Positions 1 through 64,000 of a stretch of DNA of 64,000 bases are shown here, in pieces. The position numbers and the translations under genes are program-made. The stretch lies in assembly GCF_028641065.1 (NCBI RefSeq), contig NC_073377.1:31744001-31808000 (forward strand), read 5' to 3'. The DNA comes from Leucoraja erinacea (lineage: Eukaryota). The notes beneath the pieces are model-generated. The model searched no databases. It was not told the origin of the DNA and saw only the letters and a program-made list of their open reading frames with translations. Every line of letters starts with the position of its first letter. Position 1 is the first letter of the stretch.

Positions 1-536
1 CCTTATATCGCCCCTCCAAGCATATGCAGAGGGAGAGGATGTTGAAAGATTGGTGCACCATCAAGGCTAACCCTGACCTTCCCATCCATGCTGACTTGAA
101 CAATCTGCCCAACATTCGCCTGAAATCTCGCAAACCCTTCTGGTCTTCCGTTAAATCCCTGGAAGACATTGACTCCAAGACTGAGTGGTGCAGAGCCTGA
201 AAAGATGCCAGCACCAACAACGGAGATGTCATCACAGACCCCACAATGAAACCACCGGGTTTTGACCTCCATCGCAAGCAATGGCTAACCCTGGACAGAA
301 TCCGCACCCCCCATGCAATAACAGCCCATCACCTGCATAAGTGGGGGATGACAGACAGCCCTGCTTGCGACTGCGGACATCCAGACCAGACCATCCCACA
401 TATCGTGAATGACTGCCCACTGAGGCTTTTCCCTCGAGGCATCAAAGCCATCCACCCAGTAACTGATGCTGTCCTGGCCTGGATGCCTACCCTTGATCTA
501 CAACTTTAGGCTGTGCACGCCTTACACAAGAAGAAG
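1..536 (+). mobile_element. 3' end of Vingi/Ingi-like non-LTR retrotransposon
   Basis: ORF 246-509 PPGFDLHRKQWLTLDRIRT...HKWG..DSPACDCGHPDQTIPHIVNDCP is a CCHC zinc-knuckle C-terminus of the Ingi/Vingi type; short 3' UTR ending in (AAG)n at about 528-536. Confidence 0.7.
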
Positions 537-1067
537 CCTAATTCTCCAGCACATGGAAGGTGTTGCATAAGTACAAGCCTCTTCTTTTTCATTGAGGACT
601 GTGGGATTATATTGAGATCCAGCAATACCCTGTGATCTAAGTTGAAAAAAAAAATTCTATCTTGGTACATGGGCATGTCAAGGTACACCTGTCATTGCCA
701 TTTCCACTTCAGAAGGAATATAGCCACAGAATTAATGGTACTTGCTGCAAGATGATTCTCCAACAAAAATAGCTCTACCTGAAGCTGTGAACGTAACCAC
801 AACATTAAGGTTTATGTAAATGTATACTTCCCAGCAACCACAGGGGAGCCAGCTGTCCAAACCAAGTGAGCGATGAGGTGTTTTGAAGGAGTAACATCTT
901 AGTCATCATTTTACACTGTAGATTTCACCTGGAATTTGTGCTGCTTGGCTGGATTCCCAGACAATATTATACCCAAGTGGTAGGCATTCATTCCTAATTG
1001 CATATGTACATGTCAGTGTTGTATGGATGTAGATCTGGAGTACTGCCTGTTTTGAATGTCCATTTAG

Positions 1068-1232
1068 AGTAATAGTCAGTCATATGGCATAGAAACAGGC
1101 CCGTTGGCCAAACTTGCATATGCCGACCAAGATGTCTCATCTACATTAGTCACACCTACCCATGTTTGCCCCATATTGCTAAACCTTTCCTATCCATGTA
1201 CTTGTCCAAATGGCTTTTAAATGTTGTTATAG
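1068..1232 (-). mobile_element. CR1 (HER1-like) LINE 3' UTR fragment
   Basis: Reverse complement matches the 3' tails of other CR1 copies in the window (gggcctgtttc...tatg). Confidence 0.7.
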
Positions 1233-1871
1233 TGTAAATTGCTCATTTTAAGCTTCCCCCCCATTCTAGTTTCAGTCAAAAATCACTGAGTCAAGCACTT
1301 GCATTTATTCCAACAAAACACAATTGCAATTACAATTCCAACTACTGTATCAACACATCGCAGGTTCAATCCTTGTATCTGCTTGATCAAGCCCTCTAGG
1401 CTCGTTCAAACAGAGACATTCCAGAAGTTCACACAGTCCCAAACCGTCTCCCAGAAGATCGAAACAGGACCTCGTGGCAGCCGACTTTTATAGGTCACCG
1501 TACCTCGAGGGGCCGAACCACATGGGGGTGGTCTGTTTACAATCCAATTACGGATATCGATTAACCCCATACATGACAGACATTTCCCTAACCCAATAAT
1601 ACAGTGGCTAACACATTGTATTCAAACAGTTTTTCTCAGAGAAAACGAACATCACAACATTTGCCCTGATACGCAAGAGAACCAGACAAGGCTCACTACC
1701 TCATCCAATCAACATTCAGCAAAGTAGAGCTCTGCAAAATTATTTACAATTATTTACAAGGTGTACGTCTGGTTTCCACTTATCCACTCCATTCTATACA
1801 TTTTGCACCTAATTGAAGGGTCTGCAGATGTTCTTATTGTTTTCCTGAGGCTTGGATCTAGGCTCTAGACA
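1233..1871 (-). mobile_element. Solo LTR-like element, family shared with 31850-32433
   Basis: Minus strand starts TGTCTAGAGCC and ends AATTTACA; TATAAAA (about 1486-1492) and AATAAA (about 1305) on minus; same termini and about 300 bp of similarity to 31850-32433; no clear TSD. Confidence 0.6.
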
Positions 1872-2167
1872 AATTGGCACCACTCTGCAGCTTGTCCCAG
1901 TTCCACAGAGAGCACTTTCAATTTGACAAAATCTCCCAGCAGCCCTGAAGCTTTTACTCAATTTTAGAATCCTAGCCCCTCCAATCTGGCCAGGATTAAC
2001 ACATGGATATGTAGAGAATGGAGGGAAATGGATTATGTGCAACCAGGTAATTTTTTGTCTTGGCATCATGTTCAACACAGACATTGTGGGCTGAAGGGCC
2101 TATTTCTGTACTGTACTGTTCTATGTTATATGTACTCCTTAACATGGAGCTCAACATGGTACACATT

Positions 2168-2495
2168 TACATATTTCGCTTGGGCAACTTACAACGCAAC
2201 GGTATGAATATTGAATTCTCTAACTTCAAGTAACCCTTGCTTTCCCTAACTCTCCATTCCTCCCCCACCCTAGTTCTCTGACTAGTTTCACTGTCCTTCT
2301 GATTATTTTTATTGATTGTATGCCTTCTTGTCACCTTCTCCTCAGCTAACAATGTACCATTCTATATTTCCTTATCGTTGTCTGCTTTCTCATTCTGAAG
2401 AAGGGACTCGACCCGAAAAGTCACCCATTCTTTCTCTCCAGAGATGCTGCCTGTCCTGCTGAGTTACTCCAGCATTTTGTGTCCATCTATGGTAC
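2168..2495 (+). mobile_element. Penelope-like element 3' fragment with hammerhead-like motif
   Basis: Encodes IFRLGNLQRNGMNIEFSNFK* (cf. LIFRLGSLRPDGMNVEFSQF at the end of the 45034-45513 GIY-YIG ORF); CTGAAGAAGGGACTCGACCCGAAA at 2395-2418. Confidence 0.8.
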
Positions 2496-2804
2496 ATAGT
2501 ACTTCAGGTGCACTGTTACCAATGCTTTGTAAAGTTGCATCATTGTTTCCCTAATTTTATATTCCATACCCTTGCAATTAAGGGCCAACATTCAACATGC
2601 CTCCCTTTTTCTTTGTGTTTCTTTATTTAGTACTCACGGATTTTCAGGCCCCGAGAGATGAAGATTTATGCACTGTTGAGTGACTGTTATCCCCTTTACG
2701 ATGTTTCAGCAATGTTCGTAAACTGTTGTAGGACAGATCACTGGGATATTCTGACACCTTGCAAGCCCCTATGAATGCTGATATCCATAAGCACACTGCC
2801 AGTA

Positions 2805-3087
2805 GTCTTAGTTTAGTTTAAGTTTAGTTTAAGATTAGTTTAAGATACACCAAGTCCACACTGACCTTCAATCATCTATTCACAGCTGTTCTACGTTATC
2901 CCACACTCTCTTTCACTCTCCACAGACTATGGACAATTCACCTACTAATCCACACCTCTTTGGGACATGGGATGAAACCAGAGCACCCAGAGGAAACCCA
3001 CACAGACAGCACCTGAGGTCAGGATTGAACCTGGGTCTCTGGTGCTGTGAGGCAGCAGTTCTACCAGTTGCACCACTGTGCCACCCT
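2805..3087 (-). mobile_element. tRNA-derived V-SINE (HE1-like), degraded
   Basis: A/B-box head on minus (gtggcacagtgg...ggttcaatcc), (AAACT)n tail. Confidence 0.7.
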
Positions 3088-3114
3088 ACTGCTTTAAGCC
3101 ACTTCCTGCTATAG

Positions 3115-3322
3115 CATCTTTGCCGCAGAAGGCTGTAGAGGCCAAGTCAATCGGTATTTTTAATGCAGAGATGGATAGATTCTTGATTAGTACGGGTGTC
3201 AGGGGTTATGGAGAAAAGGCAGGAGAATGGAGTTTGGAAGAAGAAATAGCTCATTGAATGGCTGTGTAGATTTAATGGGCTGAATGGCCTAATTCTGCAC
3301 ATATCATATGACCTTATGACCT
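3115..3322 (+). mobile_element. CR1 LINE 3' end
   Basis: LPQKAVEAKS..IFNAEMDRFLI C-terminus plus 3' UTR and (TTATGACC) tail. Confidence 0.8.
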
Positions 3323-3929
3323 TAAGAGCACATCAAGGTCAAATATGAAAGTGAACCAAAATATAGAAAGTGAACAGAGATAAAAACTCATGGCTATGTT
3401 CAGCAAACAGACTCCTCCAGAAAGTGCTGGTTATCGATTGAGCAAAGTCACAGAGCAAATCCTCAGACAGGTAAAGGCTTCTCAGTCTTACTTTTCCTGA
3501 GCAGCTAATGCCCTTTCTTAACCTTCTAACTTCACGCAGAAGGAGGATGAATCACCTAATTACGCTGTGTAACATCACTATTAACTACTTCCAGGTAGAC
3601 GGCTGATTATTTTCTGCCAGCTGTTCATGTTGCAGCATGGCAAATATTTGGTGCTTTCAGTCCTGCTAAAAATCTACTAGGGTTACAGACACTTTTTTCA
3701 TACTTCAGGCGTTTTCCATAAATTGGGTGCTCCCAGACATGTGTCCTGTGGACTGTGTCCTGTGGAATAGTCTCATTCTGAAAGTGAGTAGGTAGGATAC
3801 TGAGTTGGAGTAGAAGGGAATAGAAAATAAAATCAGCAGATGCCACAAATGTGGAGAGAGCATTGATCACCTGAATCTCAGCAAGGGTGATGTGTGCAGC
3901 ATCTATGATTCAATCTTCATTGAACACTG

Positions 3930-4390
3930 CCTCCTGCCCCAGCCACAGTTGCAAGCTCTGTGCAGTATGAACATTACATTGCCAGTGAAAGTCCAAATCA
4001 TTGTTGCTTTGAACCGTTGTGCATCAAACTCCTTTCATGCTGCTGCTGCTGCTGCTGCAGCATTCCTGGCCTGCTACTGTAACTACTGGTGCATAGCGGA
4101 GGGCAGAGCCTGCTCATTCAAAGAGACCAGACATTTCATTTTTGCTTGACAGAGAGCAGCAGGTGGAGCAGGATTTGTGAAGATTGCTAGATTTCCCATG
4201 GTACAGAACACCACAGATTGTGCACATATCATATTTTGACCCACTTGTCAAGCGAAAGATGCATCAGAAACACAAAAAAAAAGCATTCAACTCATTGAAT
4301 GCCTGTTGAAGCCGCAGTTTGTGTAGGCTAACATCCAGTTTTGTGGCAACAGTCTCCATTCAGCAACAGTCTACTGATTCCTCTCCATTT
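3930..4390 (+). pseudogene. Fossil PIF/Harbinger (HARBI1-like DDE_Tnp_4) transposase fragment
   Basis: Frameshifted motifs LPVKVQIIVALNRCASNSFH (about 3979-4038), GFVKIARFPMVQNTTDCAHI (4171-4230; cf. IAGFPxVxGAIDCTHI) and FNSLNA (about 4285-4302; cf. GFHSLNVQ), in the expected order. Confidence 0.7.
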
Positions 4391-4462
4391 CTAAAGAGGG
4401 AGCAGGGGTGTTGCAATTTCCCCATTAATGGGAGGGAGGAACCCATAGTTTATGGTATTTTT

Positions 4463-4762
4463 GGGGGCAGCACAGTGGTGCAGCGCTAGAGCTGCTGCCT
4501 CAAGGTGCCAGAGACCCGGGTTTGATCCTGTCTGTGCGGAGTTTGTACATTCTTCCAGTGACCACATGGCTTTTCTCCGATTTCCTCCCACATTCCAAAG
4601 ATGTGCAGGTTTGTAGGTTAATTGACTTCTGTAAATTGTACTCAGTGTGTGTAGGATGCAAGGGTGCACAAACATAGCATTTGCAGGTGATCAATGGTTG
4701 GCATGGACTCAGTGGGCTGAAGGGACTGTTTCCATGCTGACTACAGTGAACTAAATTGAACT
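4463..4762 (+). mobile_element. tRNA-derived V-SINE (HE1-like), near full length
   Basis: Head gcagcacagtggtgcagc...gggtttgatcc, V-domain ggagtttgtacattct...cctcccacattccaaag, CR1-derived tail. Confidence 0.85.
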
Positions 4763-4764
4763 GG

Positions 4765-5432
4765 TGGATCTGGGTGTGTGAAAAAGTGACAAGTAGATGT
4801 ACGTGATGGGGATTTTTTGATTGGAGGATTGTTGGACAAAGGACTGAAATGAAAAGACAAAAAGCATTAGAGATGGAGGTATGGACAGAAAAGTCACAAA
4901 TTGTTAAGCCAGAGGAAGGAATAGAGGTGGAAGAGGACAGGGGGAAAGGGAAGGAATGGGTGCAAATCCATCTGGTGCACAGGGAAGATGGAGGGGGGGG
5001 GAGTGAGGAAGAAGGGGGGATGGTGTTGTTTGTAAGTTAATTACATAACATTGGAGAATTTGACATCAATACCGTAAGGTTATTTGCCACTCAAGTGTAA
5101 TACGTGGTCCTCCAGTTTGTGTGTGACATTACTCTGGCAATGGAGGAGACCCAGGACATAAGGTCAGTATGAGAATGGGAGTTAAAATAGTTAGCAACCT
5201 AGAAATCCAACAGACCTTGGTGGACCGAGCACAAGTGTTGGGCAAAATGGTCACCTGATGGTTCTAGGCTTGATCTCGCGGGTGTAAATGAGTCCACATT
5301 GGGAACACCATATACAGTAGATGAGGTTAGAGGAGGTGTATGTGAACTCTGTATCATCTGGAAGGACTGCTGGGGTCACTGGATGAAAGTGAGGGTGGAA
5401 TATAGGCAAGAAACCATCTCTGCGGAAGTTGG
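4765..5432 (-). mobile_element. Degraded Penelope-like element (GIY-YIG endonuclease region)
   Basis: FTYTSSNLIYCIWCSQCGLIYTREIKPR in ORF 5251-5469; homologous to 45034-45513. Confidence 0.8.
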
Positions 5433-6046
5433 AAAGGGGTATAATGTTAAAGGATGTCCTTAAAAGCAAGCAAATGATCTTGTTGTTGTTAAGAAGCCTT
5501 ATTTGCCATCAATTATCATACGTTGCAATCAATGCACTGCAAATTGACTGATGATTTTCTATCATCCATTCACAGCATGTTATTTCTCCTAGCTTGAGCA
5601 AAGGCTCAGAAAATCTGTCCTATTCCCTGCTTCAGGCAATAACTGAAGCTCATATCTTAAACTGGAATAGAAACCAGTCAAAATTACAATGACCAAGTTT
5701 AAACACCTATTTGATAATTACTGTTTAAATAAATACATCCAAACAATAATGGTAGGGCAGGTGGTGTAATGCATTTGTGGTTCATTTGTGTTTCATCAGA
5801 TACACAGATGTAAGACACCTGTGTGGAATACAGATGCATTACATTTCTGCCTTGCCAGATGATGCAATGCATCTGTGCACCATGCAAATGCATTACTGCC
5901 GTGCACCTGTAGAAAATCATTGCATTCCATGGTACCATCATCAGGAGTAGGCGATGAGGATTGTGGAAGCTATGCTCAAAAATTGATGAGCTGGAATCTT
6001 GGATTGAGACACTGATGTATCAAGGAGGGGACAGTAACATTGCTTT

Positions 6047-6347
6047 ATTTAGTTTAGTTTAGAGGTACAGCGTGGAAACAGGCACTTCGGCCCACCGTGT
6101 CCTCACCAACCAGTGATCCCCACACACTAACACTACTCTACACACACTAGGGACAATTTACACATACACCAAGCCAATTGACCTACAAATCTGTACGTCT
6201 TTGGAGTGTGCGAGGAAACCGAAGAGCTCGGAGAAAACCCACATGGTCACGGGGAGAACGTACAAACTCCGTACCGACAGCACACGTAGTCAGGATTGAA
6301 CCCGGGTCTCCGGCGCTGCAAGCCAAGCACTGTAACCTTGCCACCCT
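6047..6347 (-). mobile_element. V-SINE (HE1-like), well preserved
   Basis: B-box gggttcaatcc, V-domain gagtttgtacgttctccccgtgacc, (CTAAA)n tail. Confidence 0.85.
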
Positions 6348-7212
6348 GAGGCAGTGATAACTCTTCAATTAAATACTGCAGAATTGCTCAGTCAAGAGCA
6401 AAAGTGGTAGAACTGCATGATGTAAATATGTGGAATCAGGAAGCAATGCTGAAGGAAATGCAGCTTTTGTACTTGTCCAACGGGTGTGAAATTGTAGCAA
6501 TCCACATGATCAAAAGCACATACTTTGGGAAGGATTAGCTAATTGTGCTCACTGCAGCATGGCGTTGTTCAGGTTGGGAGAGTTGAAAGGAAAGCAGTAG
6601 TGATTTAAGAGCAATATACCTTAGAGTAATTGTAAATATTCTCCTTGAATTTTGTTTTTATATTTAGTAAAGAATACTCAATATTATCACTAATTCTGGC
6701 AATGCCACCTCGCCAGTGAGCTGCATTGGTCAATAATTTATCAGAATGATGATATTAAAACATTTATAGAACCAAGAACACAAGAACATTGGAGAGAATG
6801 CAGTCCAGTGGCACATTTGTTGCCTTATAATGTCAGAGACTAGGGTTCGATCCTAACTACAGGAGTTTATAAGTTTCCTCTGTTGGTTTTCCAACAGTTT
6901 CAGGTATGGGTGAAAGATGATTTAGAATATTTTAAAAAAATTATCTCACTGTGGCAATGGAATAATCTCCCTCCTGTTTTCCTTCTTCACTTATTCCTTC
7001 TCTTTCACTTTTTCTTTATTGGTTTTTCACCCACGCTCACTAATCTATTCTTCACTTTTCACAACCTCTTTTTCTTCTCTCCTTTCTCACCTCTCTTTTA
7101 AAAAAAAGGGAAGTTGTACAGAGAATGTAATATGTTAACATCGTTTTTTGTACCAATGCATTGTACTCACTTCTACTAAATAAAATATTAAAAAAATAAA
7201 ATAAAGTAAGTT

Positions 7213-7409
7213 TCCTCTGTGACTGCATGGGTTTTCTCCAGGTGCTCCGGTTTCCTCCCACATTCCTAAGATGTGCAGGTTTGTAGGTTAATTGGCTTCT
7301 GTAAATTATCCCTATTGAGTAGGATAGAATTAGAGTATGGGTGATGGTTGGTCCGCGTGGGCTGGGTGGGCCGAAGGGCCAGTTTCCATGCTGTATCTCC
7401 AAAACTAAG
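7213..7409 (+). mobile_element. V-SINE 3' part
   Basis: V-domain ggtgctccggtttcctcccacat and CR1-like tail. Confidence 0.75.
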
Positions 7410-7519
7410 AAGAGCAGGAGAAGTTGATTTGCTTCTTCAAGCCTCCTCGACCATTCATTATGATTATGGCTAATCTTGAACATCACTACCATTTCCCAAC
7501 ACAAGTCCCAGATCCATTG

Positions 7520-7760
7520 ATAGACACAAAATGCTGGAGTAACTCAGCAGGTCAGGCAGCATCGGCGGAGAAAAGGAATACATGACCTTTCGGGTTGAAA
7601 CCCTTCTTCAGAATGAGATCTTCCTCAGTCTGAAGAAGGGCCTCAACACAAAATGTCACCTATTCCTTTTCTCCAGATAAGCTGCTTGACCTGCTGAGTT
7701 ACTCCAGCATTTTGTGTCCATCTTTGGTGAAAACCTGCATCTGCCTTTCCTATCCTACAC
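7520..7760. mobile_element. Palindromic Penelope-derived short element (head-to-head terminal repeats)
   Basis: gacacaaaatgctggagtaactcagc...cttcttcaga / tctgaagaagg...gctgagttactccagcattttgtgtc, arms about 90 bp. Confidence 0.8.
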
Positions 7761-7968
7761 CCCAGTTACTTTGCTTCCCCTAAGGCCCAGAAATCTATTG
7801 ATCTCTGTTTTAACTGAATATAATGACTGAGTTTCCACACCCATAAGGCCTAGATAATGCTGAAGGTTTACCATTGTCTGATTGAAGACATCCTTTTAAA
7901 TCTTCCTCCGAAATAGCGCACTCCTTATTCAGATAACACAGGAACAATAGAGAAATGTAGAAACAAAG

Positions 7969-8340
7969 ATATAAAATCATAAAAGGACTGGAAAAGCTAG
8001 ATGCAGGAAAAATGTTCCCAATTTTGGGCGAGTCCAGAACCAGGGGCCACAGTCTTAGAATAAAGGTGAGGCCATTTAAGACTGAGGTGAGAAAAAACGT
8101 TTTCACCCAGAGAGTTGTGAATTTGTGGAATTTCCTGCCACAGAGGGCAGTGGAGGCCAAATCACTGAATGGATTTAAGAGAGAGTTAGATAGAGTTCTA
8201 GGGGCTAGTGGAATCAAGGGATGTGAGGAGAAGGCAGGCATGGGTTATTGATAGGGGACGATCAGCCATGATCACAATGAATGGCGTTGCTGGCTCGAAG
8301 GGACGAATGGCCTCCTCCTGCACCTATTTTCTATGTTTCT
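7969..8340 (+). mobile_element. CR1 LINE 3' end
   Basis: ORF 8012-8251 GESRTRGHSLRIK...FTQRVVNLWN, 3' UTR and (TTTCTATG) tail. Confidence 0.9.
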
Positions 8341-8942
8341 AGAACTGCAGATGGAGAAGAAAGGTCACAACCTGAATTGTCACCTGTCTGAATTCTCCAG
8401 AGATGCTGCCTGACCTGCCGAGTTACTCCAGAAACAACAGAAACTTGGAGGTTAATAACCTGCACTTTCACTATCCCTAGAGTTACATCCTGCAACATTC
8501 TGAGGAGTAATTCATTGGCTTCCTGAGATTTATCAGCTTTAAAGCTCACCAAATTCACTATTACTATTTTTAAAATTAATATTCAGCTCCTTCGTTCTCT
8601 CAATCTCCTAGTTCCTTGAACCTTCAATAAATCCAGAAGATTTTGTGTGCCTTCTTCCATGAAGCCAGACTCAAAGTAATTGTTTAAGTCGCCTGTCAAT
8701 TGCTTATTCTCTATAATAAATTATCCTGTTCCTGTCTGTAGCAGGGCCACTTAGTTCTCATTTGTCTTTTCCTTATTACATAACTTTAAAAGCGCTTACA
8801 ATTTTTATGTTTCTCTCCATTCTCCAGAAATATTATACAATTTTCCGAATCAGTTTATCGGTCCTTCCTTGGTATGTTCTAAAATAATTCCAATCATATG
8901 TTTTATCAGGCCCAGGAGATTTATCCACCTTCATACCCCTTA

Positions 8943-11405
8943 AAGGGCTGTCCAACTGCGACCTAATTGGCGAGTTTAGAAGAGTTTAGGGGAGTTTGAA
9001 AAAGTGTCATGTTGAAGACCTCCTTCAACCTCCTTCGACTATGTTGAAGACTAGCTTCGGGAAAATTGGACACCGAATAGTGGAGAGTGAAGACGACCTC
9101 CTTCAATCTCCTTCTATCTCTTTAAAAAAAATAAAAAATAAAAAAATAAAAGAATCTTAAGAAAGAAATTAGAAAAGCTAAAAGAAGATATGAGGTTGCT
9201 TTGGCAAGTAAGGTAAAAGTAAATCCGAAGGGTTTCTACCGCTATATTAATAGCAAAAGGATAACGAGGGATAAAATTGGTCCATTAGGGAGTCAGAGTG
9301 GACAACTATCTGCAGAGCCAAAAGAGATGGGGGAGATATTGAACAGTTTCTTTTCTTCGGTATTCACCAAGGAGAAGGATATTGAATTATGTGAGGTAAG
9401 GGAAACAAGTAGAGTAGCTATGGAAACTATGAGGATCAAAGAAGAGGAAGTACTGACACTTTTGAGAAATATAAAAGTGGATAAGTCTCCAGGTCCGGAC
9501 AGGATATTCCCTAGGACATTGAGGGAAGTTAGTGTAGAAATAGCAGGGGCTATGGCAGAAATATTTCAAATGTCATTAGAAACGGGAATAGTGCCGGAGG
9601 ATTGGCGTACTGCGCATGTTGTTCCATTGTTTAAAAAGGGGTCTAAGAGTAAACCTAGCAATTATAGACCTGTTAGTTTGACGTCAGTGGTGGGCAAATT
9701 AATGGAAAGAATACTTAGAGATAATATATATAAGTATCTGGATAAACAGGGTCTGATTAGGAACAGTCAACATGGATTTGTGCCTGGAAGGTCTTGTTTA
9801 ACTAATCTTCTTGAATTTTTTGAAGATGTTACTCGGGAAATTGATGAGGGTAACGCAGTGGATGTTGTGTATATGGACTTCAGTAAGGCCTTTGACAAGG
9901 TTCCTCATTGAAGGTTGGTTAAGAATGTTCAATGGTTGGGTATTAATGGTGGAGTAGCAAGATGGATTCAACAGTGGCTGAATGGGAGATGCCAGAGAGT
10001 AATGGTGGATGGTTGTTTGTCAGGTTGGAGGCCAGTGACGAGTGGGGTGCCACAGGGATCTGTGTTGGGTCCACTGTTGTTTGTCATGTACATCAATGAT
10101 CTGGATGATGGTGTGGTAAATTGGATTAGTAAGTATGCAAATGATACTAAGATAGGTGGGGTTGCGAGTAATGAAGTAGAGTTTCAAAGTCTACAGAGAG
10201 ATTTATGCCAGTTGGAAGAGTGGGCTGAAAGATGGCAGATGGAGTTTAATGCTGATAAGTGTGAGGTGCTACATCTTGGCAGGACAAATCAAAATAGGAC
10301 GTACATGGCAAATGGTAGGGAATTGAAGAATGTAGGTGAACAGAGGGATCTGGGAATAACTGTGCACAGTTCCCTGAAAGTGGAATCTCATGTAGATAGG
10401 GTGGTAAAGAAAGCTTTTGGTGTGCTGGCCTTTATAAATCAGAGCATTGAGTATAGAAGTTGGGATGTAATGTTAAAATTGTATAAGGCATTGGTGAGGC
10501 CAATTCTGGAGTATGGTGTACAATTTGGGTCGCCTAATTATAGGAAGGATGTCAACAAAATAGAGAGAGTACAGAGGAGATGTACTAGAATGTTGCCTGG
10601 GTTTCAGCAACTAAGTTACAGAGAAAGGTTGAACAAGTTAGGGCTTTATTCTTTGGAGCACAGAAGGTTAAGGGGGGACTTGATAGAGGTTTTTAAAATG
10701 ATGAGAGGGATAGACAGAGTTGACGTGGAAAAGCTTTTCCCACTGAGAGTAGGGAAGATTCAAACAAGGGGACATGACATGAGAATTAAGGGACTGAAGT
10801 TTAGGGGTAACATGAGGGGGAACGTCTTTACTCAGAGAGTGGTAGCTGTGTGGAATGAGCTTCCAGTGAAGGTGGTGGAGGCAGGTTCGTTTTTATCATT
10901 TAAAAATAAATTGGATAGTTATATGGATGGGAAGGGAATGAAGGGTTATGGTCTGAACGCAGGTATATGGGACTAGGGGAGATTATGTGTTCGGCACGGA
11001 CTAGAAGGGTCGAGATGGCCTGTTTCCGTGCTGTAATTGTTATCTCCCTTCGACTATGTTGCAGACTATCTTCGATTACCTTCGACTACCTTCGATTACC
11101 TTTGACTACCCTTGATTACCTACGAATAACATGCTGACCTACTACGACCTACTTCAACTAAACCTACGTGTATAAAAAAAATCAATTTTTTCCAAGGCGA
11201 CCTTTTTTTACTCGCGGGCATTTTGCAGCATGTTGAAATATACGGCATGACCTAGCTGAGGTCTCGAGTACTCGGGGACTACTCTCGAGCATGAAGGAGA
11301 GTTACAAAGACCTCCTAGGACCTCGTGTCGACCATGCTGCGAGTATGATTCGAGGGCAAACTCTTCTAAACTCGCCAAATAGGTCGCCGCAGTGGGACAG
11401 CCCCT
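8943..11405. mobile_element. PIF/Harbinger-type MITE (about 540 bp) containing a CR1 insertion
   Basis: TIRs aagggctgtccaactgcgacc / ggtcgccgcagtgggacagcccct; TSD TTA at 8940-8942 and 11406-11408. Confidence 0.85.
9121..11040 (+). pseudogene. Young 5'-truncated CR1 (HER1-like) LINE ORF2, reverse transcriptase domain
   Basis: ORFs 9201-9911 and 9915-10976 are in one frame, split by a single TGA (KVPH*RL); motifs DKSPGPD, NYRPVSL, DFSKAFD, GVPQGSVLGP, YAND (from YADD); TSD TATCTC at 9115-9120 and 11041-11046. Confidence 0.95.
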
Positions 11406-13578
11406 TTAGGATAGCCACCGACTCCTCAACCATAATACCACGGTCCTCATCTCTATTTCCTGTCCCAACTTCTGTAGTCGGCATGCATTTCTCCACAGTA
11501 CAAACAGAGGAAAGATTGAAGACCTTGCTCATCTCCTGCGGCTTTTCATATGGGTGACTGCTTTGGTTTCTGAGTTGCCCTATTCTCTCACTCTAGCTAC
11601 CCTCTTTCCCTTATTATTTTATACCTTTGGATTCTCCTCAATCTTATCTGACAGCTATCTCTTGTCCCTTTTTTTCCCCTCCTGATTTCCTTCTTATGTA
11701 TGCACCTTAGTCCCCTAAATACCTCCATGGATACATTTGATCCCAACTGCTTACACCTGACCCATGCCTCCTTATTTTTCCTGACCAGAGCCTCAATTTA
11801 TCTCATCATCCCGGCTTCCTTACTCCTGTATGGTGATACTCATACTGAACTGTATACAAACATGAATTTCAATGTACCTCAGTACATGTGACAATTAAAG
11901 TACCATACCATACCCACCAGTATTTCCCTTCACTTTAAGAGGAACATGAATGCCCCAAACTTTCAGCATCACAATTTTAAAAGCATCCCACTTTCCGGAG
12001 TCCCTTCATTCGCAAACAACCACAACTTTTGCGAGTTCCTGTCAAAGTTGGCCTTGCCCCAATTCTGAACTTTAATTCACTGACCTGCCCTGTCCTTATC
12101 CTTAACTATTTTAAAACTAATAGAACTGATAACCCATTCTTACCGTAAAGAAAATAATTGCTGGATTGTCCACATTGTAATAGATGCTCTGTATTACAAT
12201 ATTCCATACTGTATATAATGTAACATTATTTCATACTGTTATACTGTAACATTCAATGGTTATGTAAAAGCTAGTTACTGATTTATATTTGCTCCGAGTT
12301 ATAGCCATCTTTAACAGCACCACCTGAGATGTTATTAAATATTTTCTAATACTCCAAGAAAATAATATTCAATTATTTTAATTAATGCTGAAATATGAAA
12401 CCATTTTCGAAATACTCCTAAATGTTCTTTGATTGAACATCGAAAACTTCAGAATTTTCCCAATGCCAAATGTTAAGCAACTTGTCTTATAATTTGTATG
12501 TTAATCTTAACTCTTTTTTTTTCAATAACAGAGTTATATTTCCCTTTGTCCAGTTCTCGGTTACAGCCCTTGTAGGATTTTCTCATTAACCTTTTGAAAC
12601 TTGGTTTAATAAGTTCCTGAGCTGCGTGTTAAATTTAGACACATACACAAAGGGCAGCTTCCTTTTCATTCACTTCATTAAATTAAAGAAATATCATCGT
12701 TACACAACCCCAATATACCACAGAGGTTAACAAAACATAGTAAGCATTTCAACCATAAAAGTAAGTGGGTCTTATGAGCTCAATTTACATTTAACTTTAA
12801 GGCTATTCCTTGGTGCAATGTATTATTCCTGATCAGTCCTTAATGATCTCCAGGTCAAGCTCTCTTTGTATTCTGGTTTCACACCACTGGCATTTTTAAT
12901 GTCTTCTGATCCTTTGCTCTTCTGTCCTGCATTAGTTTCCACAGAATAGCTGGAAGACACAATTATCATTGAATTTAGCAAAATTGCCTCCTTTCTCTCG
13001 CCTCTTATGCTGAGCACAGCTCAGCGAAATATCCCACAATGAGCACTGTCATTCAAAATTCCAGTCAGTTGTTTTATAACACGAAGCAGGTTTTGACTAC
13101 CTATTCTCAAGCTTCCTTGGAGCTTTCCTGAAATCACATGTTTTACTGATTCATATTTGCATTACAGATTTCTGAACCAAATTGACCTATTCTCAAATTT
13201 ATTCACAGTAATTCATATGTGAAGACTTTGTGAAATAAAAATCATTTAATAGAGCTAATATTTTCTCATTCTCTGTAAAATCTCCACATAACTCATCATT
13301 TAATGGACCTATCTGCTTTTCAATACTCCATCTGCTACTTACATAGCCGAAAATAATGTTTTGGGTCCCTCTTGGTGTTATCTATATTCTGCTTCACTAA
13401 TGTGCTCACCACCTTCTCTAATACCCATTTAAGTTAAATTCAACTGTGTATTATAACTTCCCATTGATAATGATTTGGCACTCATAATTTAAAAAGTTTA
13501 TTATTTTTATTCTAGCAAATGGGAGAACAACCCTTGCAACTGAAACACAATGCAGCAAAGGCAACATGTAAGGCCTAC

Positions 13579-13709
13579 AGTGTAGGAAGGAACTGCAGAT
13601 GCGGGTTTACACTGAAGCCAGGCACAAAATGCTGGAGTAACTCTGTGGGACTGGCAGCATCTCTGGATAAAAGGAATCGGTGACATTTCTGGTCGAGACC
13701 CTTCTTCAG
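13579..13709 (-). mobile_element. 131-bp Penelope-derived short element with 13-bp TSD
   Basis: TSD atgtaaggcctac at 13566-13578 and 13710-13722; minus strand begins at CTGAAGAAGGGTCTCGACCAGAAATGTC. Confidence 0.85.
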
Positions 13710-13939
13710 ATGTAAGGCCTACCTCAAGAGTCAAGTTTCAAGATTGCTTTATTGTCTACATCAATTACATTAAAATAAAATAATTCTGGTCATTGTTGCA
13801 ACAAGCTTGGTCTGTGTCTCCATATTTATTTTAATTCAGTAACCTTGAATAGTCACTACTGGGGAGTAAATGAATGAATGAATTAATTAATACGTTTGTT
13901 GGCCAAATATTCAAATACAAGGAGTTACATACAAGCAAC

Positions 13940-14248
13940 CTTTCAAAGGTTGTGACAATAAATGCCTCAACCACCTTCTCTGGCAGCTTGTCCCATATAC
14001 CCACCACCGTTTGTGTGGAAAGGTTGCCCCTCAGGTTCTTATTAATCTTCCCCTTCTCACCTTAAACCTATATCCTCTGGTTCATGATTCCCTTACCCAG
14101 GGTAAAAAAAGCTGTGCGGTTAGCCCATCTAATTCCTTCATGATTTTATACACTTTTATAAGGTCAACTCTCGTCCTCCTGTAGTCCCAAGATAAAGTCA
14201 TAGCCTGCTCAATATTTCCCTAAAGCTCAGGCCGTCGAGCTCTGGCAT
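13940..14248 (-). mobile_element. CR1 ORF2 C-terminal fragment
   Basis: Minus strand gaggggcaacctttccacacaaacggtggtgggtatatgggacaagctgcca (RGNLSTQTVVGIWDKLP). Confidence 0.7.
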
Positions 14249-14260
14249 AATAGATATATC

Positions 14261-14440
14261 AGGATCAGGAGAGGAGATCCATGGAGAGGAGCGAATACCA
14301 CCTGAACACAAGTCGTGGTCTGATCAACCACGGCTGGGTCGCCTGGGTGAGGGTGTCTGCTGTTGAAAGCCCCGAAACACCCAGTGACCACAGGTTACAT
14401 CACTGATGATGTGTTCAGGAGCATCAATAAATGTATTTTT
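14261..14440 (+). mobile_element. 3' end of Hero-like (R2-group, RLE endonuclease) non-LTR element
   Basis: IRRGDPWRGANTT* then gtcgcctgggtgagggtgt...ccgaaacacccagtgacc...ggttacatcactgatgatgtg and AATAAA; resembles my recollection of fish Hero 3' ends. Confidence 0.55.
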
Positions 14441-14817
14441 ATCTATATAATTATTTGTTTTCATATTTTGTTGAGAATATTTAATGACTAATCAGTTAGG
14501 ATTAAGATAAATAACAAAAGAAGCCCATCTTTTCCCAGAATAGTGATTGCAACTGATGATGTTTTACAAAGTATTACATCAAATATTTTGGAGGGGAATA
14601 AAATGCTTTTGTCTTCCTCATGCATGTGCTATAGGATTCCTCTCCTGTCATTTAATTCTGACCTGCTTTGCTATTAATGTTTGTGTCTTAACCCATCAAT
14701 CTCTTATAATTTGAAATTTAATTACAAGTATTTTTCTCTTCACCTTAAAACTTCTCACAACTTAGCTCATTTACTTTGTTTTCCCTCCTGTTCTCTATTT
14801 TAATGCGTACAGTTAAA

Positions 14818-15510
14818 AGGGCCTGTCCCACTTACGTGACCTTGGCACGCAAATTACGTGACCTTGTGGTCGCCTTGAGGCGCATGGGCATTGTGTGGCC
14901 GTGTGGGGCCGGTCCCACTGAGAAGCGTGGAGGGGTATGTAGTTGAGCGCGACATCGCGCGGGGCTCCGAAATTTTTCTAGCGAACATAATCTTTGCGCG
15001 CCAATGGCCTGTCGCGTAACTGACGGCCAAAGTGGGACAGGCCGAAGACCCTGGCGCGACACAACGTCTCACCTCCAACAGCAGCAGAAGCAGGCAAACG
15101 ATCGCCAAACTCGGCCTGGGGCTCACGGCCGTTGCAGTCCGGACCCGCTCCCACTTCTATTCCCAGAGTGGGGCTAATAAAATTGAAGATGGACACAAAA
15201 TGCAGGAGTAACTCAGCGGGACCGACAGCATCTCTGGAGAGAAGCAATGGGTGACGTTTCGGGTCATGATCCTTCTTTTCAGACTGAAGAAGAGTCTCGA
15301 CACAAAATAACCAATTCCTTCTCTCCAGAGATGCTGCCGGTCCCACTGATTTACTCCGGCATTGTGTCCATCTTCAAATGATGTCACGCGCTCCAGACGA
15401 CTGTGCGTACGCATGAAATCGCGCACGACCTTCGCGGGACCGTCGCGGCACAACGCAACCTCGAGGTCGCATAATTTGTGTGCCAAGGACACGTAAGTCA
15501 GACAGGCCAT
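14818..15510. mobile_element. PIF/Harbinger-type MITE with an internal Penelope-derived palindrome (about 15183-15378)
   Basis: About 50-bp TIRs gggcctgtcccacttacgtgaccttggcacgcaaatt / aatttgtgtgccaaggacacgtaagtcagacaggcc; TAA flanks. Confidence 0.85.
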
Positions 15511-15704
15511 TAACACTTCAGTACCTTGAGGTCTTGTGTAATGTAAGATACATTGCAGAAATATGAATTACGCAAAGCTTCAGGTCTTCTGATTGTTGTA
15601 GCTCATGCATTTTACATTGGGGATTAGTACTGTTACACTTTACAAATTCCTTGTCTGATACATGTCATTTTTGTGTTGGCACAATCAAAACTACATATTG
15701 TATC

Positions 15705-16343
15705 TGTTGGAGTAAATGTCAGAACCAGAGAGGATGTTGGGATACTTGACTATGTGGACACTACTAAATGCTTACTGAACATTACATTTGTTGGCTAGAT
15801 GGCTCAGTGGAGAAAAAGACATAGCAAAGTCACAAGGCCAGATGATGAGTCCCTGCAATAACCAAAATATAGATACGGTTGAGCCACATTGGCTGAAAAA
15901 CATGATTAAGTTGCTAAGGGGCTGCTAAGGGTTGATTGGCTAAGTAAGTAAGTAAGTTTATTGGCCACGTATTCACATACAAGGAATTTGCTTTGGGACT
16001 CCGCCCACAAGTAACAACATGATATACAGTGACAGTTACGAATGACTCAGAAAACACTAAACATCATTAATGTTTTATTATTAATAATAAAACACCATTG
16101 ATCAAGCATGTGAACCAACAAAATACAAGATCATAGGTGTTGCTAAGGGGCTACTAAGAAGTTGCTGAGGGATTGATTGGCTAGGAAGTTGCTAATGGGT
16201 TGACTGGCCCCTCATCTAACCTGCCATTCCCCAATCACTCTGGGAAAAGGTACGTGGGGTCTTGACTCTTCTCCAAGAGCACTGCTGACAATAAAGTTGC
16301 TGCTTTCTTCTTACTCAGGTCTCAGTGAATATTTTCACTAACA
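15705..16343 (+). mobile_element. Solo LTR with 5-bp TSD, interrupted by a LINE 3' tail (about 15941-16135, minus)
   Basis: TGTTGG...CTAACA termini, TSD GTATC at 15700-15704 and 16344-16348, AATAAA at 16290-16295. Confidence 0.8.
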
Positions 16344-17019
16344 GTATCTCATGGATGGTCCAAGCAGCACATTGGTAATTTTGAGGAATATTCCTTTGGA
16401 TTGTTTTCCATTCCACACATGTGTCCAAGAATTCTACCTAAACATTGATACAACAAGTCAACATTACTCTCAGACTTTCCCTCTTTAATTCAAAATTAAT
16501 TCATCTTATTCTTGTGCTTCCCATTATATTCACATTTATATGCAGCTATTTACATTTATCAGAATTACATCTCATGTGTGACATCCCTGAATGGCATTAC
16601 TGATAAAAGTCCTTTTGTAAATTATTGCCTGAATTACCTACTTTGACTTCCCTCCTTAATTTGATCAAATATTTGACAAGTGTGTAAATGGGTATTAGTA
16701 TAGGAGCAGGTCAGTCCATGTTGGGAAGATCTAAAGAGGCACTTTATGTCCATTTGTAAAGGTGATTTTAAAAATTATATATTATTTGCCAGTTGTTCTA
16801 ATGTAAATTATCACATTTGAAGCTGTCACTTATGATTTCATATTTCATATTTTATTTGTATAATTTCTTTAAACATAGAAGTTTATTTAGTCCATCAGCT
16901 CCAAGCAGATGCTCAGAAAAATCTCAACAATCCTACTCTCACAGTTATTTTTGGTGTAATCCATTCTGTCTCCACCATGATTCTTCTGCCATCCAACCAC
17001 CCCAGAAGTAAATTACAGT

Positions 17020-17470
17020 AACCAATTAACCTACCAGCTTACATATGTTTGGAATCAGGGAAGCAAACAGCAGCGCAGGGAGAAATCTACATGGAGAACA
17101 TGCGGAGAACATGTAAACACTCCACAGACAGCACCAGAGACCAGGATCAAACTTAGGCTAGTTACAAAATGCTGGAGTAACTCAGCGGGTCAGGCAACAT
17201 GCCTGGAGAACTATCCATGTTCTGACTCACTGAGTTACTGCAGAATGTTGTGTCTTTCCTTGGTAAACCAGCATCTGCAAGTTCATAAGTTCATAAGTTC
17301 TAGGAGCAGAATTAGACCATTTGGCCATCAAATCTACGCTGCCATTCAATCATGGCTGACCTATCTTTCCATCTCAACTGCATTCTCCTGCCTTCTACCC
17401 ATAACCCCTGACACCCTTACTAATCATTTATTGTTTCTACATCAAACCTAGGTTGTTGGAGCTGTGAAGT
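17020..17470. mobile_element. Nested cluster: V-SINE (minus) interrupted by a Penelope short element and a CR1 3' tail
   Basis: SINE 17020-17160 resumes at about 17445; Penelope-type segment 17162-17282; CR1 tail 17283-17425. Confidence 0.6.
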
Positions 17471-17487
17471 AGCTACAAGCCACCCTG

Positions 17488-18577
17488 ATCATCATCATCA
17501 AACGAGTATGACTGTCCTCTCCTCTCCATAGGATCGTCTACTTGTGGGTCTGCAGATGTCTGTAGAGGCCGATCCGCGATCTACATACCTTGGTGCAACG
17601 TGGGCAGTGGAGACTGGCGGTGGTTTGTAGTTATCGAGCCCCCACCTCTCTCTCCTTGCGGTGCTGTTGCTTTGTTTCTGTGACACGGCGTAGCTCCATT
17701 TCATGACGTGCAGCTCCTTCCTGCACGGATTTCCTCCAGGAGCACCTGTCCAGAGCAATTTGCTCCTGGTTGCTCAATGTGATGAGGAGTTTCTTCAGAC
17801 TGTTCTTGATGTTTTCCTTGAAGCATTTCTTTGGCTCGCCGGGGACCTGCCGACCTTCCTTCAGTTGAGAGAACTTCAGACTGTTCTTGATGTTGTCCTT
17901 GAAGCATTTCTTTGGCCTGCCGGGGGCCTGCCGACCTTCCTTCAGTTGAGAGAACAGGATCTGTTTAGAGAGACGTGTGTTGGACAGGCGGATGACATGA
18001 CCTGTCCCATCATGTTGGCTTCCTCCAAAACGTTGGTGCGTTTGACCTCCCAGCGGATCCTCAGAATCTTTCGTAAGGATCTTTGATGGTATTGGTCCAG
18101 GGCTCTCAGGTGCCTGCTGTAGGTGGTCCATGACCCGGCTCCATACAACAGGGTGGAGAGCTCAACGGCTCTGTAGACCAGCAGTTTTGTTTGAGTCTTT
18201 CGGTCTTGGTCTTCAAAGACTCTTTTCCTGAGTCTGGCATAGGCTCCGCTGGCACAACTCAGGTGATGGTTGACCTCAGAGTCGATGTCAGCTTTTGAGG
18301 AAAGATTGCTGGCAAGGAAGTGGTCAACGTTTTCAAGAGTGGTGTCGTCCACTTTTATAGTGGGCTGGGTAGACGGCTGGTTGGATGGAGGTTGATGTAG
18401 GATCTGGGTCTTCTTGATGTTTAGGGCTAGGACCATGGCTCTGTATGCTTTGGCAAAGACCTTCAGGACAGCCTGGAGGTCTTCTGCAGAGTGTGCTGCA
18501 ATTGCGCAGTCGTCCACGTACTGAAGCTCCATGATGGCGGTGTTATTGACTTTGCTATTGGCCTTCAACCTGTTAAG
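17488..18577 (-). pseudogene. 5'-truncated RTE-clade LINE
   Basis: ELQYVDDCAI, LALNIKKTQ, TLLYGAGSWTTY, HQRSLRKILRIRW motifs (ORFs 17942-18598 and 17631-18131); (GAT)n tail at about 17488-17499. Confidence 0.9.
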
Positions 18578-19424
18578 GCCAAGGCAATTACATTTCACAA
18601 GCAGCAGTGCTCAGTTAGTCTGTTTGTGATGATGTTGACTGAGAGACTAGATCAGATCCTCAACAGCTATGCACACAACATTCCTTTTATTTAACAAAAT
18701 GTTATGACTGATCTGAATTTAAACTAATATTTCCCACAAACGATAACTCTCACCATAACCAAATATTCTCTCAAAACTATACTGTGGCAACTGTATGTGA
18801 ACAATGTGAAAGTTTAAGTTTGGGAACAATTTGAAAGGTTTGACCCAATATTGAGTTCCTGACAAAATGTATGTGAAAAATGGGATTTCAATTCTGTTAT
18901 CCTAAAAGAGCAAGGGCCAGTTCTCTACTACATTCCACTGAGGTTAGATGACTAAGAGGATTTAGGGGGGAATTAACAGGACGACTGGGTGGGTCTCACA
19001 TTCTCGTAAACATTTACATATGATTGGTTCAAGGACATGGGCACAAAATTTAAATTTTGCAAAGATTTTAATGTTAGATTATTTTTTCCATTTTTCCCAG
19101 TTTTCACCAGGTTTGGCCTGCTCGATTTAGGACAGGAATGTGGTGGATAAACCATTCTACACCTTGTCATATTCACAAAGGAATTCACGCGAGGAATGCA
19201 ACCAGTCTTACCTGCGAAGTTGGCCATTTCATGCAAAGCTGTGCTGGTGGTATTATTGCTTTCGAATGTTTTTGCCCAAAGTTCACTGATTGACTTTATC
19301 CAAAGGTTTTCATTAATCTTTATTTGGATGCCTTATGTTTTAAATCTATCACAAGGTGATAATACTAAACTAAACAGAAACTAAAACAAAACATAAACTA
19401 AAATGTGGACTGAGAAAGATAAAA

Positions 19425-19705
19425 CATTTAGATATTCAGCCCAATGAGTACGTGCCGACCAGTAATCCCCTTACACTAGCACTATTCCACACACCAGGGG
19501 CAATTTACTATCTTTACCAAGCTAAATAACCTACAAACCTGCACGTCTTTCGAGTGTGGGAAGAAACCGGAGCACCCGGGGTAAACCCACGCGATCACGG
19601 GTAGGACGTACAAACTCAATACAGACAGCTGACGTAGTCAGGATCGAACCCAGGTCTCTGACGCTGTAAGGCAGCAACTCTACCACTGTGCCTCCATGCC
19701 ACCTC
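19425..19705 (-). mobile_element. V-SINE (HE1-like)
   Basis: B-box gggttcgatcc and V-domain on minus strand. Confidence 0.8.
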
Positions 19706-21239
19706 AGATAATTACAACAAATAATAAATCCCCAGCTTTAACAATCTTTGCATGGTTTATTTTCCACTATTGGCAATTGCTGATCCCCAACCTGTGATAT
19801 TCGGTCTTTTAATTTTCATTTGGATAGATCAATTATCAAATTGGCCATATGCATTCTTGTTAGGTGTAAACACTGATATAACAATTTTTCCTTTGGAAAT
19901 TATAAATGGGTTTTTTTCTCATATGCTTGCCCCAAGTACCAAATAAGCAGAATTAGAATAAAGATAACATATAATTTACCATTTTTAATATCCATTATGT
20001 TCAAATGTGTCTATTAGGACCAGCACAGCTTATTCCTGCTAAGCTAATATATGTTTTGATGGCATACAATGTTGTGAACATCGCACAAACAATGCAACCT
20101 GTTAAAATGCACAATTCTTTTCACCCTCTTAATGTGTAAACATGCAAACCTTTTCATCCTGACTTGTTAAAGTAATTTTAAATGGCAGCCAAAAAAAACA
20201 GACAATACCATGATTCCTTACCTATATATATAAACTTGAGACAGAAAACTCTGCACCATTAACAGAGCAGATATATTTCTTCAGTTTGCTGCATATTGAT
20301 TACAATGACCAGCATTGACAAGGAAGGTAGTGAAGGGGAATCTCAATATTCCCTGGTGTCTTACCTATTGATTATAATTAGTCCTACACTAGGAACAGGG
20401 GATCTGTATTCTTTTCTCCTGGTGAATTAACTATCAATTACAACCAGCTTCCACTGGCAATTGAGAAATCTAATATCCTTATTTGAACTACGTATTGATT
20501 GCATGTATCCATAACTAACTAAAGGTAATAACTAGAAGACACCGTTTGTTGTTCCCAATGAGCAACCTATCAATTACATGTAGCCATATTAGCTAACTAC
20601 CGTAGGTTTGCTTCAAACACATAAACTAGGATCAGTGCATGAATCTGAAAAACCAACAATGCAGGCTTATTCTCCTTAACATTAATAGTTCAATGGTACT
20701 TCATTATCACATGTACGTAGGTACAGTGAACCTAGGTTTGCATACAATTCAGTAAAATTATTCTATAACTAAATAAGCACAATCAGAAATACATACAAAA
20801 ATGCAATGATTGTAGTCTAAGAATAATAGACAACCCATAACCCTCTACATGCGCCTGTCCAGATACAAGTTCTAATCATATCTATGTTACTAAAAATCTG
20901 TTCTTGACCGGTTTTGGCGATCTGTGCTGCGATTTCTGAGAGAGCGCCGCCACCTACGGCCGTCATTTTTGGCCACCTCGCTCAGAGCCCCCCTCCGCCG
21001 CAAGTGTGTCGAGGATTTTTCCAGTCGAAGAAAAATGACAGAGATATTAATGATTTTACAAAATTCCCCATTCTCTCTGCTGCCCCCGCTGGCGGCAGGG
21101 GGGATGGACTATAAAACCAGGAAGTGGTGTGCCTCAATTAGTCTGCAAGCTGGAGGAAGGCAGAGGGTCATGTTTCTCTGAGCTATGAATAACACAGAAC
21201 ACATGTCCACACAACTGTGAGTAAGTACCTTTAATGTGG

Positions 21240-21384
21240 ATAGGCATATTGTTGAGAAGGGAATGGAGGGTTATGGTATGAGTGCAGGCAGGTGGGACTA
21301 AGGGAAAAAAGTTGTTCGGCACAGACTTGTAGGGCCGAGATGGCCTGTTTCCGTGCTGTAATTGTTATATGGTTATATGGTTAT
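21240..21384 (+). mobile_element. Short CR1 3' tail inserted in a Helitron
   Basis: (GGTTATAT)n tail; TSD ATGTGG at 21234-21239 and 21385-21390; absent from the homologous position of the Helitron at 36944 (about 37290). Confidence 0.8.
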
Positions 21385-21477
21385 ATGTGGTTTGAAAATG
21401 AAAATATGGTTAAAGTAAAAAAGCACTGCCTGCAAATGGTTGTTTGGGGGGTTTGGGTTGAAATAAAAAGGCACTAT

Positions 21478-22015
21478 CTCCCCCCCTCTCCTCTCCTCCC
21501 CCCCTCCTCCCACCTCTCACCTCCCACTCCCCTCACCTCACCCCCCTCTCAGCACACCCCCCTCTCCTCTCTCTCCCCTCTCCTCTCTTCCCCTCTCCTC
21601 TACCTCCCCTCTCCTCTCCCCTCTCTCTTTCTCTCCTCTTTTTCTCCCACTCCTCCCCTCCATCCCCTCCACCCACCGTCCCCCCCCTAAAACCCCTCCC
21701 CTAAACCCCCTCCCCCTCCACACACCCCTACCCCCTTCCTTCCCCCCTCCCTGCTCCCCACCTCTCCCCCTCCCTCAACTCTCCCCCTCCCCTCACCTCT
21801 CCCCCCCCCCTCCCCCCCCCCTCCCCCCACCTCTCCCCCCCTCTCTCCCCCTCACTCTCACCCTCTCTCTCTCCTCCCCTCCACCCCCACCTTACCCCTC
21901 TCACCCACCCTCCCTCTTCTCCCCCTCGCCACCCCCTCTCCCTCTTGCCCCTCTCTCTGTGTCTCTGCCCCTTCTCTCTCTGCCCTCACTCTCTACCTCC
22001 CCTCCCCCCCTCTCT
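21478..22015. repeat. Polypyrimidine (C/T) low-complexity tract inside Helitron
   Basis: Almost purely C/T for about 530 bp. Confidence 0.95.
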
Positions 22016-22243
22016 AGATGTGACTGCAAGTTGGGGGGCTATGCGTCAGTAGATAGGGTGGTTATGGGGTAAAAGGAGCAAATTAATAATATTAATATAA
22101 TATCAAGGGGGGTAATTAGCGTGAGTGTGGGGGGGGGGGATAGTTAGTGTGTGTGACGCTGCATGCCGTCTCCCCCCCCCCCCCCCCCCCCCACACAACC
22201 ACACATTGGGGGAACAGACCCAACGGGTCTGCACTTGGTCTAG

Positions 22244-22510
22244 TATTTGTTAAAATTCTGATCTTGTTAGTGTGTATATGTGTGTGTATATGTGGTTGTC
22301 TTTACATCTTTGCAAAAACAGTACGCGATAACAATTACATTTTTACATACTATGATTGACATTTTTCCCGTCGAGGCCGGGGACATCTTATCTGAGCATT
22401 TCATGCTTTATTTCTCAATTTATTCTCAACTCATTACTGAATAAGTCAAAAGACTGAAATTAACACCATCAGCTTCAAATGATGACGTCACAGTGGCTCA
22501 GCTAGCAAAG
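22244..22510 (+). mobile_element. Older Helitron-like 5' fragment
   Basis: tatttgttaaaattctgatcttg resembles the tctatattactaaaactctgatcttg 5' motif of the other Helitrons here. Confidence 0.4.
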
Positions 22511-22544
22511 ACATGCCTGACACCTCGTTCCAGATACGAACTAT

Positions 22545-23470
22545 CCACTGAGTGCAAAAGATGCCCTTGTGGTTCCCCTTAATTTCCTCCCATCCCCATA
22601 GTTTTATAATCCTCTATCCGGGGAAAAATATTGCAAGTGTGCACTTTAATCATGCCCCTCATATTCTTGTACACCTCAATAAGGATACACTCATATGCTC
22701 CATAGAAAAATGTTCCAGCCTATCCAACCTCTCCCTATGATTCAAACCCGCAAGGCCAGATATGATCCTGGTGAATATCTTCTGCAACTTTTCCAACTTA
22801 ATGACATCCAAACTATACTTGGTGTTTCTCACAAACAAATTGTACAGCTGCATCATGATGTGCCATCTTTTGTGCTCAATGCCCTTCTCAATCAATCGTC
22901 CCAGTGCCTACATCATCACATTGTTCACTCAATGTTCCACCTTTAGGAAACTGTATCTTTACTCCCAGATCTTTCTGTTCTACAACACTCTCCATGGCTC
23001 TGCCATTACTTGATAAATCCTACCCTGGTTTGACAAACTAGTGCAACACCTCATATTTGTCAGAGTTAAATTCTATAAGCCTTTCCTTTGCTTTAGTCTG
23101 ATCCGCTCCATCCTGTTGTAAACTTAGATATCCTTCCTCACTGTCGACTCTATCACCAATGTTGATGTCATCTGAAAACTTACTGACCATGGTAACTGAA
23201 TTGTCATCCAAATCATTAATGTATATAACAAATAGCAGTGCCACTGTGTGCCCCTTTATCACACAACTCTAATTAAAAAAACAACCTTCCATAATTACCC
23301 TTTGACTCCTTTCTCCAAGGCAATGTTGAATTCAATTAACTAGCTCACCTTGCAATACATGCAATTTAAACTTCCAACTAGCCTACCATGCGGGACTGTA
23401 TCTGAAGCCTTGTTAAAGTCCATTAAGGCAACTATAACGTCCTCTGCCCTGCCCACGTCAATCCTCAATC
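22545..23470 (-). mobile_element. Degraded CR1 ORF2 fragment
   Basis: LLFVIYINDLDD...SKFSDD (23038-23262) and LEKLQKIFTRII (22659-22895). Confidence 0.85.
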
Positions 23471-24132
23471 CATTTTCATGGTGACCGTGCTTCAAGATGG
23501 CCTATTCTTTCCTTACATTGAATTGAATGATTGAATGTGTTCCTTTATTTATCATATCACATTCAGCTGAAAATATTTACATCACAGCTTGTTAGTATGA
23601 GTAATGTGTTAGCATGCTGTCAATATGATGATGAAGGCATCTATGGTATAAGCATGGAATAAACCATCTTTGTAACGGCAATGAAAAGATCAGACGCTGG
23701 AAGTCTGAAATTAAAAAAAAACAAACAGAAAATGGTGGAATACTCAGCAGGTTAGGTAGTATCTGTGGAAAGAGAAACAGAGTTTTATTTCCAGTTATAG
23801 ACCCATCCCTGGTCTGTTTACATGTTTAACCATGTATCAAGTTTCTTATATATTGTGCGCAGTAAACTAAGGTTACCTGGGTTTACTGTCAACATTCTTG
23901 GGTTAGACACTTGTAGAGTCAAGACACATTCTAAGGGTCTCTGTAGAGAATTCAACTCAACTGCAAAGCTGGACATGCCGACCTTTATATGAGATGTGTA
24001 ACCATACATACACCTGGCCTTTTGAAAACATGTAAAAAATCTCAAAATATTATTTGAAAAAGAATAGGTATGGATAGGTATTGGCTTTGCCAATTATCAC
24101 CTTTGCAATAAATTGAAGAATAATATAATGTA

Positions 24133-24915
24133 CTTGACCAAGCGTGGACCCGTTGTGTACCTGTCACACGGAAGTATTACTTCAAAAAGGCGTGGAAACG
24201 GAGGGGGGGGGGGGGGGGTATGGGGAGGGGGGAAAGGGGGGGGGGGGGATGGGGGGGAGGGGGGGGGGGATGTGGGGAGGGGGGAAGGGGGAAGAGGGGT
24301 GTGGGTATGTGGAGCGGGGACGGGGGGGGGGGGGGGGTGTGGGGGGAGGGATTCCACACAGCGGCGGTCCCACCAGCCGCGGCCCCACACAGCACCTCCC
24401 GGCTCCACTCAACGGTTTCCCTGACTCCACACAGCGGCTTCCCCGACTCCACTCAGGGACATCCGCGACTCCACTCAGCGGCTTCCCGACTCCACACAGC
24501 GGCTTCCGCAACTCTTTTCTTGCGAGCGCACTAAGCACGGCTTGCGTACTCAATCAGCATGGCTTGTGGACTCAATCAGTGCGGCTTGTGGACTGAATCA
24601 GCACGGCTCACGGACTCAGCCCAGCCTCCGGGGCTTTATTCTCCTCGCCCCGGTGATTGACAGCAGGTGCCGGAAGAGACATTACCTTCATGGTGACTGA
24701 CAGACGAGAAGACCAATCAGCTAATCTCATGATTTTTTAAACATTCATAACGTTTGTAATATTTCACCGATCGGAACAAAACTTAGTGCGCTTGGAGCAG
24801 AGGAGAATGGTGAGTAAGGAGGCAAAAAGAATCCTAGCGATATACTGTACTGTTTTTGTGCAAATTTAAAAACAACACAAACCGGAAGAGGACAAGATGA
24901 GAGTTTTAGTAATAG

Positions 24916-24921
<6 letters not shown>
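24133..24921 (-). mobile_element. Non-autonomous Helitron with internal 20-21-bp tandem repeats and a G-rich tract
   Basis: Minus 5' tctatcctattactaaaactctcatcttg; 3' caacgggtccacgcttggtcaag|t (CTAG mutated to CAAG); repeats cccgactccacacagcggctt at about 24400-24510; abuts (GACA)n at 24920-24946. Confidence 0.7.
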
Positions 24922-24947
<26 letters not shown>

Positions 24948-25589
24948 TTGTTTTTATTGCAAGATCTTTTTGTGCATGAATTTGTTCCCATATTGTAGAC
25001 AAAATGTCACTACATTTACTTGAAAATGAATTTGTTGTCAATCGAATATTTCAAAGCATCCTAAAGACGTTGAAGCTGTGAGGAAATTCTATGAATAATT
25101 TGCATCCGATTATCTTCATTTTGTTATATTTGTCATGGAAGTCCATTGATTTTGTTATCTGACGCATCCTGAAAGCTTCTTTACCCTTGCCAATTAATGT
25201 TTTGAACTCTCTATTCCAATCCTGTTTGTGTGATTCTTTTTCTACTTCCCTTATTTACCCATGACTTTGTGGGGAATATTTCCTTTCATAAACATCATGA
25301 CAGGGAAATAAAAGTTCCCTCTAACAACCAAGATATCCTCAATTAAAAGCATTGCTTTTGAGCACGTCACTTAAATGCCATGAATTCTAAAATCAATGAT
25401 TTCCTTCTCTACATGGAAAGATGGTATTCAGCCCATCGAGTCTACACACAGGCTCATAGAGCAAATTCATGAGTGAGATGTTGTAGCTCACCTCATGATC
25501 CAGTTTCAGGCAGTGCTTGTTTTCTCCTTCCTTCCCCTCCCTTTCTCAACTCTCCCACTACTTACTGTCTCCGCCTCTTCCTTTCTTCC

Positions 25590-26018
25590 CGCTACCACTC
25601 TCCGAGTAAAGAAGTTCCCCCTCATGTTACCCCTAAACTTCTGTCCCTTAATTCTGAAGTCATGTCCTCTTGTTTGAATCTTCCCTATTCCAAAAGGGAA
25701 AAGCTTGTCCACATCAACTCTGTCTATCCCTCTCATCATTTTAAAGGCCTCTATCAAGTCCCCCCTTAAACTTCTGCGCTTCAGAGAATAAAGACCTAAC
25801 TTATTCAACCTTTCTCTGTAACTTAGTTGTTGAAACCCAGGCAACATTCTAGTAAATCTCCTCTGTAATCTCTCTATTTTGTTGACATCCTTCCTATAAT
25901 TGGGCGACCAAAATTGTACACCATACTCCAGAATTGGCCTCACCAATGCCTTGTACATTTTTAACATTACATCCCAGCTTCTATACTCAATGCTCTGATT
26001 TATAAAGGCTAGCATACC
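25590..26018 (-). mobile_element. Internal fragment of the young CR1 family
   Basis: ORF 25506-26015 is nearly identical to the C-terminal part of the 9915-10976 protein. Confidence 0.95.
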
Positions 26019-27142
26019 TAATTGTTTTTACCCTTTTATTAATGGTATAGTTTCTTTAGTGTGCTTAAGTGTTCTTTATCGATTAATTCATTACTTCTCA
26101 GAGAAAATAATCATATAGTGCAGAAAAGGCCCTTTGGCTCAAATTGTCTATGCTGACCAAGATTCCCCATCTAAGCTAGTCTTCCATCCCGCTGCAATAC
26201 AACACTCCCCAGGCACTACAGTTCACTGTAAGTCAAAATATACTGTAAAATATACTTTAAAGATAAAAATCTTGTCTCATAATTGCCTCTTAAATATATT
26301 TATACTATTGCTGCAATCATTTGAGTTGTAAACTCATTCACACTAATTAATATCACTTCATTTAAATCAGTATTTCCAAAACTTTGGTGCCCTGCGGTTC
26401 TTCACGTTTATAAAAATTATGTTTTTTGGTGAGATGAGAGATGAGGAACATAATGAATGAATTTGATGTCAAATTTTGCCTCTATCCTTATTCTATACAT
26501 CTTACTATTAATTCCTTTGCCTTCCACCATCTTCCACCAACATCTGTATTTTACCAACACCTGCCCTCACTTCTTCAATATTTTTTATAGTTATATTACA
26601 AAAAAAGTTCACTTTTCAATAACACTATTTATGCATTTGAACATGTCTAGTAAACTTGGGTAAAGCAATAACAAAACGTTAATGTCACTATTTTACTCTG
26701 CAGCATTGCACGTGTTACTAATATAAGGGTGAAATAGTCTGAGTTTATACATTCTATGATATTTGCTATTTTCTTATTCAGATCCTATTTTGGATGGTTA
26801 AAAGTTGATTACCTTTATCAAAGCTAGTGAAAGTGTTAACTTGAAGCATTGATTTTGAATTAAACCTCCACAACTGGTGAGAGGAAATGGACGAATAAAC
26901 AATTAAATATGGAGGAGCATATCCTCAACTGCCACCCACAACCTTTCCCTTCCTTGAACAGAAATTGTTAACAGGAAGACATCGATGAGCATGAAATTTA
27001 TGTGAGAGCACATGTTGGAACACATTTTAAAATTCGTGCTGTTACACATTGGGGAATCAGTGACTAGAGGCAGGAATTGCTAGCCCCATGAAGCTTGCAC
27101 CCTTTTCCTATCGTCAATCGAAGAATACTCCTCAACATAAAT

Positions 27143-28070
27143 AAGGTCATAAGGTCAAAAGTGATAGGAGCAGAATTAGACCCATCAAGTCTGCTCCGCC
27201 ATTCAATCATGGCTGATCTATCTCTACCTCCTAATTCCATTCTCCTGCCTTCTCCCCAGAACCCTGATACCATATTAATCAATAATCTATCCATCTCTGC
27301 CTGAAGAATATCCAATAACTCGGCCTCCACTGCCTTCTGTGGCAAAGAATTCCACAGATTCACCACCCTCTGACTAAAGAAATTCGTCCCCATCCCCTTC
27401 CTAAAGGAACATCCTTTAATTCCAAGGCTATGACCTATATTCACCACCCAGAGGAGGGTCTGGGACTACTAGTGGAAACATCCTCTTTACATCCACTCTA
27501 TCTAAGCCTTTGAGTATTCAGTAAGTTTCAATAAGGTCCCCCCCCTCATCTTTCTAAACTCCTGCAAGTACAGACCCAGTGCCATCAACCACTCATCATA
27601 TTTTAACCTACTCATTCCTGGGATCATTCTTGTAAACCTCCCCTGGACCCTCTCCAGAGATATCACAATTCTCCAGCGCTTTATGGAGCCTCTGCATTAC
27701 ATCCCTGCTTTTTGTATTCAAGGCCTCTTGGAATAAATTCTAGCATTGTGTTAACCTTCCTTCATACCAATTTGACTTGCAAATTAAATTTTTGGGGAAT
27801 CCTGCACCAGCACTCCCAAGTCCCTTTGCACCTCCGATTTCTGGATTCTCTCGCCATTTAGAAAATAGTCTACGCCTTTATTCCTACTGCCAAAATGTAT
27901 GACTCCAATGCTTTGCTGTACTATATTCCATCTGCCACTTCTCTACCCACTCTACCAACCTGTCCACGTCTTTCTTCTGAGTCCCTGCTGTTTCTACAAC
28001 TCCTCTTATTTTCATATCATCTGCAAACTTGGCCACGAAGCCTTCAATCCCCTCATCCAAGTCAACCCTC
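27143..28070 (-). mobile_element. CR1 LINE 3' fragment, degraded
   Basis: FFSQRVVNLWNSLPQKAVEA and 3' UTR. Confidence 0.85.
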
Positions 28071-30114
28071 TGGCCTGGTTACTTCCATCTTAATTATCCT
28101 CTCTCCTGCAACCAATTACTCTCTGCCATTGGCTCCCTTGATTAGTAAGGGCATCAAAGGTTACAGGGAGAAGGTAGGAGAATGAAATTGTGAGGAAAAA
28201 ATAGATCAGACACGATCAAATGGTTGAGCAGACTCGGGCTGAAAGGCCAAATTCTGCTCATATTTCTTATGGTCTCTGTAAATCCTCAGCCTGACGTCTC
28301 CCACTGTAATCAACATTTAATCATCTTCACCCCACTAAACCTCTTCCTCCACTGTAATGGCCTTTCTTCTCATTTCATCTGATGATCTCCTTATAATCTC
28401 TTCTTCCCTTATTCTGTCATGTTCTATACTCTCAAGAGCACCTCAACAACCATACTGTCTTTCCACCTGAAGCAATGACGTCTGATTTTTCATCGTTTAG
28501 TCTAGATTATAGACAGCCTGCCCATGAACTGATAAGGTAAAGCCACCTTCAATATGGCTGTCGTATTTTCCTGACAGTTTACCCTGGCTGAAGTATTGAC
28601 CAGCTGCATGGTGGGATACAAATAAAACATTGATAATGAAATCTTGCTATTAAATTTAGCAGGTCATTCATGAGATGTGGGCTTCACAGGCTGAGCCAGT
28701 GTATTATTGCCCTTGAGAAGATGGTAGAGAGCTGCCTTCTTGAACAACTTACATTGCAATTCGATTATTTGACTTTGTGGCCTCTCTAGCATGTTCTCTG
28801 CCTCCTACAAACATCAAACCTGTTAGTCTGTTTGTATCCATAAAGGTGCTGCCTGGTTCTTCTCAGATGACCTGTCTTACATTTTGAATTTGTGCATCCT
28901 GTTTTGAATGTATGTGATAGACATCCTAGCATAATTATTTTTTTAATTTGTACTTTATACCTGGGAATCTTATCGACTAAGGGCAGTCACCACTTTCTAA
29001 TAATGATGAGTAATTAGTAAGAACTGTTGAATTTTTAGTATATTTTTCTCGATTGATTGAGATTCACAACTAAAAGTTGCAATTATATTTTCAGCCCGTT
29101 TTATTTTGTTAGAAACCTGTGCTTACAAATATACAAGCTGCCAACTGCAGTAATATTGTGATATTTTGTTCCCAAAGTGAATTTTGTGAAATTTGTACAG
29201 TTTTACTTTGTATCTAATAATCATATAATTAGAACATGAAAAGGATAGCGGTGGGACAGGGAATTCAGACCACAAAAGCAATGAAAATGTAATCAGCAAG
29301 CAAGCATAAGTGCAAGCTGACGCTCAATTCCGAATGCTGATTGAGTGAGGAGAAATCCAATGCTGATTCTGTATTAACAAGGGGTTAGAGTCTTAATAAA
29401 GTATAGAGGATGGGGCACTTGGCCATTACACAGGTAATGAAAGAAAAATTAGACTCATCCAATTATAGCTCTAAAATCTATAATAATAAAATGTAGCTAA
29501 CTGCCTACAGGAAAATTCTCATCTGAAGCTAATAATCAAGCTCAGCATCCTTTTCCCCTCTACTATAAACAAGTTCTAATTCACAGTCTTCTCTATCTCA
29601 CAGTGCCAAAATAAAATAGCCATAAATCCCATCTAAGCGGACAAAGTGACACACTGGTACAGTAATTATTTGAAACAACCTCAGCGACTCGCTGAAATAA
29701 ATACTGAACGGTGAGAGCTATATATAATGCCCAGTCACCAGATTAACGTCAATAGGCAGCTTCTTGCGAGTGCTTGCTTAGGCTGCACATATGTTACATA
29801 TACGATTGGTCTCAGAGTGATACCTGTAAAATTATAATGTGCGCCTGGTAAACTGCAGTAATACTGCATCACCATAGGCCATGCCAAGCTGAGGCACAAA
29901 ACAACCATACATGTGGATTAGAATTTTTAAAACTCCATGAGTTATTTTCTTATTTCCTCCACAACAGCAAAAAGCTATGAGGTTTTGTTTTGAAATAATG
30001 ATACGTTTTGTTAAGTCATAAAGAAAAGGCCATTTTGTTGACCGAATCACTGACATTGGGCCGCATTTCTTTGCTGGCACCAACACTAACTCTTTTGCCA
30101 CTCACACGATGACC

Positions 30115-30370
30115 ACACTGATCAGCGATCCCCAAACACTAGTACTATCCTACACACTACGGACAATTTACAATCTTTACCAAAGGCAATTAACTTCCAA
30201 ACCTGTACGCTTTTGCAGTGTGGGAGAAAATCGAAACACCCAAAGAAAACTGATGCAGTCTTAGGGAGAATGTACAAACTCCATACAGCCAACACCTATA
30301 CTCAGGATCAAAGCCGGGTGTTTGGCGCTGTAAGGGAGCAACTCTACTGCTGTGCTACTGTGCCACCCAC
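30115..30370 (-). mobile_element. V-SINE, degraded
   Basis: tRNA-like head and V-domain on minus strand. Confidence 0.7.
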
Positions 30371-30749
30371 TGGGTGTACCACTAGTGTGTTTTCTTAAAT
30401 TGATTTTGTCGGATCATGGTGTGGCCAGTCAGGTCACTGTTTATTAGTTTATTATGTTTTATCCTTGAGAACGTTGGTGGTGAGCTTCAATTTTCGGCGT
30501 GATGGTACCCACTATTCGGAGGAGGTTTGATCATTTGGACCCAGTGACTCTCCATGACACCTGCAATTGACATTGATTGGAGATTTCCAGGGAACTCTTT
30601 AACGAAAGAGACATTGCCTGCATTGGTGACCAATGTTGAAGTAAATATCACAGCTCATAAAACTGTTGATAGTGAGTTTCATGCTTTTGTGCAGCTCTCA
30701 CCTTTACCTCCATTTGCCCTCTGTTTACAGTATTCACTCACATACAAGC

Positions 30750-31672
30750 ACTGTTACAAAATTTTGAGATTTTAAAAATGAAGTCTGCAATTTATCCCAT
30801 CAGATAAAGCATAAAAAGAAGTGTAATTTGACACCAAATTCACTTTCATATCTCAAGTATTAAAAAAAAGTTATGGCCATTTTCATACTCAGAAATTAGC
30901 ATCCTGTTCCCTATTGATTTTCTATGGACATAACAAAAAAGCTGTGATCGTGGACAGTTAAAAGCCCATAACTAACTTAAAAATTAAGAGAACTGAATGC
31001 AATTTTCAGTTATCATAGTTTGAAGCATTCTGAAACAAATATAAAACAATCTTACTTGGATGACCTGAAATTAAAGTATATAATTAGTTAATTACCCAAT
31101 TGGAGCTAATTTCAAACTTCAATTATTAGATCTAAACATCTATCTATTTCTTAATAAATGATTAACATTTTTAAATAGCCCAAGTGTCCAAATAATATTC
31201 ACAAATAATTCACAATAAAACATGATTTTTAAATCTCATTTACATCAATTTATAGGCCAAATGGAAGGAATTTAGTGTTCAATTGCTGTAAATTAAAGTC
31301 AATTTAAATCGGCTTTCTAGTGGGTTCCTGTGAACGCGCTGGTTTAGAACGTTCACATTGCGCTGGATTTGAGCATACCTTCTGTTGTCTGTTGTATGAG
31401 ATCCGACCCATTGCTGGCGGTCGCGGGTTTAGAGGTTAATTTTTACACTACTATAACAATTATATAAAGCCCTTAAAAGTAATAATAGCTAAAGCGACGG
31501 AATCTTCCAACGATTTTTCGTTAATAATTAACTAGGCTGAACATCCTCGATTTGAACAGCCTAGGGAAAATCGCATTTTAAACCCCCCCCCCCTCTAAAC
31601 GGCGCCAAAATCGCGCACACGGGCTGGGACAGATTTTCAGCGACGCTTCAGGTACACTTTGCAACATACCTA
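30750..31672. mobile_element. Non-coding DNA-transposon-like insertion with 8-bp TSD and subterminal inverted repeats (Zisupton-like candidate)
   Basis: Direct repeat ATACAAGC at 30742-30749 and 31673-31680; TGTTACAAA (30752-30760) / TTTGCAACA (31658-31666), offset from the ends. Confidence 0.6.
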
Positions 31673-31849
31673 ATACAAGCTGCTTATGTTCTCTCCCTTT
31701 CACTCTCCTGCTCAGTCTTTCTATATTCCCCTGCATCTCTGCCCTATCTCCATGAATCCATCACCACACTATCTCACATACTCGTATCCCAGTTAACAGT
31801 ACTTTTTGTCCTTAATCCTCTCCCTTAATCAACATTTTCAAACTCACAC

Positions 31850-32433
31850 TGTAAATTCCAGTATCCAGACTTAACCCCTTAGTCTGGTTTACTCAAACTC
31901 TAAGTCAAACTCTGGTTCCAAAATCTTTCTTTATTGAAGAACAAACTGCAGGGACAGTTGCTGATCCACACACGCAAGGCAACAATATATTGTGCAAACA
32001 GAACAGAAGTTACATTCAACCGACACACCCCAAATAATTACACCCCCTCTTACACCCCCTCTTATACCCCTCCAAACTAAGGGTGTGAGATTACTGGAGG
32101 GAGGCAACCCCAACAAACCAATCAGACATATTAATTATAACAGTACATAATTGACACTTCCCTAACCCAATAATATAATCCGATATACATTGTATTTGAA
32201 AGAAACTTCTAAAAGGAAGCAAACATAGCAACATGAGCCCTGAGATTCAGACAGTTCCTTAAGGCTCAACAGTTCGACCAATCATCAATTAGCAAAGTAA
32301 AGCTTTGCAACATATTTACAATGTATATTTTTGGTTTGCATTCATCCAATCTATTCCATGCAATTTGCACCTAATTGTCAGGATCTGCAGATGCTCCTTT
32401 GTCTTCCTGCAGCTCTTATCAAGGCTCTAGACA
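31850..32433 (-). mobile_element. Solo LTR-like element related to 1233-1871
   Basis: tgtaaatt...ggctctagaca termini; shared blocks ttccctaacccaataata, agcaaagta, tttgcacctaattg, tctgcagatg. Confidence 0.6.
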
Positions 32434-33239
32434 ACTTTGGGCATGGTGTTAAGGAGGCATTACCATAGTTCTGGGTCTTACATCAGCATAGTAGGTATTG
32501 CTGGTGCCACATAGTTCCAGTGATTTGTGTTGAATGGAATACTGTCTGACCAAAGAACAGAATTATGTGACCCACATTTGCAAATATGTTGTGGCAGTCA
32601 ATTTGATTTAGAACAATAGCTTTTACACAAACTCATCTCTTGAAAACATTTACCAAATGACATATTTTAACATACATGTATGTCAATATTTACTGAAAGA
32701 TTACACACTGCAAGCAATCTCTTTTAACTTTCAAAGCTTCTTTGCTGATGGGATATAATATTGGCAGTTCAACATTGCTGCAGGATCAACAACATGTCTT
32801 TCTTTTCATTTTGTATAGTAGGATCCTGAGAGAGGCAGGGGAGTGAGCAATGAGCCACAGGATTAACATTAGGTTTCAGTTTTGGTTTATTATTGTCATG
32901 TATACTGAAGTACAATGAAAGGCTTTATTTTGCATACTATTGGGCAGGTCTTTGGAGCCATGATTCCAACTGTGCAACCTGGACAACCCAAAATACATAC
33001 CCATTGTCTGCCCTGTTTACAAAAGTGGGAACTATGAATCTTGCCTTTGCAGTAAATAGAGGGATATGGATCCTGTGCAGGCCAATGGGATCAGTTTAAC
33101 TTGGCATCATCTTTGGCACAGGCATTGTGAGCTGAAGGGCCACTTCCTGTACTGAGTTGGTCTATGTTCTATGTTCTATATTCTATGTTTTATGTTCCAT
33201 GTTCTCCAAGTGTCCATAAAGGCTCAATCATAAACCTGA

Positions 33240-33455
33240 GTAGGAAGGAGCTGCAGACGCTGGTTTATACTAAAGATAGCCACAAAAATGCTGGAGTAAC
33301 TCAGCGGGTCAGGCAACATCACAGGAGAAAAGGAATAGATGACATTTCAGTTCAGAACCCTAAAGATGGGTTCTGACCTGAAACTTCACATTATTTGTCT
33401 CCAGAGATGCTGTCTGACCCACTGAGTTACTCCAATTATTTGTGTCTATCTTCAA
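33240..33455. mobile_element. Palindromic Penelope-derived short element
   Basis: Inverted arms gctggagtaactcagcgggtcaggca / tgtctgacccactgagttactcca. Confidence 0.75.
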
Positions 33456-34191
33456 TCATAAAACCGATGGTTTTTAGTCACTGAACACCATTGTGTACCC
33501 AGCACTGCCTCCTCTGTCTGCAGATATACCAGTTGGTACTTTACATTGTGCAGCCAGTTTCACACGGACATAAGCTTCTCCAGTACATCAGTGGCAAGGA
33601 GAGGACCTGCCTTCTAGTAATAAGACAGGTGTCATCATGGGATCATCACGGCAAAGTGACAGGATTTCCACACCTATGTGAAAAATCCCTGAAACCAAGA
33701 AGCAACGGAGATGATTATAAGCTTCCTTTGCATCCAGTTATTTTATTCCCTTAAAATCAGTGGTTCCTTTATGCACTACTCACTGTAGATTCTTCTCGCA
33801 TTTCATGTTCCCCTGTCCCCTACCAGTATACAACCAAGATGAGTTAACCAAATTCATCGGAGTACAAATGTCACTTTAATGCAGAGGGTGAATACCCAGG
33901 TAAGTGGATGTAACATTCATGTGCTGCAAAAGTATGGTGTTTCTCTTCTGTGTAATGCTGATCCATTTTTCACAGAAGCTTCTGATAGTCATTCTGAAGA
34001 GGAGCAATGAGAATAGTTCCAAGAAGGCAATCGAGGGATCAGGTCGCAAACTTACATGTCCCTACTTGGTAACTATTTAAAGTCTGGCATCTGGACAATC
34101 ACGGTAATGCTGCCAATGGCAGTCTAATATCTACAGACTCCTTTAGCATGATTTAATGTTAGCAACAATAGGTGGACTCATGCAGATGATT

Positions 34192-34622
34192 CATAAATTC
34201 ATGAATTATATGAGCAGAATTCTGTCATTTAGCCCATCAAGACTACTCTTCCATCCAATCATGGCTGATTTATCTTTCCCTCTCAACCCCTTTATCCTGC
34301 CTTCTCCCCATAACCCCTGATACCCATACTAATCAAGAATCTATCAATCTCCGTCTTAAAAATACAATTGACATTGGCCTCCACAACTTTTTACGGCAAT
34401 GCAGAATTCCACAGATTCACCATCCTCTAACAAAATAAATTATTCCTAATTTCCTTTCTAAATAGATATCCTTTAATTCTGAGGCTTTAGGCTCTGTTCC
34501 TGGAATCTTCCACTACTGGAAGCATCCTCATCAAATCCTCATCACATCCACTCTGTTGAGGCCTTCCACTGTTCAGTAAGTTTCAATGAGGTCCAGCCAG
34601 TACAGACCCAGTGCCATCAAAT
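34192..34622 (-). mobile_element. CR1 3' fragment
   Basis: Homologous to 27143-27590. Confidence 0.8.
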
Positions 34623-35784
34623 GGTTCAAATCCAAAAAGTGTCAAATCCAAGTAATGGATTGGCAGTCACATATACTTCAAAATTGTAAGATTATGTATC
34701 TACAGTATAACTTTAATCCATATATGTGGGGTGGGGGGTGAGTAAATGTGGTGAGATTCCTTTGAAAATGCAAGAGTACTTTCAATATTACACTGACAAC
34801 ACAATATGTCAAACACAGAAAGCTAACCAAGCTTCAGGCCTTGCTTTCCTAGAAATGTCTCTTAGTTAAAATTCACTATTGGGAGAAGAATCGCAGAAGG
34901 GCTGAGACAGATAGAAATAATTGAAGGGCATCATTGCCCAGTTCCAATGTTGTTTTTAACTTTATGGGAGCAATAGTACTTGAGTGTGACTGTCAAAGTA
35001 TGATGTTAGGTTTGCAATGGTAAAGATGGATGTACTAAATGGAGTGCAGTGTCAAAGGATTGGTTCTCATTTCAAAGAAGACCAAAAGGCTAATTAGTGC
35101 ATGTCTTAATCATGAAAGGATGACCATTTGAGGCTGCTTCCTAAGTATTCAAGAGGAGTTAATTAAGCACATTTTGACCTCATTGAGTAACCCTACCTTT
35201 TAATATGGTTCTGGTGCTAAATATCCATTCATGTATTTGACTGTAAGTGTTCTTAAATAGGCCATTTGATCAGGACATGTACGATTTGTAAATGGGAAAA
35301 GCTGTTGGCCATAAAGGCATTTAGCCTCTGAGATTAATTCAAGATGCTGTAGTAGTGTTAGGTTAGGAAAGTGAGAATAATGAATAGCATTCACTTTTTT
35401 TTCCAGTGCTTCATGATCATGACAACAAGACCACTCAATTTGATCTGTGCTTCAAAGTAAACTGTTAATACAATGACTGACTGAAACAGAGAATGAAACT
35501 GGGAGTTTACTGTTTAGCCAACTGTTCAAGGGAGAGAAAGTTTGCAATCATTTCAGGCTTAGTAATTTTCTGGAAATATTGCTGTTTGCAATATGGCTGT
35601 GATATAAATGTGCAATAATTTTGTCGTGCTGAAAATTTCCTTTAACACAGTTTTAGCTTAAATGATCCTGCTAGAGTACCTCCGAGAATGAGTATGATAA
35701 AAAGGGATGATGTTTCTCATTTTATGAGAAGCTTTTCATGATCCATTGCTGCCCTTCAGCACGTACAGAAAGGTGTTAGAGGGT

Positions 35785-36640
35785 CATAGGATCATATAGC
35801 ATGAAAACAGACCACCCAGCCCAACTCATTCATGCTGACCAGAAGGTCATCATCCATATTCATTATATCTCCCAGCCCCTAGTCCATAGCTTTCCATGCC
35901 AATGTGCCAGACACTTCTGGCATGATGTCAGTGACCCAGATTCAATCACTCTCTCAGGCAAGGCAATCTTGCCATTCTGTGGGTGCAAAACATCCTTCTT
36001 AAATCCCCTCTCTTAAGTCTGTGTCCTCTAGTGTATCTACATTTAATAAAGGGAAAGGTTCCTGGCAGTATACCCTATCCATACTACTCATAATTTGACC
36101 TATCTCAATCAAGTTCCTTGTTCTCTTCTAGGCCTAGCTTTACCAGACTTTCTGCAAAACTGACCTGCTCTATCCCAAGCAACACCCTTCTTAGAGCATA
36201 ACAATCATAACGTTACACAGCCCACTAGTTAAGTTCTGACTAAAGTTATACAAAACTGGAGCATTACCTCCATACTCCCCTCTATTTGATACCTTGCTTA
36301 CTGAAGGTATCCCATTGCCTTCCTAACCACAGTATCTATTTGTGTTGCCATCTTCAAGGATCTATGGACGTACTCCAAGGTCCCTCTGTCCATCAGTACT
36401 TCCAAAGTCCTACCATTCATGGTGTATGGTTTTGCCTTATTAGTACTGTCAAAGTGCATCAACTCATAATTGTCTGGATTAAGCTCCTCCTCCCATTTGG
36501 CAGCTCATTTCACCAACACACCAAAGCTCTGAAGCCTAATACTACCTTTCACACAGTCGGTGATTCCGCCAATCTTTGTGTCACGACTAACTTATTGATC
36601 ATGGCTCCCACATCTATATCCAAGCTGATGTAAACTGACC
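35785..36640 (-). mobile_element. Old, heavily degraded CR1 fragment
   Basis: Residual similarity to the CR1 ORF2 3' half and UTR. Confidence 0.55.
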
Positions 36641-37328
36641 AAGTTAGCATACAGGGCTTGCATGTGGCCCATTGCTGTCTAAACCTATCCTATTCATATA
36701 TCTGCCTCCAGTCCTTTTTCTCTATTAAGGAGTCCTCGCCTCGCAGTGACGTCCCCTTCTCCCATCTCTAATATTCCCAAGACTGAAGAACGGTCCCGAC
36801 TCAAAAAGTCACCTATTTATGTTCTCCAGAGATTCTCCATGTTCTCATTGTCTGTAACACATTTTCACCTATCCCACTGCTAACAATACCCTGTTTTCTT
36901 TATCATCGTTACCTTTTTGCATATATTTTATTCATTTGTTCTATCTATATTACTAAAACTCTGATCTTGACCGTGTTGGCCAACTGTGCTGCGATTTCAG
37001 ACAGAACGCCGAACCTACAGCCATCATTTTTGGCCATCTCGCTCAGAGCCCACCTCCGCCTTACGGGTGTGGAGGATTTTCCCCATCAATGAAAAAATCA
37101 GAGACATATTAATGTTTTTTAAAAATTCACCATTCTCTCTGCTGCCCCTGCAGGAGGGAGGGGGAGGGACTATAAAACCAGGAAGTGGTGTGCCTCACTC
37201 AGTCTCTGCAAGATGGATGAAGCCAAGGATAATGTCTCTGTGAGCTCCGAAGAACACTGAACACATGTCTACACAACTGTGTGTCCCCTTAATGTGTTTG
37301 AAAATGAAAATATGGTTTGTTTCAAGTA

Positions 37329-37990
37329 AAAAGGCACTGCCTGCAAATGGTTGAATGGGTGCTTTGGCTTGAAGTTAAAATGCACTATTTACTGCAAATG
37401 ATGCCTTGGATGCTTTGGCTTGAAGTTGAAAGGCACTACTTACTGCAAATGGTGGCTTGGGTGCTTTGGCTTGAAGTTAAAAGGCACTACTTACTGCAAA
37501 TGGTGGCTTGGGTGCTCCAGCTTTAAATGAAAGGCACTACTTACTGCAAATGGTGGTTTGGGTGCTTTGGCTTGAAGTCGAAAGGCACTTAATGCAAATG
37601 GTGGCTTGGGTGCTTTGGCATTAAGTTGAAAGGCACTACTTACTGCAAATGGTGGCATAAAGTTGAAAGGCACTACTTACTGCAAATGGTGGCTTGTGTG
37701 CTTTGGCTTGAAGTTAAAAGGCACTATATACGGCAAATGGTGGCTTGGGTGCTTGGGCTTGAAGTTGAAAGGCACTACTTACTGCAAATGGTGGCTTGTG
37801 TGCTATGGCTTGAAGTTAAAAGGCACTATATACTGCAAATGGTGGCTTGGGTGCTTGGGCTTGAAGTTGAAAGGCACTACTTACTGCAAATGGTGGCTTG
37901 TGTGCTTTGGCTTGAAGTTGAAAGGCACTACTTACTGCAAATGGTGGTTTGGGTGCTATGGCTTGAAGTTAAAAGGCACTACTGCAAATG
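37329..37990 (+). repeat. 51-bp minisatellite, about 13 copies
   Basis: Unit aaaggcactacttactgcaaatggtggcttgggtgctttggcttgaagttg. Confidence 0.95.
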
Positions 37991-38001
37991 CAATTACAGT
38001 A

Positions 38002-38801
38002 CAGTTGCACAACCTTTTATCCGGAGTTCCGGAAACCGAAAAACTCCGAAAACCGGCCATTTTTTCCAGGATGTCATCTGCACACCAAAGCTCGCGTTTG
38101 GCGCCAGACTTGACCCAAAACGACCCACGGTCAACCCAGGTCTGTACTACTGTAGCGGCTGCCTCCTCCCTGGAGACCAGGGTGTCTCCCTCCATTTGTA
38201 AATCATTGCTTAAATGTTAGTCAGTTAGTTTGGAGGGCTATTATGTGAAGGGGGTGGAGGGGGTGAAGGGGTAAACTTTAATTCTTAGTCCCCTACCTGG
38301 TCGGAGAGGCGGGGAGCGGTCAATGCCTTACCGGGTCGCCGTGCTGTAAGCTTCGCAGCGCTGTGGCTGCCAACTCCCAGCTGGGGCTGTGGGCGTCTGG
38401 CTGCGGGTGGCGCCGGTTGTAGCTCCGACCCTGGCAACTCTATCCCTGGCTGCGCGGCTCCAAATCCAGCGCCGCCCGCGGCCGGACGCCCGCAGCCCCA
38501 GCTCAGCGAATGTTGGGAGTCGGCGGCGTCGCAGCGCAGGGATACCAGCGGGCAATGCCTTACCGGGTCGCCGTGCGGTAAGCTCCGGAGCGCTGTGGCC
38601 GCCGACTCCCAACATTCGCGGAGCTGTGGCTGCGGGCGTCCGGCCGCGGGTGGCGGTGGATTTGGAGCACCGCGCAGCCAGGGGTAGAGTTGCCGGGGTC
38701 GGAGCTACAACCGGCACCGCCCGCGGCCGGACGGAGCCCCCAGCTCCGCGATGTTGGGAGTCGCCGACCAGGTAGGGGACTAAGAATTAAAGTTTCCCCC
38801 T

Positions 38802-38844
<43 letters not shown>

Positions 38845-39079
38845 ACCATCACCACCACCACCACCACCACCATCCCTCCAAACTAACTGACTAACATTTA
38901 TGCAATGATTTACAATGATTCCCCGGTCTCCAGGGAGGAGGCAGCCGTTCCAGACTTTTCAAGCCGCCCGCGCTGCCTACCTAATCTACGCTAAAAATCT
39001 TCCATTCTGAAATCTGAAAATGTCTGAAATCCGACAGGTGTCTGGTCACAAGGCTTTCGGATAAAAGGTTGTGTACCTG
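38002..39079. mobile_element. Tc1/mariner-superfamily-type MITE nested in the Helitron, GC/CpG-rich palindromic core
   Basis: 22-bp TIRs cagttgcacaaccttttatccg / cggataaaaggttgtgtacctg, TA TSD at 38000-38001 and 39080-39081; internal inverted arms about 38157-38307 and 38762-38946. Confidence 0.85.
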
Positions 39080-39444
39080 TACTTCTTGTTTGCACTTTAT
39101 ATTGATTTTAGATAAACCCCTACCACTTACGGCTGTGATTTTAGGCCATCTTACTTAGTGTCCCCTCCGCTGAGCAGGTGCAGAGAATTATTCCCATCAA
39201 TGAAAAATAAAAGTGTTATTAGTGTTTACAAAATGTTGAGAATCTCCCTCCTGTCAATCACGCCATGAAAGCCACACCTTTGCCAGTGGGAGGGGTTTTA
39301 AAACCCGGAAGTGTGGCTGTGGCTCAGTCTCTGCATGATGGGGGAGGGAGAGGTCACGACTCTGTGTGAGCTGTGATTGAACTGAACACACTAAATGTCT
39401 ACGGAACTGTGAGTCTGGTGTTTTGTGTGGTTTTATGGTGGTTT

Positions 39445-39895
39445 CACCCTGCATGAAATGGTATGAAGCTGCATTTGAATTTGGTGGCCTTGCACACTGC
39501 TTGAAGTGGAATGAAACTGCCCTTGAATTTGGCGGCCTTGCATCCTGCTTGAAGTAGTATGGAACTGTACTGAATTTGGTGGCCTTGCACCCTGCTGAAA
39601 GTGGTATGAAACTGCACTTGAATTTGGTGGCCTTGGATCCAGCTTGAAGTGGTATGAAACTGCACTTTAATTCAGTGGCCTTGCACCCTGCTTGAAGTGT
39701 TTGGAAACTGCACTTGAATTTGGTGGCCTTGCACCCTGCTTGAAGTGGTAGGAAACTGCACTTGAATTCGCTGGCCTTGCACCCTGCTCATAGTGGTAAG
39801 AAACTGCACTTAAATTTGGTGTCCTTGCACCCTGTTTGAAATGGTAGGAACATGGATTTGAATTTGGTGGCCTTGCACCCTGCTAGAAATGGAAT
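39445..39895 (+). repeat. 47-48-bp minisatellite, about 9 copies
   Basis: Unit ttgcaccctgcttgaagtggtaggaaactgcacttgaatttggtggcc (starts at 39681, 39729, 39777). Confidence 0.95.
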
Positions 39896-40373
39896 TTCAA
39901 GGAATAGTCAACTTCCAGCCCACCAGCCGTGAGTGAGCTGCCAGCAGATCAGGCTTGAGGGAATGAGCTGCCACCCCAAGAACCCATACCAGCACTCCAG
40001 AATGCCCCCCCCCCCCCCACTGGCCACCAATATTGGAATTGGTGGAGAGGTGGAAAATTGCATCGGGGGACCAGCCCTCCCGTGTGAACATGGGGCCCAA
40101 CGAGTCCCACTTAGTCTAGTATCTCTCTACATCACTATCTGATTCTTTCCTTTCCTTTTCCCCTGACTCACAGCTTGAAAAAGAGTCTTGACCCGAAACG
40201 TCACTCATTCCTTTCATCCATAGATGCTGTATGACCGCTGAGTTACTCAATCACTTTGTCTTTTTTTGTAAACCAACAACTTCAGTTCCATGTTGTTACA
40301 TTAAATGTTTGCAGGCTTGTTCTGAGGTGTAAAGAATTGGTGTTTTCTGCTTCTTGGCTGCATGTACATTAGT

Positions 40374-40508
40374 GAAGGGAATGGAGGGTTATGGTATGAG
40401 TGCAGGCAGGTGGGACTAAGGGGAAAAAAAAAATTTTTCGGCATGGACTTGTAGGGCCGAGATGGCCTGTTTCCGTGCTGTAATTGGTATATGGTTATAT
40501 GGATATAT
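40374..40508 (+). mobile_element. CR1 3' tail
   Basis: Nearly identical to 21256-21384. Confidence 0.85.
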
Positions 40509-41204
40509 GTAAGAAGGTTAATTTCTGCCCTCTTGATTTCCTTGTCTTGATGTTTTCTTCCTCGTTTAAATCTTTTTGGCTGCCAGCAAAATGGCATCAA
40601 AGTCAGTGACAAAGGTCAAAATGATAATTTCTGTTCATTAGGCTGATTAATATAGATGATTTTGGTTTTCATCCAATTGCATGGCTTAATTTCTTTCCAA
40701 CAGTATTATTACATTATAAAAAGAGGTAAAATAATGTTAGTCCTCAAGCGATAACTAAATGATATTATCCTGAACTTGCCATTGTAAATGTCTTACAAAA
40801 CTACTAAAGGAATAAAGGGTACAAATATATTGGCTTGGAAGCAGCTTAAGCCTTCTTTAACTAAAATGCTAATAATGTACATGTTGCAGAATAAAGGAAA
40901 TGAACACACAGAGGATCATATGTTTATTCGAAAAGCTGCTGAAATGGATACTGATAAAATTCTTTACACTGAGAACACTATCAAAAATCATGGTGCATGT
41001 AAACGTCAAGATGAATGGTGAAGGTGTGAGGATAGAAATAGATAAAATACCAAAGCTGTCAATTTTATGGAGGACACAGCCCAAAGTCTAGATGCATTCA
41101 TAGAATCATAAAGAGATACAGCATGAAAACAGGCCCTTTGGCCCACGAAGATCGCACGCAGTAACATCCACCATTTGGACTAACCCTACATTAATTCTAT
41201 ATAA

Positions 41205-41429
41205 TGCCCCTGTCCCACTTAGGAAACCTGAACGGAAACCTCTGGAGACTTTGCGCCCCACCCAAGCTTTCCGTGCAGTCCTGGAGGTTGCAGGTGGTTG
41301 CCGGAGGTTGCAGGTAGTGGAAGCAGGTAGGGAAACTGACAAAAACCTCCGGGAACCGCACGGAAACCTTGGGTGGGTTGCAGAGTCTCCACAGGTTTCC
41401 GTTCAGGTTTCCTAAGTGGGACAGGGGCA
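41205..41429. mobile_element. 225-bp PIF/Harbinger-type MITE
   Basis: Perfect 37-bp TIR tgcccctgtcccacttaggaaacctgaacggaaacct, arms extending to about 80 bp; TSD TAA at 41202-41204 and 41430-41432. Confidence 0.9.
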
Positions 41430-41433
41430 TAAG

Positions 41434-41745
41434 GCAGTACAGTGGCGCAGCATAATAGCTGCTGCCTCACAGTGCCAGAGATCCTGGTTTGACCATGACT
41501 ATGGATGCTGACTGTGCATTGTATGTTCTCTTTGTAAACGCATGAGTTTTCTGTGGGTGCTCTGATTTCCTCCTACACCCCAAAGACGTCCAGGTTTGAG
41601 GATTAATTGGCTTCTTTAAATTGCCCCTAGTTTGCAAGATGCAAAATTAGGATAACATAGAACTAGTGTATAAATGATTGATAGTGTGGACTCGGTAGGC
41701 TGAAGGGCTTGTGTCTAGATGTATCTTTATGCTAAACTAAACTAA
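41434..41745 (+). mobile_element. V-SINE (HE1-like)
   Basis: gcagtacagtggcgcagc head, V-domain, (CTAAA)n tail. Confidence 0.8.
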
Positions 41746-42160
41746 CCCTATTTTTATTCTCCCCAAATTCTCATCAACAGATCCCAGATTTTACCACTCA
41801 TCAAAACACTAGAGTGACCAATTTATCTACTCTCCAGCACATCTTAGGCATGTGGGAGGAAATTGGACCACCCAGAGGAAACCAAGATGCTCAAAGGATC
41901 AATGTGCAAACTCCACACAGACTGCATCCAAGGTCAGGTTTGAACCAGGATCTCAGGTCAATGAGGCAGCAACTCTACTTTGATCAATCATTGAACAAAC
42001 AATCAGTACTGTGTAGGAAAGAACTGCAGATGCTGGTTTAAATCGAAGATAGACACAAAATGCTAGAGTAAAGAGACTTTACTTGGGCAACCTAATCTGC
42101 GAGTTCTGGTGAATTTGCCCTTGACTCATACTCGCAGCAGGGTCAACACGAGGTAGCAGG

Positions 42161-43985
42161 ATAGTAAAAGCTTCTTTAGGTATATGAAGAGGAAAATATT
42201 AGTTAGACCAAAGTTGGATCCTTGAAGACCGAAAAAGGTGAATTTATTATGGGGAACAAGGAAATGGCCGATGAGTTGAACATGCACTTTGGATCTGTCT
42301 TCACTAAGGAGGACACAAACAATCTTCCTGATATATTAGTGGCCAGAGGATCTAGGGTGACAGAGGCACTGAAGGAAATCCACATTAGGCAGGAAATGGT
42401 GTTGAATAGACTGATGGGACTGAAGGCTGATAAATCCCCAGGGCCTGACGGTCTGCATCCCAGGGTACTTAAGGAAGTGGCTCTAGAAATCGTGGATTCA
42501 TTGGTGATATTTTTCCAATGTTCTATAGACTCAGGATCAGCTCCTGTGGATTGGAGGGTAGCTAATGTTATCCCACCTTTTAAGAAAAGTGGGAGAGCAA
42601 AAAAAGGGAATTATAGACATTAGCCTGACATCGGTGGTGGGGAAGATGCTGGAATCAATAATAAAAGATGAGATAACCGAACATTTGAATAGCATAGCAG
42701 GGTCGGTCTGTGTCAGCATGCATTTACGAAGGGGAAATCATGCTTTCTTCTGGAATTTTTTTAAGGTATAACTCGGAAAATGGGCAACGGAGAGCCAGTG
42801 GATGTAGTGTACCTGGACTTTCAGAAAGCATTTGATAAGGTCCCACATAGGAGATTAGTGGGCAAAATTAGGTATTGGGGGTAGAGTGCTGACATGGGTA
42901 GAGAAGTGGTTGGCAGACAGGAAACAAAGAGTAGGGATTAACGGGTCCCTTTCAGAATGACAGGCAGTGACTAGTGGGCTACCGCAAGGTTCGGTGCTGG
43001 GACCACAGCTATTTACAATATACATCAATGATTTGGATGAAGGGATTCAAAGTAACAAGAGCAAATTTACAGATGACACAAAGCTGGGTGGCAGTGTGAA
43101 CTGTGAGAAGGATGCTATGAGAATGCAGGGTGACTTGGACAGGTTGGGGGAGTGGGCAGATGCATGGCAGATGAAGTTTAATGCGGATAAATGTGAGGTT
43201 ATCCACTTTGGTAGCAAAAACAGGAAGGCGGATTATTATCTAAATGGTGTCAAGTTGGGAAAAGGGGAAGTAGAACGTGATCTGGGGGTCCTTGTACATC
43301 AGTCTATGAAAGTAAGCATGCAGGTACAGCAGGCAGTGAAGAAAGCAAATGGCATGTTGGCCTTTATAACAAGAGGAATCGAATATAGGAGCAAAGAGGT
43401 CCTTCTGCATTTGTACAGAGCCCCAGTGAGACCACACCTGGGGTATTGTGTGCTGTTTTGGTCCCCTAATTTGAGGAAGGACATTCTTGCTATTGAGGGA
43501 GTGCAGCGTAAGTTTACAAGGTTAATTCCGGGTATGGCGGGACTGTCATATGTTGAGAGAATGGAGCAGCTGGGCTTGTACACTCTGAAGTTTAGAAGGA
43601 TGAGAGGGCATCTCATTGAAACATATAAGATTGTTAAGGGTTTGGACATGCTAGAGGCAGGAAACTTGTTCCCGAGGTTGGGGGAGTCCAGAACCAGGGG
43701 GCAACAGTGTAAGAATAAGGAGTAAGCCATTTAGAACGGAGACGAGGAAACACTTTTTCTCACAGAGAGTGGTGAGTCTGTGGAATTCTCTGCCTCGGCG
43801 GCGGAGGCAGGTTCTCTGAATGCTTTCAAGTGAGAGCTAGATAGGGCTCTTAATATAGCGATGTCAGGGGATATGGGGAGAAGGCAGGAACGGGGTACTG
43901 ATTGGGCATGATCAGCCATGATCACATTGAATGGCGGTGCTGGCTCGAAGGGCCAAATGTCCTACTCCTGCACCTATTGTCTATT
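42161..43985 (+). pseudogene. 5'-truncated CR1 LINE ORF2 with frameshifts
   Basis: ORFs 42222-42623 (DKSPGPDGLHP) and 42967-43725 (GLPQGSVLGP, KFTDD); 3' UTR with (CTATTGT) tail. Confidence 0.95.
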
Positions 43986-44827
43986 GTAGGAGGTCTTCGT
44001 AACTCTCCTTCATGCTCGAGAGTGGTCTCCACGTACTCTAGGCCTCAGCTAGGTCGTGGCACTTTTTTCAATGTTAAAAAATGCCTGCGAGTAAAAATAG
44101 GTTGCGATGGAAAAAATTAATACTTTATTTACGCATAGGTTTAGGGAAAGTAGGTCATAGTAGGTCGTAGTAGGTTGGCATGTTAGTCATAGGTAATCGT
44201 GGGTAGTCAAAGGTAATCAAAGGTAGTCGTAGATAGTCCATCATAGTCGAAGGGAGGTCGAAGTTGATTGAAAGAGGGCGTTTTCACTTTCCACTATTCG
44301 GTGTCCAATTTTTCCTGAAGTTAGAAAAGAGAGAAAAATAGAATGGTCTAAAAAAAAGAAATTCAAGAAATAATTCAGAAGGCTAAGAGAAATTAATAAA
44401 GACTCTTTAAAAATTTGAAAGTTATTTCACAGACTCGTATGTGACAGCAGATCTTAGCCAAACTAGGTACCTATGAGAATTTGTAAATCAAGTTTTGTTT
44501 TTTTCTAAAATTAGTGCATGAGGAAAAATGTTGAACTTTTTGACCTTATCATCTGCTGCACAGTAGGGGCTCTGCCACTTTACATTCCACATTTTGTCTA
44601 CCTGAAAAAGGTGCTAATTGCTAAAGTAATGCCATGAATAAGCTTTAATGAATTAATTAATTAACAAAGTAATTGACAACAATTAAATAGTCAACTAATC
44701 ATTCTGTCACCAGGCCAGCTGGTACAGTCATATTACAATCCTAGACACACACTTCACACAGCCAGTTAAGCTCCAGTTGTACAAATGAGTGCTGAGACAT
44801 CACCACCACAACAAAGCAAACACTGGA

Positions 44828-45923
44828 GGTACACAAAATTGCTGGAGAAACTCAGCGGGTGCAGCAGCATCTATGGAGCGAAGGAAATAGGCGACGTTTC
44901 GGGCCGAAACCCTTCTTCAGACTGATGGGGGGTGGGGGGGAGAAGGGAGGAAAGAGGGAGGAGGAGGAGCCCGAGGGCGGGGGGATGGGAGGAGACAGCT
45001 CGAGGGTTAAGGAAGGGGAGGAGACAGCAAGGGCTAGCAAAATTGGGAGAATTCAACATTCATGCCATCAGGACGCAAGCTGCCCAGGCGGAATATGAGG
45101 TGCTGTTCCTCCAATTTCCGGTGTTGCTCACTCTGGCAATGGAGGAGACCCAGGACAGAGAGGTTGGATTGGAAATGAGAGAGGGAGTTGAAGTGCTGAG
45201 CCACCGGGAGTTCAGGTAGGTTATTGCGGACTGAGCGGAGGTGTTCAGCGAAACGATCGCCCAACCTCCGCTTAGTCTCCCCGATGTAAATCAGCTGACA
45301 TCTAGAGCAGCAGCAGTAGATGAGGTTGGAGGAGATACAGGTGAACCTTTGTCGCACCTGGAACGACTGCTTGGGACCTTGAATGGAGTCGAGGGGGGAG
45401 GTGAAGGGACAGGTTGCAACGGAAAGTGCCCGGGGAGGGGGGGTGGTACGGGAGGGAAGGGAAGAATTGACAAGGGAGTTGCGGAGGGAGCGGTCTTTGT
45501 GGAAGACAGACATAGGGGGAGATGGGAAGATGTTGTGAGTGGTGTGGTCACGTTGGAGGTGGCGGAAATGGCGGAGGATTATGTGTTGTATTTGCCGGCT
45601 GGTGGGGTGAAAGGTGAGGACCAGGGGGACTCTGCCCTTGTTGCGAGTGCGGGGATGGGGAGAGAGAGCAGTGTTGCGTGGTATGGATGAGACCCTGGTG
45701 CGAGCCTCATCTATGGTGGCGTGGGGAATCCCCGTTCCCTGAAGAACGAGGACATTTCCGATACCCTGGTTTGGAATGTCTCATCCTGGGAACAGATGCG
45801 GCGTAGGCGGAGGAATTGGGAGTAGGGGATGGAGTCTTTACAGGAGGCGGGTGGGAAGACGTGTAATCCAGATAGCCATGTGAGTCAGTGGGTTTGTAAT
45901 GTAGCGGCGAGATGAGTCGGGAC
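44828..45923 (-). mobile_element. Young 5'-truncated Penelope-like element (RT end, GIY-YIG, hammerhead-like 3' repeat)
   Basis: HYKPTDSHGYLDYTSSHP; FTCISSNLIYCCCSRCQLIYIGETKRRLGDRFAEH; 17-bp TSD acaaagcaaacactgga at 44811-44827 and 45924-45940. Confidence 0.95.
44893..44920 (-). ncRNA. Minimal hammerhead-ribozyme-like motif (Penelope type)
   Basis: CUGAAGA-A-GGGU(UUCG)GCCC-GAAA-CG-UC: both core boxes, 4-bp stem II with UUCG loop, palindromic ACGU stem III; stem I not obvious. Confidence 0.55.
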
Positions 45924-48793
45924 ACAAAGCAAACACTGGAATGTATTTTCAGCCTGAAATCATTAGGGAAGACAGGCATCCTCTGCAACATGTGATACAA
46001 ACAAGCTGGGTGATTTTTACACCATTCCCTTGTCAACCTCATGTCTGTTCTATTACATTGTGCTACATTGGTGTTGAGATCAATCAATGATTTAATGATT
46101 CAATGACACTTTGTCACGTTCCTAGGTACAGTGAAATTCTTTCTTTGGCATACAATCCAATAAGATTATACTATAGATAAGCACAATTATAGACAGGTAC
46201 AACGGTTCAGTGAATCCACGTGAAACTAAACTAAACTAAACTAAACCAAATATTGATGTGGATTGTGATCAGTGTTACCTGGTCCATTTTTGCAACTGTC
46301 GTAGTTTCATCTGGAAATAATTGCTAACATGATTTACTCCTCGTAGCATCAATTCTGGATCACATGGTGCTAATGCGAATACAAAATGAGATCTGATTTA
46401 TATGTAATAATCTGCATTTGAAACATAATTGTAACATTTAAAATTTACTCATAGGTTTAGTCAAAGTAGGTCATAGTAGGTCGTAGTAGGTCGGCATGTT
46501 AGTCATAGGTAATCGAGGGTAGTCGAAGGTAATCAAAGGTAGTCATAGATAGTCCATCATAGTCGAAGGGAGGTCGAAGTAGATTGAAGGAGGGCGTCTT
46601 CACTTTCCACTATTCGGTGTCCAATTTTTCCTGAAGTTAGTCGTAGCTAGTCGTAGCTAGTCAAAGCTAATCTTCAACATAGTCGTAGGAGGTCGAAGGA
46701 CGTCTTCCACATATCATTTTTTAAAATTCTTCTAAACTCGGCAATTAGGTCACCCAAGTTGGACAACCCCTTAACCCAGCAAGACAGGCAGCCTCTCTGG
46801 AGAGAAGGAATGGGTGATGTTTCTGGTCGAGACCCTTCTTCAGACTCATCAGTAACAATCAGTTCTCATGCTTCTTACGACATACTGTATAGGGGGATAT
46901 TGATGTTTAGAGGGCCACTGAGAAGAAATAAGTTCTCTCAAAGTTTGATGATGGTCTGGAATACCTTGTCTTGAGAATCCATAACCTTCCAGAGGATGGC
47001 AAATGGCTGGGAACAGGAGTTAATCTGGACAAAACTTTTGGTGGCATAGAAATGATGGATCAATTGACCTTGTTCTGTGCTGAAAATTTCTGCAACTAAT
47101 CAAAGTGTCGATTTTACACTTTATTTTTCAATTTTGATCATTATAGCATCCCTGACACAACATTTAGGTGAATAATTTGTGTTATAAGCATTGCTCTCAC
47201 TATATTAGTATTAGATGCAATAGAATGTAGCCGAACCATGTCTCATTAACGTGCAAGATTTAAAAAAAACAAGTCAGGAATGAAACACCATGGATGAATT
47301 AAAAAATAAATACAACTAGCAAAATAGTTCATACTAAGCATCAACAATAAAAGAGAGAAAAATAGAATGGTCTATAAAAAAGAAATTCAAGAAATAATTC
47401 GAAAGGCAAAGAGAAATTAATAAAGACTCATTAAAAATTTAAACGTTATTTCACAGACTCGTATGTGACAGCAGATCTTAGCCAAACTAGGTACCTATGA
47501 GAATTTGTAAATCTAGATTTGGTGTTTTCTAAAATTAGTGCATGAGGAAAAATGTTGAACTTTTTGACCTTATCATCTGCTGCACAGTAGGGGCTCTGCC
47601 ACTTTACATTCCACATTTTGTCTACCTGAAAAAGGTGCTAATTGCTAAAGTAATGCCATGAATAAGCTTTAATGAATTAATTAATTAACAAAGTAATTGA
47701 CAACAATTAAATAGTCAACTAATCATTCTGTCACCAGGCCAGCTGGTACAGTCATATTACAATCCTAGACACACACTTCACACAGCCAGTTAAGCTCCTG
47801 TTGTACAAATGAGTGCTGAAACATCACCACCACAACAAAGCAAACACTGGAATGTGTTTTCAGCCTGAGATCATTAGGGAAGACAGGCATCCTCTGCAAC
47901 ATGTGATACAAACAAGCTGGGTGATTTTTACACCATTCCCTTGTCAACCTCATGTCTGTTCTATTACATTGTGCTACATTGGTGTTGAGATCAATCAATG
48001 ATTTAATGATTCAATGGCATTTTGTCACGTTCCTAGGTACAGTGAAATTCTTTCTTTGGCATACGATCCAATAAAATTATACTAAAAATAAGCACAATTA
48101 TAGACAGGTACAACGGTTCAGTGAATCCACGTGAAACTAAACTAAACTAAACTAAACTAAACCAAATATTGATGTGGATTGTGATCAGTTACCTGGTCCA
48201 TTTTTGCAACTGCCGTAGTTTCATCTGGAAATAATTGCTAACATGATTTACTCCTCGTAGCATCAATTCTGGATCACATGGTGCTAATGCGAATGCAAAA
48301 TGAGATCTGATTTATATGTAATAATCTGCATTTGAAACATAATATTAACATTTAAAATTGCATATGACTTCAGAAATGAGTGAGCTGTGGGCTCACCTCC
48401 AGTGCCCTTGGACGCTCTCTGGGGGTTCAATGGTTGGCCATGTGAGGTGCCCGGGGCATGGAGGCTGCGTGGTAGCTGTGGGAGGCGAGGGGACAGTGTG
48501 TCCGTGGGTGGAGGTGTGGTTGAAGTGGGCTGCTGGATGCCCTGCACAATCCACGGGATCATGTGGATCAGGCATCACTGGCGTCTCCACTGAGGCCGAA
48601 CGAGCGGATCAGACATGGCCTCCAGCATTATGGAGAGGTAGACCAGTGGCGAGGACACTGACAGCATCACCAGGCCAGGCCAACCCCTGCAACACTGACC
48701 CAGTGCTGCCACCAGGACAATGGGTCTTTACATGTAACAGACACATAACAGTCTGTTTGCTTCCAGCATCTGGTTTAATGAGAGTTGCGCATT

Positions 48794-49730
48794 TAAGTTC
48801 AAGTTCAAGTTCAAGTGAGTTTATTGTCATGTCTCCCTGTGTAGGACAATGAAATTCTTGCTTTGCTTAAGCACGCAGAAAATAGTAGGCATTTACTACA
48901 AAACAGATAAATGTGTCCATATACCATGATATAAATATATACACACATGAATAAATAAACTGATAAAGTGCAAATAGCAGAAAGTGGTTATTAATAATCA
49001 GAGTTTTGTCCGAGCCAGGTTTAATAGCCTGATGGCTGTGGGGAAGTAGCTATTCCTGAACCTGGCTGTTGCAGTCTTCAGGCTCCTGTACCTTCTACCT
49101 GAAGGTAGCAGGGAGATCAGTGTGTGGCCAGGATGGTGTGGATCTTTGTTGATACTGCCAGCCTTTTTGAGGCAGCGACTGCGATAAATCCCCTCGATGG
49201 AAGGAAGGTCAGAGCCGATGATGGACTGGGCAGTGTTTACTACTTTTTGTAGTCTTTTCCTCTCCAGGGTGCTCAAATTGCTGAACCAAGCCACGATGTA
49301 ACCGGTCAGCATGCTCTCTACTGTGCACCTGTAGAAGTTAGAGAGAGTCTTCCTTGACAAACCAACTCTCCGTAATCTTCTCAGGAAGTAGAGGCGCTGA
49401 TGAGCTTTTTTGATAATTGCTTTAGTGTTCTCGGACCAGGAAAGATCTTCAGAAATGTGCATGCCCAGGAATTTGAAGATCTTGACCCTTTCAACCATCG
49501 ACCCGTTGATATAAATGGGGCTGTGGGTCCCCCTCCTACTCCTTCCAAAGTCCACAATCAGTTCCTTGGTTTTGCTGGTGTTGAGGGCCAGGTTATTGCG
49601 CTGGCACCATATGGACAGTTGCTCGATCTCCCTTCTATATTCTGACTCATCCCCATCAGTGATACACCCCACAATAGTGTTGTCATCAGCGAACTTGATG
49701 ATGGAGTTCGCACTGTGGTTGGCTACGCAG
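48794..49730 (-). pseudogene. 5'-truncated Rex1/Babar LINE
   Basis: IKFADD; ORF 48998-49672 LNTSKTKELIVDF, KAHQRLYFLRRL, LLPSGRRYRS; (TTGAAC)n tail. Confidence 0.9.
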
Positions 49731-50369
49731 GGCTGCTGTTTATCTGTTGCAAGGAATTCACTATTATAACAATACTATTTTTTGCCAGGACTCATAATTC
49801 TCCTTATCCATTCAGGTAGAAACTCTGATAGTAGTGTTTCTATGTCTATATTCTCTTGATAACCATTTTCTTAATCTTTTAGGAAGGATCAATTTGGTAC
49901 TAATATTATACGCAATGGCATGTTTCATTCACCAAGATAGGTACAATGCAAATTCTAGACATATTTTTGTTAACCCTAAAATAAAAAATCTTTCATTTTT
50001 CAATGAAAGCCATTTTAGGAACTTCTTGCCAGAAATATCATCTTCATTTTACTTATGGTTCAGCACAAAATTTGTTGATGTAGAAAAGTAATCATCCATT
50101 TTATATAAGCTCCGTGTGATTGAGCAACAGTCATTGAAACAGATGTAGTACCTGGTCTGCACAATCATTATCCATCTCAGTTAAAGAGACAATTGGTACT
50201 GCTTTACGATTTACTTTAGTATCTCAAGAATAGGAAACAGAAAATTAGCCAGAATTTCATGTTTAACTGTTGGATATATGTGAACGCATGGGGCATATGT
50301 GGGTGCTAAGAGGCAAATCGTGTGAAGTTTGATAAGATATTTTCCAAATGATTGTGACTAACATAAGAT

Positions 50370-51552
50370 TTATCTGGACTTTCAAAAAGCCTTTGATAAG
50401 GCTCCACACAAGAGATTAGTGTGCAAAATTAGAGCACGTTGTGTTGGGGGTAGGGTATTGACATGGATAGAGAACTGGTTGGCAGACAGGAAGCAAGGAG
50501 TAGGAATTAACTGGTCCTTTTCAGAATGGCAGGCAGTGACCAGTGGGTTGTCGCAAGGCTCGGTGCTGGAACCCCAGTTATTTACAATATATATTAATGA
50601 TTTAGATGAGGGAATTAAATGTTACATCTCCAAGTTTGTGGATGACACATAGCTGGGTGGCAGTGTTAGCTGTGAGGAGGATGCTATGAGATTGCAGGGT
50701 GACTTGGATAGGTTGGGTGAGTGGGCAGATGCATGGCAGATGCAATATAATGTGGATAAATGTGTGGTTATCCACTTTGGTGACAAGAACAGGAACACAG
50801 ATTATTATCTGAATGGTGTCAACTTAGGAAAAGGGGAGGTGCAAAGAGACCTGGGTGTGCTTGTACATCAGTCACTGGAAGTAAGCAGGCAGTGAAGAAA
50901 GCTAATGACATGTTGGCCTTCATTGTGGGACAATTTCAGTTTAGAGGCAAGGAGGTCCTACTGCAGTTATTCAGGGCCCTGGTGAGACCGCACTTGGGTA
51001 ATTGTGTGTAATTTTGGTCTCCTAATTTGAGAAAGAACATCATTGCTATGGAGGGAATGCAGCATAAGGTTCACCAGGTTAATTCTCAGGATGGCGAGAC
51101 TGACATATGATGAAAGAATGGGTCGACTGGGCTTGTATTTACTGGAATTTAGGAAGAGAGGGGATCTTATAAATGCATATCAAATTCTTAAAGAATTGGA
51201 CAGGCTAGATGCAGGAAAAATATTCTTGATTTTGGGAGAGTTCCAGAACCAGGAATTACAATTTAAGAATATGGTGTAGGCCATTTAGGACAGATGAGGG
51301 AAAACCTCTTCACCCAGAAAGTTGTAAATCTGTGGAATTCTCTGCCACAGAAGGCAGCGAAGGCTAATTCACTGGATGTTTTCAAGAGAGAGTTCGATTT
51401 AGCTCTTGGAGCTAAAGGAATCAAGGGATATGCTGAAAAAGCAGGAACAGGATACTGATTTTAGATGATCAGCCATGATCATATTGAATAGCGGTGCTGG
51501 CTCGAAGGGCCGAAGTGTCTACTCCTGCACCTATTTTTCTATGTTTCTATGT
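50370..51552 (+). mobile_element. Degraded CR1 ORF2 3' half
   Basis: DFQKAFDK, QGSVL, KFVDD motifs; 3' UTR. Confidence 0.9.
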
Positions 51553-51565
51553 ATTTCTAAGCCTA

Positions 51566-51782
51566 AGCACAAAATGCTGGAGGAACCCAGCAGGTCAGGC
51601 AGCATCCCTGGAGAACATGATTCGATGATGTTTCAAGTTGGAACCCTTCTTCAGACTCCTACCCAAAGTCCCACCTGAAATGTCCCCTGTCAATTTTCTC
51701 CAGGGATGCTGCCTAATCCACCGAGTTACTCTAACATGTCTTTCTTTGGTAAGCTAGCATCCACAGTTCCTTGCTTCTACAC
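51566..51782. mobile_element. Palindromic Penelope-derived short element, degraded
   Basis: Inverted arms caggcagcatccctggagaa / ttctccagggatgctgcct. Confidence 0.7.
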
Positions 51783-51840
51783 TATATCATAGCCTTTAGG
51801 CTAAGATAAGGTACTGGAGGAAAGACAAATAATTGGCATC

Positions 51841-53543
51841 TATTTTATTGTATATTGTATTGTATTGTATTGTATTGTATATCTTTATTGTCATTTCCTG
51901 AGTATTCGCATACCCAGAGGAAACAAAAAAAAACGTTGCTCAACCAGTGTCCATTCAGTGTGCATGAAAAATAAATAGAAATTTAAAAAAAATACATGTA
52001 TCATGAACAAATTAACACTCTGCTAAACATTCAACAGGCGTTCCGACCGGCAGCGGCACTTGGCAGGGGGCAAAGTCCATTTAGCAGTCTTATAGCCTGT
52101 GGGAAGAAGCTGAGGAGCATCCTGCAGGTTTTGCAGCTAATGCTCCTGTACCTCTTCCCAGATGGCAGGATGGAGAAAATGTCATGCGATGGGTGGTAAG
52201 GGTCTTTGATGATGGAGATGGCTCTGCTGATACATCTCTTCCTGTATATGTCCAGCAGGAAGGGGAGTGGAGCACCAATAATCCTGCTGGCGGTCTTCAC
52301 TATCCTGTCTAGTTGGTGCCGTTCGTACGCCTTGCAGCTCCCGAACCAGGAAGTGATGCCGTAGGTCAATGTGCTCTCGACAGTCCCCCTATAAAAAGTC
52401 CATAGGTGTGTAGTGGGGAGGCCTGCTTTACGTAGTCTTCGGAGAGGGTGAAGTCGCTGCTGGGCTCTTTTGACCAGAGCTGTGGTGTTGGCCGTGGACG
52501 TCAGGTCATCAGACAGATGTAGTCCTCGGAACTTCATGCTGCTGACCCATTCCACATCAGCTCCGTCGATGTGCAGAGGTGTATGGTGTTGTTTCCCCGC
52601 CCTCCTGAAGTCAACCACCATCTCCTTAGTTTTTCCCACGTTAAGAATGAGGTTGTGGGATTTGCACCAACCTGTGAGCAGCTCCACCTCCATCTTTTAC
52701 GCCGATTCATCATTGTCACTGATGAGACCCACCACTGTTGTGTCATCAGCGAACTTGTTGATGAAGTTGTTATCTAGTCTGGCAGTACAGTCATGTGTCA
52801 GCAGACTAAACAGAAGGGGGCTTAGGACACAACCTTGGGGTGAGCCAGTGCTCACGGCTATGGTTTTTGATGTCCTACTGCCCACCCTGACTGTCTGCTG
52901 CCGTTGCGACAGAAAGTTCAGGACCCAGTTGCATGTGCCAGCATCAACCCCCAATAGCTCCAACTTCACCAGCTGCTGCGGAATGATTGTATTGAAAGCA
53001 GAGCTGAAGTCTATGAAGAGGATCCTGGCATAGGTATTTTTCCGATCGAGATGTGACAATACGAGGTTCAGTGTTGTTGAGACTGCGTCCTCTGTGGATC
53101 AGTTGGCTCTGTAGGCGAACTGCAGTGGGTCTAGGTCGGCAGGTAGACTATTTTTGATGTGCTGCATAACTAGTCGCTCAAAACACTTCATTACAATGGG
53201 TGTTAGGGCCACTGGTCGAAAGTCATTATGGCAGGCTGGGTTTGGTTTCTTCTGGACAGGGACGATGGTGGCACTCTTAAGACAGTTGGGCACTACTGCC
53301 TGGCTGAGTGAGATGTTAAAAATGTCTGTGAAGACATCTTTCAGTTGCTCGGCACAGTCTCTTAGAACGCATCCAGGAATGTTGTCCGGCCCTGCAGCTT
53401 TGCGTGGATTGACGCTGGCAAAGGCCTTTTTAACTCCGGCTGCGGACAGCCTGAGCGACTGGTCACTGGGAGATGGCAGTAGTGCACGTGTCTGGGTGCT
53501 GTTTTTAACCTCAAACCGTGCGTAGAACTCGTTCAGTTCATCT
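51841..53543 (-). pseudogene. 5'-truncated Rex1/Babar LINE (second subfamily)
   Basis: [54 protein letters not shown]; (ATACA)n tail at 51845-51880. Confidence 0.95.
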
Positions 53544-54142
53544 GGTTCATTTTAAAACAATCTGTAAAATTCCATTAAAATGCTGAGAAATGAAGCGCTC
53601 TAGTTTGCAACTTAGTTGCATTTTACTTGGTGCTAAACTGTATTTAATCATTCATTCCCATTGAATGTTTTGCTCTAAACTGAACAATCAAACATTCCTA
53701 TTAAGATAAAAGATATTTGCGGGAAATAATGCCTTATCGGGCAGATACAGCGGCTAATATTGGGACAAAAATGTCACAAATGGTCTATGCTCTGCGGACT
53801 CTGGCTGATTGCATAATGACAACGCTACTCTCTTTTATGGTCCATCCACTTGACATACATCTGCACTGCAGAGCACCAGAATCCTTGATGGCAGTGCAGT
53901 GCTTGAACTGTAATGAACTGTGGAGTATTTTGTCTTTGTTCAATACTCTGAGCTCAGGCGGATTAACAGTGAAGGAAAAAAAAGACAGTGAAATATTCTT
54001 TAAGTATCTCTAGTTCATTAGTTTGGTATCGAATGATTCAACATGGTAGTGATGCGATTGTGAATTCATGTTTATTTGACCAAGGAGGTTCATACGTTCA
54101 AAAATGTACAGATGAAAAACCAACAAAGCCATGAGTTGGTTA

Positions 54143-54234
54143 ACAAAAAATGCTGGAGAAACTCAGCAGGTGAGGCAGCATTTATGGAGCGAAGGAAATA
54201 GGCATCGTTTCGGGCCGAAACCCTTCTTCAAACT
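54143..54234 (-). mobile_element. Penelope-derived short element of the young subfamily
   Basis: Closely similar to 44833-44923. Confidence 0.8.
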
Positions 54235-54959
54235 CAAAAAAAAAAAAGCCATTACGATCCTTCCACCAATGTTAAACTAGTATTTTCATTGTAACTACAA
54301 CTGGGGGGATCGGCAGTGTTTCTGAATTAAAGTTTTGTAATTCATTCCAATAAATACATCTTTATTTTAACCTATGCTTTAATTCTGCACAACATCTTGT
54401 CCCATTCCCCATATCACACTTCAAACAAAAACCTCTGCAAATCCCAGCTAAGCAGGAAAAAACTCACATTGGCACGTTCACTATTACAGACTCAGCTGCT
54501 TGCTCACTTTAATTACATCTGATCCCAAGGGCGATGTTTTTTTAACTCTTTCGCTAACGCACTAAAATCAGGTTTAGCATTGCATGTGGATTAGTAGTTT
54601 TCTGCAGTTAAGAGGATTGCATGTCATAAAAGCATTTGTTTAAAAAAAAAAACATTTTATTCTGATCCATAGGGAGCATGTCATAGAAAACCTAAAGAGA
54701 AAAACTCAAAAAAAAAATGTTCAAGCATAAAAGCTTCCTCACTGCTTCCACTGAAGGAAATATAAACCATCAGAACTCTTTAAGCATGATGTTTGGGGTG
54801 AAATTAATCAATCTATATAATAAGTAACTCTAAGTTACATTTGCACCTGTAGATCGAACAAACATAACCAGAAGAATGTGCCATTTTAACCACAAAACCA
54901 TTGTTGTGTGATTGATTCTCGCTGGCTTTGCCCTTTGGTAGCCTCAGTGTCTCCTCATT

Positions 54960-55272
54960 CTTGACAAATACTCACTTGAACTACAGGTGCATGGTAGGTG
55001 CATATTGACTGGTTGTTTCTCGACCTGGTTCAGCAACTTGAATGCCCAAGAGCAAGGATTATCAAAAGTGGTGGACACTGCCTGGTCCAATACGGGTACT
55101 GATCTACCCAGCATCAAAGGTATCCAAAGGAAGCTCTGCCTCAAAAAGGTAGCAACATCATCAAGGACCGTCACAACCTTAGACACTCTCTCATTTCACT
55201 CCTATCATCGGGAAGAAGTTATAGGAGTTTGAAAACCATGACCTCCAGTTTCAAGAATTGTTTCTTCTCAAA
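54960..55272 (+). mobile_element. Degraded Rex1 fragment
   Basis: ILTGCFSTWFSNL...KVVDTAWSNTGTDLPSIKGI, similar to the 48998-49672 protein. Confidence 0.8.
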
Positions 55273-56356
55273 ACCTATCCTGCCTGTGGGACATTACTAA
55301 ATAAAATGGGTTTGCACAATAATCCAGTCGTTTTGTGGATCGATGCTTAATTTACTGACAGGATATTAAGTGAATTTGACTTCCACAATTTCCGTGCAGG
55401 ATTTGACCTGAGATCTCAGGATTGCCTTGCCCATGTTTCTGGATTAATTGGACTTTTGTAAATGGCGCAAAAATATGGTGACTCGTGCATGTGTGAACTA
55501 TGCAAAAATAATGTTACTCTGTACATGAAAATGAAGAAATATTGAAGCATTGTTTCAGCGAGTGAGGGTTAGCAGCAAGGACATTAAAATGCCACAGATG
55601 CCTTAACCCTTTAAACATGCAACTTCCTGACTGATGTGAACAGTCAAAGCCCATGAAAGCTCCTCCCCTCGCTGCATCAAAGATGCCATAAAACTATTTC
55701 AGTATTTTCTCCAGAACCCTACCACCGTACACGAAACACTCACCACACTCACTGAGATATTTTACATTTATTTTTCACTAATTTCCATTTATGTCCTCTA
55801 GCCCTACTTCTCTCATTTATTTTGAAGCTACAATTTGGACTTACTTTCCCCACATCATTTATATTTTATGCACTTCTTTGAAAATCCTTTGGAAATCACC
55901 TCTAAGCCATTTTCTTTTGGTACGGTGAATCATAAGATCCTCCAATCCCTCCTCAGAGCTTAATGCCTTACATTCAGAATCAGTATTGCTGCTAACTGCA
56001 CTCTTTGTACTGATCAAAACTGAATATGGAATCACAAGATTTGCATTGGTGACTGTGCATTGATAATATAACCACAATTAATGGTATTGTCATTTTCTCA
56101 AAAATAATGTATCTTTTTGCTTTTGAAGGCTTTTTACAAATTAAATATTCTCATTGTATTTGTGAATAGCTGTAATTAAGTGAGCAGGGGAATTCTGAAT
56201 ACACCTCACCATATTGACGTATTTATCTTTAATAAAGATTCTGTTCCCAGAGTCTTGATGAAGAATCAAAATAATTAGGGTTGATTTGCCAAACAAGTAG
56301 CTGACATTTTGAGGCAGATCCAAGGTGGCAAACAAAAAAGGGTGGTGATGAGGCAT

Positions 56357-56592
56357 GTGTACACACCCATGCACACACACACAGATATACGCAGAAACAC
56401 ATGCACAGACATGCACAAAAAGACACACATACACACAGGCAGACACACAAACAAACAGACACATAAACACACACACTGACAGACAAGTGCAAACAGATAT
56501 GCACACACACGCACAGACAGACACACACAAAGCCACACACACACACACTACACATAGATGACACACTTACACAAACAGACAGACACACACAA
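56357..56592. repeat. Imperfect (CA)n microsatellite
   Basis: Direct inspection. Confidence 0.9.
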
Positions 56593-57330
56593 CCCCTTTC
56601 TAAGTTTATAAGGAACTTAGTTCAACCTCTTTGATTAGGATTAAATTGGTCTGGAGAACATTGGGCTGAGCTACGCTTCCGATCCAAATCTTAACAATGT
56701 TTTGTCATTATCGTGTGGGTGGTGGCAAGCCCAGGAAAATATATCTGACGTGGATATTGCTTGAAAATGATTTTGGCTGAAGACTGATGTTGGGTGTCCT
56801 GTATATCAATCTCTTTGGCGCCTTGAAGATTTCATAAGGTCTTTTGATTCTATTTTTGTTCTGTTCTACTCAAAATATGGCAACGCATAGGGAATTTGTA
56901 TCAGCAATCTACAATTTATTTACAGTGATAACAAAGAGGATAAAGACATGTCTAAGGCTGAAATAGCACATGTCAGTGTAAGGCATAACAGAAGATGTGT
57001 GTTCTCCATACACACACCAGGGTTTGTAGAACAGGTATCTCTTACTGAGACATTTTGATCATAAGTGCCTCAGGACTCACTTCCTTTGCAGGTTTCTGAG
57101 GAGAGTTGACAACTGCTGATTGAGCATTGGCACCCCTCTTATGTCTAAACCAACTAAGTTCACCACAAGCTCAAATTCCTTTGTGCCCATAGCCCACTAG
57201 GTAGCAGTAAGCTCATGCTTTATTGGTAAGGACTGAAAAATCTATATTTTGATCAATGGAATCAGAAAACCAAAAGAAGAAAGCAGTCCAAATGTTTACT
57301 TATTCTGCTAAAAGAATTGTTTCCTGACAG

Positions 57331-57411
57331 AGATATATGCCATGGATGTACGCAGCAGGCTAATTTTGCTGCAAGACTCCTTCACGCAGTTTAAGGATAA
57401 TGTACTGATTG
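57331..57411 (+). CDS. Candidate 81-nt internal coding exon, host gene unknown
   Basis: ttgtttcctgacAG|...|GTaaat; phase 1-1, open frame IYAMDVRSRLILLQDSFTQFKDNVLI; non-repetitive. Confidence 0.3.
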
Positions 57412-57734
57412 GTAAATTCCATGTTGACTTTTCCTCCATGTAAGGAAGAAGCACATTAAGTACATTGAATGAAAGAGGGTAACTAGAGAGAGAATAGGGC
57501 TCCTCAGAAAACAAAGTGGCTATCTCTGTGTGGAGCCGCAGGAGATGGGCAAAGTCCTCGATGAATTTTTCTCCTCTGTTTTTCCCATGGAGAAAGTCGT
57601 GAAGATTGGGGATTTTGGGAGAGTTAATGGAGATGTCGAGGACAGTCCATATTACGGTCAATAGAAAATAGACAATACGTGCAGCAGTAGGCCATTCGGC
57701 CCTTCGAGCCAGCACCACCATTCAATATAATTAC

Positions 57735-58348
57735 AGTTGTACAAGACCCTGGTGAGGCTGCATTTGGAGTATTGTGTTCAGCTTTGGTTACCCTGTTATA
57801 GAATGCTGTTCAGCTGGAAAGAGTGCAGAGAATGTGTAGGAAGAACTGCAGATGCTGGTTTACACAGAAGATAGGCACAAAATGCTGGAGTAACACAGTA
57901 GGACAGGCAGCATCTCAGTGCAGAGAAGATTTACAAGAATGTTGCCAGGTCTTGAGGGCCTGAGCTATAAGGAGATGTTGAGCATGCTAGGTTTTTATTA
58001 ATTGGAGTGCAGAGTGATGAGCAGTGATCTTATAGAGGTGTATATAGGCTGAATGCACAGTCTTTTACCTAGACTCATAGGTTTAAAGGGGATTGATTTT
58101 ACAGGAACCTGAAGAGCAACTTTTTCACACACAGAGTGTTGGGTATATGCCACAACCTGCCAGAGGAGGTAGTGAGATAAGTATAACAACAATATTTCAA
58201 AGACATTTTGACAGGTATACAGATAGATAAGTTGTACAGGGATTTGGGTCAAATATGGGTAGGTGGGAATAATATAGATGGGGCGTCTTGGTTGGCATGT
58301 GCAAGTTGGGCCAAAGGACCTGCTTCTAAGCGGTATGACTATGACCAT
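57735..58348 (+). mobile_element. CR1 3' fragment interrupted by an 84-bp Penelope-derived insert (57833-57916)
   Basis: 11-bp TSD agtgcagagaa at 57822-57832 and 57917-57927. Confidence 0.8.
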
Positions 58349-58764
58349 GACTCTATAGTTCTATGATGTAGGCAACGTCATGAAGACAGTTAATTATGGC
58401 TGCTTTGAGTGGAGCCTTACCTCTGTTGCATTTTATTTTCATCTTATCCCTCCAAGCTCAAAACAACAAACTATGGTGGCATTTGGAAACAATCTATCTT
58501 GACATGTTTCAACTATTCCTCTTGTTCTCCAATTTGCAGAACTAGCCTTGTTTGCGTCCTTGGTAAAGAACAGTCAAGAAAAGTAAAGCAGTGTTTTGTC
58601 AAGGACGTGACTATTTCTTGTTCAGACTGTCGTGCCCCTCCCTCCCCCCATGGAAATTACTACCTTGGCTGAAGGAATGGTCCTTACAGATTGAATAAGT
58701 TGTCACAAATTTTTAGGAGTAGGAACAAAGAGCCAGAGAGGCTGTTCCAAGAATAAAATCCAAG

Positions 58765-59050
58765 GATTAGTTTAGTTAACATTAGAGGTATAGGATGGAA
58801 GCAGGCCCTTCGGCTCATTGAGTCTGCATTGACCAGTGATCACCTGTTCTATCCGACACACTGGGAACAACTTACAGAAACCACTTAACCTACCAACATG
58901 TGGGAGGAAATGGGAGCACCCTGAGAAAACCCACGTGGTCACAGGGAGAACGTACAAATTCTGTACAGACAGCACCAGTAGTGAGAATCAAACCTAAATA
59001 GTCTCCATCACTGTAAGACAGCAGCTCTACCGCTGTCCCACGGTGCTGTA
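58765..59050 (-). mobile_element. V-SINE
   Basis: Head, V-domain and tail on minus strand. Confidence 0.75.
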
Positions 59051-59392
59051 CCATTCTTGCTTATTGTGAAAGATTCAAGTGTTCAATGATAGATGCAGGG
59101 TGAATAAACAAATACCAACTTTGAAATACAAAATGTCATCCACCCACAAAAACTGCTCACACAAAAACTACTCATTCTGTTGTATCTCAGGTCATTATAT
59201 TGTTTGAGCCAACTTTTTGTTGTGCAGTTTCCAAAAGTTACCAATCTTGTGACAGAAACTACAGTGAACAGAAAGGGGTAGAAAGACAATGCAGCAGCGA
59301 TACAGACTCATTACATGGAACCATTCTTTGATATTTTAAAATGCCATTTGATGGCAAGTATTTTCTGCAAATATGCATTGGCTAAATTAAAG

Positions 59393-61195
59393 AGAAACAT
59401 AGAAAATAGGTGCAGGAAGAGGCCATTTGGCCCTTCGAGCTAGCACCATTATTCATTGTGATCATGGCTGATCATACCTAATCAATAACCTGTGCCTGAT
59501 TTCTCCCCATATCCCTTGATTCCACCAGAGCTCTATCTTACTCTCTCTTAAATCCATCCAGTGATCTGGCATCCACTGCCCTCTGTGGCAGGGAATTCCT
59601 CAAATTCACAACTGTTTGGGTGAAAAGGTTTTTTCTCACCTCAGTCTTAAATGGCCTCCCCTTTATTCTAAGATTGTGGCCCCTGGTTCTGGACTCGCTC
59701 AACATTGGGAACATTTTTTCTGCATCTAGCTATCTGAGATTTCTGTGATTCTACGAAGCGTGGGAACAACTGATTCTCTATTGTTCTGAACTGAAAATTT
59801 TGATGGAGGAATTTGGCAGAGGTGTTTTGAAATGTTGAAAAGAATAAACAAGTTAAACACAGATTGTTACTTCCATTGACAAGCTGCTCATTATCTCATC
59901 AGCTTCAGATACATAAGGCAAGAGATTTTCATGCATAAATTATTGGGATGTGGAATGCTATTCAGAAGTGGCTATTGCATTTAAATTGGTTACAGCGTTT
60001 AAAAGGTACGTCCAGTCCTTTTATAATTTTATGTTTCTACAAGATCTCCACTCCTCCTTCTAAACTCCAGTGAATACAAGCCTAGTCTTTTCAATCTTTG
60101 CTCATATCCCGCCGTTCCAGGGATTAATCTCGTGAAACTACGCTGCACTACCTCAATCACAAGAATATCGTTCCTCAAATTAGGAGATCAAAACTGTACA
60201 CAATACTCTAGATGTGGTCTTACCAGAGCCCTATACAACTGCAGAAGAACCTCTCTACTCCTATACTGAAATCCTCTTGTTATGAAGGCCAACATTCCAT
60301 TATCTTTCCTCACTGCCTGCTGTACCTGCATGCCAACTTTCAGTGATCGGTGCACAAGGACACCCAGGTCTTGCTATACCTCCCCCTTACGTAATCTAAC
60401 CCCATTGAGATAATAATCTGCCCCCTTGTTTTTGCCACCAAAGTGGATAACCTCACATTTATCTATATTATACTGCATCTGCCACGCATCTTCCCACTCA
60501 CTCAACTTGTCCAGGTCACCCTGCAACCTCCTAACTTTCTCTACTTAGTTCACACTGCCACCCAGTTTTGTGTCATCCGCAAACTTGCTAGTGTTGCTCC
60601 AAATTCCCTCTTCCAAACATTAATATATATGGTAAACAGTTGCGGCCCCAACACCGAGCCTTGCGGCACTCCACTCACCACTGCCTGCCATTCTGAAAAG
60701 GACCCGTTCACTCCTACTCTTTGCTTCCTGTCTGCCAACCAAATTTCTATCCACGTCAACACCCTACCCCCAATACCATGTGCTCTAATTTTAGTCACAA
60801 GTCTCCCATGAGGGACCTTATCAAAGGCTTTCTGAAATTCTAGATACACTACAACCACTGGCTCCCCTTCATCCATTTTACCTGTCACATCCTCAAAAAA
60901 TTCAGGAAGATTAGACAAGAATGATTTTACTTTCATAATTCAATACTGGCTTGGACTAATCCTTTTACTGCTATCCAAATGCCCCATTATTACCTCTTTA
61001 ATAATTGACTCCAGCATCTTTTCCATCAGGCAAACTGGTCTGTAATTCCACGTTTTCTCTCTTGCTCCTTTATTGAAAAGTGGGATAACATTGGCCATCC
61101 TCCAATCCACAGGGACTGATCCTGAATCTAATGAACATTTGGAAAATGACCACCAATGCGTCCACTATTTCTAGAGCCACCTCCCTGAGGACCCT
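59393..61195 (-). mobile_element. CR1 LINE ORF2 3' half, split by 59732-60010
   Basis: ORF 60550-60936 FQKAFDKVPHGRL, GVPQGSVLGP; 3' end homologous to 7969-8340. Confidence 0.9.
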
Positions 61196-61809
61196 GTGGA
61201 ATTGTTGCAGAGAATGTTGCATTATTCTTAATCATGTTTAAATCATAAATTCAAAATATTTTTCAATACAATTTGTGGTGCCTGATTTCAATATCATGTA
61301 AGTGAATATATTATTGTAAACAAAGAATAACAGAAAATATTACAGGTGAAGGTTTTCACATCCTTTCACAGTGTTACAACATATCCTGCTTAATATATTT
61401 TCCTACACTACATTCATATCTTTTGATTACTCTAATATCCAGAAACCTATCAACCTCTATTGTGAATCTGATGATGACAAAGTCTCCACAACCTTCTGGC
61501 TTTGCCAAATATTACAAAAAGGCATGGATATTTTAATAATTTTAATTAATTCAATAAGCAGTTATACTTTGAGTACTTGACATTGTAAATGTCTCCTCTT
61601 TTGTAACATTTACATTTTATTCACCTATTTTCAATCTTCAAAAATTTCAGAAATGTAACTAGCAAAATTAATTTGCCTTTGATCTTGTAAAGATTATCTG
61701 ATAAAAACAAAAGTCTGTAGACATGTTTAACAACATAGAAAAGTACATGTAGAAACTAAGAGTAGACCAGGCGCTCGTTCCACTCAGGCTTGCTAGACCT
61801 GTTGTTTGC

Positions 61810-62612
61810 TAACCATTTTAACTCCCCTTCCTATTTCATACTGACCTTTCTGTCCTGGACCTCCTCCATTATGGAGAGTGAAGCCACATACAAATTGGAG
61901 AAGTAGCATTTCATATTTTTCTTCAGTGGCTTACATCCTAACAGTTTAAACATTGAATTCTCCAATTCTAAGTAATACTTCTTACCTCCTCTCTTTTTTC
62001 TGTGCCTCCTCCATCCCAGTGCACTCCCACTATCCTGTCCCTCCTCTCCCCTACCATCCCTCCCATCCCCTTTGACCTATATCCTTCCCACTGGCATTGT
62101 ATTTAACTACTCTTCTCTCCTTATTTGACACTCTTTTGCCTCCTTTTTATCTCTAGCCTTACTCTACCCATCTGCGAATCAAACTATCCTCACCAGTATC
62201 CATCTATCAGTTTCCAGAACACGTCCTACTCACACATCTCGTTTTCAGCTTGCTCCCCTCTACTACCTCAATGCCCCACCCCCTCCACAATCAGTCTGAA
62301 GAAGGTTCTCAACACTTCCTGTGGAATTAATTGCCAGGGAAGGCTGTGGAGGCCATCAATGGATATTTTTAAGGCAGACAAATATAGATTATTGATTAGT
62401 ATGGGTGTCAGGGGTTATGAGGAGAAGGCAGGAGTATGGGGTTAGGAGGGAGAGATAGATCAGCCATGATTGAATGGCAGAATAGACATGATGGCAGAAT
62501 GGCCTAATTCTGCTCATATCACATATGAACTTATAAACATGAAGTTATGACACAAAACATCACCTCCACTGATGCTGTTTGAGCTGGTGAGTTACTCCAG
62601 CACTTTATGATT
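61810..62612 (+). mobile_element. Old Penelope 3' fragment with a CR1 tail (about 62315-62549) inserted in its hammerhead-like motif
   Basis: DLSVLDLLH...LNIEFSNSK*; ctgaagaaggttctc | CR1 tail | gacacaaaacatcacc. Confidence 0.7.
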
Positions 62613-63401
62613 TGTTGAAATAGAGCGATACTTTCTTCCTCAGATATTTTTCTTCACAATCTACAACTGAGTTGTTGACGCAGAGATTCTTATGACTGCA
62701 TGAAGTTCAGGGAGGCAACAGAGTTCTACAGACCCATCAAAATATTCAGAAGTATCTCACATTGATCTATTTCATATAATTTTGCTATTCAGTATGGGGA
62801 AATTATTTAGCTAAAAATATTTTGTTCAGCAATGAAGATGACGAAATGGATGAAATGGAATGGGTAAGGGTGACATATTGCCAAATAGACTAGTGATTAA
62901 TTATTAATTGACTGAACTTTCATTAAAATAGTCCACAAAAATGCCTCATTTTTTCCAATTAATCACTTTTTGAACATCATTTTCAGCCCAATTGACACTA
63001 CCTTCCACAAACTGTCTTGACTACATCTTTCCACCAGCAACATTTATATTTCTTTTCTTGCAATATTTGACAAGTTTATTTCTCTGTTTTTGCTCCTTGA
63101 CACTTGTCTTTGGTGAAGATATATGTAGTGTGGCAGCTTTCCCTTAATCGTGTCATTTATGTGATAGCTGCAGGAAGCCAACGTGTCTCTGTTGCTGCAC
63201 CTCAGTGTTAGGTCATGAAATGATTTTGTAACAAATGATGGCAGTTCAGCTCTGCAATGACTAGCTACTTTTTCCCACTCTCTGCCACTTCTATGAATGG
63301 ATTAGGGTGTATTAGCTGCAGGGAGAGGGTGGATAGACTTGGATTGTTTTCTCTGGAATGCTGAGGTGTGTGTGGACACCAGATAGAAGTATATACCATT
63401 A

Positions 63402-64000
63402 CTAGACCAAGTGCAGACCCGTTGGGGTCTGTTCCCCAACGTGCGGTTGTGGGGGGGGGAGGCGGCATGCAGCGTCTCACACACACTAACTATCCCCCCC
63501 CCCCCCGCACTCACGCTAATTACCACCCTTGATATTATATTAATATTATTAATTTGCTCCTTTGGATCAGTCAACCATTCGGGACCTTGTCAAATGCCTT
63601 ACTAAAGTCCATGCACACCACATCCACTGAAGAGAGGAGGGGGAGAGGGGGGGGGGGGGGAGAGGGGAGAGAGGAGAGGGGGAGAGAGGGGGAACAGAGA
63701 GAATGGGGGGGAGGAGAGAGGGGGGGGGGGGTGAGGAGAGAGAGGGGGGAGGAGGAGAGAGGGGGGGAGAGGAGATATGGGGGAGAGGAGAGAGGAGGGG
63801 GGAGAGGGGGGGGGAGAGGAGAAGGGGGGAGAGGAGAAGGGGGGGAGGAGAAGAGGGGGGGGAGAGGAGAGAGGGGGGGGAGAGGAGAGGGGGGAGGAGA
63901 GGAGAGGGGGGGGGGGAGTGGAGATAGGGGGCGGGGGAGCGGGGAAGAGAGGAGGAGAGAGGGGGGAGAGGAGAGAGCTGAGGGGGGGGGGAGTGCAGAG
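63402..64000 (-). mobile_element. 3' part of a non-autonomous Helitron (same family as 20881-22243), runs off the window
   Basis: Minus strand ends cagaccccaacgggtctgcacttggtctag|t; polypurine tract 63630-64000; a CR1 piece replaces about 63563-63630. Confidence 0.85.

What the first reader, a model, noticed from the sequence alone, without database searches (positions are those of the whole stretch)
13566..13722. Non-coding 85-240-bp Penelope-derived mobile units carrying hammerhead-like motifs
Seen in sequence: about 10 copies of CTGAAGAAGGG-N6-CCCGAAACGTC or degraded versions (plus: 2395, 7630, 15284, 36783, 40174, 62295; minus: about 7611, 13709, 15283, 44920, 46842, 51654, 54231). The copy here is a clean 131-bp insertion with a 13-bp TSD whose 5' end is at the CUGA box; the copies near 46843 and 54233 stop within a few bases of the same point. 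Stem II varies between subfamilies while keeping pairing (GGGU-CUCG-ACCC vs GGGU-UUCG-GCCC). Established: Penelope-like elements encode minimal hammerheads in their terminal repeats. Inference: these are a non-autonomous, retrozyme/SINE-like family mobilised by the Penelope RT/GIY-YIG protein, with a preferred 5' boundary set by the RNA structure.
Basis: partly seen in the sequence, partly recalled or inferred. Interest (0 to 1): 0.7.

Follow-up and report, generated by a model that had tools for sequence, protein, structure and literature searches.

The report
Penelope stubs ending at RNA start
These very abundant 90-130 base inserts are cut-short ends of a known jumping gene (a Penelope-like element) that begin just in front of its small hammerhead ribozyme motif and not at its predicted cut, likely because the copying enzyme runs off the start of the element's own RNA, so they are probably by-products rather than a separate ribozyme element.

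Summary
In detail: a 131-bp insert with an exact 13-bp TSD, and 20 motif-bearing copies in the window. About 850,000 copies are extrapolated genome-wide from 286 in 740 kb (0 in shuffles). All four main upstream families lead into the GIY-YIG ORF end of Neptune-type Penelope-like elements, and in long elements the same stretch is the leader before the start codon. 5' ends pile up at +3 to -8 around the CUGA box (180 of 266 copies at risk, 6-18 times the rate in the flanking stretches). They do not pile up at the predicted cut (2 of 496). 3' ends fall at two sites, about +93 and +130. Head-to-head pairs can share one TSD and usually join a short arm to a tailed arm (18 of 29). There is no compensatory covariation, tandems are rare, and the focal hammerhead has a broken core pair. 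Best reading: reverse transcriptase starts inside the leader and runs off the RNA start at an initiator-like TCAGT. A modest extra-G surplus fits this; RNA reads showed no start. A separate retrozyme/SINE family is not supported. This scan reported the same stubs and reading on other genomes (162 notes, at least 16 genomes).

The parts
13579..13709 (-). Focal 131-bp solo stub: hammerhead motif, leader and tail of a Neptune-type PLE pseudo-LTR
   Evidence: related full-length stubs at 88-91% identity elsewhere in the genome
13566..13578 (.). 13-bp target-site duplication, copy at the 3' end of the stub
13710..13722 (.). 13-bp target-site duplication, copy at the 5' end; its last T equals element position -1
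13682..13709 (-). Minimal type I hammerhead core; C11.1 to A breaks the G10.1-C11.1 pair, so it is predicted impaired
13579..13617 (-). About 39-nt optional tail between the two 3' end sites (about +93 and +130)
   Evidence: 3' end histogram: 216 of 512 at +84-99, 202 of 512 at +120 or more
44828..45923 (-). 5'-truncated PLE: ORF end with GIY-YIG region (45034-45780), 113-nt pyrimidine-rich UTR, intact hammerhead (44893-44920), end at +93; 17-bp TSD at 44811-44827 and 45924-45940
   Evidence: longer relatives hit RVT_1 and, below cut-off, GIY-YIG
7523..7760 (.). Head-to-head pair: short arm 7611 (-) and tailed arm 7630 (+); no TSD found
15192..15367 (.). Head-to-head pair joined at the TTCAG-A-CTGAA palindrome
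33224..33462 (.).
51567..51737 (.). Head-to-head pair: arm 51654 (-) starts at -3, partner (+) starts near +21
46766..46850 (-). Stub starting near -7 to -3, 3' part broken
54146..54234 (-). Solo stub of the UUCG family starting at -3; weak candidate TSD of 11 bp with 1 mismatch
2170..2486 (+). Longer PLE 3' fragment with ORF-end remnant; not a short unit
40115..40259 (+). Copy extending to -59 in the UTR
36783..36842 (+). Degraded 60-bp copy
61808..62315 (+). Old PLE 3' end (ORF remnant, UTR) that breaks off inside the hammerhead at about 62315

Best explanation
The units are short copies of the leader end (pseudo-LTR) of Neptune-type Penelope-like elements, likely made when the element's reverse transcriptase starts at one of two internal sites about 93 or 130 bases into the RNA and runs off the RNA's 5' end, a predicted capped start at an initiator-like TCAGT just before the CUGA box. 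Shown here: the same stretch lies after the ORF stop and again about 155 nt before the ATG in partial tandems; there are two 3' end sites; 5' ends pile up at +3 to -8 with the peak at -3; head-to-head pairs sit inside one TSD with unequal arms. Inferred: the transcription start, the cap, priming on both strands of one break by a protein dimer (from the Anolis PLE biochemistry, PMC11167929), and that long elements mostly come from longer read-through RNA. The hammerhead would be a passenger in the stubs; its cleavage does not set their end.
For: Families: all four main upstream families lead into a GIY-YIG ORF end (7 of 56, 39 of 41, 18 of 19 and 5 of 8 copies show it within 400 nt; families 1 and 3 were enriched by an ORF-seeded search). 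L233 and L243 read ORF stop, UTR, hammerhead, tail, ATG. Hotspot: end rate 0.060-0.066 per nt at +3 to -8, against 0.007-0.009 downstream and 0.000-0.005 beyond -25 (enlarged set 180 of 266). Genome-wide, 2,968 of 13,028 young copies leave the template at -3 and 2,458 of 10,060 at -4, while an internal A is changed in only 241 against 7,602. TSD-bearing solos abut the element at -8 to 0 with 0-5 filler bases (18 of 72 solos, null 0-1; this search was limited to -8 to +1), and the unconstrained search agrees for the solo cases. (A/C)TCAGT is kept across otherwise divergent UTR families and fits the initiator consensus (recalled), with the peak at its A. Initiator or TSS in the pLTR is reported for other PLEs (PMC2377424, PMC3846280, PMC8557442; passages). 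Extra G: 49.6% G at -3 against 36.7% expected, 37.6% at -4 against 29.6%; solos 14 of 22 at -3, p=0.009. Copies that include the ORF start stop at the hotspot in 5 of 21 (L311, the query itself, dropped) against 94 of 142, p=0.0005, which argues against a purely sequence-set stall. Pairs: short plus tailed arm in 18 of 29, permutation p=0.005.
Against: No RNA evidence for a start: four raw RNA runs showed no place where many molecules begin or end. These are polyA, oligo-dT and single-cell libraries dominated by copies carried in host RNA, so this is weak. The extra G is modest. Pooled over positions in solos it is 24 of 61 against 18.5 expected (p=0.08), it is absent in inverted arms (15 of 53 against 16.6) and at -4 in solos (7 of 19, p=0.32). 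12 of 30 G-bearing loci at each position are inverted pairs where G can come from the partner arm, against 8 and 9 of 30 in the non-G sets. TSD-resolved junctions show varied filler, and only two looked like a single added G (L153, L260). The hotspot is about 10 nt wide with a shoulder at +4 to +11, and it also abuts a C-rich tract and the TCAG/CTGA palindrome. Enzymes that have already copied 1.5 kb or more may simply be more processive. Only 25 of 411 copies have an exact TSD of 10 bp or more.
Confidence: 0.6

Rival explanations
1. The stubs are ordinary 5'-truncated 3' ends. The hotspot arises because reverse transcriptase stalls at the C-rich tract or a protein bound there, or because nascent cDNAs pair at the TCAG/CTGA palindrome.
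For: The C-rich tract begins right at -7 to -8. Many inverted junctions use the palindrome. No start was seen in RNA. Most insertions suffer 5' truncation and keep one terminal repeat (bioRxiv 2026.07.22.740005, discussion).
Against: Copies that include the ORF start pass the same sequence in 16 of 21 (against family B alone p=0.004). The palindrome explains pairs but not solos (63 solos against 39 inverted arms of 141). It does not explain the G surplus.
Confidence: 0.2
2. A non-autonomous SINE- or retrozyme-like family: some stubs keep the initiator and both start sites, are transcribed on their own, and are copied again by the PLE protein.
For: Stubs greatly outnumber long copies (35 of 141 anchored copies are long). 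One old type had 0 of 7 long copies, and solos were closer to solos in 72 cases against 46 (the long set is skewed to one family). A copy of a stub would look the same as a primary stub. PLE-derived retrozymes exist.
Against: Six of seven types have long, UTR-linked counterparts and mean best identity is equal (0.895 vs 0.892). Tandems are 4 of 141. Units do not run cut to cut. Only 20 of 149 anchored copies keep a fully intact core and stems.
Confidence: 0.12
3. The pyrimidine tract plus CAG|T is a splice acceptor, and stubs are copies of spliced RNA, as the D. virilis Penelope intron ends at helix I (PMC4209133).
For: The sequence looks like an acceptor, and the D. virilis precedent exists. 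Base frequencies at -4 to -2 in solos resemble exon ends (recalled consensus).
Against: No shared upstream exon was found among solos. TSDs abut the element directly. There is no drop in conservation between -1 and -2. No splice joint into this site was among the joints shown (92 weaker joints were not shown).
Confidence: 0.05
4. Hammerhead self-cleavage makes the 5' end of the copied RNA.
For: The core is intact in family masters. One of 30 ORF-start copies (L329) begins exactly at +29.
Against: Cleavage after GUC would start copies at +29 and drop the core. Only 2 of 496 start there, and the rate at +27 to +31 equals background. Ribozyme mutants did not change insertion in vitro for the Anolis PLE.
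Confidence: 0.03

Closest known systems
Endonuclease-bearing Penelope-like elements, Neptune clade, with pseudo-LTR, inverted 5'-truncated partner and 30-40 bp tail (PMC8557442 passages; PMC3846280 passages)
   Same: RT plus C-terminal GIY-YIG with a CxxxxCxxC linker, partial tandems, head-to-head partner, tail usually at one end, solo pLTRs, TSDs of varied length
   Different: Here stubs dominate (about 850,000 extrapolated) and share a sharp 5' hotspot at an initiator-like site. I did not find such a hotspot described in the passages read.
[quoted passage not shown]
   Same: CUGANGA, extra base before G10.1, G10.1-C11.1 pair, palindromic 15.2-16.2, no loop 3; mostly single motifs or opposite-strand neighbours tied to truncated PLEs
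   Different: Helix II is 4 bp and helix I is 2 bp plus a possible 2 bp after a mismatch. There is no compensatory change within this genome. Activity was not tested.
Anolis Poseidon PLE (PAc) in vitro (Frangieh 2024, PMC11167929, parts 1-2 of 4 read)
   Same: Two adjacent internal start sites bounding the tail, both strands extended, hammerhead not needed for insertion
   Different: Different clade. There the ORF starts inside the hammerhead; here the ATG is about 155 nt downstream. The text read does not treat run-off stubs.
Non-LTR retrozymes (PMC7229834 passages; bioRxiv 10.64898/2026.07.22.740005, parts 1-3 of 5 read)
   Same: Non-coding, type I hammerhead, derived from PLE pLTRs, dispersed monomers exist
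   Different: Defined as tandem repeats (150-450 bp in PMC7229834) processed cut to cut into circular RNA. These units are dispersed or head-to-head and do not start at the cut.
Retroviral minus-strand strong-stop DNA (recalled, analogy only)
   Same: Short cDNA from an internal primer site to the capped RNA start
   Different: Here the product is primed on genomic DNA and integrated rather than transferred; no tRNA primer is involved.

Membership tests
EN+ Penelope-like element, Neptune clade | Single ORF with RT and C-terminal GIY-YIG | tested here: met
   L082 ORF: RVT_1 above cut-off (E 7e-8), GIY-YIG below cut-off (E 6e-4); L081 both below cut-off. The window fragment alone hit no Pfam family.
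EN+ Penelope-like element, Neptune clade | CX2-5CxxC linker before GIY-YIG | tested here: met
   Seen in the ORFs; defining feature from PMC8557442
EN+ Penelope-like element, Neptune clade | Placement in an RT phylogeny | not tested
   No tree was built; the clade call rests on the linker and domain order
EN+ Penelope-like element, Neptune clade | Pseudo-LTR partial tandems, inverted partner, optional tail | tested here: met
Minimal PLE hammerhead | Core CUGANGA / GAAA / UH, extra base, G10.1-C11.1, palindromic helix III | tested here: met
   Majority bases in 136 copies; 39 of 149 keep the core, 20 also keep the stems; the focal copy does not
Minimal PLE hammerhead | Compensatory covariation | tested here: not met
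   0 pairs changed on both sides in 16 rows; pairing equals the independence expectation in 136 copies. Copies decay neutrally, so the test is weak.
Minimal PLE hammerhead | Self-cleavage as a dimer | not testable with these tools
   No Rfam hammerhead hit at E up to 1; monomer MFE folds do not form the three-way junction; no end pile-up in RNA reads
Non-LTR retrozyme | Head-to-tail tandem monomers, each with a hammerhead | tested here: not met
   4 of 141 anchored copies have a direct neighbour; the 15 shown are mostly partial or chance neighbours
Non-LTR retrozyme | Unit bounded by the cleavage site; circular RNA | tested here: not met
   No start pile-up at +29; circular RNA itself could not be tested
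SINE-like non-autonomous family | Own lineages apart from the autonomous partner | tested here: inconclusive
   None evident for six of seven types; the seventh had 0 of 7 long copies; a sample only
SINE-like non-autonomous family | Own promoter active in the short copy | not testable with these tools
   Initiator-like motif only partly retained in stubs; no cap data

The most novel reading that the evidence does not exclude
Stubs that keep the initiator and both internal start sites are themselves transcribed by Pol II and re-copied by the Penelope protein. That would make a 130-nt, ribozyme-headed, self-renewing element with several hundred thousand copies, and each head-to-head pair would record one dimer copying from two start sites on opposite strands of a single break.
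Probability: 0.15. Interest if true: 0.7.

Novelty: new member of a known kind. Interest (0 to 1): 0.4.

Why it matters
How Penelope-like elements copy themselves is still poorly known. If the reading holds, hundreds of thousands of junctions record the element's transcription start, its two reverse-transcription start sites and two-strand priming, which makes the in vitro model testable in vivo. It would also explain why lone minimal hammerheads are so numerous in animal genomes without any selection for cleavage, and it warns against annotating such stubs as SINEs or retrozymes. The element class, its hammerhead, tail and inverted partners are already published, and this scan has noted the same stubs on many other genomes.

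Tried and rejected
Rfam gave no hammerhead hit. Cap G as a clean marker: the first hint (9 of 16 non-C at -4) vanished in a larger solo set (8 of 23), and only a modest surplus remains. Re-copying of the terminal bases upstream of solos was weak (CTGA 21 of 196 against 10.2, partly from short UTR remnants; TCTG p=0.03) and is not used. The script had an off-by-one index and was redone; the intact-core count was wrong and was redone. The run search listed no holder on record as RNA. Four raw RNA runs were laid on a long copy: depth is some 20- to 100-fold higher over +1 to +129, with loose ends at +1, +93-96 and +129. This mirrors the DNA boundaries of copies carried in host RNA and says nothing on the element's own start. 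The strand bias in the two single-cell runs could not be interpreted. No convincing TSD was found for window pairs 7611/7630, 15283/15284 and 51654/51671. One paper on dimer cleavage of PLE hammerheads (recalled) is not held. Supplements: PMC11167929, 3 text files without hits, and its figure of genomic coverage could not be seen; PMC4209133, file 1 not searchable; bioRxiv supplements are closed. Any of these could already show the 5' pile-up.

Full report
Observation. The focal insert is real: 131 bp at 13579-13709 on the minus strand between two identical 13-mers that occur nowhere else in the window. The motif matches 9 times at up to 3 mismatches against 0 in shuffles, and a profile finds 20 copies in the window. 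In 740 kb taken from 15 places on 15 contigs (chosen by me, not at random) there are 286 copies and none in a shuffled control. That extrapolates to roughly 850,000 in the 2.19-Gb genome. One exact 26-mer occurs 17,647 times. Positions below count from the C of CTGA as +1.

What the sequence belongs to. The copy at 44920 is the end of a 5'-truncated element with a 17-bp TSD, and its empty site survives in a local duplicate. Longer relatives encode RT and a GIY-YIG region with the cysteine linker that marks Neptune and Nematis elements (PMC8557442 passages); no tree was built. Among 411 anchored copies, the four main upstream families all lead into a GIY-YIG ORF end, and in the largest family the 5' extents run continuously from 43 to 314 nt. 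So no separate 240-bp unit was found. Two long loci read ORF stop, pyrimidine-rich UTR, ATCAG(T/C), hammerhead, tail to +131, then an ATG near +156. The unit is therefore both the end of one copy and the leader of the next, which is the pseudo-LTR.

Ends. 3' ends fall in two groups, +84-99 (216 of 512) and +120 or beyond (202 of 512), with 58 between and 36 shorter. This is the known optional tail, which in the Anolis element lies between two internal reverse-transcription start sites (PMC11167929). 5' ends were called by alignment to 66 reference copies from outside the unbiased sample. Of 267 copies with a 3' part, 255 passed 75% identity. The end rate is 0.060 per base at +3 to -8 (94 of 142 at risk), against 0.007-0.009 in the stretch from +12 to +61 and 0.003-0.005 beyond -25; stricter identity cut-offs agree. 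With incidental copies added (496 of 519 kept), 180 of 266 end there, the peak is at -3, and only 2 begin at +29, the base after the predicted cut. Genome-wide exact counts agree: 23% of young copies leave the template at -3 and 24% at -4, against 3% change at an internal A. Of 141 anchored copies outside the window, 63 are solo, 39 are arms of head-to-head pairs, 35 are long and 4 have a direct neighbour. Exact TSDs of 10 bp or more were found in 25 of 411 copies (null 0-2), about half of them enclosing a whole head-to-head pair. Among 29 pairs with both arms anchored, 18 join a short arm to a tailed arm (p=0.005).

The hammerhead. The majority sequence fits the minimal PLE hammerhead of PMC4209133. 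The family difference in stem II is U-A to U-G plus a loop change. No pair changes on both sides in 16 aligned copies, and pairing equals the independence expectation in 136 copies. Only 20 of 149 copies keep core and stems, and the focal copy has lost the G10.1-C11.1 pair. Rfam has no hit. Activity is untested.

Mechanism. I judge it most likely (0.6) that reverse transcriptase starts at +93 or +130 on an RNA that begins at the initiator-like TCAGT and runs off its end, on one strand (solo) or on both strands of one break (pair). In favour: the peak sits on the initiator A (consensus recalled), the motif is kept across divergent UTRs, and other PLEs start in the pLTR. G is in surplus before the boundary (49.6% against 36.7% at -3, 37.6% against 29.6% at -4). 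Copies that include the ORF start stop at the hotspot in only 5 of 21, against 94 of 142; these were the 30 loci returned of the 40 scored, and 24 of the 30 continue for the full 1.5 kb that could be seen. Against: the G surplus is modest and partly due to inverted partners, TSD-resolved junctions show mixed filler, four RNA runs show no start (unsuitable libraries), and the hotspot also borders a C-rich tract, a palindrome and the 5' strand of helix I. A stall (0.2), a self-renewing non-autonomous family (0.12), splicing (0.05) and cleavage (0.03) are the rivals.

Comparison with what is known. PLE hammerheads, lone and opposite-strand motifs, tails, inverted partners and solo pLTRs are published (PMC4209133 parts 1-2 of 4; PMC11167929 parts 1-2 of 4; passages of PMC8557442, PMC3846280 and PMC2377424). 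Retrozymes are tandem units (PMC7229834 passages; bioRxiv 2026.07.22.740005 parts 1-3 of 5), and these units fail that test. Six of seven sequence types have long counterparts and solos are as close to long copies as to each other, so no separate SINE-like lineage is evident in the sample. I did not find the 5' hotspot or the run-off model in seven searches, but figures and several supplements could not be seen. I noted the initiator and cap idea before looking at earlier findings. The scan holds 162 notes with those words from at least 16 genomes, and seven of the eight shown give the same reading. They are unreviewed and are not counted as support. Two of them prompted tests here: read-through of long copies and starts at the cut.

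Verdict. A new, very abundant member of a known kind. The boundary is real and informative about how PLEs copy themselves, but it is probably not set by the ribozyme and does not mark a new family. Interest 0.4.

Noticed in passing
window 47525-48212 vs 44501-46298: A local duplicate (96-99% identical) keeps the empty insertion site (47835-47851) of the PLE at 44828-45923, which fixes its ends and its 17-bp TSD.
   Followed up: yes
L329 (G000:C12:56128001-56128273): A long element whose 5' end falls exactly at +29, the base after the predicted hammerhead cut; 1 of 30, not above chance.
   Followed up: partly
L312, L318: Copies that start at -11 and -7, have an inverted partner, and end a few hundred bases into the ORF. 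They may reflect further start sites or later damage.
   Followed up: no
L233:100-760, runs X22 and X23: Single-cell reads lie about 3-6 times more on the minus strand over the unit; library orientation is unknown, and priming at A-rich stretches is possible.
   Followed up: no
upstream -5 to -15 in families 0 and 2 (e.g. L116:7133, L099:5138): CTRAC / CCTTAAC-like words just before CAG resemble splice branch sites (recalled consensus) but lie very close to the AG.
   Followed up: partly
L233:440-447: The start codon context reads AAG|GTATG, like a splice donor, in this copy but not in L243 or L250.
   Followed up: no
window 9150-10976, 42203-43725, 17942-18610, 48998-49774, 52031-53551: Fragments of other non-LTR retrotransposons (RVT_1 hits in four of the tested ORFs; 42203-43725 not scanned). 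The repeat mix recalls cartilaginous fishes (recalled, not tested).
   Followed up: no
window 37593-38220: A tandem repeat that reads as open frames in two phases; probably a minisatellite.
   Followed up: no
L081:404-2805: Broken frames resembling an LTR retroelement (gag-like and integrase-like, by eye) beside the PLE.
   Followed up: no
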